Positions 1 to 41,537 of a DNA stretch of 41,537 nucleotides are shown here, piece by piece; within the stretch, counting starts at the first letter, position 1; each line of letters begins with the position of its first letter. This stretch comes from a virus. The notes beneath the pieces were generated by a model that was given only the letters and a program-made list of their open reading frames with translations, ran no database searches and was not told where the DNA came from. The position numbers and the translations under genes were made by a program. The stretch spans positions 1 through 41,537 of the IMG/VR virus record IMGVR_UViG_3300049010_000004, one strand, 5' to 3'.

Positions 1-127
1 TCCCGCGTCAAAAGTTCTGGATATATCTCTTGTTGATAAACACAGGTGCTCATCACTGCCTCCTTATGCAACCCTGTTAAATACGCGCTGACCAACAAAT
101 TGCCCTAGCGCATTTCCTACTCACCAC
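1..127. repeat. 127-bp direct terminal repeat, identical to 41411..41537 (circular-assembly overlap or terminal redundancy)
   Basis: Bases 1..127 (tcccgcgtcaaaagttctgg...catttcctactcaccac) recur exactly as the last 127 bases. The repeat runs through the 5' end of the minus-strand ORF 41281..41463. Confidence 0.9.
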
Positions 128-408
128 AGCAATCAGTAGAAGGGGCAAGCCCCTCCAAGTCTCTCCTTGGTGTCACGGTGCCGATCGCATGTATCCCATC
201 GCTTGGAGCGCTCCTTGATGGCTTGGCCTTCCCATACTCAGAGTCACCGTTTACGTCCGCACTTTGGCTTGTTGCTTGCCTCTTCTACTGACTGCACCAC
301 AGCATCTAACCTTGTCTAGGAGGCTTCACCCTGGGTATCAGTATTCAGATACTTACTGCTTGGCGGCCTAGCCTTGTGCTGCGTATCGAATTGCTAGTCG
401 ATGGGTCT

Positions 409-458
409 ATCTTAGCCGACTAAGAATAATAGTGCAACATTTATTTTAGTTTACTAAG
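409..458 (-). promoter_or_regulatory. Leftward early promoter/operators (PL/OL-like)
   Basis: On the minus strand: -35 TTGCAC (437..432), 17-nt spacer, -10 TAAGAT (414..409). Two 14-bp operator-like palindromes lie at CTTAGCCGACTAAG 411..424 and TTTAGTTTACTAAG 445..458. The half-sites match the operator at PR. Confidence 0.55.
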
Positions 459-504
459 AAAATATTTCAGACTTATACGCTAGGTGTAGAAACCCTAACG
501 GATG

Positions 505-1170
505 TTATAGGCGGGATTTAATCTTGCGGGAGGGGATAGGATGGGCTACGTAATACATCCAGACGATCTGTTCTTTCTGGTAAAGATAGGTCGTCTGGTC
601 ATTATAGCTGCCTAGCTGGATGCCGCCGCGACGAGACAGCAATCGCTTGAGCATGACTTCGCCTGTATCCAGTTTCAGAATAATGTCGTCTTCTAGTTCT
701 GGATCGGTGCCAGGCTCTACCAGGGCATAGTCGCCTTGGGCATACTTGGGGTACATAGAGTTACCATCGACGCGCACGACAAAGGCGCTAGGATCTGTAG
801 AGAACACTTCGGCGAACTCGTCGTAGCCTTCTACAGTGCGCCCTTCATCGGTAAATAACCTATCTGGTAGTCCGCCCATACTCTTCCCAACTACTGGCAC
901 CGTTGCCAGTTTATCTACGTTCACCGGCATATAGCCCGGCAAGTTTTGAAGTTGTGAAAGAGGCTCACGTGGCCCTTTCCCCGTTTCGAGCCAAATCGGA
1001 TTCACATGAAGTATGTTGGCAACCTTTATTAGGTTTTCGCCCTTCAATGCACCGCCGTTCATCCAGTGAGTGTAGGCCCCTGAAGATAATCCAGCGCCTT
1101 TCCAAACGTCACTCTTAGATAGCCCAAGTTCCAGCCTAACAGCATTAATCCGATTAGCCAATGTGTTCAT
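505..1170 (-). CDS. CI/LexA-type phage repressor (XRE HTH plus S24 autopeptidase domain)
   Basis: 221 aa. N-terminal HTH 'LGLSKSDVWKGAGLSSGAYTHWMNG'. C-terminal S24 motifs 'VDGNSMYP' (Ser) and 'VMLKRL' (Lys). Divergent from a Cro-like gene across an operator region. Confidence 0.9.
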   Translation of the reverse strand: MNTLANRINAVRLELGLSKSDVWKGAGLSSGAYTHWMNGGALKGENLIKVANILHVNPIWLETGKGPREPLSQLQNLPGYMPVNVDKLATVPVVGKSMGGLPDRLFTDEGRTVEGYDEFAEVFSTDPSAFVVRVDGNSMYPKYAQGDYALVEPGTDPELEDDIILKLDTGEVMLKRLLSRRGGIQLGSYNDQTTYLYQKEQIVWMYYVAHPIPSRKIKSRL

Positions 1171-1233
1171 CTTAGTATATTAATAAAAATTTGTCTTAGT
1201 GCGCTTGCATTAATCTTCTTAGTGGACTAAGAT
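1171..1233 (+). promoter_or_regulatory. Rightward early promoter/operators (PR/OR-like), also containing the repressor-gene upstream region
   Basis: -35 TTGCAT 1205..1210, 17-nt spacer, -10 TAAGAT 1228..1233. Perfect palindrome CTTAGTGGACTAAG at 1218..1231 overlaps the spacer and -10. CTTAGT half-sites at 1171..1176 and 1195..1200. Confidence 0.6.
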
Positions 1234-1240
1234 AATGCTC

Positions 1241-1420
1241 ATGGAACATTCAAAATTGATAGACGAACTAGGCGGCACCTCCAGGGTTGCTGAGATGTGC
1301 GACCTCACTACTGGAGCAATCAGCCAGTGGAGGACAAACGGTATTCCGAAACCTTGGCTCAAGTTCTTCAAAGCTAAACGCCCCGATCTTTTTAAGTCAG
1401 AAAAGAAAGCAACAGCATGA
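1241..1420 (+). CDS. Cro/YdaS-like small HTH protein
   Basis: 'LGGTSRVAEMCDLTTGAISQWRTNGIP' HTH, divergent from the repressor. The start is ATG 1241 or ATG 1235. ATG 1235 lies only 2 nt after the putative -10, so 1241 may be a leaderless start. Confidence 0.7.
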   Translation: MEHSKLIDELGGTSRVAEMCDLTTGAISQWRTNGIPKPWLKFFKAKRPDLFKSEKKATA

Positions 1421-1428
1421 CCTCCTCG

Positions 1429-1450
1429 AAGCTGAAAACCTCAGCTTTTT
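1429..1450 (+). terminator. Intrinsic terminator 1 of 3 after the Cro-like gene
   Basis: Stem AAGCTGA/TCAGCTT (1429..1435 with 1441..1447), loop AAACC, then a T-run. Confidence 0.7.
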
Positions 1451-1452
1451 AT

Positions 1453-1476
1453 GCCCGTTCCCCTTCGGGCTTTTTT
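1453..1476 (+). terminator. Intrinsic terminator 2 of 3
   Basis: Stem GCCCG/CGGGC (1453..1457 with 1466..1470), 8-nt loop, then TTTTTT 1471..1476. Confidence 0.7.
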
Positions 1477-1483
1477 CTTCACA

Positions 1484-1520
1484 CGGGGGAGGTCTCCATA
1501 GTGCCTCTCCCGTTTTTATT
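1484..1520 (+). terminator. Intrinsic terminator 3 of 3
   Basis: 9-bp stem CGGGGGAGG/CCTCTCCCG (one G-U pair), 11-nt loop, followed by TTTTTATTT. Confidence 0.55.
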
Positions 1521-1533
1521 TGCCAATTTTCAA

Positions 1534-1560
1534 TTGTCACCAACTGTCACGGACTGTCAC
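1534..1560 (+). repeat. Three direct (T/C)TGTCAC repeats at exact 10-bp phasing just upstream of ORF 1570
   Basis: TTGTCAC 1534..1540, CTGTCAC 1544..1550, CTGTCAC 1554..1560. Confidence 0.8.
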
Positions 1561-1569
1561 TAAAAGACC

Positions 1570-1944
1570 ATGCAAAAAGACTTGTATCCAGTATCTGAGG
1601 CTCAATTCGAGAAGATTGAGTTAGTGCCAGAAAGCCTTGTTCGCCAGTGCAAATCGGGCGCTAAAGCATTGCAGCTAACAGCTAACAATTCTGGATATGC
1701 ACAAGAAGAACTGGCAACCCAGATAGGCAAAGCTAGAGAGGTGCTCTCCCGCGCCTGTAACGGTCGCGGCGGACTCGACGTAGACACCATTATCAAGCTT
1801 ATGCGTAAAAGTGGAAGCGTGTTTGTGTTGCAGTACATGGCACATCAAATGGGCGGGGCATTTGTATTCGGTACAGAAGAGGAAAAGGAGCTTCGCCTTC
1901 TCACGGAGCGCATGGAAGTTCTCAAATCAAGGAGAGCAGCATGA
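1570..1944 (+). CDS. HTH regulatory protein in the lambda cII position
   Basis: 124 aa. 'NSGYAQEELATQIGKAREVLSRACNG' looks like an HTH. First gene after the terminator cluster. The specific role is inferred from position only. Confidence 0.55.
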   Translation: MQKDLYPVSEAQFEKIELVPESLVRQCKSGAKALQLTANNSGYAQEELATQIGKAREVLSRACNGRGGLDVDTIIKLMRKSGSVFVLQYMAHQMGGAFVFGTEEEKELRLLTERMEVLKSRRAA

Positions 1945-2081
1945 CATGGCTACAAGTGTGTATATCAGCAATGGCTGTTATCGGTTTATTGATCGTGTTC
2001 TGTGTAGTTAGCGGCTACATCCTCTATCGCGCTGAATACAAGGACGAATACCAAGATTCAGACAATTGGGGTGCTAAGTGA
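1941..2081 (+). CDS. Small membrane protein (46 aa, not in ORF track)
   Basis: ATGA overlap with the preceding stop, RBS AAGGAG 1929..1934. 'MTWLQVCISAMAVIGLLIVFCVVSGYILYRAEYKDEYQDSDNWGAK' has one hydrophobic helix. Confidence 0.45.
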   Translation: MTWLQVCISAMAVIGLLIVFCVVSGYILYRAEYKDEYQDSDNWGAK

Positions 2082-2194
2082 GCTACTCGCTCTATGAGCA
2101 AATGAAAGCTGACTGGATACGCAAGCATCCAGAGGCAACTCCTGAGCAATATCAAAAGGCCATGCAGACGCTGGCTAGAAAACTAGGAATTTGA
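2078..2194 (+). CDS. Small conserved-looking protein (38 aa, GTG start, not in ORF track)
   Basis: GTGA overlap with the upstream stop, and it ends 1 nt before the next ATG. 'SYSLYEQMKADWIRKHPEATPEQYQKAMQTLARKLGI'. I recall similar short peptides in phage replication modules, but this is unverified. Confidence 0.4.
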   Translation: MSYSLYEQMKADWIRKHPEATPEQYQKAMQTLARKLGI

Positions 2195-2195
2195 G

Positions 2196-2822
2196 ATGGC
2201 ACGCATTCGGACGGTAAAGCCAGAGTTTTTTACAAGTGAGGATATTTGCAACCTCACGCCACTTTCACGCCTCTTGTACATCGCTTTGTGGTGCGAGGCT
2301 GATCGTGAAGGCCGTCTCGATTGGAAGCCTAATACCTTCAAGCTCAGATACTTTCCTGGTGACAACTGCAACATCAATGAAATGGCTGATGAACTCATCA
2401 AGTCTGGTTTAGTTGTTTTGTATTCAGTCGATGGGGTTCAGTACGCAGATATTCCAACTTTTACACAGCACCAAGTCATCAATAACAGGGAATCAGAAAG
2501 CACGCGTCCACCACGCGTGAATGACGCGTCGAATACGCGTGAAAGCGGAAGGGAAAGGAAAGGAAGGAAGGAAGGGAATGACGCGTCAAAGATAACTTTG
2601 AACGCGAACGGTGTTTTTGAGGGTCTTGGAGAAAAGCTAGAGGCTTGGATAGCCGCTTATCCGAATGTCGATGTTGAGGCCCAAATCCGAAAGGCCGGGT
2701 CATGGTGCATTTCCAATCCAAAGAAAGCGCCAAGGTCTGACTTCGCAAGATTCCTGAATAGCTGGCTGGCGCGGTCTAGTGATAGCGCTGGCAATGACGA
2801 TCCATTTGCGGGGGCCATCTGA
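2196..2822 (+). CDS. Replication initiator/organizer-like protein carrying internal iterons
   Basis: 208 aa. The N-terminus 'MARIRTVKPEFFTSEDICNLTPLSRLLYIALWCEADREGRL' resembles phage replication proteins from memory. It precedes the Zn-finger and helicase genes, and its linker is encoded by the iteron/purine tract. Confidence 0.5.
   Translation: MARIRTVKPEFFTSEDICNLTPLSRLLYIALWCEADREGRLDWKPNTFKLRYFPGDNCNINEMADELIKSGLVVLYSVDGVQYADIPTFTQHQVINNRESESTRPPRVNDASNTRESGRERKGRKEGNDASKITLNANGVFEGLGEKLEAWIAAYPNVDVEAQIRKAGSWCISNPKKAPRSDFARFLNSWLARSSDSAGNDDPFAGAI
2502..2586. repeat. Candidate replication origin: ACGCGT iterons plus polypurine tract inside the initiator gene
   Basis: ACGCGT at 2502, 2513, 2524 and 2535 (exact 11-bp phasing). 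A GGAA/GGGA purine run follows at 2546..2578, with a fifth ACGCGT at 2581..2586. Confidence 0.5.
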
Positions 2823-3232
2823 TGATTAACCCAATCCTCGAACGTCTGAACAAAGTCCGACCTAGCGGCAACAACTCGTGGAGGGCTTGCTGTCCAGCGC
2901 ATGACGGTAACAACCCTAGCGCCCTGACTATCCGAGAAGAACCTGACGGACGAATCTTGATGCACTGCTTTCAAGGATGTTCAGCCGTGGACGTGATGGG
3001 GGCTATCGGTCTAGACGTATCCGAACTATTCCCAGAACCAATCGCACATCACAGCAAGCCAGTGACGCGGAAGTTCTACGCAACAGACATTCTCGCCGCC
3101 GTGCGTGTGGAGTGTCAGATTGTGATGCTAGCCGCCTTCGAGTTAGAGAAGGGGCGCAAGTTACCTGAAGAAGACATGAAGCGCCTGCGTGTGGCGATGG
3201 AACGAATCAACGAAGCCGTGGAGATGCAATGA
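2822..3232 (+). CDS. CHC2-type primase zinc-finger domain protein (no Toprim/catalytic domain seen)
   Basis: 136 aa. 'CCPAHDGNNPSALTI...ILMHCFQGCS' fits a Cys-His-Cys-Cys primase Zn-finger. TGATG overlap upstream and ATGA overlap downstream with the helicase gene. Confidence 0.55.
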   Translation: MINPILERLNKVRPSGNNSWRACCPAHDGNNPSALTIREEPDGRILMHCFQGCSAVDVMGAIGLDVSELFPEPIAHHSKPVTRKFYATDILAAVRVECQIVMLAAFELEKGRKLPEEDMKRLRVAMERINEAVEMQ

Positions 3233-4200
3233 GTAACCTAGACCGTGGTGTAGCAGCGCTGGAAGAAGCTAGGGCAAAGCGCCGTAGCCTGATGCTGTCA
3301 GACAAGATCGACTTTGAAGGCTTCATGAAGGCTAGGGAAGAAGACAAGGCCAACGTGAAGCAGGCGGGCGACTACCTGCAAGACTTGATTGACGTGTTCT
3401 ACGGAGAATCCGAGGTTGTCGGCTTAACCCTTCCTTGGTCGAAGACGCATGATAACTTCCGCATGCGTGATGGTGAAGTCACCCTGTGGCCTGGCGTGAA
3501 CGGTCACGGCAAATCGCAAGTGCTAGGGCAAGTGATGAACCACGTCATGTACCAAGGCGAGAAGGTGCTCATCATGTCTTTCGAGATGTTGCCCTATAAG
3601 ACACTGGCACGCATGACGCGCCAAGCCAACGGCTCCAACAAACCATCCGAGCAGTACATCCGCGATTACATGAACTGGCTATCCGGCAAGCTTTGGTTAT
3701 ACGACCAGCAAGGCACTGTGAAGGGTGATCGAGTGATTGCGGTAATTTACTACGCCGCCGAGACCTTTGGCATCAAGCATTTCGTAGTCGATAGCCTGAT
3801 GAAGTGCGGCATCCGTTCAGACGACTGGAACGCGCAAAAGGAATTCCTCGACAAGCTCACCGCTGCCGCACGAGACCTGAATATACACGTTCACCTAGTC
3901 GCTCATTCTCGCAAGGGCGATGACGAATTCGCCCCGCCTAACAAGATGGACGTGGCTGGATCCGCCGACATTACCAACCAAGTCGATAACGTCATGACTG
4001 TGTGGCGCAATAAGGCCAAGGAAAAGGCTATCCGCCAGAACAAGGCTAAGCCTGATGACTTGAATAAACCAGACTGTCTGGTGATTTGCGACAAGCAACG
4101 TCACGGCGAATGGGAAGGCGAAATAGCTTTGTGGTTCGACCCTGCATCTATGCGCTACAAGGCAAGCCAGCATGAAAAAGTGTGGGAGATGAAGCTATGA
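3229..4200 (+). CDS. DnaB/T7 gp4-like replicative helicase (RecA-fold)
   Basis: 323 aa. Walker A 'GVNGHGKSQ', Walker B-like 'HFVVDSLM', then 'HVHLVAHSRK' and 'DKQRHGEWEG'. Confidence 0.8.
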   Translation: MSNLDRGVAALEEARAKRRSLMLSDKIDFEGFMKAREEDKANVKQAGDYLQDLIDVFYGESEVVGLTLPWSKTHDNFRMRDGEVTLWPGVNGHGKSQVLGQVMNHVMYQGEKVLIMSFEMLPYKTLARMTRQANGSNKPSEQYIRDYMNWLSGKLWLYDQQGTVKGDRVIAVIYYAAETFGIKHFVVDSLMKCGIRSDDWNAQKEFLDKLTAAARDLNIHVHLVAHSRKGDDEFAPPNKMDVAGSADITNQVDNVMTVWRNKAKEKAIRQNKAKPDDLNKPDCLVICDKQRHGEWEGEIALWFDPASMRYKASQHEKVWEMKL

Positions 4201-4871
4201 CCATAGAACTCTTACACATAGACTGCATGGAGTACATGGCAACTCTGCCGGATAAAGCGTTCGATCTGGCAATTGTAGATCCGCCGTATGGAATCGGTGA
4301 ATTTTGCATGACAGATGGCGATGGCGGAGTTAAATGGGATAAAAAATGGAATCAAGACTGGAACAACGAAATCCCAAGCCGAAATTATTTTGAGCTATTA
4401 CTTCGTATAAGCAAGCATCAAATTATATGGGGCGCTAATTATTACAACTGCTTTTCTCAAAAAGGTGGGGCTATCGTTTGGTTCAAGCATGTTAAGCATC
4501 CAAGTATGAGCAAGTGTGAAATTGCTTCTAATACTTTACATAAAAAAGTCGAGTACGTAGATATAGTTTGGCAGAACGTGAATCGCCCAACTTCCCCGAT
4601 ACACCCATGCGAGAAGCCCATAAAACTCTACGAATGGCTACTCACCAACTACGCCAAACCAGGACAACGCATCCTAGACACTCACTTAGGATCAGGATCA
4701 TCCGCAATAGCAGCACATAACCTCGGCTTTGACTTTGTAGGCTGCGAACTCGACCGCGATTATTACGAGGCCGCACTTAAGCGTTTCAATGCCCACGCCG
4801 CACAGCAAAGCCTTTTTGGTAATGAAACAGATTGCGTTACCAAAAAGGTGCAACAGGAGGTGCTGCTATGA
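4197..4871 (+). CDS. DNA methyltransferase (N6-adenine/N4-cytosine class, motif IV before motif I)
   Basis: 'LAIVDPPYGIG' (motif IV) and 'ILDTHLGSGSSAIAA' (motif I). No adjacent nuclease. The start at ATG 4197 overlaps the helicase stop. Confidence 0.85.
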   Translation: MTIELLHIDCMEYMATLPDKAFDLAIVDPPYGIGEFCMTDGDGGVKWDKKWNQDWNNEIPSRNYFELLLRISKHQIIWGANYYNCFSQKGGAIVWFKHVKHPSMSKCEIASNTLHKKVEYVDIVWQNVNRPTSPIHPCEKPIKLYEWLLTNYAKPGQRILDTHLGSGSSAIAAHNLGFDFVGCELDRDYYEAALKRFNAHAAQQSLFGNETDCVTKKVQQEVLL

Positions 4872-5035
4872 CCTGCAACGACTTCAAGAAAGCTATCGAG
4901 GCTGAGTTCGGGAAAGTTGAGTGGAGAGCTACTTCATCTGATGGAAGGGTGATGATGAGTAGGGGATGGGAACAGGCATCTAGGGCAATACCTTGGTCTG
5001 GTAACGCACAACGGGTTGCAGAAAGGAAGCTGTGA
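4868..5035 (+). CDS. Hypothetical protein (55 aa)
   Basis: ATGA overlap with the methyltransferase stop; co-directional packing. Confidence 0.5.
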   Translation: MTCNDFKKAIEAEFGKVEWRATSSDGRVMMSRGWEQASRAIPWSGNAQRVAERKL

Positions 5036-5346
5036 TGAATTGGATGCCCATTGAAACAGCACCAAAAGATGGCTCGCGGATTTTATTGGGGAAGCTGGAA
5101 GAAGGTCAATGGTATTGGATAGTCAGCGGAGAATTCATGAACGATGGAAGATTCTGGTGCGATTGGGAAGATGACGATGATTACGATTTAGTTTTTTATA
5201 GAAGCCCAACACATTGGTGTGGATTGCCAATAAATCCTATTAGTCCGCACCCCATCGTAACGCAGCCGGAAACAAATCTCCCCATATCGGGTTTGGGTGG
5301 ATACGACCAAGTCCTTCGTGACGAATTTGAGGATGGGAAGAAGTAG
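5035..5346 (+). CDS. DUF551-like protein
   Basis: 'NWMPIETAPKDGSRILLG ... PTHWCGLP' resembles the DUF551 pattern common in lambdoid nin regions (from memory). Confidence 0.55.
   Translation: MNWMPIETAPKDGSRILLGKLEEGQWYWIVSGEFMNDGRFWCDWEDDDDYDLVFYRSPTHWCGLPINPISPHPIVTQPETNLPISGLGGYDQVLRDEFEDGKK
5239..5250 (+). repeat. Copy 1 of the ATTAGTCCGCAC element
   Basis: Exact 12-mer, co-oriented with transcription. See findings. Confidence 0.9.
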
Positions 5347-5772
5347 ATGGATCCCATCAAGCGCAAATGGAAGCTCATCAACCAGAACGTCAAGCTTTCC
5401 ATGCTTGCTGTCCTTGGCAATCTCCCTGTAAGCGAGAGTAACCCTCTAGTCATCACTCTGGACGAAGAGAGGCGGAACCTCGATCAGAACGCCAAGTTCC
5501 ACGCGCTGTGCGAAGACCTCGCTAAATCCGGCTATCAGTGGGCAGGCAAGGAACGAACCGCAGAGCAATGGAAAGTACTACTGGTTTCTGGTCACGCAAT
5601 GGCAACCAAGCAAGGTGCAGAGATGGTGCCAGGAATCGAGGGTGAGTTCGTCAACCTTCGTGAATCGACTGCACGCATGAGCAAAGCCCGCAGTAGCAGC
5701 CTTATTGAGTACACGCTGGCTTTCTGCGCTAGCAACAACATCAAACTGACCGATGAAAGGATTGCAGCATGA
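5347..5772 (+). CDS. ninB: NinB/Orf-family recombination mediator
   Basis: 141 aa. 'PLVITLDEERRNLDQNAKFHALCEDLAKSG..W.GKERTAEQWK' parallels lambda NinB 'PIVVTIQERNRSLDQNRKLWACLGDVSRQVEWHGRWLDAESWK'. Confidence 0.8.
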   Translation: MDPIKRKWKLINQNVKLSMLAVLGNLPVSESNPLVITLDEERRNLDQNAKFHALCEDLAKSGYQWAGKERTAEQWKVLLVSGHAMATKQGAEMVPGIEGEFVNLRESTARMSKARSSSLIEYTLAFCASNNIKLTDERIAA

Positions 5773-6176
5773 GACAGAAACACGAACAGATACTAGCCGT
5801 GCTCAAACTGTTGGAGACTGGCCCAAAGACGCTAAAGGATATAGCCGTCGCAATGAACGCCACAAAAGACCGTGTACGAGCATGGATGTACGACCTAGAG
5901 CACATTGGCGCTGTGAGATCGACATTCCAGCAAAGCGGCTATCGAGGATTGGCAAGCAGGGTTCGGGTTATCCATCTGGTCGATAAGAAAAAGTATCAGA
6001 TGAAGGAGCGTAAGCCATCTGCATGGAAGACCAAGGAAGCATACGAGCCGAGCAATCACCCATTGCCGACTGGCGGAACTATCCACCGATTCCTTGACCA
6101 GCCAGAGCGACCTAGACCTCTCCGCAAAATGAACTATAGCTGGATGGGCTATCAGTCTGGACTAGAGGCTGCATGA
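5769..6176 (+). CDS. Hypothetical protein, possible winged-helix
   Basis: 135 aa; ATGA overlaps on both sides. Confidence 0.55.
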   Translation: MRQKHEQILAVLKLLETGPKTLKDIAVAMNATKDRVRAWMYDLEHIGAVRSTFQQSGYRGLASRVRVIHLVDKKKYQMKERKPSAWKTKEAYEPSNHPLPTGGTIHRFLDQPERPRPLRKMNYSWMGYQSGLEAA

Positions 6177-6772
6177 ACGCCCCCTCGCGCATCAAGCCGA
6201 AGAAGTGCCGTGTCTGCCCCAATGAATTCATCCCTTGGTCATCGACACAGATTGTATGCGGCTATGAGTGTGCAAAAGCATGGGCAGATGGACAGTCACT
6301 GAAGGAACAGAAAGCGCGAGTGAAGGCTGATCGCAAGGAAACGAGAGAGAAGAAGCAAGCACTGAAAACCCGTAGTCAATGGATGAAGGAGGCGCAAGTT
6401 GAATTTAACAGATTTATCAGGCTTAGAGATGCTGGCTTGCCTTGTATTTGCTGTGGTCTACCCCTTGGTGATATCGGCTCTGTTGGAGGCGGATACGACT
6501 GCGGTCATTATCGTTCGGTCGGTTCTGCACCTCATCTTAGGTTTGATGAACGCAACGCTCATGCTCAAAGGAAGCAATGCAATCGTTACGGGTCTGGCCG
6601 TGCCGTTGACTATCGTATCGGTCTTATTGGTCGGATTGGAATTGTGGAGGTGGAAGCTCTTGAAGCAGATCAGACGGCTAAGCACTACACCATAGATGAC
6701 CTAAAGGCCATCAAAGCGAAGTACAAGACCATATGTAGGGAATTAGAGCAGCAGTTAACTAAAGGAGATTGA
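6173..6772 (+). CDS. ninG: NinG/Rap-family recombination endonuclease
   Basis: 199 aa. 'KKCRVCPNEFIP...VCGYECA', 'LPCICCG', 'DCGHYRSVGSAPHLRFDERNAHAQRKQCN' and 'IGLIGRIG' match the lambda NinG layout. Confidence 0.85.
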   Translation: MNAPSRIKPKKCRVCPNEFIPWSSTQIVCGYECAKAWADGQSLKEQKARVKADRKETREKKQALKTRSQWMKEAQVEFNRFIRLRDAGLPCICCGLPLGDIGSVGGGYDCGHYRSVGSAPHLRFDERNAHAQRKQCNRYGSGRAVDYRIGLIGRIGIVEVEALEADQTAKHYTIDDLKAIKAKYKTICRELEQQLTKGD

Positions 6773-6773
6773 G

Positions 6774-6992
6774 ATGAAAGTATTTGGTTATGTGTTTCTT
6801 GCAGTTGCAATCCTTATCCCGATTTTAATGGGTATCTGGTGGCTGCTCTGGAAATTGTGGCTCTTTGTACTGCCTGCTATCTGGGCTGATGGCCCGAAAA
6901 ACTTAATCCAGCCTAGCTACTGGTTGTTTGTTGGAATATGGGTATTGCTCGGACTTTTTGCAAACATGTTCAGAGGCGGAAAAGCGGATTAG
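6774..6992 (+). CDS. Small multi-pass membrane protein
   Basis: 72 aa, very hydrophobic ('FLAVAILIPILMGIWWLLWKLWLFVLPAIW', 'WLFVGIWVLLGLFANMF'). Confidence 0.6.
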   Translation: MKVFGYVFLAVAILIPILMGIWWLLWKLWLFVLPAIWADGPKNLIQPSYWLFVGIWVLLGLFANMFRGGKAD

Positions 6993-6999
6993 TCCGCAC
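6988..6999 (+). repeat. Copy 2 of the ATTAGTCCGCAC element (followed by TGACCTTGC as in copy 5)
   Basis: Exact 12-mer straddling the stop codon of the preceding gene. Confidence 0.9.
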
Positions 7000-7093
7000 T
7001 AACTATGACCTTGCTGAGATGGTATGTCCATAAAAGCTTTTGGGGTAATAGCATCCCAGCAAGACCAACCTCATTGCAGAAAGGAAACGTGAG

Positions 7094-7393
7094 ATGTCCG
7101 TTGTTCATTGCAAGAAAGAAAAATACGACGTGTATATCGGGAGACCAAGTAAGTGGGGTAATCCCTTCGAGATTGGTAAAGACGGCACAAGGGAAGAGGT
7201 TATCGAAAAGTATGAGCTATGGTTGCGAGACCAGCCAGACCTGATTCGATCCATACCAGAACTTTCGGGAAAGACTCTTGGATGCTGGTGCGCTCCGAAG
7301 GAATGTCACGGTGATGTATTGGTTAGGTTAGCTTCCGCGTCGATTAGTCCGCACCACAGCCAAGACAAGTCTGACCAACGAATTGCCCCATGA
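7094..7393 (+). CDS. DUF4326-like protein
   Basis: 99 aa. 'YDVYIGRPSKWGNPF...GKTLGCWCAPKECHGDVL' matches the DUF4326 signature as I recall it. Confidence 0.6.
   Translation: MSVVHCKKEKYDVYIGRPSKWGNPFEIGKDGTREEVIEKYELWLRDQPDLIRSIPELSGKTLGCWCAPKECHGDVLVRLASASISPHHSQDKSDQRIAP
7343..7384 (+). repeat. Copy 3 of the bipartite element (ATTAGTCCGCAC 7343..7354 plus GACCAACGAATT 7373..7384)
   Basis: Read directly; lies at the 3' end of the DUF4326-like gene, just before the next start codon. Confidence 0.9.
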
Positions 7394-7602
7394 AACGTTC
7401 TCTAACCCCTTCTTCTCTAGGTCTTGCTCAAGGTAAGTCTCCTATGAACGAAGAAGAGCTACACGATAAAGCAAAGCAACTATACGACGACACCGGATCA
7501 GTCTTATTCACACAATCCACATTAGCCAAGCTGCCTTACACGGTTCGCAAGACTGTTGAAGAGGCGGCTGCCCAACTATTCGGTCAAAGGAAACAGAAAT
7601 GA
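7390..7602 (+). CDS. Hypothetical protein (70 aa)
   Basis: ATGA overlaps at both ends. Confidence 0.55.
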   Translation: MKRSLTPSSLGLAQGKSPMNEEELHDKAKQLYDDTGSVLFTQSTLAKLPYTVRKTVEEAAAQLFGQRKQK

Positions 7603-7790
7603 ACAAAGTAAACATTTGCATCAGAATAATTCTATTTGCCGCCTTGGTGTATTTCGTTTATCAGGAGACGGGCTTCTTTACTGCGCTGTCGATGACTTTC
7701 ATTTTCGTCTACACAGAACTCAGCACAATGTGTCACCACAACACGCTAGAGACTATAAAAATTATCGAAAAATGGCTGGGGAGTAAATAA
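7599..7790 (+). CDS. Small membrane protein (63 aa, two hydrophobic segments)
   Basis: 'ICIRIILFAALVYFVY' and 'GFFTALSMTFIFVY'; could be holin-like, but there is no adjacent lysin. Confidence 0.5.
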   Translation: MNKVNICIRIILFAALVYFVYQETGFFTALSMTFIFVYTELSTMCHHNTLETIKIIEKWLGSK

Positions 7791-8149
7791 TGAACGCCCC
7801 CGCATACATCGACACCACTACTCAAAAGGTCAAGGATGCCTTGGAGGTTTGGGCAGAATGGATGCAACAGGACGACACCAAGCTAGGATACCCAAGCAAG
7901 AGTGCCGTTATCCTTTCAGGCGGTGGCGCATGGGGTAGTTTCGGAGATGACCTGGAGGATGAAGTAGACGGAACGATGGCAAGGGCTGTAGATGCGATTC
8001 TGGAAGGCATGCCGCTAAGCCAGAAGAACGCGGTGTTCCACTTTCATATTGCGGCAGTATTTACGCCACGGAGAACGCTGATCGAGGACGACTATGCGGA
8101 TGCGTTGGTGTCGGTTGAAGTAGGGCTGAGAAAGCGCGGCCTCGTATAA
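7790..8149 (+). CDS. Possible late-gene antiterminator (Q-like) by position; function uncertain
   Basis: 119 aa. Last gene of the nin-like block, followed by a promoter-like site and two terminators. 'LEVWAEWMQQDD..LGYPS' loosely recalls Q-family N-termini. Confidence 0.3.
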   Translation: MNAPAYIDTTTQKVKDALEVWAEWMQQDDTKLGYPSKSAVILSGGGAWGSFGDDLEDEVDGTMARAVDAILEGMPLSQKNAVFHFHIAAVFTPRRTLIEDDYADALVSVEVGLRKRGLV

Positions 8150-8162
8150 CATGAAATATCGC

Positions 8163-8191
8163 TTGCACACAAGTAAATTTTGTGGGATGAT
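8163..8191 (+). promoter_or_regulatory. Candidate late promoter (PR'-like)
   Basis: TTGCAC 8163..8168, 17-nt spacer, TGgGATGAT (extended -10-like) ending at 8191. Confidence 0.3.
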
Positions 8192-8223
8192 TATTGCGGG
8201 AGAAGTCGCGCCCAGAGAAAACG

Positions 8224-8256
8224 AAGCCGCTAGGTCAATGATTGGCGGCTTTTGTA
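8224..8256 (+). terminator. Candidate intrinsic terminator downstream of the late promoter
   Basis: AAGCCGC(ta.)/(.tt)GCGGCTT stem (8224..8233 with 8242..8251), then a short T-run TTTTGT. Confidence 0.4.
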
Positions 8257-8466
8257 CTTATGGAATGGTGATTGAAACCTGAAGAGATTGCGGCCTGAAT
8301 GCTTAGGCAGGATCTGAGGCGGTATCGAGGATAGCAATCCAGTCACCATCCCATAGGTGCAGTGAATAAGGCAAAACTTCCCTCTCTCGTCAGGGCGAGG
8401 GGAAGCGTAAATGCTCATTGACTCAGTGTGAGTTTGCCGAAATACATTGAGCGCACTTATACCTAG

Positions 8467-8497
8467 AAGCCCCCTCCAGAGATGGTCGGGGCTTTTT
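8467..8497 (+). terminator. Intrinsic terminator before the first late ORF
   Basis: AAGCCCC/GGGGCTT stem (8467..8473 with 8488..8494), T-run to 8497. Confidence 0.55.
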
Positions 8498-8535
8498 CCA
8501 TTTCCGATGCATCTGAGGATGCAGAAAGGTAAAGC

Positions 8536-8781
8536 ATGAAGATCGAGTACAAGGTACGTCCAATCACCCGCTATGTCGTAACTCGTTATGAGCAGAGCGA
8601 TTGCGGGAGGGTTGGTGGAAGCGTAAACAAAGGCGAATACGACAATGGCGAGATAGCGTATGAAGTCGCCTACGCGCTTTGCAAGTCCGATCATGAATCT
8701 TCTGGATACCCAATTGGGGATGAGCGCATAAAATATCCAGAGAGAGTAGGCGTTCGCTCGGCTGGTAGTAGTTTAGATTGA
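8536..8781 (+). CDS. Hypothetical protein (81 aa)
   Basis: RBS GAAAGG upstream; co-directional with the late genes. Confidence 0.55.
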   Translation: MKIEYKVRPITRYVVTRYEQSDCGRVGGSVNKGEYDNGEIAYEVAYALCKSDHESSGYPIGDERIKYPERVGVRSAGSSLD

Positions 8782-9104
8782 AAGAACTATCACTAAGACC
8801 ATACAACGGCAGACTGTTCGTAACTCACACTAAGCAAGACTACGAACGAAGCCACAAAAAGATATTTAAGACCGCCGATATACTTACTTGCGCTCAAGAA
8901 GGACGATTCGGTGGCGGCGAAGGTCATGATGGCTTGTGGACATACCTGATCTACGCAGAAACGCCACACACTCTTGCTCACGAACTATCGCATGTTGTAT
9001 TGCACGTATTCGAGCGATGCGGGATTGACCCTCGCGAAGCTGGAGGAGAACCGTTTTGTTACATGCTCAGCCAGTTAATGCTCGAAGCAAACGAACACCC
9101 ATAG
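8778..9104 (+). CDS. Small HExxH-motif protein (possible zinc metallopeptidase-like)
   Basis: 108 aa. 'TLAHELSHVVLHVFE' contains HELSH. The TTG start overlaps the upstream stop. Confidence 0.45.
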   Translation: MKELSLRPYNGRLFVTHTKQDYERSHKKIFKTADILTCAQEGRFGGGEGHDGLWTYLIYAETPHTLAHELSHVVLHVFERCGIDPREAGGEPFCYMLSQLMLEANEHP

Positions 9105-9424
9105 CAATATGGGCTAACGTCCGGTTCTAGACCGTTCCCCACTCGCTAGGCCAACGAGTGGTTGAAGCTTCCCACGGGAGGAAGCGACAGTGAATCCCGT
9201 TTCTCCAAGAAGTCTGATGATTATAGAGACCCACCATATACCGCCGAGTTAACGGGTCAACGGTTCCAAAGCTGAGTATGGGATAGTCATCAGTCTTGTT
9301 GGATGGCTGGCTCACCTGATTGGAGAGTGACTTTGCTGAGAACCGACAGGTTATGCGCCCTAAGCAAGTGCAAGGCTCAAGCATCGTAAACTGCTACTGC
9401 GTTCGATTCGCAGGCCACCAACAA
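9105..9424 (+). ncRNA. Candidate structured noncoding RNA / regulatory leader (class unknown)
   Basis: 320 nt with no credible ORF. Hairpins at 9139..9161 (7 bp) and 9167..9185 (6 bp). Long-range helices pair 9211..9220 with 9287..9296, and 9296..9307 with 9414..9424. A tRNA T-arm-like hairpin CTGCG-TTCGATT-CGCAG lies at 9397..9413, followed by GCCACCA. Confidence 0.35.
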
Positions 9425-9470
9425 CCCCACACCACAGCCTCATGCTTAACTGCGTGGGGCTTTTTCTTTT
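9425..9470 (+). terminator. Intrinsic terminator closing the structured region
   Basis: CCCCAC/GTGGGG stem (9425..9430 with 9454..9459) with an inner CAG/CTG, then CTTTTTCTTTT. The RBS GGAG and ATG 9481 follow immediately. Confidence 0.5.
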
Positions 9471-9480
9471 GGAGTACCGG

Positions 9481-9648
9481 ATGAGCACCAATGACGTTAC
9501 AGGCGACCGTATCGTTACCAAGTCATCCAAGAAGTACGAAGACAACTACGACGCAATCTTTCGAAAGGACGAAGCCATGTTCGGTAAAAAGCCAAAGGGT
9601 ACGGGTAAGAAACCAATGCCAGGTAAGAAAGGTAAAGCAGGCTGCTAA
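9481..9648 (+). CDS. Small lysine-rich protein (55 aa)
   Basis: 'MSTNDVTGDRIVTKSSKKYEDNYDAIFRK' followed by a KKPKGTGKKPMPGKKGKAGC tail. RBS GGAG 9471..9474. Confidence 0.55.
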   Translation: MSTNDVTGDRIVTKSSKKYEDNYDAIFRKDEAMFGKKPKGTGKKPMPGKKGKAGC

Positions 9649-10314
9649 ATGCTTCCTGTGTATGTCGGGTATGACGAACGGGAAGCCGTCGCATACCACA
9701 CTTACTGCAATTCAATCATCAGACGGGCTACAAAGCCCGTTTCTTTTTGCCCATTAGCCTTAAACACGCTGCACGAATACGAAGAGAAGCACACAGACGG
9801 AAGTAACGCTTTCATCTATTCGCGCTTCCTAGTCCCTCATCTACAGAACTACCAAGGATGGGCGCTGTTTGCTGATGGCGACATGATCGTAAACGAAGAC
9901 ATCGCTAAGTTATTCGACTTGGCAGATGAAACCAAAGCCTTGATGGTGGTGAAGCATGACTACAAGACTAGATTCCCACGCAAGTATCTCGGCAACAAGA
10001 ACGAAGACTATCCACGGAAGAACTGGTCAAGCGTCATCCTGTGGAACTGCGGTCACCCAAAGAACAAGGTCCTTACGCCGGAATATATCCAACAGGCAAG
10101 CGGAGCACTTCTTCATCGCTTTCAATGGCTGGACGATGGAGACATCGGGCAACTGAAGCACGCATGGAATTGGTTGGTTTCCGAGTACAGCTATAACCCA
10201 TCAGCCAAGTTACTTCATTACACCGTAGGCACTCCCTGCTTCCAGGAATACGCAGACTGCGAACACGCAGATCAATGGTATTCGGAATACGAGAAGGCAA
10301 GAGCGCCACTTTAA
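9649..10314 (+). CDS. GT-A fold glycosyltransferase (GT8-like, DxD motif)
   Basis: 221 aa. 'VYVGYDEREAVAYHTYCNSI', 'YSRFLVPHL' and 'ALFADGDMIV' (DxD) fit retaining GT-A enzymes. Confidence 0.6.
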   Translation: MLPVYVGYDEREAVAYHTYCNSIIRRATKPVSFCPLALNTLHEYEEKHTDGSNAFIYSRFLVPHLQNYQGWALFADGDMIVNEDIAKLFDLADETKALMVVKHDYKTRFPRKYLGNKNEDYPRKNWSSVILWNCGHPKNKVLTPEYIQQASGALLHRFQWLDDGDIGQLKHAWNWLVSEYSYNPSAKLLHYTVGTPCFQEYADCEHADQWYSEYEKARAPL

Positions 10315-10341
10315 CCGCCAATAATCCAAAGGGAACTGGCA

Positions 10342-10554
10342 ATGGACAACACAGAATACATCAGCAACAAATTACGCGATTACCGAGACACTGTAGCTCA
10401 GCAGCAGAACACCATCTCGCAATTGATCGGCGGCAATTACCCATCAAGAGCAGTGGTAGAGCATGCACTAAAGACGCAATCTGGCTCAGTGCTAAACCTC
10501 AGTAAGGCCAAGCAAGAATTCTTCAATCAGTTACAGAAACAAGCATGCGAATAA
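10342..10554 (+). CDS. Hypothetical protein (70 aa)
   Basis: Preceded by the AATAATCCAAAGG.AACT.GCAAT leader that recurs before the next gene. Confidence 0.55.
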   Translation: MDNTEYISNKLRDYRDTVAQQQNTISQLIGGNYPSRAVVEHALKTQSGSVLNLSKAKQEFFNQLQKQACE

Positions 10555-10573
10555 TCCAAAGGAACTCGCAATC

Positions 10574-10891
10574 ATGATATCCGTGAAATCCATAAGAGAA
10601 ATACTTCAAGAGCGCCGAAAGAACAAAGTCAGGAATATTCCCGACAGCTATTTTGACGGAGGCAGGAGATTAGCGGATAGCGTGAATCAAATTGTAGGTA
10701 AGCATTGCTATAACTGCAAAAACGCAGTGGCTTATGTTACTTGGCATTGCGATGTGGATGAATGCGATTGGCAGCCTTGTTACAGCAGAGATCAAATCAC
10801 AAAAGCCGACTATGAAGCCGGTAATAGGTTAAGTATGGGATGGATAGAACTTCCTCCGCAAGTTATTGATAATCAGAAGGTTGCAGGTTGA
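10574..10891 (+). CDS. Hypothetical Cys-rich protein (105 aa)
   Basis: 'CYNCKNAVAYVTWHCDVDECDWQPC'; same repeated leader upstream. Confidence 0.55.
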   Translation: MISVKSIREILQERRKNKVRNIPDSYFDGGRRLADSVNQIVGKHCYNCKNAVAYVTWHCDVDECDWQPCYSRDQITKADYEAGNRLSMGWIELPPQVIDNQKVAG

Positions 10892-10898
10892 ATCAATT

Positions 10899-11165
10899 AT
10901 GGCCGCTCCTGAAGGTAACAAGAACGCCACTAAGAACAAGTACTGGTCTGATGCGCTTCGTAAATACATCTTACAGAACCCTAAAGAACTAGAGGAAGCA
11001 GCCAAGGCTTTGTTCGCTAAAGCCAAGGATGGCGATGTCGCTGCAATGAAAGAGATTGGCGATAGGTTAGAGGGTAAAGCAGTCCAGCGTGTAGAAGGCT
11101 CTGGTGAAGATGGCGAGTTCATCACCAAGATGATTGTGGAGCTAGTAGAGCCAAGTGGAAGTTAA
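10899..11165 (+). CDS. terS: Terminase small subunit (probable)
   Basis: 88 aa starting 'MAAPEGNKNATKNKYW'. Lies immediately upstream of TerL and overlaps it. The ORF-track TTG start at 10866 is less likely. Confidence 0.5.
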   Translation: MAAPEGNKNATKNKYWSDALRKYILQNPKELEEAAKALFAKAKDGDVAAMKEIGDRLEGKAVQRVEGSGEDGEFITKMIVELVEPSGS

Positions 11166-12420
11166 AGCACAGTTCCCTGCCAAGCTAGGGTTCCTGTTTC
11201 ATCCAAAGCGATACAAGGTGGCAAGAGGCGGGCGAGGCTCAGGCAAGTCATGGGGGTTCGCAAGGGCGCTACTCATTAAGGGCAATCAAGAGAAGCTGCG
11301 TATCGGATGCTTCCGAGAAGTGCAGAACTCCATCAAGGATTCTGTTCACAAGCTGCTGAATGACCAGATACAAGCATTAGGCTTGGGGCAGGATTACCAA
11401 GTCTTGGCGACTGAGATCAGAAACAAGCGCACCGGATCGGAGTTCCTGTTCTCCGGCCTATCAGACCAGACCGATGAATCCATCAAGTCGTTTGAAGGTT
11501 TGGATATAGCGTGGGTAGAAGAAGGCCAGGCCATCAGTAAGCGGTCTTGGTCAATCCTCATTCCTACTATTCGTAAGCCTAACTCCGAGATATGGGTGAG
11601 CTACAACCCAGACTTGGAAACGGATGAGACGCATCAGCGCTTTGCTGTAGATCCGCCAGAGGATTGCGTGTCCGTCCTCATGAATTACTCGGACAACCCT
11701 TGGTTCCCCGAAGTGCTTGAGAAAGAGCGCATAGAGTGCAAGAGGCGCTATCCGAAAGACTACCCGAACATCTGGGAAGGCAAATGCCGTCCTGCTGCTG
11801 AAGGCGCTATCTACTACGACGAGATGGAAGCGGTTCAGTCCAATGGGCAGATATTGAATCTCCCATACGATCCGAAGCTGAAAGTTCACGTAGTGGTGGA
11901 CTTGGGCTGGAACGATGCCATGTCCATCATTATGGTTCAGAAGACCATCTCCGAGATACGTGTCATTGACTACATCGAGGACACGCACAAGAAGCTGTCC
12001 GATTACTCGCAGATGCTTCATGAGCGTAAATACAACTGGGGCAAGCTGTTCATCCCGCACGATGGATACAACGAGGACGTCAAGGCGGCAAGTGCCTACA
12101 GAATCCTCAAGGATTTGGGATGGGACATTCCCGATAAGAATGATTTAGTCCAAATGAACATCGAGGCTGGCATTAAAGCTGCCAGATTGATATTCCCGCG
12201 CTGTTATTTCGACAAGGTAAAGGCTGCGAGGCTGATTGAGTGCCTCAAGCGCTATCGCCGCAACGTACCAAAGAACACCAACGAGCCAGCATCGCCAAAG
12301 CATGACGAGTTCTCGCATGGCGCTGATGCATTCCGCTATCTGGCACTCGCTGTAGACCAGATGAAGAACGAAGACCGAGCCTGGAAGCCCATCAAGTATC
12401 CGAACATGGGGATTGTGTGA
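11155..12420 (+). CDS. terL: Terminase large subunit
   Basis: 421 aa. Walker A 'GGRGSGKSW', Walker B-like 'LDIAWVEEGQ', and a C-terminal nuclease region ('VVVDLGWND', 'HGADAFRY'). Confidence 0.9.
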   Translation: MEVKAQFPAKLGFLFHPKRYKVARGGRGSGKSWGFARALLIKGNQEKLRIGCFREVQNSIKDSVHKLLNDQIQALGLGQDYQVLATEIRNKRTGSEFLFSGLSDQTDESIKSFEGLDIAWVEEGQAISKRSWSILIPTIRKPNSEIWVSYNPDLETDETHQRFAVDPPEDCVSVLMNYSDNPWFPEVLEKERIECKRRYPKDYPNIWEGKCRPAAEGAIYYDEMEAVQSNGQILNLPYDPKLKVHVVVDLGWNDAMSIIMVQKTISEIRVIDYIEDTHKKLSDYSQMLHERKYNWGKLFIPHDGYNEDVKAASAYRILKDLGWDIPDKNDLVQMNIEAGIKAARLIFPRCYFDKVKAARLIECLKRYRRNVPKNTNEPASPKHDEFSHGADAFRYLALAVDQMKNEDRAWKPIKYPNMGIV

Positions 12421-12578
12421 TTCTCAGAGTAGACATCTTTCTCCTGTGCGAGGCGAGCGACATTAGGACGCGCAAGGTAAATGCGGTAATTGAAGACCAA
12501 TCGGGCTTGAAGAGCAAAACATTCTCAGGCGACAACGCCGAAGCGGAAGCCAAGCAATGGATTAGAGAAAACCTATGA
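12417..12578 (+). CDS. Small ORF (53 aa, GTG start, not in ORF track)
   Basis: It fills the TerL-portal gap exactly, with a GTGTGA overlap on TerL and an ATGA overlap on the portal start. Confidence 0.4.
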   Translation: MILRVDIFLLCEASDIRTRKVNAVIEDQSGLKSKTFSGDNAEAEAKQWIRENL

Positions 12579-14689
12579 AGAAGATGACCGAAGACGAACT
12601 GATTGCCAGGATTGAGCAGGAAGAGAGAGTGTCTCTCGACTACCTGTCCGGCACGTTGTCAGATGAGCGCTCCGAGAACATGGAGCTTTATCTTGGCGAC
12701 AAGACCCGTGAGTTAGCAGCCATTGAAGGCCGTTCGTCCGTTGTCTCTATGGATGCACAGGAAGCGGTTGATTCCGTCATGCCGTACCTGATGAAAGTAT
12801 TCTGCTCCGGCGATGAAGTGGTCAAGTTCGATCCTGTCGGCCCTGAGGACGTAGAAGCCTCAGAGCAAGAGACTGACTATGTAAACCATGTGGTGATGAA
12901 CCAGAACAACTTCTTCTTGGTTGGCTATCAGTGGATCAAGGACGGCCTAATCACCAAGAACGGTTATTGCAAGTATTGGTGGGATGAGTCCGAGGATGTG
13001 ACCGAGGAACGGTACCAAGGGCTAACAGACCAAGAGTTTCAGATGCTGATTCAGGATGAGAGCGTAGAGCCATTAGAGCATACGTCCTATCCTGACACTA
13101 CAGACCCTATGGCGGCACAGATTGCAGAAGCCGCACAGATGGGCGACCAACAAGCGCTGATGATCCTCCAGCAAGGCCCGATGCTGCATGACTTGAAGGT
13201 AAAGATCCGCAACGTCAAAGGCCGCGTGAAGATTGAGCCATGCCCGCCTGAAGAAATCCTAGTAGCGCCTGATGAGCGCAACATCGACCCGAACACTACC
13301 CGCTTCTTTGAGCATAGGCAGTGGAAGACTATCTCCGATTTACGCGAGATGGGCTATGACATTGACGACGACATTGCAGACGACCCTACGACATTGTTTA
13401 TGTCAGAGGATTGGCTGAGCCGTCAGGAGTTCCCAGAAGAAGAGACTTGGCGCGATGAACCGACTGATGGCGTGATGCGCCGTGTGGTCTATCGTGAAGC
13501 CTATATCAAGGTTGACTTCGACGGTGATGGTATCGCTGAGCGTCGCCGTGTGTGCATGGTGGGCAAGACGGTTCTCGATAACGAATTGTGCGATGGTGTG
13601 CCGTTTGCAGCTTTAACGCCCTACATCGTGCCTCACCGCCATATCGGTCGTGCATTGGTGGACTTGAACAAGGATATTCAGGTCATCAAGACGGTGATCT
13701 TGCGGAACGTACTGGATAACTTCTACGCCTCCAATAACGGGCGTTGGGCTATCTCTGACCGCGTAAACCTGGACGACATGCTGGTATCCCGTCCTGGTGG
13801 CGTTGTGCGTGTAGAAGGCTCTCCTGGCAGCGAAATCATGCCATTGGTGACCAATCCCATCGGCAATGCAGCCTTCCCGCTGATGGAATACCTAGACACC
13901 ATCAAAGAGAACCGTACAGGCATCACCCGTTATAACCAGGGCATGGATTCGGACAGCCTCAACAAGACGGCATCCGGCATCAACCAGATCATGGATGCTG
14001 CACAGCAAAAGCAGGACTTGATTGCACGCACGTTGGCCGAGACTGGCGTTAAGCAACTGTTCCAAGGTGTCCACAAGATTATCAAGCAGCACGGCAACAA
14101 GGAAGAAGTGGTTAGGCTGCGCGGTAAGTGGGTTCCTGTTGATCCCCGTCAGTGGAAGTCTCGCACCGACATGACTGTGACTGTGGGTCTTGGCACTGGC
14201 AACAAGCAGGCCATGTTGGGCCAGATCATGAGCATCTTGGGTGTGCAGCAGCAAGCCCTGCAAATTGGCGTGGCTACCCCTCAGAACATCTACGAAGCCT
14301 GCATGGAGTTGACCAAGAACGCAGGGTTCAAGGACGGCGACAAGTATTGGACGAATCCCGTACAGCAACAACAGCAAGAGCCTCAACCTGACCCGAAGGT
14401 CATAGAGGCACAGATGAAGAATGAGCTGGAGAATAAGAAGCTCCAGCAAAAGGCAGAGAACGATCAGGCAACGCTTCTGCAAAAGCAAGAGGCACAAAGC
14501 CAGAACTTCTACCTTGGCATGCAGCAATTACTGCAACAAGCCGAGGAGGCAAACAGCAAGCGCATGTTGGAGCTAACCAAGATGGTCGAGGAAATCCAGC
14601 TTGAGACTAAGCGCATGGGCATGGACTTTGTTAAGCATCAATCATCCGAGCAGAACAAGATTGATTCAATCAGCAGGGATTCAATGTGA
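12575..14689 (+). CDS. Portal protein with Q-rich C-terminal coiled coil
   Basis: 704 aa, positioned after TerL. 'ERSENMELYLGD' N-terminal motif. The long QQQQQEPQ.../coiled-coil tail is reminiscent of the P22 portal barrel. Confidence 0.8.
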   Translation: MKKMTEDELIARIEQEERVSLDYLSGTLSDERSENMELYLGDKTRELAAIEGRSSVVSMDAQEAVDSVMPYLMKVFCSGDEVVKFDPVGPEDVEASEQETDYVNHVVMNQNNFFLVGYQWIKDGLITKNGYCKYWWDESEDVTEERYQGLTDQEFQMLIQDESVEPLEHTSYPDTTDPMAAQIAEAAQMGDQQALMILQQGPMLHDLKVKIRNVKGRVKIEPCPPEEILVAPDERNIDPNTTRFFEHRQWKTISDLREMGYDIDDDIADDPTTLFMSEDWLSRQEFPEEETWRDEPTDGVMRRVVYREAYIKVDFDGDGIAERRRVCMVGKTVLDNELCDGVPFAALTPYIVPHRHIGRALVDLNKDIQVIKTVILRNVLDNFYASNNGRWAISDRVNLDDMLVSRPGGVVRVEGSPGSEIMPLVTNPIGNAAFPLMEYLDTIKENRTGITRYNQGMDSDSLNKTASGINQIMDAAQQKQDLIARTLAETGVKQLFQGVHKIIKQHGNKEEVVRLRGKWVPVDPRQWKSRTDMTVTVGLGTGNKQAMLGQIMSILGVQQQALQIGVATPQNIYEACMELTKNAGFKDGDKYWTNPVQQQQQEPQPDPKVIEAQMKNELENKKLQQKAENDQATLLQKQEAQSQNFYLGMQQLLQQAEEANSKRMLELTKMVEEIQLETKRMGMDFVKHQSSEQNKIDSISRDSM

Positions 14690-14970
14690 GCCTGGAACAA
14701 GAAGCAGGACAAGGATTACAAGCAGAACGTCTCTTAGAGGAGCTATCCCCATATCTAGTCATGGTGCGAGAAGCCATCGTGCAGAAGTGGGAATCCTCCC
14801 CTGTATGCGATAAGGAAGGCCAGCACGAGCTGCGGTTGATGCGTAAGTTACTAGGTGACGTAGAGGCCAACATCAAGACCGCAATCGAGACTGGCAAGCT
14901 GGCACGTATCCAGATCGAGCGCGATTCAAAGCTTGAGCTAGTCAAAAAGGTAGTACGCAGGTTCGCATAG
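14686..14970 (+). CDS. Hypothetical head-module protein (94 aa)
   Basis: The GTG start overlaps the portal stop. Confidence 0.5.
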   Translation: MSLEQEAGQGLQAERLLEELSPYLVMVREAIVQKWESSPVCDKEGQHELRLMRKLLGDVEANIKTAIETGKLARIQIERDSKLELVKKVVRRFA

Positions 14971-15079
14971 CATTAAGCCGTTACTCAGTCGGCTTGATTA
15001 GCAATATTCACTGAGCAGTAGAACGTCGCGAGACGCCGTTGCAAGGGGACGCCCTTTGCACAGACCTTAGGAGTATGAA

Positions 15080-16051
15080 ATGAGTGACCAAGCCATTGAG
15101 CAGTCGCCACAAGAGTTAAGCATTGAAGACCGCTTTGCCACATTGCTGGCTGAGCCAGTTCCGGAAGAGGAAGAAGTAGCTGAATCCGAGGAACAACCCG
15201 CACCCCAAGATAACGAGGAAGAAGTAGAGACGACCGAGGAAGAAGGCACTCCTGAAGAGGAGCAAGCCGAAACCGAAGAAGAAACTGCCGAACTCGACCT
15301 TGTAGAGGTAGAAGTTGCAGGGAAGAAAATTCAAGTTCCAGAGGAACTTGTTGAGTATTCAAAAAGCCTTCAAGCGGACTACACCCGTAAAACGACGGAA
15401 GTCGCTGAACAACGTAAGCAAGTCGAGCAGATGCAGATGCAACTGCAACAACAAGCCCAGATTCAGCAAGAATCCCTCGCAGAATACGCACAATTAACGG
15501 CATTGGATAATCAGATCCAGGCGTTCAATCAAGTCGATTGGAATGCCCTGTACGACTCTGATCCTGCCGAATTCGTCAAGCTCAAGGAAGCGCGCCGAGA
15601 CCTTCTCGATAATCGCCAAGCCTTGGCTAACACGATTGGCACGAAACAACAGCAACTAGCAGCACAGCAACGCGAAACCTACATCAAGGCTGTCGAAGAA
15701 GGACAGAAGGTACTGGCAAGGGAGATTCCTAACTGGAATAACGAGCTTGCACGTAACCTTAACACTCTCGCAGTCGATAAGTACGGGTTCACGCCGGAAG
15801 AAGTGGCGCAAGTCATCGATCCTCGCGTAGTGAAGCTATTGCACGATGCCTATCGGTTCCAGAAACAACAATCCAACAGGCCAGTGGCTGAGAAGAAGGT
15901 GGCGAATCTACCTAAAGTCTCCAAGCCAGGAAGCCCAAGCGCAGCCAAGTCCGTGGCAACCAGCCGCGAGGCAGAGGCCCGCAAAGCACTGAAAAAGACT
16001 GGCTCAGTAGACGCAGCACAAGCTGTGTTCCTAGCCCGATATTCAAAGTAA
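15080..16051 (+). CDS. Scaffolding protein (probable)
   Basis: 323 aa. Extremely acidic N-terminus (EEEEVAESEEQ...), Q-rich coiled coils, located directly upstream of the capsid gene, RBS AGGAG. Confidence 0.6.
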   Translation: MSDQAIEQSPQELSIEDRFATLLAEPVPEEEEVAESEEQPAPQDNEEEVETTEEEGTPEEEQAETEEETAELDLVEVEVAGKKIQVPEELVEYSKSLQADYTRKTTEVAEQRKQVEQMQMQLQQQAQIQQESLAEYAQLTALDNQIQAFNQVDWNALYDSDPAEFVKLKEARRDLLDNRQALANTIGTKQQQLAAQQRETYIKAVEEGQKVLAREIPNWNNELARNLNTLAVDKYGFTPEEVAQVIDPRVVKLLHDAYRFQKQQSNRPVAEKKVANLPKVSKPGSPSAAKSVATSREAEARKALKKTGSVDAAQAVFLARYSK

Positions 16052-16081
16052 ACGCCGTGAGGCGCTACGAAAGGACAGACC

Positions 16082-17104
16082 ATGTTTAAGTTATTCAGCA
16101 TTTTCGCGCTGATGGAGTTCCTGACTCCTAAAGCTGTGCCTGGTGGCACGTTCCAAACCTTCCAAGCGGTCGGTAACCGTGAAGACTTGTCGGACATCAT
16201 CAACGACATTTCCCCAACCGAAACGCCGTTTTACTCCAAGGCCAAGAAGGGCACTGCTTCGGCAACCTTCCACGAATGGCAAACCGACGCTCTGGACGCA
16301 GCCGCTACCAATGCAGCTATCCAGGGTAATGACGCAGTAGTTAATACTGCAACACCAACTGTTCGCCTGCGGAACTACTGCCAGATCCTGACCAAGACTG
16401 TCTCGGTATCCGGTACGCAAGATGCAGTGAACAAGGCAGGCCGCGCAAGCGAACTGGCCTATCAGATGTCCAAGCGCTCCAAGGAACTGAAGCGCGACGT
16501 GGAATATGCTCTGGTGCGTAACCAAGCATCCACCTCCGGTGCTGCTGGCTCTGGTGCCACTTTGGCAGGTGTTGAATCGTGGCTGGCTACCAATAAGACA
16601 TCGGTCGGCACTGGTACTGCACAAACCACCCCAGGTTACTCTGGCGGCACGGTTGCATCCCCAACCGATTCGTCCGTTGCAGGTACTGTGACTGAAGCTA
16701 ACCTGAAGTCTGTTATTCAGGCTTGCTGGACGCAAGGCGGCGACCCTGGCGTGCTGATGGTTGGCCCTGCTACCAAGTCGAAGATCTCCGGCTCCTTCAA
16801 CGGTATCGCTACCCGCTATCGTGAAGTTCCAGGCATGAAGCAAGGCTCCATCGTTTCCGGTGTTGACTTGTACATCTCTGACTTCGGTGAGCACGAGATT
16901 GTGCCTAACCGCTTCATGCGCGATCAGAACATTCTGGTTCTGGATATGGACTATTGGACTGTGGCTTCCTTGCGCGGCTTCCAAGCGTTCGATCTGGCGA
17001 AGACTGGTGACAGCAATAAGAAGCAAATCCTTACCGAACTGACGCTTGTCTCCAACAACGAGAAGGCATCCGGCAAGGTAACTGACATCAATCCAGCGTT
17101 GTAA
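16082..17104 (+). CDS. Major capsid protein (HK97-fold, DUF5309/SU10-like by motif recall)
   Basis: 340 aa. 'GNREDLSDIINDISPTETPF', 'FHEWQTDAL', 'NYCQI', 'ELKRDVEYAL', 'YISDFGEHEIVPNRF'. Followed by a strong terminator. Confidence 0.8.
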   Translation: MFKLFSIFALMEFLTPKAVPGGTFQTFQAVGNREDLSDIINDISPTETPFYSKAKKGTASATFHEWQTDALDAAATNAAIQGNDAVVNTATPTVRLRNYCQILTKTVSVSGTQDAVNKAGRASELAYQMSKRSKELKRDVEYALVRNQASTSGAAGSGATLAGVESWLATNKTSVGTGTAQTTPGYSGGTVASPTDSSVAGTVTEANLKSVIQACWTQGGDPGVLMVGPATKSKISGSFNGIATRYREVPGMKQGSIVSGVDLYISDFGEHEIVPNRFMRDQNILVLDMDYWTVASLRGFQAFDLAKTGDSNKKQILTELTLVSNNEKASGKVTDINPAL

Positions 17105-17113
17105 TGATTGAGG

Positions 17114-17141
17114 GGGAGGGGAGCAATCCTCTCCCTTTTTT
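17114..17141 (+). terminator. Intrinsic terminator immediately after the capsid gene
   Basis: GGGAGGGG/CCTCTCCC 8-bp stem (one G-U pair), loop AGCAAT, TTTTTT 17136..17141. The next ATG is at 17142. Confidence 0.75.
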
Positions 17142-17477
17142 ATGGATAAAAGAGTCCTAGACTACGACCCGCTAAGCAAGATCATCACATGGTTTGCTTA
17201 CGACGATGACACTGACACGACTTACATCGAATACACAGGCGGTGATGCTAGGCAAAAGGCCGAGCAGTCACAAACGCTACAGAATGACGAGAACTACACC
17301 AAGATAGGTCTCAAGAACAGCATGGTTCACTATGCCCACATCAGCGATGAGCAGTTGCTCCGCTGGCATTGCATGGGGATCGACATCAAGGACAAGAGCG
17401 AACTATTCCGCATGGTCAATAAACCAGAATACAGCAAGCTCAAGACCACGACCTTAGTACACAAGCCCAAGGGCTAA
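17142..17477 (+). CDS. Hypothetical protein (111 aa)
   Basis: First ORF after the capsid terminator; no recognisable motif. Confidence 0.55.
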   Translation: MDKRVLDYDPLSKIITWFAYDDDTDTTYIEYTGGDARQKAEQSQTLQNDENYTKIGLKNSMVHYAHISDEQLLRWHCMGIDIKDKSELFRMVNKPEYSKLKTTTLVHKPKG

Positions 17478-18833
17478 ATGGCAAACATCCTGGACGCGAT
17501 CCGTTATGTAGAGAACGGTGAGCCGGACGAGGCACTGAGAATCGCCTCACAGATACTGAATGACGAACCTGAACAGGTAGATGCTATCTGCGTAGCAGGA
17601 CAGGCGCTGCTGAATGCCGAGCGGTATGGGTTAGCTTATAACTTGTACAAGAGAGCACTAGAGTTAAGACCTGACATCTCAGGCATATGGAACAACATTG
17701 GCCTAGTTTGCATGAAGATGATGCGGGACGATGAGGCCAGAAAGTACCTGACACGCTCCCTTAATATGGAGCCAGATAATACGGCGGCATTGAATAACAT
17801 GGCGCTGATAGAAGTAAATAATGGTAATCCTCAAGGCGCTGTCGTATTGGGGAATAAATCGCTATCCATCAATCCTGACCAGTCCGATGTGAGAGAGACG
17901 CTAGGTTATGCGAATCTCATGCTAGGTAATTGGGAAGCAGGGTGGGAAGGGTACGAAGCGATGGTGGGGACGGAGAAACATAGAACCTTCCCGCCGCGTA
18001 AAGATAAGCCCTATTGGGATGGAGCTAGGGGATTGACCCTGAATATCCGTGGGGAGCAGGGGATCGGGGACGAAATATCCTTTTCCTCGATGATTCCTGA
18101 CGTATCCCGTGAGAACAAGGTGATTCTGGAGTGCGATGCAAGGCTCTATGGCCTGTTCAATCGCAGTTTTCCTGATATCACTGTGTATCCAACCCGCTTT
18201 GAGAAGACTCCTGAGTGGGTAGATAGTCAAGATTTCGACGCATGGTGCTTGATTGGCTCGCTTGGCTGGCATTACAGGGTGAAAAGTAGTGATTTTAGTG
18301 GTATTCCGTACCTGAAAGCCTGTCCAGAGCGCAAAAGTCACTGGAAAGCAGAGTTATCTAAGCTAGGAAACAGGAAAAAGGTCGGGATCGCGTGGAATGG
18401 TGGCCTGAAAGACACGTTCAAGGAGCGCAGAAGCCTGGATTTAGAGCAATTGCTACCGATCCTCTCTCAAGACTGCACGTTTATCAGCCTTGAGTACAAA
18501 ACACCCCATGAATTAGCGGATTTTGAGCAGGAATACGGGATCAAGATATACCACTTCCCAGAAGCGACAGAATCCAAGGACTACGACGACACAGCAGCAC
18601 TGGTAGACGAGCTAGACCTCGTTATCTCGGTGCAAACCGCTGTCGTTCACCTAGCAGGGGCGTTAGGGAAGCCTTGCTGGACACTCATCCCGAACAAACC
18701 TAACTGGAGATACGCTACGCCGCGTTTCATGTGGGGTAACAGCGTAGAACTGTTCAGGCAGGGTAAGACATGGGGCGAGCCGATTAAATGCGTTACAGAG
18801 CGATTGCAGAGGTTTATTGATGGGTCTAGGTGA
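17478..18833 (+). CDS. TPR-repeat protein fused to a GT9-like (heptosyltransferase-fold) glycosyltransferase domain
   Basis: 451 aa. N-terminal TPRs ('YNLYKRALELRPDISGIWNNIGLV', 'ARKYLTRSLNMEPDNTAALNNMA'). C-terminal 'GEQGIGDEISF' and 'DLVISVQTAVVHLAGALGKPCWTLIP' match the TPR-GT9 family pattern. Confidence 0.7.
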   Translation: MANILDAIRYVENGEPDEALRIASQILNDEPEQVDAICVAGQALLNAERYGLAYNLYKRALELRPDISGIWNNIGLVCMKMMRDDEARKYLTRSLNMEPDNTAALNNMALIEVNNGNPQGAVVLGNKSLSINPDQSDVRETLGYANLMLGNWEAGWEGYEAMVGTEKHRTFPPRKDKPYWDGARGLTLNIRGEQGIGDEISFSSMIPDVSRENKVILECDARLYGLFNRSFPDITVYPTRFEKTPEWVDSQDFDAWCLIGSLGWHYRVKSSDFSGIPYLKACPERKSHWKAELSKLGNRKKVGIAWNGGLKDTFKERRSLDLEQLLPILSQDCTFISLEYKTPHELADFEQEYGIKIYHFPEATESKDYDDTAALVDELDLVISVQTAVVHLAGALGKPCWTLIPNKPNWRYATPRFMWGNSVELFRQGKTWGEPIKCVTERLQRFIDGSR

Positions 18834-19650
18834 CTGGATCATGGCGACCGCAGACGCCAAGGAAGTGAACGAGCGTCACGGTGTGCGTGTGGTGTTTGGC
18901 GATGGGGTCAACAAGTTCTACGACGAAGTATTCGAGGGTAATCCAAGGATCGCAAAGGAACTGAGACCTAATGAGCGTTTTGCTTGGGTCAAGAATTACC
19001 CTGGACACAGACCGTACATCAAGCAGATCCACAAAGGTCACTTTGAGTTTCATCCAGACTTCAAGGCCAAGCCTGGCGAGTTATATCTGGGTGACGTGGA
19101 AAAGAACGGCTATGTTTTGATCGAGCCGAACGTGAAGCAGGACTTCTGGATAGGCAAGAACAAGGATTGGGGGCTGGATAACTGGAAAGCCCTTGTATCC
19201 AAGCTGGATTGTGACTGGCGGCAGATCGGTACGGATAAGTTTCTGGACAAGCAGCACGCACTCAGGACAAAAACCTTCATGCAGGCGGCAAGGGTGCTTG
19301 CAGGAGCAAAGCTCTTAATCACTACAGACGGGGCCTTACATCATGCAGCGGCTGCCCTCGGCGTGCCTTCGATTGTGTTGTGGGGTGGCGTGGCTCATCC
19401 GCGCAATCTTGGCTATGACACTCATATCAACCTGCATCATGGTGATGAGCCTTGCGGGTCTCATTCAAAGAAGTGCGAACACTGCCAGAAAGCTATGGCG
19501 AAAATCACTGTAGAGGAAGTCCTAGAAGCCTATGAAAGAAGTCAACGGGATTTGGTTGCCGGATCACGAAAGCCATCTGGAGCAGTACGCAAAGGCCGGC
19601 GAGTACGGCAGATGGACGTATCAGGGGCACAAGCTACTGGAAGCCCTTAA
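18820..19650 (+). CDS. GT9-family glycosyltransferase (ADP-heptose heptosyltransferase-like)
   Basis: 'GLGDWIMATA' and 'LITTDGALHHAAAALGVPSIVLWGG' correspond to the GT9 signatures (lGDvim..., DSGpmHlAaAlgtP). The 3' end overlaps the next ORF by 119 nt. Confidence 0.75.
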   Translation: MGLGDWIMATADAKEVNERHGVRVVFGDGVNKFYDEVFEGNPRIAKELRPNERFAWVKNYPGHRPYIKQIHKGHFEFHPDFKAKPGELYLGDVEKNGYVLIEPNVKQDFWIGKNKDWGLDNWKALVSKLDCDWRQIGTDKFLDKQHALRTKTFMQAARVLAGAKLLITTDGALHHAAAALGVPSIVLWGGVAHPRNLGYDTHINLHHGDEPCGSHSKKCEHCQKAMAKITVEEVLEAYERSQRDLVAGSRKPSGAVRKGRRVRQMDVSGAQATGSP

Positions 19651-20164
19651 GTGGGTGAACGGTATTGAATTAGCGATTGATGTAGGCGGGCATTGCGGGC
19701 TGTGGTCGAAAGAGCTAGTCAAGATATTCGATAACGTCGTGGCCTTTGAGCCAGTCGCCGATCACCGAGCCTGCTACGTGAAAAACGTCAAGGCCGACAA
19801 CTACACACTGCATCCCGTAGCCCTTGGCGACAAGGAAGACTTTATCTCTATCCATACCTCTATCGGTTCGTCCGGTGATTCATGGGTGGATGGCAAGGGT
19901 GATATCCCGGTCAAGCTGCTGGATACCTACAACCTTAATCCCGACTTCATCAAACTCGACTGTGAAGGCTTTGAATACTTCGCGCTCAAGGGTGGGGAAG
20001 AGATGCTGAAGCGCAGTAAGCCTTGTGTGATTGTCGAGCAGAAGCCTGGCAGGGCAAAGAAGTTCGGATTGAAAGACACGCAGGCTGTCACCTATCTGGA
20101 ATCGTTGGGCGCAAAGCTACGCAAGGAAATCTCTGGTGATTTCATCCTCAGTTGGGAAGATTGA
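19532..20164 (+). CDS. FkbM-family SAM-dependent methyltransferase
   Basis: 210 aa. 'AIDVGGHCGLWS', 'VVAFEPV' and 'FIKLDCEGFEYFALKGG' match Methyltransf_21/FkbM motifs. Confidence 0.75.
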   Translation: MKEVNGIWLPDHESHLEQYAKAGEYGRWTYQGHKLLEALKWVNGIELAIDVGGHCGLWSKELVKIFDNVVAFEPVADHRACYVKNVKADNYTLHPVALGDKEDFISIHTSIGSSGDSWVDGKGDIPVKLLDTYNLNPDFIKLDCEGFEYFALKGGEEMLKRSKPCVIVEQKPGRAKKFGLKDTQAVTYLESLGAKLRKEISGDFILSWED

Positions 20165-20846
20165 CACCAGATCAAAGAGCGAACAGCGAGAGAGAGTCCG
20201 CAAGCAGATACGGGCCGATGTGCCCGTTTTTTTTGGGTTCGACCAGATAGACAACCTGAAGGCATTAAAGGCCAAAGGCGAACCATTCCTCTATGTAGAC
20301 CATGCCTACTTTGACAGGGGCTACGAGCGAGGCAATTTCAGGGCGGTGTATTGCAACATCCACCAGACCCAAGAATTGGATTTACCGGACGACAGGCGCA
20401 AGCAGTTCGGGGTGAAGTTGAGGGATTGGCAGGAATGGCCTGATGGCAGAGTGGTATTCATCCCTAGCCCAAAGAACCCTACGGATTACCACAAAGAACA
20501 CAAGTGGAACGATGACGCAATAGACCTTCTGGTGAAGAAGACCAGGAGAGAGATATACGTCAAGAGCCAGAAGACCAAGGGTCTAGGGGATTCGATACAC
20601 AAGGCATGGGCATTGGTATCCCATTGTTCTGTAGCTGCGGTAGAGGCTGCTTGCCACGGTATTCCTGTAGTGACTTCAAGACATAACCCTGCGGCTCCTA
20701 TCTCTGTGGATCTGGAGCACATAGAAAGCCCCATTCGCCCTGATCGGGACAAGTGGGTGAACACCCTTACCTATTCGCAATTCACGCTGCAAGAGCTTAG
20801 CGATGGCTCAGCATGGCAGATCATTAAGGAAATGAACCGACTATGA
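20136..20846 (+). CDS. Hypothetical protein, possibly a GT-B-like glycosyltransferase C-terminal half
   Basis: 236 aa. GTG start with an AAGGAA RBS. 'ALVSHCSVAAVEAACHGIPVVT' resembles the nucleotide-sugar-binding helix region of GT-B enzymes. This is a weak call. Confidence 0.35.
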   Translation: MISSSVGKIDTRSKSEQRERVRKQIRADVPVFFGFDQIDNLKALKAKGEPFLYVDHAYFDRGYERGNFRAVYCNIHQTQELDLPDDRRKQFGVKLRDWQEWPDGRVVFIPSPKNPTDYHKEHKWNDDAIDLLVKKTRREIYVKSQKTKGLGDSIHKAWALVSHCSVAAVEAACHGIPVVTSRHNPAAPISVDLEHIESPIRPDRDKWVNTLTYSQFTLQELSDGSAWQIIKEMNRL

Positions 20847-21454
20847 GCATCACTAACTATACCGAGCTGCAAACAGCGGTGGCTAGCTGGCTGTCTCGTG
20901 CAGATTTGACGAGCATCATCCCAGACTTCATCGCCTTGGCAGAGGCCAAGTTCCAGCGTGAACTACGCACCCGCAACATGGAAGCCATTGTGTCTATCAC
21001 GCCTAGTTCCGGCGTGTGTGCATTGCCTGCTGACTTCCTGCAAGCGCGAAGGGTGTACGTGAACGCAGATGAGCCGTATGAGCTTGAGTATCTGACACCT
21101 GAGAACTTCTACCTGAAGTATCCGGTGCTTACTACCTGGTCGGTCGGGCCTAGCCGTTATTACACGATTCAAGGCTCTAATCTGTACCTATCAGACATTG
21201 CGAGCGGGAATGACATTAGCTTGCTGTACTACCAAGAAATCCCTGATTTAGCGACGAATAGCACCAATTGGCTGCTGACCAATCACCCGGATTTGTACTT
21301 GTATGGCGCGTTGTTTGAATCGACCAACAAGACCAAAAACCGCGAAGACCGCGCCTTCTTTACTGAGGCCATGAATGTGGTATTGGGCCAGATTGCCAAA
21401 TCCGACAAGCACGGCAAGTTCTCCGGCTCGGCGATGCGAGTTATCTCAGCATGA
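20843..21454 (+). CDS. Virion protein, head-to-tail adaptor-like (by position and conserved N-terminus)
   Basis: 203 aa. 'ITNYTELQTAVASWLSRADLTSIIPDFIALAEAKFQRELR' is a pattern I recall from podophage structural modules. Confidence 0.4.
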   Translation: MSITNYTELQTAVASWLSRADLTSIIPDFIALAEAKFQRELRTRNMEAIVSITPSSGVCALPADFLQARRVYVNADEPYELEYLTPENFYLKYPVLTTWSVGPSRYYTIQGSNLYLSDIASGNDISLLYYQEIPDLATNSTNWLLTNHPDLYLYGALFESTNKTKNREDRAFFTEAMNVVLGQIAKSDKHGKFSGSAMRVISA

Positions 21455-22914
21455 AGCTGTTAGGGTACGCACCAGACCTTGATGAGACTATCGAGGGGGT
21501 CATTACCGATTGCGAAGCCTTCATCCCTACTGAAAAGGGCATGCAAGCCGCACCATCTGCACAGGATGGCGGAACCGATGCTCTCGCTGCGGCATGTCTT
21601 GGCGCTGCTTCGGTACGTAAACTAGATAACTCCTTCCGATTGATTGCAGGGACGGCTACCAAGCTATACGAACTATCTGGGTCAACTTGGGTGGATTCTA
21701 GCCGTGCTGTCGGTGGGGATTACGGGGCAACTACGGATAACCCTTGGCGCTATGCACAGTTTGGAAACACGACATTAACGGTCAACAAAACAGACACCTT
21801 GCAATACTCCGATGCGGGGGCGTTTGCAAATGTTACCGATGCTCCGAAAGCCTCGATTGTCGAGACCGTGCAGAATTTCGTTTTTCTTTTTGATACGAAT
21901 GAAGTCTCTTTTGGTGATTCGCCTAACCGTTGGTGGTGTGCTGGCATCGGGACTTATGACGATTTTGTGCCGTCTATCGCCACACAAAGCGCTACTGGCC
22001 TTCTGACTTCAGCTCCGGGGCGTATTGCTGCGGGGAAACGATTTGGTAATCAGATCATCGCCTACAAAGAACGTGCGATGTATATCGGCACGTATGTGGG
22101 CGCTCCGGTTATCTGGGACTGGCAGCAGATTCCAGGTGAGGCAGGGTGTTCCTCCAATGAAGGTGTGGTGAATATCGGCACGGCTGATAACCCTGTCCAT
22201 ATCTTCATGGGGATCGACGACTTCTGGCGGTTCGATGGGGCTAGACCTGTACCTATCGGCAATCCGCTGAGAAAGACGATTTACGCAGACTTCAATGCTT
22301 CGTTCGCCAATCGCATCAAGACACTGCACGACCGCAGGAACCAGCGGGTTTACTTTTTCTACCCATCTCTAGGTGGCGGAGGCGCGATTGATTCGTGTGT
22401 CGTCTACCACTACCGCACTGGCATGTGGGGCAGGGACGATAGAACCGTAGAGGCGGTTGTTGAGTATCTGGCAGGCGGTATCACGTACGACAATTGGGAC
22501 ACGCTTTATGCGACCTATAACGCGATTCCCACGACATTATCGTATGACTCGCCATTCCTGACATCAGGCAACTTCACGCCAGGGATCTTCGACACAAATC
22601 ATGATTTATTGTCTCTGGACGGGATTGCGACCAATAGCTCCTTTACTACAGGGGATATGGGCGACGACATCAACTTTTATCTGCTTGAGCGGGTGAAGCC
22701 TAAATGGCTCACATCGCCTACTAGCGCAACGATGACCAATTACTACAAGCAGTCCGAGGGCGATGCTCTGACGACTGACGTAACGACCACCATGAGCCTT
22801 TCCAGATTTGATGTATTGCGCTCTGCTCGTTGGCACAGGCTGCAATTCAACATGGTAGGCGACTGCACGTTGTCTGAGTATTCGCCACTGATGAAGCTGG
22901 ACGGGTCGGAATGA
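21451..22914 (+). CDS. Virion structural protein (tail/nozzle candidate)
   Basis: 487 aa; ATGA overlaps on both sides within the structural operon. Confidence 0.45.
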   Translation: MKLLGYAPDLDETIEGVITDCEAFIPTEKGMQAAPSAQDGGTDALAAACLGAASVRKLDNSFRLIAGTATKLYELSGSTWVDSSRAVGGDYGATTDNPWRYAQFGNTTLTVNKTDTLQYSDAGAFANVTDAPKASIVETVQNFVFLFDTNEVSFGDSPNRWWCAGIGTYDDFVPSIATQSATGLLTSAPGRIAAGKRFGNQIIAYKERAMYIGTYVGAPVIWDWQQIPGEAGCSSNEGVVNIGTADNPVHIFMGIDDFWRFDGARPVPIGNPLRKTIYADFNASFANRIKTLHDRRNQRVYFFYPSLGGGGAIDSCVVYHYRTGMWGRDDRTVEAVVEYLAGGITYDNWDTLYATYNAIPTTLSYDSPFLTSGNFTPGIFDTNHDLLSLDGIATNSSFTTGDMGDDINFYLLERVKPKWLTSPTSATMTNYYKQSEGDALTTDVTTTMSLSRFDVLRSARWHRLQFNMVGDCTLSEYSPLMKLDGSE

Positions 22915-23207
22915 GGCTGAATCTCTATAACCGCGTTCCAGCTCAGTACGATCGACAAATCTTCGTCAAGTTACTGCTAGACATGCAGAACCAGATTAAC
23001 GCTTTATCCGAGGGGCAATTGGTCGGCAGGTATAACGCCACGACTTCAGCCCCTACGACTGGCACATACGCTATCGGGGATATTGTCTATAACTCCAATC
23101 CTAGTGAATTAGGTTCGGCGAGTAGCAAATATATCCTGCTGGCGTGGTTATGCACGGACGATGACCCGCTGACGTTCAAAGAATTGCGCTGTTTGACGGG
23201 TAACTGA
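22911..23207 (+). CDS. Hypothetical structural-module protein (98 aa)
   Basis: ATGA overlap upstream. Confidence 0.5.
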   Translation: MRLNLYNRVPAQYDRQIFVKLLLDMQNQINALSEGQLVGRYNATTSAPTTGTYAIGDIVYNSNPSELGSASSKYILLAWLCTDDDPLTFKELRCLTGN

Positions 23208-23602
23208 TGATCTGTTGCGGGTTGGATATGAAGTTTTGGGATGAAGTTGAGCCAGCGATTCAGGAGGCTTTATTTCTTGATGCTGGGCGCATATCAACCA
23301 AAGACATAAAAGATGCTATAGAGGCTCAGCAAATGCAGTTATGGGGCATCCATGACGGTATTTTGCGGGCAGTAGTTGTCACCGAGATGGTGGATTACAA
23401 GCAAATGCGCGTTGTCAGGTTTATCACCTGCACGGGGCGCGATATGGATACTTGGTTAGACCTCTTAATCGACACAATCGCCCAATGGGGAGCAGAGCAA
23501 GGCGCTCATGCATTGGAATTCGTCGGACGCAAGGGGTGGGAAAAAGCGCTATCCAAAAGAGGGTTTGGCAATACGCAAGTATTCATGACAAAGATTATCT
23601 GA
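23207..23602 (+). CDS. Hypothetical structural-module protein (131 aa; alternative start 23228)
   Basis: Co-directional; faint GNAT-like tail 'GAHALEFVGRKGWEKALSKRGF'. Confidence 0.45.
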   Translation: MICCGLDMKFWDEVEPAIQEALFLDAGRISTKDIKDAIEAQQMQLWGIHDGILRAVVVTEMVDYKQMRVVRFITCTGRDMDTWLDLLIDTIAQWGAEQGAHALEFVGRKGWEKALSKRGFGNTQVFMTKII

Positions 23603-23636
23603 TTTCTAACGCCGGGATGGCGCTGAAAGGATTTAT

Positions 23637-24464
23637 ATGGGCAAGGACAGCGGGAAAAGTACCCAAAGCCAGTCTACAACTGTTACCCCTTGGGCTGGGG
23701 TGCAGCCTGACATTACGAACTACCTGAACCGTGCTCGCGCTCAATCCAATGTGCCGTTCCAGTTCAATCAAGGCGACCAGATCGCCCCGTTAAGCCCAGA
23801 ACAGCAATACGGCTTATCCGGCACTACTCAACGTGCGATTCAAGGCTCTCCCAATAATCTCGCGGCACAGGGCAATAACTTCAACACCCTGACTGGCGCG
23901 TATATGTCGCCTGACAGCAATCCTTGGCTGAAGCAGAACGTCGATACTGCATTGGGTGATGTGCAATCCCGCGTCAATTCACAGTTCAACAATAACAACT
24001 TCGGTTCCAGCGCGCATCAAGAGACATTGACCCGAAATCTAGGCCAAACCGCTGCTGGCATGTACGGCAGTAACTACGATCAGGAACGCGGTCGTCAGAT
24101 GCAGGCAAGCGCTCTCGCACCTACGCTGGCAGAGACCGATTACCGCGACCTGCAAGCGCTTACGGGTGTGGGTGATGTGCGCCGTGGCTTGGCTCAAGAC
24201 TATCTCAATCAGGCTAATGGCCTGTTCAACAACGCTACTGGCTACAACCAGCAACGTCTTGATAACTACGGTCGTGCGGTAGGGCTAGGCATGGGTGTCG
24301 GCTCCAATCAAACCTCGACCAGCCCTAATCCATATCAATCAAGCCCTATTGCAGGTGCTATCGGTGGCGGGCTAGCAGGGTATTCGCTCGGCTCTCAAAT
24401 CGGTGCGATTGGTGGCCCTTGGGGCGCAGTAGGCGGTGCTGTTCTTGGCGGTCTTTTAGGTTAA
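23637..24464 (+). CDS. Internal virion/ejection protein candidate with glycine-zipper C-terminus
   Basis: 275 aa, Q/N-rich. C-terminus 'AIGGGLAGYSLGSQIGAIGGPWGAVGGAVLGGLLG'. Confidence 0.45.
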   Translation: MGKDSGKSTQSQSTTVTPWAGVQPDITNYLNRARAQSNVPFQFNQGDQIAPLSPEQQYGLSGTTQRAIQGSPNNLAAQGNNFNTLTGAYMSPDSNPWLKQNVDTALGDVQSRVNSQFNNNNFGSSAHQETLTRNLGQTAAGMYGSNYDQERGRQMQASALAPTLAETDYRDLQALTGVGDVRRGLAQDYLNQANGLFNNATGYNQQRLDNYGRAVGLGMGVGSNQTSTSPNPYQSSPIAGAIGGGLAGYSLGSQIGAIGGPWGAVGGAVLGGLLG

Positions 24465-24474
24465 GGAAAATATT

Positions 24475-24885
24475 ATGTCTCTCATTCCTCAGCAACGTGT
24501 CAGTTACTTTAACAACACACCATACATCGACAACCGCCCTGACTGGTCTAATTCTGCGTTCTCGCAATTGGGCGCTATGGCTAACCGTGTCACTGACCAG
24601 AACATGCCTTGGCTGCTGAAACAAAAACAGTTGATCCCGCTACAGCCACAACAACCTGCTATGCAGCAACCACAGCAAGGTGCTGGAAACGGCACGATGA
24701 CTGGCAAACTCCCAGATATGTACAACCGTCTCACCATGCAAGCCAATGATGCTTTGTACGGTGGGATCTTGGGCTATCAGCCAAAACCTATCACTTCGCC
24801 TACTGGCAACCAATACCAGCCGCCTGCCAATCAAGGCTTCCAGTTCCCATTCGGACTCTTAAGCCGTAATTTCATGGGGCAATAA
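24475..24885 (+). CDS. Q/P-rich internal virion protein candidate
   Basis: 136 aa, 'LQPQQPAMQQPQQG'. Confidence 0.45.
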   Translation: MSLIPQQRVSYFNNTPYIDNRPDWSNSAFSQLGAMANRVTDQNMPWLLKQKQLIPLQPQQPAMQQPQQGAGNGTMTGKLPDMYNRLTMQANDALYGGILGYQPKPITSPTGNQYQPPANQGFQFPFGLLSRNFMGQ

Positions 24886-24886
24886 C

Positions 24887-26074
24887 ATGGCATATCCAAT
24901 CTACGGAACGCCTGGCATCCTGCCGTCTCAAGGGCAAGGTGGCGGCATGGGTGGCGGATTAGAAGGTCTATTGGGCGGCGGTAATCCACTTTTCAACATG
25001 GGCCTCGGCATCCTTGCGAACAACTACGGCAACTATGGCAATGCAGGCGTAGCTATCGGTCGTGGCGCTCAGCAAGGCGTGCAACAAACTCAACAATTTC
25101 GCCAACTGCAAAACCAGAACAAGATTGCAGACTTGAACGTGCAAAAGGCGCAGATGGATCTAACTGCCGCACAACGCGCAGAAAAGGCCCGTCAGGATGC
25201 GATTGCCGCACTAACTGGCACAAAGGTGGCAATGGGGCCAATGAAAGACCCTAATGAAGCTTTTAAAGTGCCTAACCTAGACCAAGCACTGATGCAGCTT
25301 GATCCAGATGGTTATATCAAGAGCAAGATGAAGTCCAAAGACCCAATCAAGCTAGGTAAGGGCGATGCACTATATGACCCAACCACCTACAAGCCGCTGA
25401 TTACTCCGGTAGCAGATCCTGCTGAAGCACCAAAGACCAGAACCGTTCGCATCGGCACACAGGAAGTAACCCAAGAGTGGGATGCTTCTAATGGCAAGTG
25501 GAACGAAGTAGGCCGTGGCGCTGCGTTCAAGATGACGCCTGATGTTGTGAATAACAACTCTATCGGGTTCCCTAAAGAGACGTTCAAGAACGAGCGCGAC
25601 TTGCGTAACGACTTCCAGGGCTTGCCAACCACCAAGGCTTTCAAGGAAGTACAGAACTCCTACGACCAAATTACCACTGCACTGAATAACCCTAGTGCAG
25701 CAAATGACCTTGCAGCAGCAACCAAGTTCATGAAACTGCTTGATCCAGGTTCCGTGGTTCGTGAGTCTGAATTGGGCATGGCGATGGCAGCTACAGGTCA
25801 ACTAGACCGCATGTCTAACTACTACAACATGCTGAAGACGGGTCAAAAGCTCACGCCTCAACAACGCGAAGACTTCAAGGCATCCGCCGAGCAGTTGTAT
25901 GGTGCGGCTACCAATCGCTACAACGAGACTGCTAATGAATACCGTAATCTTGCTCAAGAGTACGAACTCAGCCCTGAACGTATCGCTAAGCCTGTAGCTA
26001 CTAGCAAGCCACAATCGGCATCGCCAGCAGGCAAGGTTCGTCGCTACAACCCAAAGACCGGAAAGATTGAATAA
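24887..26074 (+). CDS. Internal virion/ejection protein candidate
   Basis: 395 aa; Gly-rich N-terminus and coiled-coil region. Confidence 0.45.
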   Translation: MAYPIYGTPGILPSQGQGGGMGGGLEGLLGGGNPLFNMGLGILANNYGNYGNAGVAIGRGAQQGVQQTQQFRQLQNQNKIADLNVQKAQMDLTAAQRAEKARQDAIAALTGTKVAMGPMKDPNEAFKVPNLDQALMQLDPDGYIKSKMKSKDPIKLGKGDALYDPTTYKPLITPVADPAEAPKTRTVRIGTQEVTQEWDASNGKWNEVGRGAAFKMTPDVVNNNSIGFPKETFKNERDLRNDFQGLPTTKAFKEVQNSYDQITTALNNPSAANDLAAATKFMKLLDPGSVVRESELGMAMAATGQLDRMSNYYNMLKTGQKLTPQQREDFKASAEQLYGAATNRYNETANEYRNLAQEYELSPERIAKPVATSKPQSASPAGKVRRYNPKTGKIE

Positions 26075-27750
26075 TGGCTCAGCAGATTGAGGTTCCTAAT
26101 TTCGGTGTGGTCGAGTTCCCAGATGACATGACCGATGCACAAATCACCGCCGCAATCAAAAAGAACTCTCTCAGCTACAAAGCCCCAACTCGCGCAGAAA
26201 AAGTGACCAAGGGCATGCGTGACCCTATCGACGCGGGCGCTCAACTTCTCACCAACATCCTGCCAGAGCCTGTGGTAAACGCTGGCAACCAGCTTAATAA
26301 TTTCATCGCAGATAAGACTGGCCTTTTGGGCCGATTGCCTGAAGGTGGCGTTAACCAGCAAATCACGGAACAGGAACAGGCGTATCAGGCACAGCGTCAA
26401 GCTGGCGGGGAAGAGGGTTTTGATGGCTATCGCTTACTTGGCAATATCGCATCCCCTGCAAACCTGGCTATCGCATCTCGATTGCCTGTAGCCCCTAGCC
26501 TTGCCAAGAGTGCAGCAGCAGGGGCTGGCATTAATGTCCTGTCTCAGCCTGTTGTTGGGGTAGGTGAAGGCTCTAATTATGCGGAAGAAAAAGGCAAACA
26601 GGCGTTAGTAGGCGGTATTGCTGGCCCTGTGGGGGACAAGATTGCTCGTGGCGTATCTCGCATCATTAGCCCAAACGCATCCACTAATCAAGCATTGCAG
26701 ACCTTGCGAAGTGAAGGGGTAAATCCAACCATCGGGCAGACCTTGGGCGGTCGGTTCAGCCAGCTTGAGCAGAAACTGGCTAGTTACCCTCTAGTTGGTG
26801 ATTTGATTGGGAAAGCGCGTGGTAATGCCAATATCCAGTTTGAACGTGCAGCTTATAACCGTGCGCTGAAGCCACTAGGCCAAACACTTCCAGAAGGATT
26901 GTCTGGTCGTCAGGCTTTGGAGTTCACCGAAACCACGCTGCGCGATAATTACGACAACGTGCTGAACAGTATCGGTGCTGTTGTTCCAGATAAGCAGTTC
27001 AACTCCAAGGTATCTAGCCTGAGTAATCTTGTGAATGGCATGAGGGTTCCGGCAGACAAGAAGATGGAGTATCAGGCTGTCTTAGACACTCTGGATTCCG
27101 TCAAGGATGCTAATGGCGTTATCACTTCTCAAGGCTTCAAGGATCTGGAAAGCGAACTTGGCAAGATTGCATCCAACCTTGGCGCATCAAAAAACATCTT
27201 CGACAATCGCGTTGGCCCAGCAGTTAAGCAAGTCCAGCAAGAGCTTAGAGACATGCTGCAACGTCAAGCAGGGCCATTAGCCAAGGATCTACAAAAGACT
27301 AATCAGGCGTATTCTCAATTCAAACGCATCCAACGTGCGGCTAGTTCTGTAGGCGCTGTCGATGGAAACTTTACCCCATCACAACTTCAAAGCGCTGTAA
27401 AAGCATTGGACAGGTCGAAGGATAAGGGCGCGTTCGCTCGCGGCAGTGCTCAGATGCAGGACTTGAGCGATGCAGGACGTTCGGTGTTGGGTGATAGTCT
27501 GCCTAACAGCGGGACTGCTGATCGACTTCTGTTAGGTGGTAGCGGCTTGGCTGCAATGATGGAGCCGAATATCGGTGTTCCGTTACTTGCTGGCGCTTCT
27601 CTTTACACTCAGCCAGGCCAGAGTCTTTTGAATAACCTTGTCACTCGCAGACCAGGCTTTGCCGCACCAACTGCCGAGTTTATACGGAACAACAGTAACT
27701 ACATACTGCCAGGCTCTGGCGCAGTGGGGATGGGTTTGCTTAATCAATAA
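26074..27750 (+). CDS. Large internal virion/ejection protein candidate
   Basis: 558 aa; TAATG overlap upstream; last gene before the opposite-strand insert. Confidence 0.45.
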   Translation: MAQQIEVPNFGVVEFPDDMTDAQITAAIKKNSLSYKAPTRAEKVTKGMRDPIDAGAQLLTNILPEPVVNAGNQLNNFIADKTGLLGRLPEGGVNQQITEQEQAYQAQRQAGGEEGFDGYRLLGNIASPANLAIASRLPVAPSLAKSAAAGAGINVLSQPVVGVGEGSNYAEEKGKQALVGGIAGPVGDKIARGVSRIISPNASTNQALQTLRSEGVNPTIGQTLGGRFSQLEQKLASYPLVGDLIGKARGNANIQFERAAYNRALKPLGQTLPEGLSGRQALEFTETTLRDNYDNVLNSIGAVVPDKQFNSKVSSLSNLVNGMRVPADKKMEYQAVLDTLDSVKDANGVITSQGFKDLESELGKIASNLGASKNIFDNRVGPAVKQVQQELRDMLQRQAGPLAKDLQKTNQAYSQFKRIQRAASSVGAVDGNFTPSQLQSAVKALDRSKDKGAFARGSAQMQDLSDAGRSVLGDSLPNSGTADRLLLGGSGLAAMMEPNIGVPLLAGASLYTQPGQSLLNNLVTRRPGFAAPTAEFIRNNSNYILPGSGAVGMGLLNQ

Positions 27751-27806
27751 GGCGACAAGAGGAGCGGACAAGGCAACTAATGCCCCTCTTATGATTTGGT
27801 CATCAG

Positions 27807-28154
27807 TCATTTAGTAATCAGATAAAGCGGTGGGATTGGGCTGTTGGTTGGCCCAATTGGCGTAATCATCGTTACAGATGTTCCACAGAACACGTAATCG
27901 CCATTATCTAGCTGGCAACGCAAATAATCCTTTGGCTGTCCTTGGCGACCCATCTTCTGGCGGGCTTGCAGATAACTGATCCAGCGCTTGCAATCCTGAG
28001 CGCGAGAATTTAGCTCTTTGGTTGCAGATTGATAGGTAGGAGTATCGAAAGTGTCAGCAGCCGTATAGCACAGATCCTCTTGGCTCATCTGCTTGGCTCT
28101 ATCTGGAGACAAGGCACAGCCTACAAGAAATAAACACAGTAACAAGTAATGCAT
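27807..28154 (-). CDS. Lipoprotein encoded on the opposite strand inside the structural operon (moron)
   Basis: Signal peptide plus lipobox 'MHYLLLCLFLVGC'. ATG 28154 with an AGGA RBS (the ORF-track TTG at 28160 is less likely). Four more Cys residues occur in the mature part. Confidence 0.7.
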   Translation of the reverse strand: MHYLLLCLFLVGCALSPDRAKQMSQEDLCYTAADTFDTPTYQSATKELNSRAQDCKRWISYLQARQKMGRQGQPKDYLRCQLDNGDYVFCGTSVTMITPIGPTNSPIPPLYLITK

Positions 28155-28181
28155 ATTCAATCCTAAGTGATTGAGATAACT

Positions 28182-28212
28182 AGCATAACACGATTTTTAA
28201 CCAATTAGTCAA
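28182..28212 (-). promoter_or_regulatory. Candidate own promoter of the moron lipoprotein
   Basis: On the minus strand: TTGACT (28212..28207), 19-nt spacer, TGtTATGCT extended -10 (ends at 28182). Confidence 0.35.
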
Positions 28213-28241
28213 CGACGTGATGTCGCCGCGAAAGGTAAATT

Positions 28242-29705
28242 ATGGCAGTTCCATCAGTAATGGCGGATTTGAGCACTACCGCCAACTCCAATTCTCCAGC
28301 AGGAACCGAATCTCCATCTAATGCTGATGACTTCCTGAGAGCGATTCAGGCCATTGTCCGCACCACTAATGCCAAGGGCGCAGATATTGCCTCTGCCACT
28401 ACGACTGATATTGGCGCAGCTACAGGGGAATTCGTCGATGTCACCGGAACCACGACCATTACAGGTCTTGGAACCGTAGCAGCAGGGATAGTTCGCACCG
28501 TCCGCTTCACTGGTGCTTTGACGCTTACCCACAACGCGACATCACTGATTCTCCCAGGTGCAGCAAACATCACAACGGCTGCTAATGACAGGGCAATCTT
28601 CCGCTCCCTTGGTTCTGGTAATTGGCTGTGTGTTGCTTATGTAAAGGCAAGCGGGGAAGCCGTAATTACCACGATCGCCAACGATTCCATCACGGCTGCA
28701 AAGCTGGCAGACTCTGCACTTGGGCCAGTGATGATAAATGGCTATATCACCGCCTCCGTCGCATCCAGTGCGCTTACGATTGCCGTCAAGACCAATGCTG
28801 GCACAGATCCATCTTCCACCGATCCTGTGCTTGTACTATTCAGGAATTCGACTGTCAGCAATGGATCATGGTCTGTTGTGTCAATCACTGCCGCCACTTC
28901 TGTGGTTGTATCGAATGGCTCAAGCCTTGGCTCCACTGCATCTGTAGCCGCAAAGCTCAATGTCCTATTGCTCAATAACGCAGGAACCGCTGAATTGGCG
29001 GTATGCAATGCGTATGGGTATAACGACCTTGACGAAGGCAACGTAATCTCTACCACGGCTGAAGGCGGGGCTGGCGCTGCTGATTCAGCATCCGTCATCT
29101 ACTCCACCACGGCCCGCTCCAATGTTGCTTTCCGCTATGTCGGTTATCTTGATGTAACCCCCGGCGCTTCCTTTGCTTGGTCTGCTGCACCAACGGTTAT
29201 TGCCAATGCTCGCGGCTCAAGTTCCAACAATATGGCGGGGATGCTATGTGCGCCAAAAACTGTCACATCTGGATCGTCTTCAACGTTCTCAGTGCCGTCC
29301 TGGGCAAAGAAAATCATTGCAACAATTACTGGCGTATCCACCAATGGCACTGCTGCAATGTATATCCGTCTTGGAGACGCAGGGGGCATTGAAAACACCA
29401 ATTATGACGGTGCAATTGCCACTTTTAACTCCGCATCCTCAGCATGCGCGAATATCTCCTCGGCATTTAACCTAACTGCGACATCGGTGGCGGCTGGCTC
29501 TTATTCTGGGCGCATGGAGCTTACGCTGCACAACCCTTATACAAATACATGGGTGGCAGAGGGAGGGTTGTCAAGATCCGATAGCACTACCTCATTCCTT
29601 TGTCGTGGTAGCAAATCACTATCTGCCCAGGTTACGACAATTGAGCTTGGCACATCTGACACTTTCGATGGAACTACTGGCGAGTGGAATGTTTACTTTG
29701 AATAA
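28242..29705 (+). CDS. Tail fibre / receptor-binding protein
   Basis: 487 aa. N-terminus 'DLSTTANSNSPAGTESPSNADDFLRAIQAIVR ... LTLTHNATSLILPGAANITTAANDRAIF' is a conserved podophage fibre anchor as I recall it. The remainder is S/T/A-rich. Confidence 0.65.
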   Translation: MAVPSVMADLSTTANSNSPAGTESPSNADDFLRAIQAIVRTTNAKGADIASATTTDIGAATGEFVDVTGTTTITGLGTVAAGIVRTVRFTGALTLTHNATSLILPGAANITTAANDRAIFRSLGSGNWLCVAYVKASGEAVITTIANDSITAAKLADSALGPVMINGYITASVASSALTIAVKTNAGTDPSSTDPVLVLFRNSTVSNGSWSVVSITAATSVVVSNGSSLGSTASVAAKLNVLLLNNAGTAELAVCNAYGYNDLDEGNVISTTAEGGAGAADSASVIYSTTARSNVAFRYVGYLDVTPGASFAWSAAPTVIANARGSSSNNMAGMLCAPKTVTSGSSSTFSVPSWAKKIIATITGVSTNGTAAMYIRLGDAGGIENTNYDGAIATFNSASSACANISSAFNLTATSVAAGSYSGRMELTLHNPYTNTWVAEGGLSRSDSTTSFLCRGSKSLSAQVTTIELGTSDTFDGTTGEWNVYFE

Positions 29706-29714
29706 GGAAAAACA

Positions 29715-30461
29715 ATGATTCGTATTTTTGCAGGCGTAGGTCAATCTAACATGGACGGTCGAGGACTTGTATCTGAGGCTCCGGTGTATGCAAATGCAAG
29801 CCGCATTTACAACTATGCTAAAGACAATGTTTTAAAGTTCGCAGTTGAACCTGTTACTGATTCATCTGGCTGTGTTTATACATGCATGAACGATGCCGAT
29901 TCTGCAATTAGCCCTCTAATGCCGTTTGCTGACAAAATGGCCGACTACTTCCCAAACGATACGATTGTTATCGTTCCTTGCTCCAAGGGATCTACCTTAA
30001 TCAGTTCGTGGCGCAGGCTTCCAACCAAGCTTAATTTGTATGGCGCAACGATGGCCAGGATTATGGAGGCTATCGCAGAAGCCAAGAATGAATGGCCGAA
30101 TGATGAAGTAAAGCTATGTGGAATGATTTTCTGGCAGGGTGAGGGTGATTCCACTACTTCGACCAATGCCACAACTTGGCGCGAGGATTTTGGTCATCTT
30201 GTCGGAGACATGAGAACGGATATTGGCGATGTGCAACTGCCTATCGTTTTCGCTCGGCTGAATAATCTGGCCCATCCAAATCACGCTTATTGGACAACGC
30301 TTAGAAACGCGATGACGGATATTTACATCCCAAGAGTGGCAATGGCGAACATCGACAGCCCCAACGTGCAATACAAGTCAGATGCCGTGCATTGCACTAC
30401 GGCAGGCTACGTCACTGCTGGCGAGATTTTCGCAGACAGGATGTACGAGCTTTTAGTATAG
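29715..30461 (+). CDS. SGNH/SASA-family carbohydrate O-acetylesterase-like protein
   Basis: 248 aa. 'FAGVGQSNMDGRG' (GQSNM block) and 'IFWQGEGD' are typical of sialate O-acetylesterase-like (DUF303) enzymes. Confidence 0.65.
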   Translation: MIRIFAGVGQSNMDGRGLVSEAPVYANASRIYNYAKDNVLKFAVEPVTDSSGCVYTCMNDADSAISPLMPFADKMADYFPNDTIVIVPCSKGSTLISSWRRLPTKLNLYGATMARIMEAIAEAKNEWPNDEVKLCGMIFWQGEGDSTTSTNATTWREDFGHLVGDMRTDIGDVQLPIVFARLNNLAHPNHAYWTTLRNAMTDIYIPRVAMANIDSPNVQYKSDAVHCTTAGYVTAGEIFADRMYELLV

Positions 30462-30723
30462 CTGCACTTCTTCCTTGTCCTCTTCGGACATGGGAGAGGT
30501 CACAAGCTTCCAATAAGCACGTAGAAGTGATTTCAAGTAATTAACCATACCTCAACAATACTCCAGAGAGAGCGACTAGGCAATGCGTCAACACTGCCTA
30601 GCCACCTTCACCCACAAACGTAACTTGTGAGCTTTAGCCAAGGCTCCCTTGCCACTAGCGGCGAGAGAATCCTAGCACATCCCGTAATGCTCACGCCTAT
30701 TTCTTAACCCGAAAGGCAGTCTG

Positions 30724-30894
30724 ATGCAGCATATCAACGAACCAACAAAAACAGTAATCGACGGCTTATCAGTTGCCACCGTGCTAGGGGCGCTAACTGC
30801 ATGGCTCCCCCCTATCGCTGCATTATTCACCATTATTTGGACTGCTATTCGCATCTGGGAAACGGACACGGTAAAGAAGTGGACGCGCAGATGA
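30724..30894 (+). CDS. Holin-like small membrane protein (56 aa, not in ORF track)
   Basis: 'MQHINEPTKTVIDGLSVATVLGALTAWLPPIAALFTIIWTAIRIWETDTVKKWTRR' has two hydrophobic segments and a basic C-terminus. ATGA overlap with the next ORF. Confidence 0.45.
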   Translation: MQHINEPTKTVIDGLSVATVLGALTAWLPPIAALFTIIWTAIRIWETDTVKKWTRR

Positions 30895-31097
30895 CCGATA
30901 AAGTGGTTCCAATTCGCAAGCCACCGCCAGAAAGCAAGCTGGTCTCTCTTTTCAACCGCATGTTGCACCAGAGAATCGAAGGCATCACGGTCGATTCCGA
31001 AGAAGTGATACTGGTTCTGGAAGACGGAACAAACGTCACTTTCTGGTCGGATGAGGATTTGAACATCACCTACATATTGCCGGAGATGGACGATTGA
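30891..31097 (+). CDS. Hypothetical protein (68 aa)
   Basis: ATG 30891 chosen over the longer ORF-track start because of the ATGA coupling. Confidence 0.5.
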   Translation: MTDKVVPIRKPPPESKLVSLFNRMLHQRIEGITVDSEEVILVLEDGTNVTFWSDEDLNITYILPEMDD

Positions 31098-31840
31098 AAA
31101 TCCTACTGCTGGATATAGAAACAGCCCCAAATCTGGTGCATGTATGGGGATTGTGGCAACAGAACGTGGGGCTTAACCAAATCATCGACAGTGGTTACGT
31201 GATGTGCTGGGCGGCTAAGTGGTACGGACAAGACGAAATCATGTTTGATTCAGTCCACAAATCAAAGCCTAAAGCCATGTTGCTCAGGATACACAAACTC
31301 CTAGAGGACGCAGACGCGGTAATCCACTACAACGGCACTAAATTCGACATACCAACCCTCAACAAAGAATTCCTGCTCTACGACCTCACCCCGCCAGCCC
31401 CATACAAGCAAATCGACCTTCTCCGTACTGCCCGCTCCCAATTCCGCTTCCCATCTAACAAGCTCGACTATGTAGCCAAATCCTTAAAGCTAGGAACCAA
31501 GGTCAAGCATGGCGGGCATGAGTTATGGATTCAATGTATGGCAAAGAGCAAAGAGGCATGGGCTGAGATGGAGGAATACAACAAACAAGACGTGTTCCTT
31601 CTGGAAAAGGTCTACGACAAGCTGAAGCCGTGGATCAAAGGCCATGCCAATCACGGCACATACGAAGACGGTCTGTGTTGCACGAACTGTGGATCTATCA
31701 ATTACAAACGCAGTGGATATGCGTATACCGCAGCGCATAAGTACCAGCGTTATTGCTGCAAGGATTGCGGGACGTGGTTCAGGGCAAGCCGTGTTGATAC
31801 TGCTGGTGAGCCTAAGAAATTCCTGAGTATCAACAACTAA
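31094..31840 (+). CDS. DEDD (RNase H-like, PolB-exo-like) 3'-5' exonuclease with C-terminal zinc ribbon
   Basis: 248 aa. 'LLLDIETAP' (ExoI), 'HYNGTKFDIPTL' (ExoII), 'YNKQDVFLLEKVY' (ExoIII) and 'CCTNCGS...CCKDCG'. Confidence 0.7.
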   Translation: MKILLLDIETAPNLVHVWGLWQQNVGLNQIIDSGYVMCWAAKWYGQDEIMFDSVHKSKPKAMLLRIHKLLEDADAVIHYNGTKFDIPTLNKEFLLYDLTPPAPYKQIDLLRTARSQFRFPSNKLDYVAKSLKLGTKVKHGGHELWIQCMAKSKEAWAEMEEYNKQDVFLLEKVYDKLKPWIKGHANHGTYEDGLCCTNCGSINYKRSGYAYTAAHKYQRYCCKDCGTWFRASRVDTAGEPKKFLSINN

Positions 31841-31851
31841 AGGAGTCATCC

Positions 31852-32190
31852 ATGAAGCCGATCCACGCCGCACTTGTTGCGGCTTTTTTGTTTTCTAGCA
31901 CCGCACAAGCTGAAGACAAGTTCCTGCACTACCAGTTCAACAAGCACACGGTAATCACTATATCTAACGTCAAGTGCCCGCTGAAGCCATTTGAAAAGTC
32001 CTATCCGTGGGCGGTCGTTGCTACCCGCGTTGACGGTGCAAGGCTTGTTGGATGCTTCAACAAGATGGACGAGAACTACATCAAGATTCAATGGCAGGAC
32101 ATTAACGGCGCGAAGGCTGACTTCACCGTCCTTCCGGCGAACGTCTTTCTGCCACAGCTTCCACCTAAGTATGTCGAGCCTGAATTGTAA
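31852..32190 (+). CDS. Secreted/periplasmic protein with signal peptide
   Basis: 'MKPIHAALVAAFLFSSTAQA-EDK'; RBS AAAGGAG. Confidence 0.65.
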   Translation: MKPIHAALVAAFLFSSTAQAEDKFLHYQFNKHTVITISNVKCPLKPFEKSYPWAVVATRVDGARLVGCFNKMDENYIKIQWQDINGAKADFTVLPANVFLPQLPPKYVEPEL

Positions 32191-32192
32191 TC

Positions 32193-32585
32193 ATGGACAC
32201 TGTAAAGAAACTTGCTCAGGCGTTACGACAAACGCCAATGGTTCCGCCCAGAACTACGCAGCTAGGCACGATGCTGGAACACCTTTATCAGAATTGGTCA
32301 GCACAGAACAACGTACCGCAAAGCAATGACTACGATATGCGCGGATTCTACCTTGGGCAGATATTCGGAGATCCAGCCGCAACTTCAGGCATGAATCCGG
32401 CAGATGGTCAGTTGCACTTCTCCGACAAGTGGAAGCTTCCAAATCATCCCAAGTTTTCAAATGAATCCATGTACTCCAGAGGATTGCTTGACCCTAGATG
32501 GGTAGAGAATCCAGCGCCTTATCGTGAAGGCACTTGGGGATTGCAAGGGCCACGCGGACTATTACAAGTGGAGATTCCAGAATGA
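32193..32585 (+). CDS. Hypothetical protein (130 aa)
   Basis: 'NDYDMRGFY...HFSDKWKLPNHPKFSNESMYS' looks like a recurrent phage motif of unknown role. Confidence 0.55.
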   Translation: MDTVKKLAQALRQTPMVPPRTTQLGTMLEHLYQNWSAQNNVPQSNDYDMRGFYLGQIFGDPAATSGMNPADGQLHFSDKWKLPNHPKFSNESMYSRGLLDPRWVENPAPYREGTWGLQGPRGLLQVEIPE

Positions 32586-32725
32586 AAGTAGACCTCTGCC
32601 AATCCTGCGGCTCTGCCTTTGATGCAGACGAGATTACCGATGGCTACTGCTACAACTGCTCTCCTGATTCTGGCGAAGAGGCACCAGAGCTAGACATGAG
32701 CCGCATAGTGACGGATTGCGAATGA
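32582..32725 (+). CDS. Small zinc-ribbon protein (47 aa)
   Basis: 'CQSCGS...CYNCS'; ATGA overlaps on both sides. Confidence 0.45.
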   Translation: MKVDLCQSCGSAFDADEITDGYCYNCSPDSGEEAPELDMSRIVTDCE

Positions 32726-33153
32726 TTAAGCTATTCGTTGCTCGTGGCACTAAGGCTAAGACGCACACAGCCGGAAAGATGTATTGGAATGGCGAACTGC
32801 TCTGCTACACGCTGGAAGATCCCGTTAGAGAAATAAAGGGCAAGCCAGTAGCAGAATGGAAGATTAAGGGCGAGACCGCCATTCCTGAAGGCAAGTACCG
32901 CGTCATCCTTACCAAGTCGCCAAGGTTCAAGCGAATCCTTCCTGAAGTGCTGAATGTGCCAGGCTACACCGCAGTACGCATCCACGCTGGCAACCAGACC
33001 AAAGATACGGATGGCTGCATTCTTGTTGGCATGTATGACGGCAACGAAGCTGATAACTGGCTAGGCAGCTCTCGCAAGGCAGAGGATTTACTCGTGGCGA
33101 AGATTCAAGAGGCTATCAATACAGGGGAGGAAGTATGGCTCACTATCTTATGA
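32722..33153 (+). CDS. DUF5675-like protein; YkuD-like 'H.G...D..GCI' motif, candidate cell-wall peptidase/endolysin
   Basis: 143 aa. 'CYTLEDPVRE', 'AIPEGKYRV' and 'VRIHAGNQTKDTDGCILVG'. Confidence 0.5.
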   Translation: MIKLFVARGTKAKTHTAGKMYWNGELLCYTLEDPVREIKGKPVAEWKIKGETAIPEGKYRVILTKSPRFKRILPEVLNVPGYTAVRIHAGNQTKDTDGCILVGMYDGNEADNWLGSSRKAEDLLVAKIQEAINTGEEVWLTIL

Positions 33154-33281
33154 CTATAACGCTGTGCGTCATGCTTGGCGGATGCAGTCTTGTTCAATGG
33201 CTACCCTCTAGCTCCTGCGAACGTGTGACCTATGATCGCGTCGGCAACAAGGTAACAGTGCTAGCAGAGTGTACGCTGTGA
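33135..33281 (+). CDS. Small lipoprotein (48 aa, not in ORF track), o-spanin-like by position
   Basis: 'MAHYLMTITLCVMLGGC-SLVQWLPSSSCERV...' has the lipobox LGGC. It overlaps the 3' end of the DUF5675-like gene and the 5' end of the DUF1353-like gene. Confidence 0.4.
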   Translation: MAHYLMTITLCVMLGGCSLVQWLPSSSCERVTYDRVGNKVTVLAECTL

Positions 33282-33727
33282 AAGTCTCGTTTCTGTCGCC
33301 TCTCAGCGTCACCGAGATACCAACGGCTGGCGGGCTAAATCTCTGGTCACTGAATAAGCCTTTCTATGCCTACGTGGATAACGATGGGCAGAAGGTCGAG
33401 ATAATCATTCCTGAGGGCTTTGTCAGTGACTTCGCAAGCGTTCCAAGGCTTCCGTTCGCCTATCTCCTATATGGCGGCATCGGGAACCGTGCTGGCGTAG
33501 TCCATGACGCTCTCTATACTGCTTGGAAGAAAGTATCTGTGTTCTCGCTGATTGACGGCGTAAAGGTCGATTATGAGGTTACACGGTCATGGGCTGATGA
33601 AGTCCTGAAAGCCGCGCTCCAGGAATGCGGCGTAGGCTTCTTTGCACGCAACATGATGTACTCTGCTGTCCGGTTAGCAGGGTGGAAGTTCTACAAGAAG
33701 GATAGTCTGTTTAAGCAGCCGGAGTAG
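33269..33727 (+). CDS. DUF1353-like protein
   Basis: 152 aa. 'IIPEGFVSDFASVPR' and 'AGVVHDALY' match the DUF1353 pattern as recalled. GTG start. Confidence 0.55.
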   Translation: MYAVKVSFLSPLSVTEIPTAGGLNLWSLNKPFYAYVDNDGQKVEIIIPEGFVSDFASVPRLPFAYLLYGGIGNRAGVVHDALYTAWKKVSVFSLIDGVKVDYEVTRSWADEVLKAALQECGVGFFARNMMYSAVRLAGWKFYKKDSLFKQPE

Positions 33728-33983
33728 TTTCGTAATGCGTGACGTTACGGCTTACATTCACATCAAACTTAGCAATATACTCCCCACGATACTCCGAAAC
33801 CCGCTCTGGTGCTAGTAGTCCGCTTCCCCCTCCCGGCACCATCTTACTTCCATTAGTTTCTGCGTATAGCGGAAAACCCTTTACTTTTAGCCATTCTCCG
33901 CTTTACCATCGCCACTGATTTCCACCCAAAATGGAACGAAATGGCATATCAACTCCCCATTTTCTCCCCACTTGAGCGACCCA
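33728..33983. other. Probable attP region upstream of the integrase
   Basis: 256-bp ORF-free gap next to int. Inverted repeat TGGTGC 33807..33812 / GCACCA 33836..33841. CTCCCCA occurs three times (33780, 33953, 33964). The core was not identified. Confidence 0.4.
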
Positions 33984-35000
33984 ATGGCCTCGATTACTAA
34001 GGTTGCTACAGGCTATCGGGCGCAGGTCTACGTCAAAGGCAAGCGTGATTCTGCCATACGCAGGACTAAGCGCGAAGCAGAGATATGGGCTGCACAGCGG
34101 ACTATCGAGCTTAGAGACGAGGTAGAGAAGTCTCCTGGTGAGCGTCATACCTTGGGCGCTGCGATAGACAAGTACGTTCAAGAGGTCGTCCCCATCAAGC
34201 GCGGTCGATCAAAGGAAGAGATACGCTTCGAGGCGATGAAGCGAGAACTCCCCATCCATCTCCCCATCGCCAAAGTAACGCCTGAGATTCTAGGGGAATG
34301 GCGCGACAAGATGCTGGCTAGGGGATTGTCCCCAGGATCTGCGCTCCGATACATGGGACAACTATCCTCCATGCTTGAGACTGCGCGTAGGGAATGGCGC
34401 TGGATACCCACTAATCCCATGCACGATGTGAGAAAGCCTAAAGAGCCTCCGCACCGGACAGTGACATTCAATCGAGCGCAGATCAAGGGAATGCTTATAG
34501 GCTTCGGATATTCCCCGCTTAAACCCGTCAATACCATCATGCAATCGTGCGCTGTCGCGTTTTTACTGGCATTACGTAGTGGCATGAGGGCGGGGGAGAT
34601 TTGCGGCCTCCAGTGGCGTTATTTGCACGATGGCTATTGTCATCTTCCGGTGACTAAGACCAAGGCCAGGGATGTGCCGCTAACAGACAAGGCCATGAGG
34701 CTGGTTCTCAAGATGGAAGGATTCGACAATGTTCTGGTGTTCGGCATCAAGTCTCATTCGCTGGATGCATTATTTAGGAAGGTTCGGGATAGGCAAGGCA
34801 TGTCTGGATTCAGGTTCCACGATTCCAGGCACACAGCCGCAACGTGGATGGTGCAAAGCGGCAAGGTTGATGTATTGACGCTATGCAAGATATTCGGCTG
34901 GTCTAACACGGCTCAGGCATTAACCTATTTCAATCCTAAAGCCAGCGACATTGCTAAGCAGCTTTCCGCAAGGCCAAGACGCGATCAATCTCAGCAATAG
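33984..35000 (+). CDS. int: Tyrosine integrase
   Basis: 338 aa from ATG 33984. 'GYRAQVYVKGKR' N-terminal arm-binding style, 'LRSGMRAGEICGLQW' (Arg), 'HDSRHTAATWM' (His-x-x-Arg), 'GWSNTAQALTYF' (Tyr). Confidence 0.9.
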   Translation: MASITKVATGYRAQVYVKGKRDSAIRRTKREAEIWAAQRTIELRDEVEKSPGERHTLGAAIDKYVQEVVPIKRGRSKEEIRFEAMKRELPIHLPIAKVTPEILGEWRDKMLARGLSPGSALRYMGQLSSMLETARREWRWIPTNPMHDVRKPKEPPHRTVTFNRAQIKGMLIGFGYSPLKPVNTIMQSCAVAFLLALRSGMRAGEICGLQWRYLHDGYCHLPVTKTKARDVPLTDKAMRLVLKMEGFDNVLVFGIKSHSLDALFRKVRDRQGMSGFRFHDSRHTAATWMVQSGKVDVLTLCKIFGWSNTAQALTYFNPKASDIAKQLSARPRRDQSQQ

Positions 35001-35172
35001 GGATCATGGCGCATTCGTTCAGTTTTATCCTTCCATCCCGCACCATTGCCGATACGGTCTTTTCGCTGAATCCCAACATACTTGCGGCCTGCTTCTGATT
35101 CACATGCACAGGCCGTGGGTGCGTCTCAGCGTAGAGTTGCACGGCTTTAGCGGCTATCTCTAATAGTTCCAT
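34954..35172 (-). CDS. xis: Excisionase/HTH_17-like DNA-binding protein
   Basis: 72 aa. 'VNQKQAASMLGFSEKTVSAMVRDGRIK'. Convergent with int, overlapping its 3' end by 47 bp. Confidence 0.65.
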   Translation of the reverse strand: MELLEIAAKAVQLYAETHPRPVHVNQKQAASMLGFSEKTVSAMVRDGRIKLNECAMIPIAEIDRVLALRKAA

Positions 35173-35174
35173 AT

Positions 35175-35342
35175 CTATCCCTTCACCTTCACTTGCCAGA
35201 CCTTCACTTTTACTGCCCCATCCTGGCCGTACATCATCGCGTAGTGATTAGCCTCGCGCTCTGCCGTCTCTTTATCAGGGCATTCGCCACTGGCTACCTT
35301 CAAGCCGTCTTGCATCACTGAAAATCTGTATTTGAAAGACAT
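35175..35342 (-). CDS. Small ORF (55 aa, not in ORF track)
   Basis: 'MSFKYRFSVMQDGLKVASGECPDKETAEREANHYAMMYGQDGAVKVKVWQVKVKG'. Both this ORF and the upstream gene end in AAGGGATAG followed by ATATG. Confidence 0.4.
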   Translation of the reverse strand: MSFKYRFSVMQDGLKVASGECPDKETAEREANHYAMMYGQDGAVKVKVWQVKVKG

Positions 35343-35344
35343 AT

Positions 35345-35650
35345 CTATCCCTTCTGCTTGCCAATCTCAGCCGCTTCGCGGACAATATATCTGCGAACAG
35401 GGGCGTATTCGTCTAATTCGTTTTCTTCATTGAATGCGCTCTCAAATCCCCTGCAATACATTGTTTTCTCAAACATTCTAAGTTTCGCTGCCAGCCTAAA
35501 GGCATCGCCGTCATATTCCAACGGATTCCACATTTCCTTTTGAGGCATTCCCCGATATTCGCCCCAGTAACATGGGTATCCATTGTCATCAATCTCTAGT
35601 GCAATATCAGCCGCCTTAGCCGCTAACTCTAGTAACTCTTTATCAGTCAT
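35345..35650 (-). CDS. Hypothetical protein (101 aa from ATG 35650)
   Basis: 'MTDKELLELAAKAADI...'. The ATG lies 2 nt upstream of the upstream gene's TGA (35645..35643), an 8-nt ORF overlap. The longer ORF-track start is unlikely. Confidence 0.55.
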   Translation of the reverse strand: MTDKELLELAAKAADIALEIDDNGYPCYWGEYRGMPQKEMWNPLEYDGDAFRLAAKLRMFEKTMYCRGFESAFNEENELDEYAPVRRYIVREAAEIGKQKG

Positions 35651-35855
35651 TGGCTTTGGCCTTGATTTGTTCGTACATTGGGTGATTCTTTGTTTTAAAG
35701 ATTGCGCGATCCACGCTTGCCAATAATTCCTCGGCTTGGCTTCTGAAAAACTCTGCCATGTTGTCGCCCACATTAAGTTCGTCATTCATGTAATTAGTGA
35801 TTGATCGAATGCAGGCTTCTCTTAATTCGTTGCTCACGATGTTTCCTTTCTGCAC
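35643..35855 (-). CDS. Hypothetical protein (70 aa)
   Basis: Co-directional early-left ORF. Confidence 0.5.
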   Translation of the reverse strand: MQKGNIVSNELREACIRSITNYMNDELNVGDNMAEFFRSQAEELLASVDRAIFKTKNHPMYEQIKAKAND

Positions 35856-35903
35856 TATGGTTGATAGGGCTGGGATGGTATTGCCCTAAACCCTGTTTTG
35901 TTC

Positions 35904-35940
35904 ATTCGTTGGTAGGACTTTACACAGTGGGGTGCGGACT
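35904..35940 (-). repeat. Copy 4 of the bipartite element (minus sense AGTCCGCACCCCACTGTG...TACCAACGAAT)
   Basis: Plus strand shows ATTCGTTGGTA 35904..35914 and GTGCGGACT 35932..35940. Confidence 0.85.
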
Positions 35941-36150
35941 GGAAACATAGTCGGTCAATTGCCGAACCAAACTATCTTGCAACGCTCTTAAAACATCCGC
36001 TTGTTGATCGCTTGTCCGTTCATCTTTTAATAGCGAGCTGATTTGCTTGATTACGAGAGATACGGCTTTTGTTACACCGTCCCTAAACGCAGCTTCCATA
36101 TCTTTATCTATGGCGTCCTGAACTGCTTTTGCCAATTCCTTTGGCTCCAT
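35920..36150 (-). CDS. Hypothetical protein (76 aa from ATG 36150)
   Basis: Strong RBS within the recurring GGGTTGCATAAGGAG cassette. Confidence 0.55.
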   Translation of the reverse strand: MEPKELAKAVQDAIDKDMEAAFRDGVTKAVSLVIKQISSLLKDERTSDQQADVLRALQDSLVRQLTDYVSSPHPTV

Positions 36151-36201
36151 CTCACATCTCCTTATGCAACCCAGTGTCCCAGGTCTGACCAAATAATCTC
36201 A

Positions 36202-36525
36202 CTATCGCTTTGCCCTATCAGCATTGATGAGCTTGGCTAAGTCATGACTGTTTAAAGTGTCCCCATCATCCCAGAGCCTCCAAATACCTTTCGCCAACTC
36301 CGCCGCTTCTTCTGCCGTACACAGCGATGGTGCTTCCTGCTCGCGTTGGGCTAGGGCAGCTTGCCATGCCTTTTGCCAGGCTGTCCAAATCATCCCGTAA
36401 CTGATTATTTCGATGTCGGATAGTTTGTCAAATCTTGCCGCGTATCCATCTCCGACCCATTCAACCCCTAGCGGCGGAGGATATTCTTCCTCAAAAGCCC
36501 TGCGTTGTTCCGTGTTGTTAGTCAT
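36202..36525 (-). CDS. Hypothetical protein (107 aa) starting MTNNTE
   Basis: Shares its first 6 codons plus 10 upstream nt with the next gene. Confidence 0.55.
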   Translation of the reverse strand: MTNNTEQRRAFEEEYPPPLGVEWVGDGYAARFDKLSDIEIISYGMIWTAWQKAWQAALAQREQEAPSLCTAEEAAELAKGIWRLWDDGDTLNSHDLAKLINADRAKR

Positions 36526-36528
36526 TGG

Positions 36529-36843
36529 CTAGTCCCCGTTTCTTTGTCGATTGAACAAATTAGCCAATATTGTTAATAAATGATTAATAACTTGTTTGCT
36601 CGAAACGATTAAGAAGTTTAGCGATGGTTGTTGATTAATTATTGGCGCTTCGCAACAACCCGCACAAATATAAACGTCATGATGTATTAGATGTCTTATT
36701 GATGGTTCGCCCACTCTCCCGCATTTAAAGCATGAAGTGGTGCATGGGCTACTAACTAACAAATCACTGTCGTCACAAGTACCTAGCTTCTTCTCTATCC
36801 ACTCTGGAGAAAATAATGTTTTGCGTTCCGTGTTGTTAGTCAT
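36529..36843 (-). CDS. Hypothetical Cys-rich protein (104 aa) starting MTNNTE
   Basis: 'CFKCGR...CAGCC'. The 3' half is conspicuously AT-rich (about 36540..36680). Confidence 0.5.
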   Translation of the reverse strand: MTNNTERKTLFSPEWIEKKLGTCDDSDLLVSSPCTTSCFKCGRVGEPSIRHLIHHDVYICAGCCEAPIINQQPSLNFLIVSSKQVINHLLTILANLFNRQRNGD

Positions 36844-36853
36844 TGGCTAGTCC

Positions 36854-37156
36854 TTATTTAACTCGGTCAGGATTGGGTTCTAGCTCAAGGTTGGCGTTCA
36901 TCTTGTTGATAACCGCCTGTTGAATGTTGATCCCGTTCTCCTCGGCAATGCCGAATACTCGCAAGATAATGTCCGCCAGTTCCACTTCAAAGTTCTTAGT
37001 TGGAACCTCGCCGCGAACTTCATTGGCAGCTTCGCCACACTCCGATACCACGAGCATTAAGGATTCAAGCGGTGTCTTGTTCTTCCACCACCCCATCTTT
37101 TTCAGCCATTGCCCTTGGCGATATGCTAAGTCGTTCATATCAACTGGATAGCTCAT
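36854..37156 (-). CDS. MazG-like nucleotide pyrophosphohydrolase
   Basis: 100 aa. 'LVVSECGEAANEVR' and 'ELADIILRVFGIAEENGINI' correspond to the EXXE...EXXD all-alpha NTP-PPase pattern. Confidence 0.7.
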   Translation of the reverse strand: MSYPVDMNDLAYRQGQWLKKMGWWKNKTPLESLMLVVSECGEAANEVRGEVPTKNFEVELADIILRVFGIAEENGINIQQAVINKMNANLELEPNPDRVK

Positions 37157-37488
37157 GATTCATCCCCTCCCTTGCTCTGCTCGATGGCTTGGTCGATTGC
37201 TTCTTCTCTAAATGCCTTGCAAGATAAATCGGATTCATAGGGGAGTCTTACGCATAGCATGGCGTATGCTGGCTCGCCATTCTTGGCTGGGTGTCTGCGC
37301 CACTCACTATTATTAATTAGGTGTCTTCCTCGCTCAGCATCCTTCCTCGCTTCCTCCAGCTTCCGCGTAGCTTCGGCTAGTTGGTGGCGGAGATTGTCTA
37401 TTATGCCGTCACGGAATTTAACCGCTCCTGCCGCTATCTCTAAGCGATCTTCAAGTGGTATCAACGGGTTATCCCATAGGTTGCTCAC
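37153..37488 (-). CDS. Hypothetical coiled-coil protein (111 aa)
   Basis: ATGA overlaps. Confidence 0.55.
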   Translation of the reverse strand: MSNLWDNPLIPLEDRLEIAAGAVKFRDGIIDNLRHQLAEATRKLEEARKDAERGRHLINNSEWRRHPAKNGEPAYAMLCVRLPYESDLSCKAFREEAIDQAIEQSKGGDES

Positions 37489-38048
37489 GATTTGCCCTCC
37501 ACTTTGTCGCTGGGTGCTCCGATAATGCTGTTGACTCGCTCTAGCAAATTTTCTTCACTCAATTGCGCGTAGTCTTCCATGAAGCCATTAATGTCATTCG
37601 CCACCTTTATACACACTTCGCGCAAATCCGCTTTGGCTTCGGCGGGGATGGAAGACAGGATGGCCTCGGCGCATTGCCAAGACTCGGCGGGTTCAAACGC
37701 ATCTTGCTCGGTGCATATCTCCGCCGCCTTCCTATACGCAGCCGCTACGAGGGCATTGGCTTGGGGTGGGGTAGAATGAAAAAATTGAACATCGAACTCT
37801 GCCAGTTGCTCTTTGGTGTACCCATCGCCATCCGGCATAAAATACAGTTTCTCGTTCTCGTCGTATTTCCCTATCAGGCTATCGCCGTAATAGTCAGCAA
37901 CGTAAACAACGTCAGGCTCCGAACCTTGCTGGCGTTGGGCGCGGAGCAGTTCAATAGCCGCGTCAAACTCAGGCCAGTTTCCGTTTTCTGCGTGCTCAAC
38001 AACCAGGTCAATCACATCCTGCGGTACGTTAGTGGTCATGGTGTTCAC
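37485..38048 (-). CDS. Hypothetical protein (187 aa; GTG 38048 or ATG 38039 start)
   Basis: Acidic protein with no recognised motif. Confidence 0.55.
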   Translation of the reverse strand: MNTMTTNVPQDVIDLVVEHAENGNWPEFDAAIELLRAQRQQGSEPDVVYVADYYGDSLIGKYDENEKLYFMPDGDGYTKEQLAEFDVQFFHSTPPQANALVAAAYRKAAEICTEQDAFEPAESWQCAEAILSSIPAEAKADLREVCIKVANDINGFMEDYAQLSEENLLERVNSIIGAPSDKVEGKS

Positions 38049-38051
38049 CAG

Positions 38052-38483
38052 TTAGAAGGGAATATCATCTTCAAAGTCATCAAAACCCGACTTTTGTTCA
38101 TTAGATTCCGGCTGCGATTGTGCAGGTTGCGGACTCTCATTTTGGCCTGAAGACTTGCCACCAAGCATCTGCAACTTGTCGATCACAACGCCATAGGAGA
38201 CTTTTTCATTGCCTTCCTTGTCCGTGTACTTGTCAGACTGGATACGGCCTTCTACGTACACGCTAGACCCCTTCTTGAGGTACTCTCCGGCGATTTCTGC
38301 CAGCTTCCCGAAGGCGGTGAGTCGATGCCACTCTGTGCGCTCCTGTTTCTGTCCTGACTTGTCCTTCCAGGTCTCGGTCGTGGCGATTGAGAAGTTAGCG
38401 ATAGCGTCACCGGACGGTGCGTAACGCATCTCAGGATCTCGCCCAAGGTTGCCAAGTAGGATTGCTTTGTTTACTGATGCCAT
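38052..38483 (-). CDS. ssb: Single-stranded DNA-binding protein
   Basis: 143 aa. '[18 protein letters not shown]', OB-fold layout, and the acidic tail '...DDFEDDIPF'. Confidence 0.9.
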
Positions 38484-39487
38484 TACAGTTTCCCTTCTGC
38501 TTTAAGTTCGTCTCTTGCTTTAATCATGGATGAGCGTTCTCGAGAGTTAAACAATCCCCACAACGCGCCTTTGTGTGCCGCATCATCAATTTCGTTGATA
38601 GTGGTTTGCTCTTGCAGTAACAGATAGGCTTCCTTTGGGTTGCCCATCACCGCCTTAACGTCCTCTGCAATCTCGCGCAGGATGGTCTGCGTATCTACGT
38701 CGATGCCTTCCATCAGAGAGGTGGCGATTGACTTAGCCGATTCGCGAGGTGGCAACACCTTGCCTTCGCTTGTCACATCCTTTTCCTCCTGAATGGATTG
38801 CAATCCTTCATCGCCTTCCACGTTCACGTAGTGGATCGCTGAATCCAGACGGTCACGACGAGGCCAATACTTAGCGGCCTGCTTGACGCATGTCTTCTTT
38901 GCCATCTCTTCGTAGTCAGTCACCCAAGGACATTTCGTACCCTTGGTTTGATAGGACTTCCACGCTACCGAACGGTCGCGAATCTCGTTGACCTTTGCGA
39001 TAGGCATGGCATGTGTCAGGTAATCATTGGTGTCGGTCTTCACCACCACGTACACACCAACAATGTCGCCACGCTTTTCTACAGCGTCAAACGCGTTATA
39101 TTTGTGGGTTGGTGGTTGGTCTATCCCGTTCAGGGAAAAGTCGTCCTGCGCCCTTACAATCACTGCCTGGCCCCATTTAATCGCGCCTGTCTGCTGCGCC
39201 AAGTGCATGATGCCCATGTAGCTGATGTCTAGACATACCTTGCCGTCACGCGGGACAAGATAGGCTTGCTTGCTTGCAGGGTTTAGGCTGATTCCGATTG
39301 CAGCCACATTTGTAATGGCGTTCTGCAAGCTGGCCTTGTTCTTCAGTGCCGTGCTCATCAGATAATCGTTAGCGCCAAGCGACTGCATGGCAAACGATGC
39401 CTCACGATCAAATTCTATGGATGGGTCAGCACATACCTTCGCGAAGATAGGTTTTTGTGCCTCCATCAGTGTCATTACTTCGCTCAT
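38483..39487 (-). CDS. recT: RecT-family single-strand annealing recombinase
   Basis: 334 aa. '[44 protein letters not shown]' and '[12 protein letters not shown]'. Confidence 0.85.
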
Positions 39488-39537
39488 GCCAAGTGTCCTT
39501 TCTGCAATTTCGTTGACCGCGCCTCGATGCTATTGCC

Positions 39538-39798
39538 CTATGGCTTGCGGGGTTTTGCTTTCTTAAACTGAGCCAATAAAACCTTATCCTCAACACTCAC
39601 ATGCTTCTCACACTGCAACCTTCCTTCTTCATAGTGAGAGTAAGCGACCATGTTTTCAGAACTTGCTACGCACGGTTCAATGTCCATCCCGTACACGATC
39701 TTTGGTGCTGCGTATGAATCAGCGAACGCTTTATCAAGGTTGCATCCTGCTAATCCTGCTATCGCTATAAAGGCGAATGGTATGTAGAGGGATTTCAT
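39538..39798 (-). CDS. Lipoprotein (86 aa)
   Basis: 'MKSLYIPFAFIAIAGLAGC-NLDK' lipobox. Confidence 0.7.
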   Translation of the reverse strand: MKSLYIPFAFIAIAGLAGCNLDKAFADSYAAPKIVYGMDIEPCVASSENMVAYSHYEEGRLQCEKHVSVEDKVLLAQFKKAKPRKP

Positions 39799-39816
39799 AT
39801 AAACCCTTTCATTTAG

Positions 39817-39856
39817 ATTCGTTGGTCGGCAAGGTCACAGTGGGTTGCGGACTAAT
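39817..39856 (-). repeat. Copy 5 of the bipartite element (minus sense ATTAGTCCGCAACCCACTGTGACCTTGCCGACCAACGAAT)
   Basis: Plus strand shows ATTCGTTGGTC 39817..39827 and TTGCGGACTAAT 39845..39856; intergenic. Confidence 0.85.
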
Positions 39857-40386
39857 CAACCCAAGCCCTTAGCCATCATTAGCTTTCCATCAATGATTGC
39901 CATTGATGGAACCCATCCACTACCCATTACAAATCTTTCAGCCGATTGTCTATTCCATGGCCCGTCGCCTCGGGCTTGATCCCAGAAGTCACCTTTTGAA
40001 GACAAGTAATCTATTAGTTCCTCTTTTGTGGCAAATGGAGGAGTGACAGGAGTTCCCTCTGATACTGTTTCCCATACCTGATACCAGGTGCATTCAGGAT
40101 CGCCATCAGTAAATGGCGCGTAATATTCTTTATCTGGCGGGTTGCCGTAATATTCCCAATATTCCTCACAAGATGTGTGTTCAGGCTTTTCTCCGCGCTC
40201 CCACGCAAGCATTCCGTTAATCCACTCTTTCTTGGCCTCAGAAAACTTCTGTCTAAACATTGGCTGGTAGCTATAATCACCATTGCGACTCAGAGTCTTT
40301 GGATGATCCCAATTAGGTGGCACCATGGCTAATTCTCTTCCCATCTCACGCATCCTTTCTGCAACTTGCTTGAACTTGCGTACCAA
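39856..40386 (-). CDS. Hypothetical protein (176 aa, TTG start; internal ATGs possible)
   Basis: W/Y-rich protein with no recognised motif. Confidence 0.5.
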   Translation of the reverse strand: MVRKFKQVAERMREMGRELAMVPPNWDHPKTLSRNGDYSYQPMFRQKFSEAKKEWINGMLAWERGEKPEHTSCEEYWEYYGNPPDKEYYAPFTDGDPECTWYQVWETVSEGTPVTPPFATKEELIDYLSSKGDFWDQARGDGPWNRQSAERFVMGSGWVPSMAIIDGKLMMAKGLG

Positions 40387-40482
40387 CTAATTGCCCCAAA
40401 GGGGTTGTCGGTTCTTTACACACTCCACATACAAAAGGTAATACCTTCTATATCTCATTCCACAGGTAGGGCAGGCTTTCAT
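40387..40482 (-). CDS. Very small CxxC ORF (31 aa)
   Basis: 'MKACPTCGMRYRRYYLLYVECVKNRQPLWGN'. It fits exactly between the neighbouring stop and start. Low confidence. Confidence 0.25.
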   Translation of the reverse strand: MKACPTCGMRYRRYYLLYVECVKNRQPLWGN

Positions 40483-40483
40483 C

Positions 40484-40795
40484 TCAATACCCCATCATTC
40501 GTTCTACAGCTTCTTCCGCGAATAACCTCTTAGCCCACTCCGACAGAACCTTTACGCGATCCGTGTCAATCGGCGTTCCGTCTCTTGCGTGGTCAATCGC
40601 CATCGCCAGGATTTCTAAACATCCATCGTTGATCGGGTTGTTCTCGTATATCGCCAGTGCGGTATCTGCTGAACCCATGCTGGACATGTATCCCTGAACC
40701 TTGTCCTCGAAGCGCTCGGCTTCCTTAAAGTTGCCGTTATCAGGCGGATTCAGTTGCTGCTCTGGCAGGGTGAATATTGTTTGTGGGAGATTCAT
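40484..40795 (-). CDS. Hypothetical protein (103 aa from ATG 40795)
   Basis: The start lies 2 nt after the upstream stop. Confidence 0.5.
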   Translation of the reverse strand: MNLPQTIFTLPEQQLNPPDNGNFKEAERFEDKVQGYMSSMGSADTALAIYENNPINDGCLEILAMAIDHARDGTPIDTDRVKVLSEWAKRLFAEEAVERMMGY

Positions 40796-40797
40796 GG

Positions 40798-40989
40798 TTA
40801 TCCCTTGAAGCAGACGGAGTTGAACCACTTACCAGGAAAGCCAGCTAGGTGTAATCTGGTATGCCAAGAATGAACTTCGGTTTTTTCCACTTCATATTCC
40901 TTCCCTTCCTCCAAGATTTCTCTTGGGTCATCGCCACCGCCCCAATTAACCTGAGAATCTGTAGCTCCTGTGTAAGTAACCTTTTTCAC
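40798..40989 (-). CDS. Hypothetical protein (63 aa from GTG 40989)
   Basis: The start was chosen 6 nt downstream of the AAGGAG in the TTGCATAAGGAG cassette. Confidence 0.45.
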   Translation of the reverse strand: MKKVTYTGATDSQVNWGGGDDPREILEEGKEYEVEKTEVHSWHTRLHLAGFPGKWFNSVCFKG

Positions 40990-41038
40990 CACTGTCTCCT
41001 TATGCAATCGGCCTAAACGTAGCCGCGAACTAATCTCA

Positions 41039-41278
41039 CTAAATCCTCACCACTTCCACTAAATCCTTCCCCCACTTACCCCCATACACACAGGTATGTG
41101 ATCCATCCTTTATTTGAGATAAAGCCACTCTCACTAGACGGCGGGGAACGTAGAGATTGCGAAGCTCACGGGCTACAGCACTAAGCCCCATCACTTCCTT
41201 GTTAGCTACGCGATACCAGCGCACTAGCGAGAACCATCGGCTGAAATCCGAGGTGAATGTGTTGGCTACTTGGTACAT
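41039..41278 (-). CDS. Hypothetical protein (79 aa)
   Basis: Second gene of the leftward operon. Confidence 0.5.
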   Translation of the reverse strand: MYQVANTFTSDFSRWFSLVRWYRVANKEVMGLSAVARELRNLYVPRRLVRVALSQIKDGSHTCVYGGKWGKDLVEVVRI

Positions 41279-41280
41279 GG

Positions 41281-41463
41281 CTAGGCAATCAAATAAAGTT
41301 CGTTATCATTAAAATCTATGTGCAATGAAAGCGAACCGAACTCCAGAGCAACATCCATATCCCCTCGCTCCGCTGAATTGAGCATTGCTCTAATTCGGTC
41401 AATCAAATATTCCCGCGTCAAAAGTTCTGGATATATCTCTTGTTGATAAACACAGGTGCTCAT
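41281..41463 (-). CDS. First gene of the leftward early operon (60 aa from ATG 41463)
   Basis: RBS AAGGAGG 6 nt upstream of the ATG. Its 5' end lies in the terminal repeat (equivalent to position 53). Confidence 0.55.
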   Translation of the reverse strand: MSTCVYQQEIYPELLTREYLIDRIRAMLNSAERGDMDVALEFGSLSLHIDFNDNELYLIA

Positions 41464-41537
41464 CACTGCCTCCTTATGCAACCCTGTTAAATACGCGCTG
41501 ACCAACAAATTGCCCTAGCGCATTTCCTACTCACCAC
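41411..41537. repeat. Second copy of the 127-bp terminal repeat
   Basis: Identical to 1..127. Confidence 0.9.

Follow-up and report, generated by a model that had tools for sequence, protein, structure and literature searches.

In the usual depiction, the late leader of a lambdoid phage consists of promoter, terminator and empty spacer. What such a spacer may contain is the question raised by a hairpin-rich interval at positions 9097-9470 of a 41,537-nt viral genome (IMG/VR record IMGVR_UViG_3300049010_000004, here called the window), whose record is complete and bears terminal repeats. A first-pass annotation had treated the interval as a single ORF-free element, to be understood either as a stand-alone tRNA-like or tmRNA-like RNA or as a leader controlling the small basic protein and the glycosyltransferase encoded next to it. 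The interval is instead a chain of separable modules within a far longer late-operon leader that begins at about 8163, comprising motif A (9092-9215), a long hairpin (9211-9296), a tRNA-like cloverleaf (9296-9424) and an intrinsic terminator (9436-9470), in that order. Here the "spacer" is a series of RNA folds on which selection for structure clearly acts. The most probable reading, though one held well short of certainty, is that 9097-9470 constitutes the distal third of the untranslated late-operon leader of a P22-like or lambdoid temperate phage, in which modular RNA cargo is combined with a Q-type antitermination scheme.

ORFs of 27-85 aa occur on both strands of the interval. The longest of them (85 aa, minus strand) has no Pfam match, and a close relative swaps out the middle 200 nt of the interval entirely, in agreement with the earlier view that no plausible ORF is present. 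The genome is not otherwise gap-free, as had been stated, since the stretches 8150-8535 and 54-408 likewise lack ORFs. The previously listed hairpins, helices, T-arm and terminator can be read directly from the sequence at their assigned positions, as can the ribosome-binding site (GGAG, 9471-9474) and the ATG at 9481 that open the first gene after the leader (9471-9483, + strand).

Database searches with the interval were largely negative. At the gathering threshold, Rfam gave no match in the window, nor in nine relatives and ten further loci except for a single tRNA row each in two relatives (L097 and L110). At E 10, Rfam 15 returned three small-RNA rows for 8950-9650, all at chance level (E 1.1-3.4), and no riboswitch class, and a blastn search of the interval against a phage collection yielded zero matches. 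Single-sequence folding is weakly unusual for the interval as a whole (z -2.0), with values of -1.3 and -1.4 for its two main modules, whereas relatives retain pairing far above that obtained when partners are slid. The real support for structure is comparative.

Motif A, the conserved 5' module (9092-9215, + strand), is a new fold of four hairpins and a pseudoknot outside described families, for which a covariance model (R1) was built. Hairpin H0 (9098-9113) has a 6-bp stem capped by a GNRA tetraloop; in L106 and L108, the stem differs and GAAA replaces the GCAA loop. Hairpin HA (9122-9134), a putative pairing of 4 bp with the loop TCTAG, is unchanged across close relatives, and its loop is retained in the diverged L137. 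Covariation is most extensive in hairpin H1 (9139-9161), a 7-bp stem with a conserved 9-nt loop, where all seven pairs have changed on both sides among ten distinct sequences and 98.5% of cells pair. Five of the six pairs in the stem of hairpin H2 (9167-9185) have also changed on both sides. The H2 loop (9174-9179) further pairs with 9195-9200 to form a pseudoknot within 9167-9200, in which 93% of cells pair and two pairs are compensatory, the pseudoknot having been left out of the model that produced the covariation alignment. H0, HA and the pseudoknot were missing from the first-pass list of structures.

Across two alignments of relatives, 97.5% and 96.3% of motif A cells are paired, with 13 and 14 double-sided pair changes, compared with 33-49% of cells in a control with slid partners. 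Compensatory changes of this kind, together with the terminator at the 3' end, bear out the proposal of a structured noncoding RNA region on the + strand. Motif A is 93-100% identical among close relatives irrespective of the upstream sequence, and conservation starts sharply at its first hairpin, behind unrelated upstream DNA. Such strong conservation and covariation imply a function that the term "leader cargo" leaves unnamed, and to that extent weigh against the late-leader reading. No Rfam family matches motif A, which was found in this phage group only: model R1 detected it neither in 26 more distant loci nor in 100 loci carrying the tRNA-shaped RNA discussed below, an exact 27-base pattern had no match in metagenome contigs, and the sole match of a 24-base word in viral contigs was one relative already known. 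Two candidate resemblances were also rejected. A boxA/boxB (nut) assignment for H0 was dropped, as the upstream boxA-like word is coding sequence, occurs in the window only and is not conserved, and the PL-leader words CTAGGCC and CCTAGAC, which resemble motif A loops, have no matching fold around them.

When motif A is read on the + strand, G-U pairs substitute for G-C and A-U pairs, and H0 retains a GNRA loop over an altered stem; both observations point to a + strand RNA and not to a DNA site. A DNA-level site for packaging, attachment or replication origin would have to accommodate the G-U pairs as A-C mismatches on the opposite strand, and would account neither for the retained tetraloop nor for the compensatory changes in the pseudoknot; in addition, the leftward genes, where an integrase is expected, lie about 25-30 kb away. 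Although DNA-binding proteins also read inverted repeats and attP cores hold T-arm-like words, a DNA site is scarcely credible.

The two modules that follow motif A are larger and more variable. Domain I (9211-9296, + strand) is a long hairpin with a variable interior, in which 9211-9224 pairs with 9283-9296. Its outer part, 9211-9220 with 9287-9296, was correctly recognized as a helix, but nine rather than ten of the ten pairs form, with one T.T mismatch, and pairing continues to 9224/9283. In L002 and L098, the helix has another sequence that is still complementary and preserves the same two mismatch positions, and in L106 the domain is missing. Domain II (9296-9424, + strand) folds as a degenerate tRNA-like cloverleaf, in which an acceptor-like helix, a D-arm (9310-9328) and a T-arm (9397-9413) are accompanied by a branched insert and a variable-arm hairpin. 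The closing helix (9296-9307 with 9414-9424) consists of 11 pairs and one bulged A, the unpaired acceptor position, and is extended by leader-trailer pairing. No spacer separates the 3' strand of this helix from the T-arm, whose stem of 5 bp carries the loop TTCGATT. The tRNA-like juxtaposition of T-arm and acceptor stem noted in the first reading is real, and ARAGORN, with introns allowed and the threshold at 80%, returns a cloverleaf at 9301-9422 that resembles class-II tRNA-Leu(GAG) and contains a 28-nt insert. The anticodon arm appears only when this insert is allowed and the score threshold lowered to 80%, and default settings report nothing in the window or in seven relatives. The suggested likeness to tmRNA was not upheld by either the ARAGORN tmRNA search of the window or Rfam, which gave no tmRNA row at E 10. 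The cloverleaf may be derived from, or be a mimic of, a class-II tRNA whose working anticodon arm was lost.

Comparison with relatives reveals the modularity of the region. Their shared gene order runs from replication genes through NinB, NinG and a 119-aa gene to a gene-free gap of 0.5-0.7 kb, followed by terS/TerL and a P22-type portal. The middle modules are swapped or deleted, whereas motif A and a terminator are kept, at distances from about 25 to about 330 nt and with unrelated inserts between them; the compact form in L106, which consists of motif A plus terminator, spans only about 150 nt. The modules are exchangeable cassettes that are deleted, replaced or moved while their closing helices are kept. 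The gene on the 3' side also differs between phages: terS/TerL follows, without a glycosyltransferase, in L106, L110 and L137, an HNH gene in L098 and L148, and the glycosyltransferase set in L002, L097 and the window. The terminator before terS/TerL has the same sequence as in the window in L106 and an unrelated one in L110 and L137.

This gene context bears directly on the proposal that the interval is a riboswitch or attenuator for the small basic protein and glycosyltransferase. A pseudoknotted leader ending in a terminator 10 nt 5' of the ribosome-binding site is what such a regulator might look like, but because the same module with a terminator also precedes terS/TerL in relatives, the element is not a glycosyltransferase riboswitch. 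The highly variable terminator spacing with unrelated inserts, the lack of any Rfam riboswitch class at E 10 and the finding of no conserved terminator/antiterminator alternative pairing in relatives further argue against it. A riboswitch function is thus very improbable, and the glycosyltransferase is best annotated without a dedicated riboswitch.

The position of the modules is better explained by the layout of a late leader. A late promoter-like site, read from the sequence (TTGCAC, 17 nt, GATGAT; 8163-8191, + strand), lies just behind the 119-aa gene. It is weak, with three of six matches in the -35 hexamer, and was missed by a consensus scanner; the site at the same position in L095 scores 11/12, and similar sites are seen by eye in L106, L110, L097, L137 and L143. 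Within about 100 nt of it, as in a Q-type leader, follows the first of three + strand terminators, t1 (8224-8256; hairpin then U-run, fold z -4.1), and a t1-equivalent hairpin is found 3' of the promoter in every relative read. The second, t2 (8467-8497), is likewise a hairpin followed by a U-run (z -3.6). The third and last, t3 (9436-9470), was found by a terminator scan and has a stem at 9436-9461, a T-run extending to 9470 and a fold z of -4.4; a near-identical hairpin precedes the late genes in L002, L097, L106, L095, L143 and L146. The whole leader measures about 1.3 kb, and two accessory genes (8536-9104) occupy the region between t2 and motif A.

The gene at the Q position (7790-8149, + strand; 119 aa) is a candidate late-gene antiterminator or activator on the basis of position, weak homology and a structural model. 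It is the last nin-region gene in all relatives and remains 99% identical in L002, though the DNA between the gene and motif A is unrelated there. In tblastn searches, the protein matched annotated antitermination protein Q with E values of 5e-11 and 8e-9, and single members of its family showed weak similarity to Pfam PF06530 (E 0.0008-0.27). An hhalign comparison with QuuD aligned 28-30 residues at 3% probability, limited to an N-terminal W-x-x-W stretch, while PDB sequence searches returned nothing and the protein profile found no relative in genome contigs. A first AlphaFold model based on 21 sequences was unusable (pLDDT 49); a later one reached pLDDT 83 and has a C-terminal half that resembles sigma region 4 (Z 6.5). 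The Q-lambda complex ranks second (Z 6.1) and an AlpA complex fourth (Z 5.5) among its structural matches, although Z values of about 6 can be reached by chance for helical proteins, and Foldseek gave no match at E <=0.001. Position, annotated homologues and fold suggest that the 119-aa protein is the antiterminator, although its link to the known Q families is weak.

On this basis, leader transcription would begin at about 8163-8191, at the promoter that directly follows the Q-position gene, and unmodified RNA polymerase would be halted by t1 near 8240, t2 near 8480 and t3 at 9436-9470. The Q-position protein would render the polymerase termination-resistant, so that read-through of t1-t3 would reach the small gene, the glycosyltransferase, terS, TerL and the virion genes, while t3 may act as a back-up barrier shielding the late genes from read-through. 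The stretch between t2 and t3 would carry cargo, first the two accessory genes and then the self-folding RNA modules. Like the genuine tRNAs that phage 933W carries in this slot, the tRNA-like module might be recognized by tRNA-processing enzymes of the RNase P type and freed as a stable RNA, although the unpaired A of its acceptor helix and the leader-trailer extension of that helix speak against such processing. The start sites, ends and read-through of the leader transcripts are predictions from sequence; the sequencing runs listed for this phage include none of RNA, comprising DNA metagenomes of soil, root, rhizosphere and groundwater and one coded organism.

An alternative assigns the antitermination activity to motif A itself, as a cis-acting RNA of the HK022 put kind that would stay on RNA polymerase as it passes t3 and the terminators beyond, whether or not the 119-aa protein takes part. 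In HK022, put RNA lies between promoter and terminators in both early operons and acts without any phage protein (PMC8632103), binding the zinc-binding domain of the beta-prime subunit and suppressing downstream terminators. Like put sites, motif A is compact and multi-hairpin and lies 3' of a promoter and 5' of terminators; its variable distance to the terminator (about 25-330 nt) would suit a processive mechanism, and conserved loops over covarying stems suggest a bound partner. However, t1 and t2 lie 5' of motif A and must therefore already be overcome by something else, and a constitutive antiterminator placed just upstream would make the well-conserved t3 pointless on every transcript that contains motif A. 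Unlike in HK022, no second copy of motif A was found in the early (PL, PR) leaders of the window by model R1 with filters off, and put comprises about 65 nt and two hairpins, compared with about 110 nt, four hairpins and a pseudoknot in motif A. A put-like role is therefore unlikely.

A separate observation concerns the cloverleaf slot, which in the close relatives L002, L098, L108 and L152 is occupied by a different, tRNA-shaped RNA with the same closing helix. Although carried by hundreds of phages and prophages of proteobacteria, HK620 (NC_002730, 16091-16190) and Stx-converting phages among them, this RNA is unannotated and absent from Rfam 15. Its closing helix is 8-9 bp long, and all nine pairs covary. 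A covariance model of the family (R2) scores the L002 copy at 38.5 bits and finds no match at E 10 in 9296-9424 of the window, either with default filters or with filters off. Both RNAs share the domain II slot in the late leader just 5' of the last terminator, and the same architecture of a closing helix, a hairpin 2-3 nt past its 5' strand, a variable insert and a hairpin abutting its 3' strand; 7 bp of the closing helix are common to the window and the four relatives. In contrast, domain II lacks the complementary loops of the family, GGCUGA in the first hairpin and AGAUCAGCA in the last, and joins its arms in the manner of tRNA, with a canonical T-loop and a D-loop containing GG. The window cloverleaf ends 12 nt 5' of t3 and the HK620 copy about 50 nt 5' of tQ, and a strict terminator is located within 150 nt in 31 of 110 instances. 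An Rfam tRNA match (33.5 bits) adjoins motif A in L097 and L110. T-arm-like hairpins in the inserts of the tRNA-shaped RNA were rejected as a family trait, being rare (5/110), and hammerhead-like words in one insert (L158) were not confirmed by Rfam.

These observations make it possible, though still rather unlikely, that motif A, the cloverleaf or both are trans-acting stable RNAs, either excised from the leader or transcribed from their own promoter as far as t3, with tRNA-shape-reading host factors or host mRNAs as targets. In size (about 150 nt) and 3' end, the compact L106 form is like a bacterial small RNA, the HK620 tRNA-shaped RNA sits between pR' and the annotated late terminator, and the occurrence of different loop chemistry in the same slot and closing helix among close relatives fits selection on shape. 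There is also a precedent in StxS, a terminated late-leader transcript that serves as a regulatory RNA of a lambdoid phage (PMC7547250). On the other hand, no conserved promoter precedes motif A, and the upstream t1 and t2 would block synthesis from the late promoter in lysogens.

A more speculative proposal, to which only a limited chance is given, is that the late leader serves as a cassette rack for mimics of the tRNA elbow, tRNA-derived or kissing-loop folds set in the same closing helix and released late to act on a host machine that recognizes tRNA shape, or that motif A represents a new class of polymerase-bound antiterminator RNA. In sister phages, the arms would be brought together either by D- and T-loops meeting in tRNA style or by two loops joined through six Watson-Crick pairs, and, if the cassette proposal is true, it is the tRNA-like shape that is under selection. 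Candidate machines are RNase P, a tRNA-targeting defence nuclease and the ribosome, and motif A would perhaps be released too. That one closing helix can hold either a tRNA-derived or a kissing-loop version is a testable hint that tRNA-like shape is selected and, if so, points to an unstudied late-infection contact between phage RNA and the tRNA-handling machinery of the host.

Compared with known systems, the favoured late-leader reading and its modules combine familiar and divergent features. Domain II resembles class-II tRNA (RF00005) in its T-arm with a G53/C61 closing pair and the loop TTCGATT, its D-arm (4-bp stem, 11-nt loop containing GG), a 2-nt linker beginning with U, its variable-arm hairpin and its acceptor helix; it differs in that a functional anticodon arm requires removal of the 28-nt insert, the acceptor helix has one unpaired position, CCA is not encoded, and the structure is sub-threshold in ARAGORN and unseen by Rfam. 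Motif A and HK022 put are both multi-hairpin nascent RNAs of lambdoid phages located between promoter and terminators, but motif A is larger, pseudoknotted, single-copy and placed in the late leader, the two being compared by position and description only. The leader as a whole follows the lambdoid plan, in which a regulator gene closes the nin region, a promoter lies directly 3' of it and one or more intrinsic terminators follow, and the annotated leaders of P22, HK620 and 933W likewise show Q, pR', qut and at least one terminator before the late genes; 933W has several terminators with three tRNA genes between them. In contrast, the candidate regulator of the window is a 119-aa protein that is no clear member of the three Q families, its late operon opens with accessory and packaging genes instead of lysis genes, and its leader, at about 1.3 kb compared with 650 nt in HK620, accommodates two protein genes and a new RNA module.

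The viral record that contains the structured interval at about 9092-9470 is complete: it is 41.5 kb long and bears terminal repeats. Its gene order is lambdoid: the repressor region, replication genes and nin-type genes are followed by a rightward block on the + strand that begins at 9481 and contains TerL (11155-12420), portal and virion genes. DNA similarity to known phages is distant and confined to the terminase region, relatives come from soil-type metagenomes, and no host could be named when the profile of the 119-aa protein was compared with genome contigs; no RNA sequencing runs containing the window sequence were found. About 50 contigs of the phage group (designated here by L-numbers) were fetched with the 119-aa protein as query, and in all of them its gene (7790-8149 in the window) is the last of the nin region. 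Some contigs have accessory genes next; in all, a gene-free gap of 0.5-0.7 kb precedes the late genes. We propose that the interval makes up the distal portion of a late leader of 1.3 kb that has three terminators and through which only a modified polymerase would read. Besides two accessory genes, this leader would carry a series of RNA cassettes, and its third terminator (t3, 9436-9470), upstream of the first late gene (ATG 9481), would form the last barrier before the late genes.

The 119-aa protein, encoded at the position of Q, matches Q-annotated proteins in two phage records and belongs to a family with 539 cluster representatives at E <=0.001. Its match to Pfam PF06530 is weak, and its alignment with QuuD is limited to an N-terminal W-x-x-W stretch. 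The predicted structure is confident and backed by a deep alignment (pLDDT 83); its three C-terminal helices align with sigma region 4 (Z 6.5; 66 residues at rmsd 2.2 Å). In the structure comparison, the Q-lambda and AlpA antitermination complexes contribute the chains ranked 2 and 4 of 48,161; the Z values of these matches lie within the chance range for helical proteins. The protein is probably an antiterminator.

Directly after the stop codon of this gene lies a promoter-like site on the + strand (8163-8191), which is too weak to be called by the promoter scanner; the equivalent site in L095 reaches 11/12, and similar sites were seen in L106, L110, L097, L137 and L143. Two + strand terminators follow, namely t1, a hairpin with a U-run (8224-8256; fold energy z -4.1 against shuffled sequence), and t2 (8467-8497; z -3.6). 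The -35 region of the putative promoter (8163-8175) overlaps a short palindrome, CTTG and CAAG separated by 4 nt, variants of which occur at the equivalent sites in L097, L106 and L110; it could be the docking site of the 119-aa protein. Between t1 and t2, a domain of about 95 nt (8261-8355) has a closing helix of 12 bp that includes one mismatch and joins a 5' strand near 8261-8272 to a 3' strand near 8344-8355; the domain gives the best + strand score of the region, still insignificant at 6.1 bits, with R2, our covariance model of the tRNA-shaped RNA described below. One accessory protein of the leader (8778-9104, 108 aa) has an HExxH motif, a weak SprT-like match and an assignment to PHROG 1365; homologues exist in other phage lineages, and L091 has a tRNA-shaped RNA about 1.5 kb downstream.

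Direct reading of the sequence recovered, at the positions given, every hairpin and helix described in the first-pass annotation, including its 10-bp helix, which contains one T.T mismatch and in fact extends over 9211-9224 paired with 9283-9296. The proposed terminator was called by a terminator scanner and folds at z -4.4 against shuffled sequence. The suggested tmRNA likeness is unsupported; ARAGORN at default settings reports neither tRNA nor tmRNA in the interval. Rfam 15 gives no match for the interval at gathering score or at E 10. Since folding energy alone is unremarkable (z -1.3 and -1.4 for the modules, -2.0 for the whole interval), the case rests on comparison with relatives.

These comparisons reveal a modular make-up. 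The 5' module, motif A (9092-9215), is present in every close relative, and conservation begins abruptly at its first hairpin regardless of what lies upstream: in the window a coding sequence precedes it, L002 and L098 have other genes there, and L097 and L110 a tRNA-like sequence. L002, L097, L098 and L108 carry different sequence in place of the middle part (9213-9411), which is missing in L106, where the terminator follows within about 25 nt of motif A. The terminator hairpin is nearly unchanged even where the 119-aa protein is 55-57% identical (L095, L143, L146). Window positions 9090-9212 and 9412-10346 are 93-97% identical in L002, with the 200 nt in between replaced, and the 119-aa gene is 99% identical there while the DNA from that gene to the element differs. 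The glycosyltransferase downstream, for which the element had been suggested as a leader, is common in many unrelated phages, and only 1 of 80 such loci (L002) shares the element. Among relatives, the first gene past the terminator varies between a small gene plus glycosyltransferase, terS/TerL and an HNH gene. This variation ties the element to the start of the late operon rather than to the glycosyltransferase, and the gene contexts exclude a glycosyltransferase riboswitch.

Motif A comprises, on the + strand, a GNRA-tetraloop hairpin (9098-9113), a 4-bp hairpin with loop TCTAG (9122-9134), a 7-bp hairpin, H1, whose 9-nt loop is conserved (9139-9161), and a 6-bp hairpin (9167-9185). The loop of the last hairpin makes a pseudoknot with 9195-9200. 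The RNA is assigned to the + strand by its G-U pairs and by the GNRA loop. Its helices are maintained by compensatory changes across relatives: in seven sequences 97.5% of cells are paired, with 13 pairs changed on both sides, against 33-47% for slid partners. The corresponding covariance model, R1, finds weak full-length matches (14-17 bits) at the syntenic position in 57%-identity lineages (L137, L143, L146), where inspection by eye shows the last hairpin and the pseudoknot kept with new stem sequences. An alignment of 10 distinct sequences shows 96.3% pairing in the three best helices, where 14 pairs have changed at both positions; the pseudoknot, absent from the model behind this alignment, is 93% paired with two compensatory pairs. 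Motif A is clearly functional. It might be a put-like RNA, but it sits behind two terminators, a conserved terminator follows it directly, and no copy turns up with R1 in the early leaders of the window phage. R1 likewise finds none in more distant relatives or in 100 other phage loci, so that motif A, a late-leader module, constitutes a narrow family, undescribed as far as Rfam goes. In the PL leader (54-402, minus strand), a domain of about 170 nt with a long closing helix (z -2.1) includes two words similar to motif A loops, CTAGGCC and CCTAGAC; R1 detects no motif A there.

A tRNA-shaped RNA occupies the slot before the terminator in L002, L098, L108, L152, L146, L095 and L137; it consists of a closing helix, a first hairpin with loop GGCUGA 3-4 nt after this helix, a variable insert, and a last hairpin with loop AGAUCAGCA abutting the 3' strand of the closing helix. 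Five to six bases of the GGCUGA loop are complementary to the AGAUCAGCA loop. The RNA counts as a separate module, because in L137 it is located upstream of motif A. A 19-base pattern from the first hairpin (17 specified bases) matches viral contigs and bacterial genome contigs, at least 120 of each; about 70 matches are expected for 17 specified bases in 596 Gb, so part of the genome matches reflect chance. Of 137 viral or metagenomic matches, 87 have the second loop word within 220 nt, as do 44 of 120 genome matches (about 1% expected), and the flanks pair in 110 instances. Within the closing helix, all nine pairs covary over 35 sequences; a pair takes as many as five types, and 95.9% of cells are paired. 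R2 scores 85 bits in HK620 (L394 2006-2105, NC_002730 16091-16190), between the annotated pR'/qut and the late terminator. Further occurrences are in Klebsiella, Salmonella and Stx-converting phages and in 937 of 5426 complete E. coli genomes; in most cases the annotation has no feature under the match. No Rfam family matches this RNA. In a Pseudocitrobacter prophage (L289), an IsrJ-family small RNA (3517-3593) scores 58.9 bits, which exceeds the gathering score, and stops about 100 nt before the tRNA-shaped RNA; IsrJ-like RNAs may accordingly represent terminated late-leader transcripts. In a Stenotrophomonas genome (L337, about 5770-5800), the insert of a tRNA-shaped RNA shares an identical 17-nt word, loop included, with motif A hairpin H1 of L106, a sequence resemblance hinting that motif A parts and such inserts exchange pieces.

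The window itself carries a degenerate tRNA-like cloverleaf, domain II (9296-9424), in which R2 finds nothing even with filters off and which is therefore not a member by this model. It shares 7 bp of the closing helix and the same outline with the tRNA-shaped RNA of sister phages, but its arms are of the genuine tRNA type: a 2-nt linker that begins with U, a D-arm with a 4-bp stem and an 11-nt loop containing GG (9310-9328, + strand), a variable-arm hairpin, and the T-arm noted at first pass (9397-9413, + strand) with its G-C closing pair and loop TTCGATT. Only when introns are allowed and the threshold is set to 80% does ARAGORN draw 9301-9422 as a tRNA-Leu(GAG) containing a 28-nt insert. 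A comparable 97-nt broken tRNA lies 5 nt upstream of motif A in L097 (6849-6945) and L110 (3409-3505); it is missed by ARAGORN at default, scores 33.5 bits with the Rfam tRNA model (gathering score 29), and is read by relaxed ARAGORN as tRNA-Val(GAC) with a 26-nt insert. The tRNA-type arms and this counterpart indicate that the T-arm is real and most likely descended from a tRNA. The late leaders of P22, HK620 and 933W have the same annotated order as that of the window, and 933W contains three tRNA genes between leader terminators. By analogy, we favor the interpretation that the tRNA-like cassette would be handled in the same way as the tRNAs kept by other lambdoid phages in this slot.

Follow-up and report, generated by a model that had tools for sequence, protein, structure and literature searches.

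Which molecule is modified by a set of glycosyltransferases and a methyltransferase whose genes a phage carries between its capsid gene and its head-tail adaptor gene? This question is raised by the window, a stretch of viral DNA of 41,537 nucleotides. It is the circularly permuted genome of a temperate phage and encodes a CI-like repressor, NinG and RecT as well as an integrase (gene at positions 33972-35000). Its host is an uncultured Gram-negative. Among the scanned genes of the window, the sole DNA-modifying gene is that of an N6/N4 DNA methylase.

Layout and expression of the locus

Four tightly coupled open reading frames on the plus strand had been predicted between the capsid and adaptor genes, and all of them are present at the predicted positions (Table 1). 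Each has many homologs with identities of 45-95%, and the four are therefore real genes rather than chance reading frames. The locus is bounded upstream by the capsid gene and downstream by the adaptor gene. An additional core gene for a protein of 111 amino acids (cluster c0), overlooked in the original prediction, separates the capsid gene from the cassette. The cassette always lies 3' of c0, which itself stands outside the variable cassette and is the last gene before the adaptor in loci that have no cassette; Pfam and PHROG profile searches returned no family match for its product. In one related locus (L088), c0 is in frame with the capsid gene.

Overlapping start and stop codons run from c0 to the adaptor gene: the c0 stop codon at 17477 abuts the ATG of the first cassette gene at 17478, and overlaps of 14 nt (18820-18833), 29 nt (20136-20164) and 4 nt (20843-20846, ATGA) join this gene to that of the compact GT9-family enzyme (GT9b), the FkbM gene to that of the 236-aa protein, and the latter to the adaptor gene. 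The terminator proposed behind the capsid gene exists as a strong hairpin with a T-run; it is located at 17110-17137 instead of 17114-17141, and its T-run abuts the ATG at 17142. It is likely an attenuator that lowers downstream expression relative to the capsid gene. A promoter scan, restricted to the sigma-70-type consensus, yielded five promoter-like sites where 8.7 were expected by chance, and the promoter and hairpin scans found no promoter/terminator pair bracketing the cassette. The chained start and stop codons and the lack of above-chance promoters point to expression together with the structural genes, so that none would be anticipated in a lysogen. The cassette is thus, as had been argued, unlike a lysogenic-conversion moron: it has no promoter/terminator pair of its own, is chained to the adaptor gene and is fixed in its capsid clade.

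Table 1. Features of the locus and of the separately located GT8 gene, with the evidence for each assignment.
Feature	Position	Strand	Evidence
GT8-family (GT-A) glycosyltransferase	9649..10314	+	Pfam Glyco_transf_8, 31.3 bits (cutoff 24.3)
Major capsid protein, SU10/LUZ24 type	16082..17104	+	PF17236, E 1e-94; phrog_1328, E 2e-100
Hairpin and T-run	17110..17137	+	11-bp stem with 6 GC pairs, then TTTTTT; directly 3' of the capsid stop codon
Core 111-aa gene, cluster c0	17142..17477	+	in 66/67 loci
TPR and GT-B glycosyltransferase (TPR-GT), 451 aa	17478..18833	+	TPR families, E down to 3e-14; predicted fold
Compact GT9-family glycosyltransferase (GT9b), 276 aa from ATG	18820..19650	+	PF01075, 33.8 bits (cutoff 22)
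FkbM-family SAM-dependent methyltransferase, 210 aa	19532..20164	+	TIGR01444, 64.8 bits (cutoff 37.7)
GT-B-like protein (o236), 236 aa, GTG start	20136..20846	+	AlphaFold pLDDT 93; fold match
Head-tail adaptor, SU10	20843..21454	+	PF24175, E 2e-32; phrog_2941, E 2e-48

The encoded enzymes

The enzyme identities proposed for the four cassette genes hold: a TPR and GT-B fusion, a GT9 enzyme, an FkbM methyltransferase and a GT-B-like protein. In the AlphaFold model of the first of these (TPR-GT; pLDDT 95), about five TPR helix pairs at residues 4-160 precede a GT-B domain at residues 187-448. Foldseek comparison of the whole protein with the PDB placed SPINDLY, OGT and XcOGT on top (E 6e-11), and the TPRs of OGT were the best natural-protein match for its TPRs. 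SPINDLY and OGT are protein glycosyltransferases, and the architecture suspected for the phage enzyme is thus borne out; match 14 is a capsule polymerase. In the BFVD, phage relatives match over the full length, and the catalytic domain is similar to that of phage proteins annotated as GT9. The motif E193-Q-G-x-G-D198 is invariant, and at the level of sequence the catalytic domain matches no enzyme of solved structure. The GT9-like domain that had been claimed is GT9-like by fold; its Pfam score of 17.6 bits is under the GT9 threshold of 22 bits, and the Asp of the D-T-G donor motif is missing.

GT9b passes the Pfam GT9 threshold with a match that covers the C-terminal part only, and its non-conserved C-terminal tail overlaps the FkbM gene; a TTG codon is found at 18817, upstream of its ATG start. 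Like WaaC and WaaF, it retains the Lys that binds the donor as well as the D-T-G motif, since N114-K115-x-W117 (equivalent to K192 of WaaC) and T169-D170-G171, H174 and H175 (equivalent to D261-T-G of WaaC) are invariant, and it is about 50-70 residues shorter than WaaC. A profile of its family retrieved only WaaC (5e-4) and WaaF (2e-3) from the PDB and not TibC, so that membership in the TibC/Aah group, as originally envisioned, is not upheld. An invariant Cys/His cluster in the C-lobe (C212, C219, H221, C222) is loosely reminiscent of the iron finger of TibC, which takes part in the recognition of the protein substrate (PMC4358343), but it has the form C-x6-C-x-H-C rather than four Cys. The suggestion that heptose is transferred is weak: the GT9 donor signature is preserved in GT9b only, not in the TPR-GT.

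The FkbM assignment is further buttressed by matches to PF05050 (44, cutoff 22.7) and phrog_8156 (E 5e-25). The JGI gene call on the identical contig begins at a GTG equivalent to 19655 and gives 169 amino acids; the long form (200-216 aa) is kept in all ten loci of its cluster. The 236-aa protein has no Pfam, NCBIfam or PHROG match; the fold of its predicted model is similar to that of retaining beta-Kdo transferases. Its 15 best Foldseek matches in the PDB are all WbbB (GT99), KpsC (GT107) or KrkA, with probabilities up to 1.0 (E 7e-4), although the TM-score on the query is only 0.48, the identity is 6-12%, and no sequence or profile match to these three proteins was obtained. WbbB and KpsC are multi-domain enzymes, and members of the 236-aa family (3773 representative clusters) are likewise found fused to other glycosyltransferase domains, of the GT4 type in three of ten long members sampled.

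A further glycosyltransferase gene, which the original prediction had missed, is positioned upstream of the terminase genes, away from the cassette. Its GT8-family product displays a DxD-type 'DGD' motif and belongs to a cluster (c4) whose members are situated inside the cassette in relatives; it is 64% identical to an in-cassette gene of locus L010, 45% to a 'galT-like' gene of MW202512, 39-49% to GT8 genes adjoining cellular TPR-GT homologs, and 30% to CcrColossus gp129. We assign it to the enzyme set as a fifth member that has been displaced.

Relatives in phages and cells

Relative to cassette-free relatives, the block is indeed extra DNA, the capsid-adaptor interval measuring 3.7 kb here and 0.7-1.1 kb in those phages. 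To call it inserted is nevertheless misleading, because the arrangement is ancient and vertically inherited: the phage TPR-GTs form a single clade, the gene is kept in 26/26 members of one deep capsid clade with one state change on the capsid tree, and it co-diverges with the capsid (Spearman 0.60, Mantel p 0.001). In each of the 22 viral loci that carry it, the TPR-GT gene is the first of the cassette, after c0 and before the adaptor. The partner genes (GT8, SAM methyltransferases, FkbM, a hexapeptide acyltransferase) turn over while the TPR-GT stays, as genes do in glycan loci; one relative (L166) has a nucleotide-sugar pathway consisting of a HAD phosphatase, a nucleotidyltransferase and a DegT aminotransferase. 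Relatives also carry unrelated cargo in the interval (genes for an HNH toxin, an M23 peptidase and a Tpt1 fusion), and hence the argument from position is weaker than had been stated. GT8, o236, FkbM and GT9b also occur as a set among the structural genes of virulent jumbo phages of Caulobacter, and their function is therefore independent of lysogeny.

Among 71 non-phage loci with cellular relatives of the TPR-GT, 27 have type IVa pilin genes at a distance of 80-3000 bp, mostly on the same strand, and 24 of the 71 possess the same GT8 as well; a Pfam tally of the neighbours gave 7 Pilin, 35 TPR and 4 GT41 proteins. The phage and cellular enzymes are only 31-46% identical, the phage proteins constituting an old clade of their own. 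In Synechococcus, a cytoplasmic TPR-GT encoded beside pilA is required for pilin glycosylation (PMC9306852). Genes for this type of enzyme thus adjoin, in two unrelated settings, that of a structural protein which is abundant and extracellular and forms polymers.

The likely acceptor

From the enzyme families and folds, their fixed position, their embedding in the operon, the clade-wide retention, the turnover of partners and the link to pilin-associated cellular enzymes, we infer, at a probability of roughly one half, that the cassette together with GT8 constitutes a late-expressed, cytoplasmic system for the O-glycosylation of a virion protein. The TPR domain would bind a folded structural protein of the phage, the TPR-GT being the substrate-selecting and initiating enzyme whose GT-B domain attaches the first sugar; GT8, GT9b and the beta-Kdo-transferase-like o236 would extend the glycan from host nucleotide sugars, and the FkbM enzyme would O-methylate it. 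The capsid protein is a candidate acceptor, as are the c0 protein and other components of the head or tail; the phage particle would then wear a glycan coat. The Ser and Thr content of the capsid protein does not differ between phages that have the cassette and those that lack it (19.5%), giving no acceptor signal there, and site differences between the two groups of capsids are fully confounded by phylogeny.

Virion proteins are the most likely targets because of the clade-wide retention of the TPR-GT and its kinship to pilin-adjacent bacterial enzymes. This same kinship, shared by GT8, could equally indicate a host pilin, and the cassette might glycosylate type IV pilin or another secreted host protein, thereby masking the phage receptor (superinfection exclusion) or remodelling the host surface. 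The cyanobacterial precedent and the temperate nature of the phage fit this explanation, as does a report that pilus glycosylation protects Pseudomonas aeruginosa from pilus-specific phages (bioRxiv 10.1101/150227). We regard it as unlikely, however: the genes form part of the chain of the late structural operon and have no more promoter-like sites than chance would give, it is hard to see what a phage would gain by altering pili minutes ahead of lysis, the phage enzymes are distant from the cellular ones, fixation in a clade and co-divergence with the capsid are unlike the behaviour of sporadic exclusion genes, and related enzymes are present in virulent Caulobacter phages.

Slightly less probable still, in our estimation, is that the enzymes alter a glycolipid or polysaccharide of the host, for instance its LPS core, O-antigen or capsule, as phages do in classical serotype conversion or in receptor masking. 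GT9, GT8 and Kdo-transferase-like proteins are enzyme families of LPS core synthesis, and TPR domains appear in polysaccharide enzymes too, as the predicted structural match to the capsule polymerase illustrates; both points speak against a protein acceptor. The outer-core transferases of LPS belong to family GT8, GT9b matched no PDB enzymes other than those whose donor signature it keeps, o236 in its modelled fold is similar to Kdo transferases of O-antigen and capsule synthesis, homologs are labelled 'ADP-heptose:LPS heptosyltransferase' in the source annotations, and the LPS-type donors that such enzymes would use are present in any Gram-negative host. Nevertheless, the cassette has no membrane-spanning, flippase or polymerase partners, its late-operon embedding and clade-wide retention oppose lysogenic conversion, the cellular homolog clusters adjoin pilin genes and not LPS core loci, and the fold of the entire TPR-GT matches protein glycosyltransferases first. 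Conversion cassettes of the gtrABC and epsilon15 types are likewise glycosyltransferase genes carried by temperate phages, but the genes studied here are distant from att/int, have neither a promoter/terminator of their own nor membrane components, and are fixed in their clade and chained to structural genes. DNA-glycosylating GT-B enzymes of phages are well known. Glycosylation of the phage DNA as a base hypermodification, or the production of a free small glycoconjugate, is nonetheless very improbable here: diverse phage glycosyltransferases are reported to act on DNA (bioRxiv 10.1101/2023.12.21.572611), but no hydroxymethylase, TET-type or other base-modifying partner was found among the scanned genes of the window, and such a role is at odds with the TPR domain, with the relatives linked to pilin genes and with the location of the genes in the head module.

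Glycosylation of a virion protein, the reading we favour, has its closest enzymatic counterparts in the cyanobacterial Ogt and in the Caulobacter enzyme FlmG, whose TPR domain binds the protein substrate while its GT-B domain transfers the sugar (PMC7591256). By architecture, all three are soluble enzymes in which N-terminal TPRs precede a GT-B domain, and their genes adjoin that of an extracellular structural protein which forms polymers; cellular relatives of the phage enzyme are encoded beside pilin genes just as ogt is. The phage protein differs in being shorter, in a catalytic domain that is GT9-like by fold and has no GT41 Pfam match, and in having a capsid gene as its structural neighbour; its glycosyltransferase activity is predicted. 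To our knowledge, glycosylation of virions has been demonstrated only for mycobacteriophages. Capsid and tail-tube subunits of Che8 and other mycobacteriophages are reported to carry glycans made by phage glycosyltransferases (Freeman et al. 2023, via PMC11256854 and PMC12619734), which form a glycan shield. These phages are siphoviruses of actinobacterial hosts, and the text examined describes no TPR-GT initiator for them; in mycobacteriophage Maravista, the glycosyltransferase genes are located close to the 3' genome end rather than in the head module.

Layout of the head module and its enzyme cassette

The window represents the circularly permuted genome of a temperate phage (Table). A DnaB-like helicase, NinG and a DNA methylase are encoded as well, and the genes for the adaptor and for a 487-aa virion protein come further downstream than the capsid gene. 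A DNA-level search of the phage collection matched nothing but a 143-bp stretch within the capsid gene (about 70% identity), and hence identified no close cultured relatives. The exact window proteins are found in metagenome assemblies only, and where phage contigs have been binned into MAGs, the MAG labels disagree with each other.

Coordinates of the main features of the window
Feature	Position	Strand	Remark
CI-like repressor	505-1170	minus	
GT8-family glycosyltransferase	9649-10314		
Large terminase	11155-12420		
Portal	12575-14689		head module
Scaffold	15080-16051		head module
Capsid, SU10/LUZ24 type	16082-17104		head module
Strong hairpin with T-run	17110-17137		directly after the capsid stop codon
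c0, 111-aa gene	17142-17477		
TPR protein (TPR-GT), 451 aa	17478-18833		
GT9 enzyme (GT9b)	18820-19650		
FkbM methyltransferase	19532-20164		alternative start possible at 19655
236-aa protein	20136-20846		
SU10-type adaptor	20843-21454		
Integrase	33972-35000		
RecT	38483-39487	minus	

The gene order, the chained start and stop codons, the hairpin behind the capsid gene, and a number of promoter-like sites not above chance confirm the observation from which the original prediction started: an enzyme cassette (17478-20846) is lodged between the capsid and adaptor genes. Its four co-directional, coupled genes are all real and chained, but the interval holds five co-directional genes, c0 included; start and stop codons overlap or abut along the whole chain up to the adaptor gene. 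A scan for sigma-70 consensus sites found five promoter-like sites where 8.7 were expected by chance, and none of them bracket the cassette. A lysogenic-conversion moron, already disfavored in the original prediction, is further downgraded by this lack of bracketing sites and by the presence of TPR-GT in 26 of 26 members of its phage clade, a fixed and not a sporadic occurrence.

GGAGG-like runs occur in the 5' arm of the post-capsid hairpin (region 17110-17145), and the T-run behind it directly adjoins the start codon ATG of c0, a start codon with no ribosome-binding site nearby; the hairpin may couple termination to the initiation of c0 translation. Another terminator-like hairpin, followed by a T8 run, is present within the gene for the 236-aa protein (20210-20227); it is probably coincidental, since the T-run codes for a conserved 'VFFG' motif.

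Properties of the cassette enzymes

The enzyme assignments made in the original prediction hold for all four proteins: a TPR protein with a GT-B domain, a GT9 enzyme, an FkbM methyltransferase, and a GT-B-like 236-aa protein. TPR-GT has strong matches to TPR profiles (E 3e-14), and its AlphaFold model (pLDDT 95, with 46 homologs as input) predicts approximately five TPR helix pairs (aa 4-160), followed by a GT-B domain with two Rossmann-like lobes (aa 187-448). Its sequence shows neither a signal peptide nor a membrane segment, and the modeled protein has the architecture of GT41 enzymes, an N-terminal TPR superhelix and a GT-B domain in one soluble chain. When the whole fold was compared with the PDB, the top 13 matches were SPINDLY (SPY), OGT, and the Xanthomonas OGT homolog XcOGT (E 6e-11 to 5e-9), at TM values of only 0.32-0.41. 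Among predicted viral structures, whole-length relatives occur in cyanophage S-SRM01 and in uncultured phages (TM 0.72-0.73). The comparison with OGT and FlmG drawn in the original prediction is borne out with respect to domain order and, for OGT, to fold, but the GT41 catalytic domain PF13844 gave no match at E <= 0.1.

The proposed fusion to a GT9-like domain may hold with respect to the fold: the catalytic domain alone aligned best in BFVD with phage proteins named GT9 (TMt 0.70-0.76), while the whole protein ranked GT41 enzymes first in the PDB. The match to the Pfam GT9 model PF01075 reaches 17.6 bits over only 32 residues and is thus under the gathering threshold of 22; a profile of the catalytic domain matched no PDB sequence at E <= 1. 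An hhalign comparison of the TPR-GT and GT9b families (83%, 42 columns) revealed the C-terminal donor motif as their only common region, where 'ISVQTAVVHLAGALG' stands opposite 'ITTDGALHHAAAALG', and the Asp residue of the D-T-G donor motif is replaced by Q, T or P in the TPR-GT family. On account of these fold, profile and motif results, we regard TPR-GT as a TPR plus GT-B enzyme with a probably GT9-like fold that belongs to neither GT9 nor GT41.

GT9b matches PF01075 with 33.8 bits (cutoff 22; E 2.8e-8) over profile positions 174-239 of 247 only, and WaaC and WaaF were the sole PDB matches of its family profile. In the profile alignment, the donor-binding signature corresponding to Lys192 and D261-T-G...H of WaaC (2GT1) is present; across 31 family members, N114-K115-x-W117 does not vary, and neither do T169-D170-G171, H174 and H175. 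In GT9 enzymes, an N-terminal G-x-G-D motif carries the catalytic Asp (Asp13 of WaaC); a candidate equivalent, 'MGLGDWIM', is contained in the GT9b family consensus, but many homologs are cut at the N-terminus. The C-terminal lobe also has an invariant C-x6-C-x-H-C cluster (aa 212-222; window 19453-19485), probably a metal site; the alignment with WaaC stops at profile position 208, just short of it. The protein heptosyltransferase TibC possesses a four-Cys iron finger that aids the recognition of its protein substrate (PMC4358343), to which the GT9b cluster bears a loose resemblance and nothing further. Membership of GT9b in the TibC/Aah (BAHT) group, which the original prediction had brought up for comparison, was rejected, because the GT9b profile retrieved WaaC and WaaF from the PDB but not TibC. 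The heptose and TibC specifics of the original prediction are weak.

The FkbM methyltransferase exceeds both curated cutoffs (TIGR01444, 64.8 versus 37.7 bits; PF05050, 44 versus 22.7 bits) and contains a glycine-rich 'DVGGHCG' stretch. The 236-aa protein matched no Pfam, NCBIfam or PHROG model, and sequence and profile searches against the PDB retrieved nothing. Its model (pLDDT 93) is predicted to resemble retaining beta-Kdo transferases (GT99/GT107), as all of the top 15 PDB fold matches are WbbB, KpsC or KrkA (E from 7e-4, TMq at most 0.48). With 3773 representative clusters at E <= 1e-3, this family is a large one, and three of ten long members sampled are fused to GT4-type glycosyltransferase domains. 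There is a hint in hhalign profile comparisons that it may be related to GT9b (68%, E 5e-5 without the chimeric P0155; 95.6% with it). P0155 (233 aa, metagenomic) combines a GT9b-like N-terminus with the C-terminal half of the 236-aa family, and is either a natural fusion or a mis-assembly.

A GT8 enzyme is encoded at some distance from these genes; it matches PF01501 with 31.3 bits (cutoff 24.3), and its DxD motif is contained in 'FADGDMIV'. It belongs to gene cluster c4, the commonest partner family of TPR-GT in related phages, where it is encoded directly downstream of TPR-GT, and shares 64% identity with the gene inside the cassette of L010, a viral locus with the same full enzyme set. In the window phage and in its closest relative, L004/L006 (capsid 99% identical), the gene is displaced to a position 7 kb upstream, before the terminase genes. 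From its sequence relationships, we consider GT8 to be a fifth enzyme, the displaced in-cassette partner of TPR-GT.

Relatives in phages and in cellular genomes

To place the cassette among related phages, 80 viral contigs with related capsid genes were fetched, and all genes between capsid and adaptor were clustered in 67 loci. About 40 of these have a minimal interval of 0.66-1.13 kb with two or three small genes, the last of which is always c0, a gene present in 66 of the 67 loci. TPR-GT directly follows c0 in 22 loci, with variable partners downstream of it: GT8 (16 loci), FkbM (10), a 204-261-aa protein of unknown function (7), GT9b (4), the 236-aa protein (4), and additionally SAM methyltransferases, a hexapeptide acyltransferase and several unknowns. 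PHROG and Pfam scans matched neither the small genes c1 and c2 of cassette-free phages nor the partner clusters c6, c15, c20, c22, c23 and c28. A 44-kb phage contig (L166; GCA_034680565.1 JAXOUH010002352.1) has a cassette of 7.8 kb between its capsid and adaptor genes as well (10001-17560), to which genes for a SAM methyltransferase, a HAD phosphatase/hydrolase, a nucleotidyltransferase and a DegT sugar aminotransferase (E 3e-78) are added; five unknown genes are also present. To judge by these assignments, the added genes amount to a nucleotide-sugar pathway, with which the phage seems to produce an activated amino sugar of its own. In the 44-kb circular podovirus genome MW202512, which is without an annotated integrase, the capsid gene is followed at the same place by two small genes and genes for a TPR protein (33% identity), a homing endonuclease, FkbM and GT8.

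A single state change on the capsid tree separates cassette-bearing from cassette-free phages, and TPR-GT is kept in all 26 members of the cassette clade, within which capsid identity falls to about 42-56%. Six of these members were found via TPR-GT itself and constitute a biased sample; the 20 found via the capsid give the same pattern. Identities of TPR-GT track those of the capsid (Spearman 0.60, Mantel p 0.001), with TPR-GT being the faster-evolving protein (60-67% identity where capsids share 88-91%). This retention and tracking indicate that the cassette is an old, vertically inherited part of the head module with a fast-changing tailoring set; the original prediction had viewed it as an inserted block, and a recent insertion is not what the comparison of related phages revealed. 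As a caveat, the interval doubles as a general landing site, since the capsid/c0 junction of some cassette-free relatives holds unrelated cargo (L020 9017-12193, L022 4194-7844, L023 9037-10879, L026 10372-12634): an M23 peptidase, a 419-aa protein with a Tpt1/KptA RNA 2'-phosphotransferase domain (E 3e-47), an HNH/EndoVII toxin-like nuclease, and 473-550-aa unknowns. In L088 (5581-6933), the capsid ORF runs in frame and with no stop codon into the c0 homolog (453 aa); this is either a true capsid-c0 fusion or a sequencing error, and, if real, would make c0 a capsid-attached domain.

The virulent Caulobacter jumbo phages CcrColossus (L001 4323-8876, gp126-gp131) and C1 (L003 4343-8873) possess an enzyme cluster that is flanked by the gene for a large tail protein on one side and by lysis genes, which follow it, on the other. 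It encodes a sialyltransferase-like protein, homologs of the 236-aa protein, GT8 and GT9b, and an FkbM enzyme; TPR-GT is absent. These two phages are culturable systems that share enzyme families with the window.

A scan with the TPR-GT alignment of one genome per species yielded 77 loci, six of which are phage contigs binned into MAGs with the order capsid-c0-TPR-GT-...-adaptor. The other 71 are non-phage loci, some of them on contigs of 0.5-1.5 Mb, which originate mostly from Betaproteobacteria/Burkholderiales, and also from Methylococcaceae, Pirellulales and Acidobacteria; their proteins are 31-41% identical to the window TPR-GT. GT8 enzymes (39-49% identical to that of the window; median distance 850 bp) accompany 24 of them, and related methyltransferases 20. 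According to a motif scan, 27 of these 71 loci encode type IVa pilins (GFTLIELMIVVAIIGILAA...), with one to three genes per locus, mostly on the same strand as TPR-GT and 80-3000 bp downstream; for 14 of the pilin-less loci, less than 3 kb of downstream sequence was available. In a Pfam tally of 132 neighboring ORFs from 12 non-phage loci, 35 TPR proteins (tandem paralogs), seven type IV pilins with the N-methylation motif, and four GT41 enzymes were counted. A pilin-linked TPR-GT/GT8 system in Betaproteobacteria and relatives is probable. A neighbor-joining tree built from the catalytic domain unites the 29 phage proteins in a single clade, to which none of the cellular proteins belong.

Pilin glycosylation in Synechococcus elongatus requires a cytoplasmic TPR-glycosyltransferase encoded beside pilA, and ogt is adjacent to pilin genes in 38% of cyanobacterial genomes (PMC9306852). 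Our literature searches found no description of proteobacterial TPR-GT/GT8/pilin clusters or TPR-GT9 pilin systems. At L093 (3165-13109), and also at L104, L118 and L138, up to six genes for TPR proteins of about 550-630 aa are arrayed in tandem beside one to three type IVa pilin genes, sometimes together with GT41 enzymes and GAF/HD-domain proteins; such arrays may constitute an undescribed pilin-modification island of Betaproteobacteria and methanotrophs.

The candidate acceptor and the envisioned pathway

A soluble protein O-glycosylation pathway is the best-supported reading of the cassette. The TPR domain would select a folded protein acceptor, as in FlmG, whose TPR domain binds flagellin and whose GT-B domain is inactive by itself in vivo (PMC7591256). 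The GT-B domain of TPR-GT would then attach the first sugar, GT8, GT9b and the Kdo-transferase-like 236-aa protein would lengthen the glycan, and FkbM would methylate it. Since the window cassette contains no sugar-activation genes, the donors must be supplied by the host; judged by family names only, UDP-hexose, ADP-heptose and CMP-Kdo would fit.

A virion protein is favored as the acceptor by the chaining of the cassette into the late operon, its fixation in a capsid clade, and the enzyme sets in structural regions of the virulent Caulobacter jumbo phages. The virion-glycosylation hypothesis of the original prediction is the best available candidate. The capsids themselves gave no acceptor signal in the form of a Ser/Thr-rich insertion or extra Ser/Thr residues, the S+T fraction being identical with and without the cassette. 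Five capsid columns are specific to cassette-bearing phages as against 14 in the opposite direction, all of them confounded by the one split in the tree, and a Thr-rich capsid loop ('TGTAQTTPGY') is only a lead. As a precedent, virion glycosylation is reported for some mycobacteriophages (PMC11256854, PMC12619734), the only phages in which it is known to be established by experiment; there, it alters antibody recognition. Literature searches for this cassette and for virion glycosylation in Caulobacter phages found no description of either.

The same enzymes could instead modify a host pilin or another surface protein. The pilin link of the cellular TPR-GT relatives speaks for such a target, and pilus glycosylation has been reported to block pilus-specific phages (bioRxiv 10.1101/150227), but the embedding in the late operon and the fixation in the clade oppose it, and we deem it unlikely. 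Modification of LPS or polysaccharide is a slightly poorer candidate: the cassette is made up of enzyme families that serve in the synthesis of LPS core and capsule, but it lacks membrane partners, and the cellular clusters adjoin pilin genes. Glycosylation of DNA or a small molecule seems to us very improbable, while an explanation that we have not considered retains a small probability, somewhat above that of the host-pilin reading. A more far-reaching version of the virion reading, to which we give a probability of roughly 0.35, is that a deep and widespread clade of aquatic podophages of Gram-negative hosts builds a glycan coat onto its virions, and that this glycan diversifies rapidly. 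The system would stem from a single capture of an undescribed cytoplasmic proteobacterial pilin-glycosylation system (TPR-GT, GT8 and a methyltransferase), whose target would have changed from pilin to a capsid protein.

The component folds are already known, as is virion glycosylation in one other phage group. What is new is that phages of Gram-negative hosts have a presumed initiating enzyme of the OGT/FlmG type whose gene is fixed in the head module of a whole clade, that its tailoring set is modular, that cellular clusters next to pilin genes are linked to it, and that a large glycosyltransferase-like family is without a family model. If the single-capture reading is true, the cassette would be the first virion glycosylation system outside the actinobacteriophages, and would also point to a new bacterial pilin glycosylation pathway and, with the 236-aa protein, a new glycosyltransferase family. 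Should a whole clade of phages of Gram-negative hosts glycosylate its particles through an OGT-like selector and a swappable tailoring set, phage surfaces would vary more in their chemistry than is assumed in structural models, which would affect adsorption, stability and grazing, as well as immune recognition in phage therapy. As a compact set of soluble, cytoplasmic enzymes for protein glycosylation, the cassette might then also be useful in glycoengineering.

Two further genes of the window deserve mention. A homolog of a DNA polymerase exonuclease subunit (31094-31840; phrog_403, E 4e-92) is located between tail-fiber genes and the integrase, apart from the remaining replication genes. In the tail region, the sole match of a 131-aa ORF (23207-23602) is phrog_25629 (unknown function); a gene at the equivalent position of MW202512 is annotated as 'putative acyltransferase', and the structural module may contain a second enzyme that modifies proteins.
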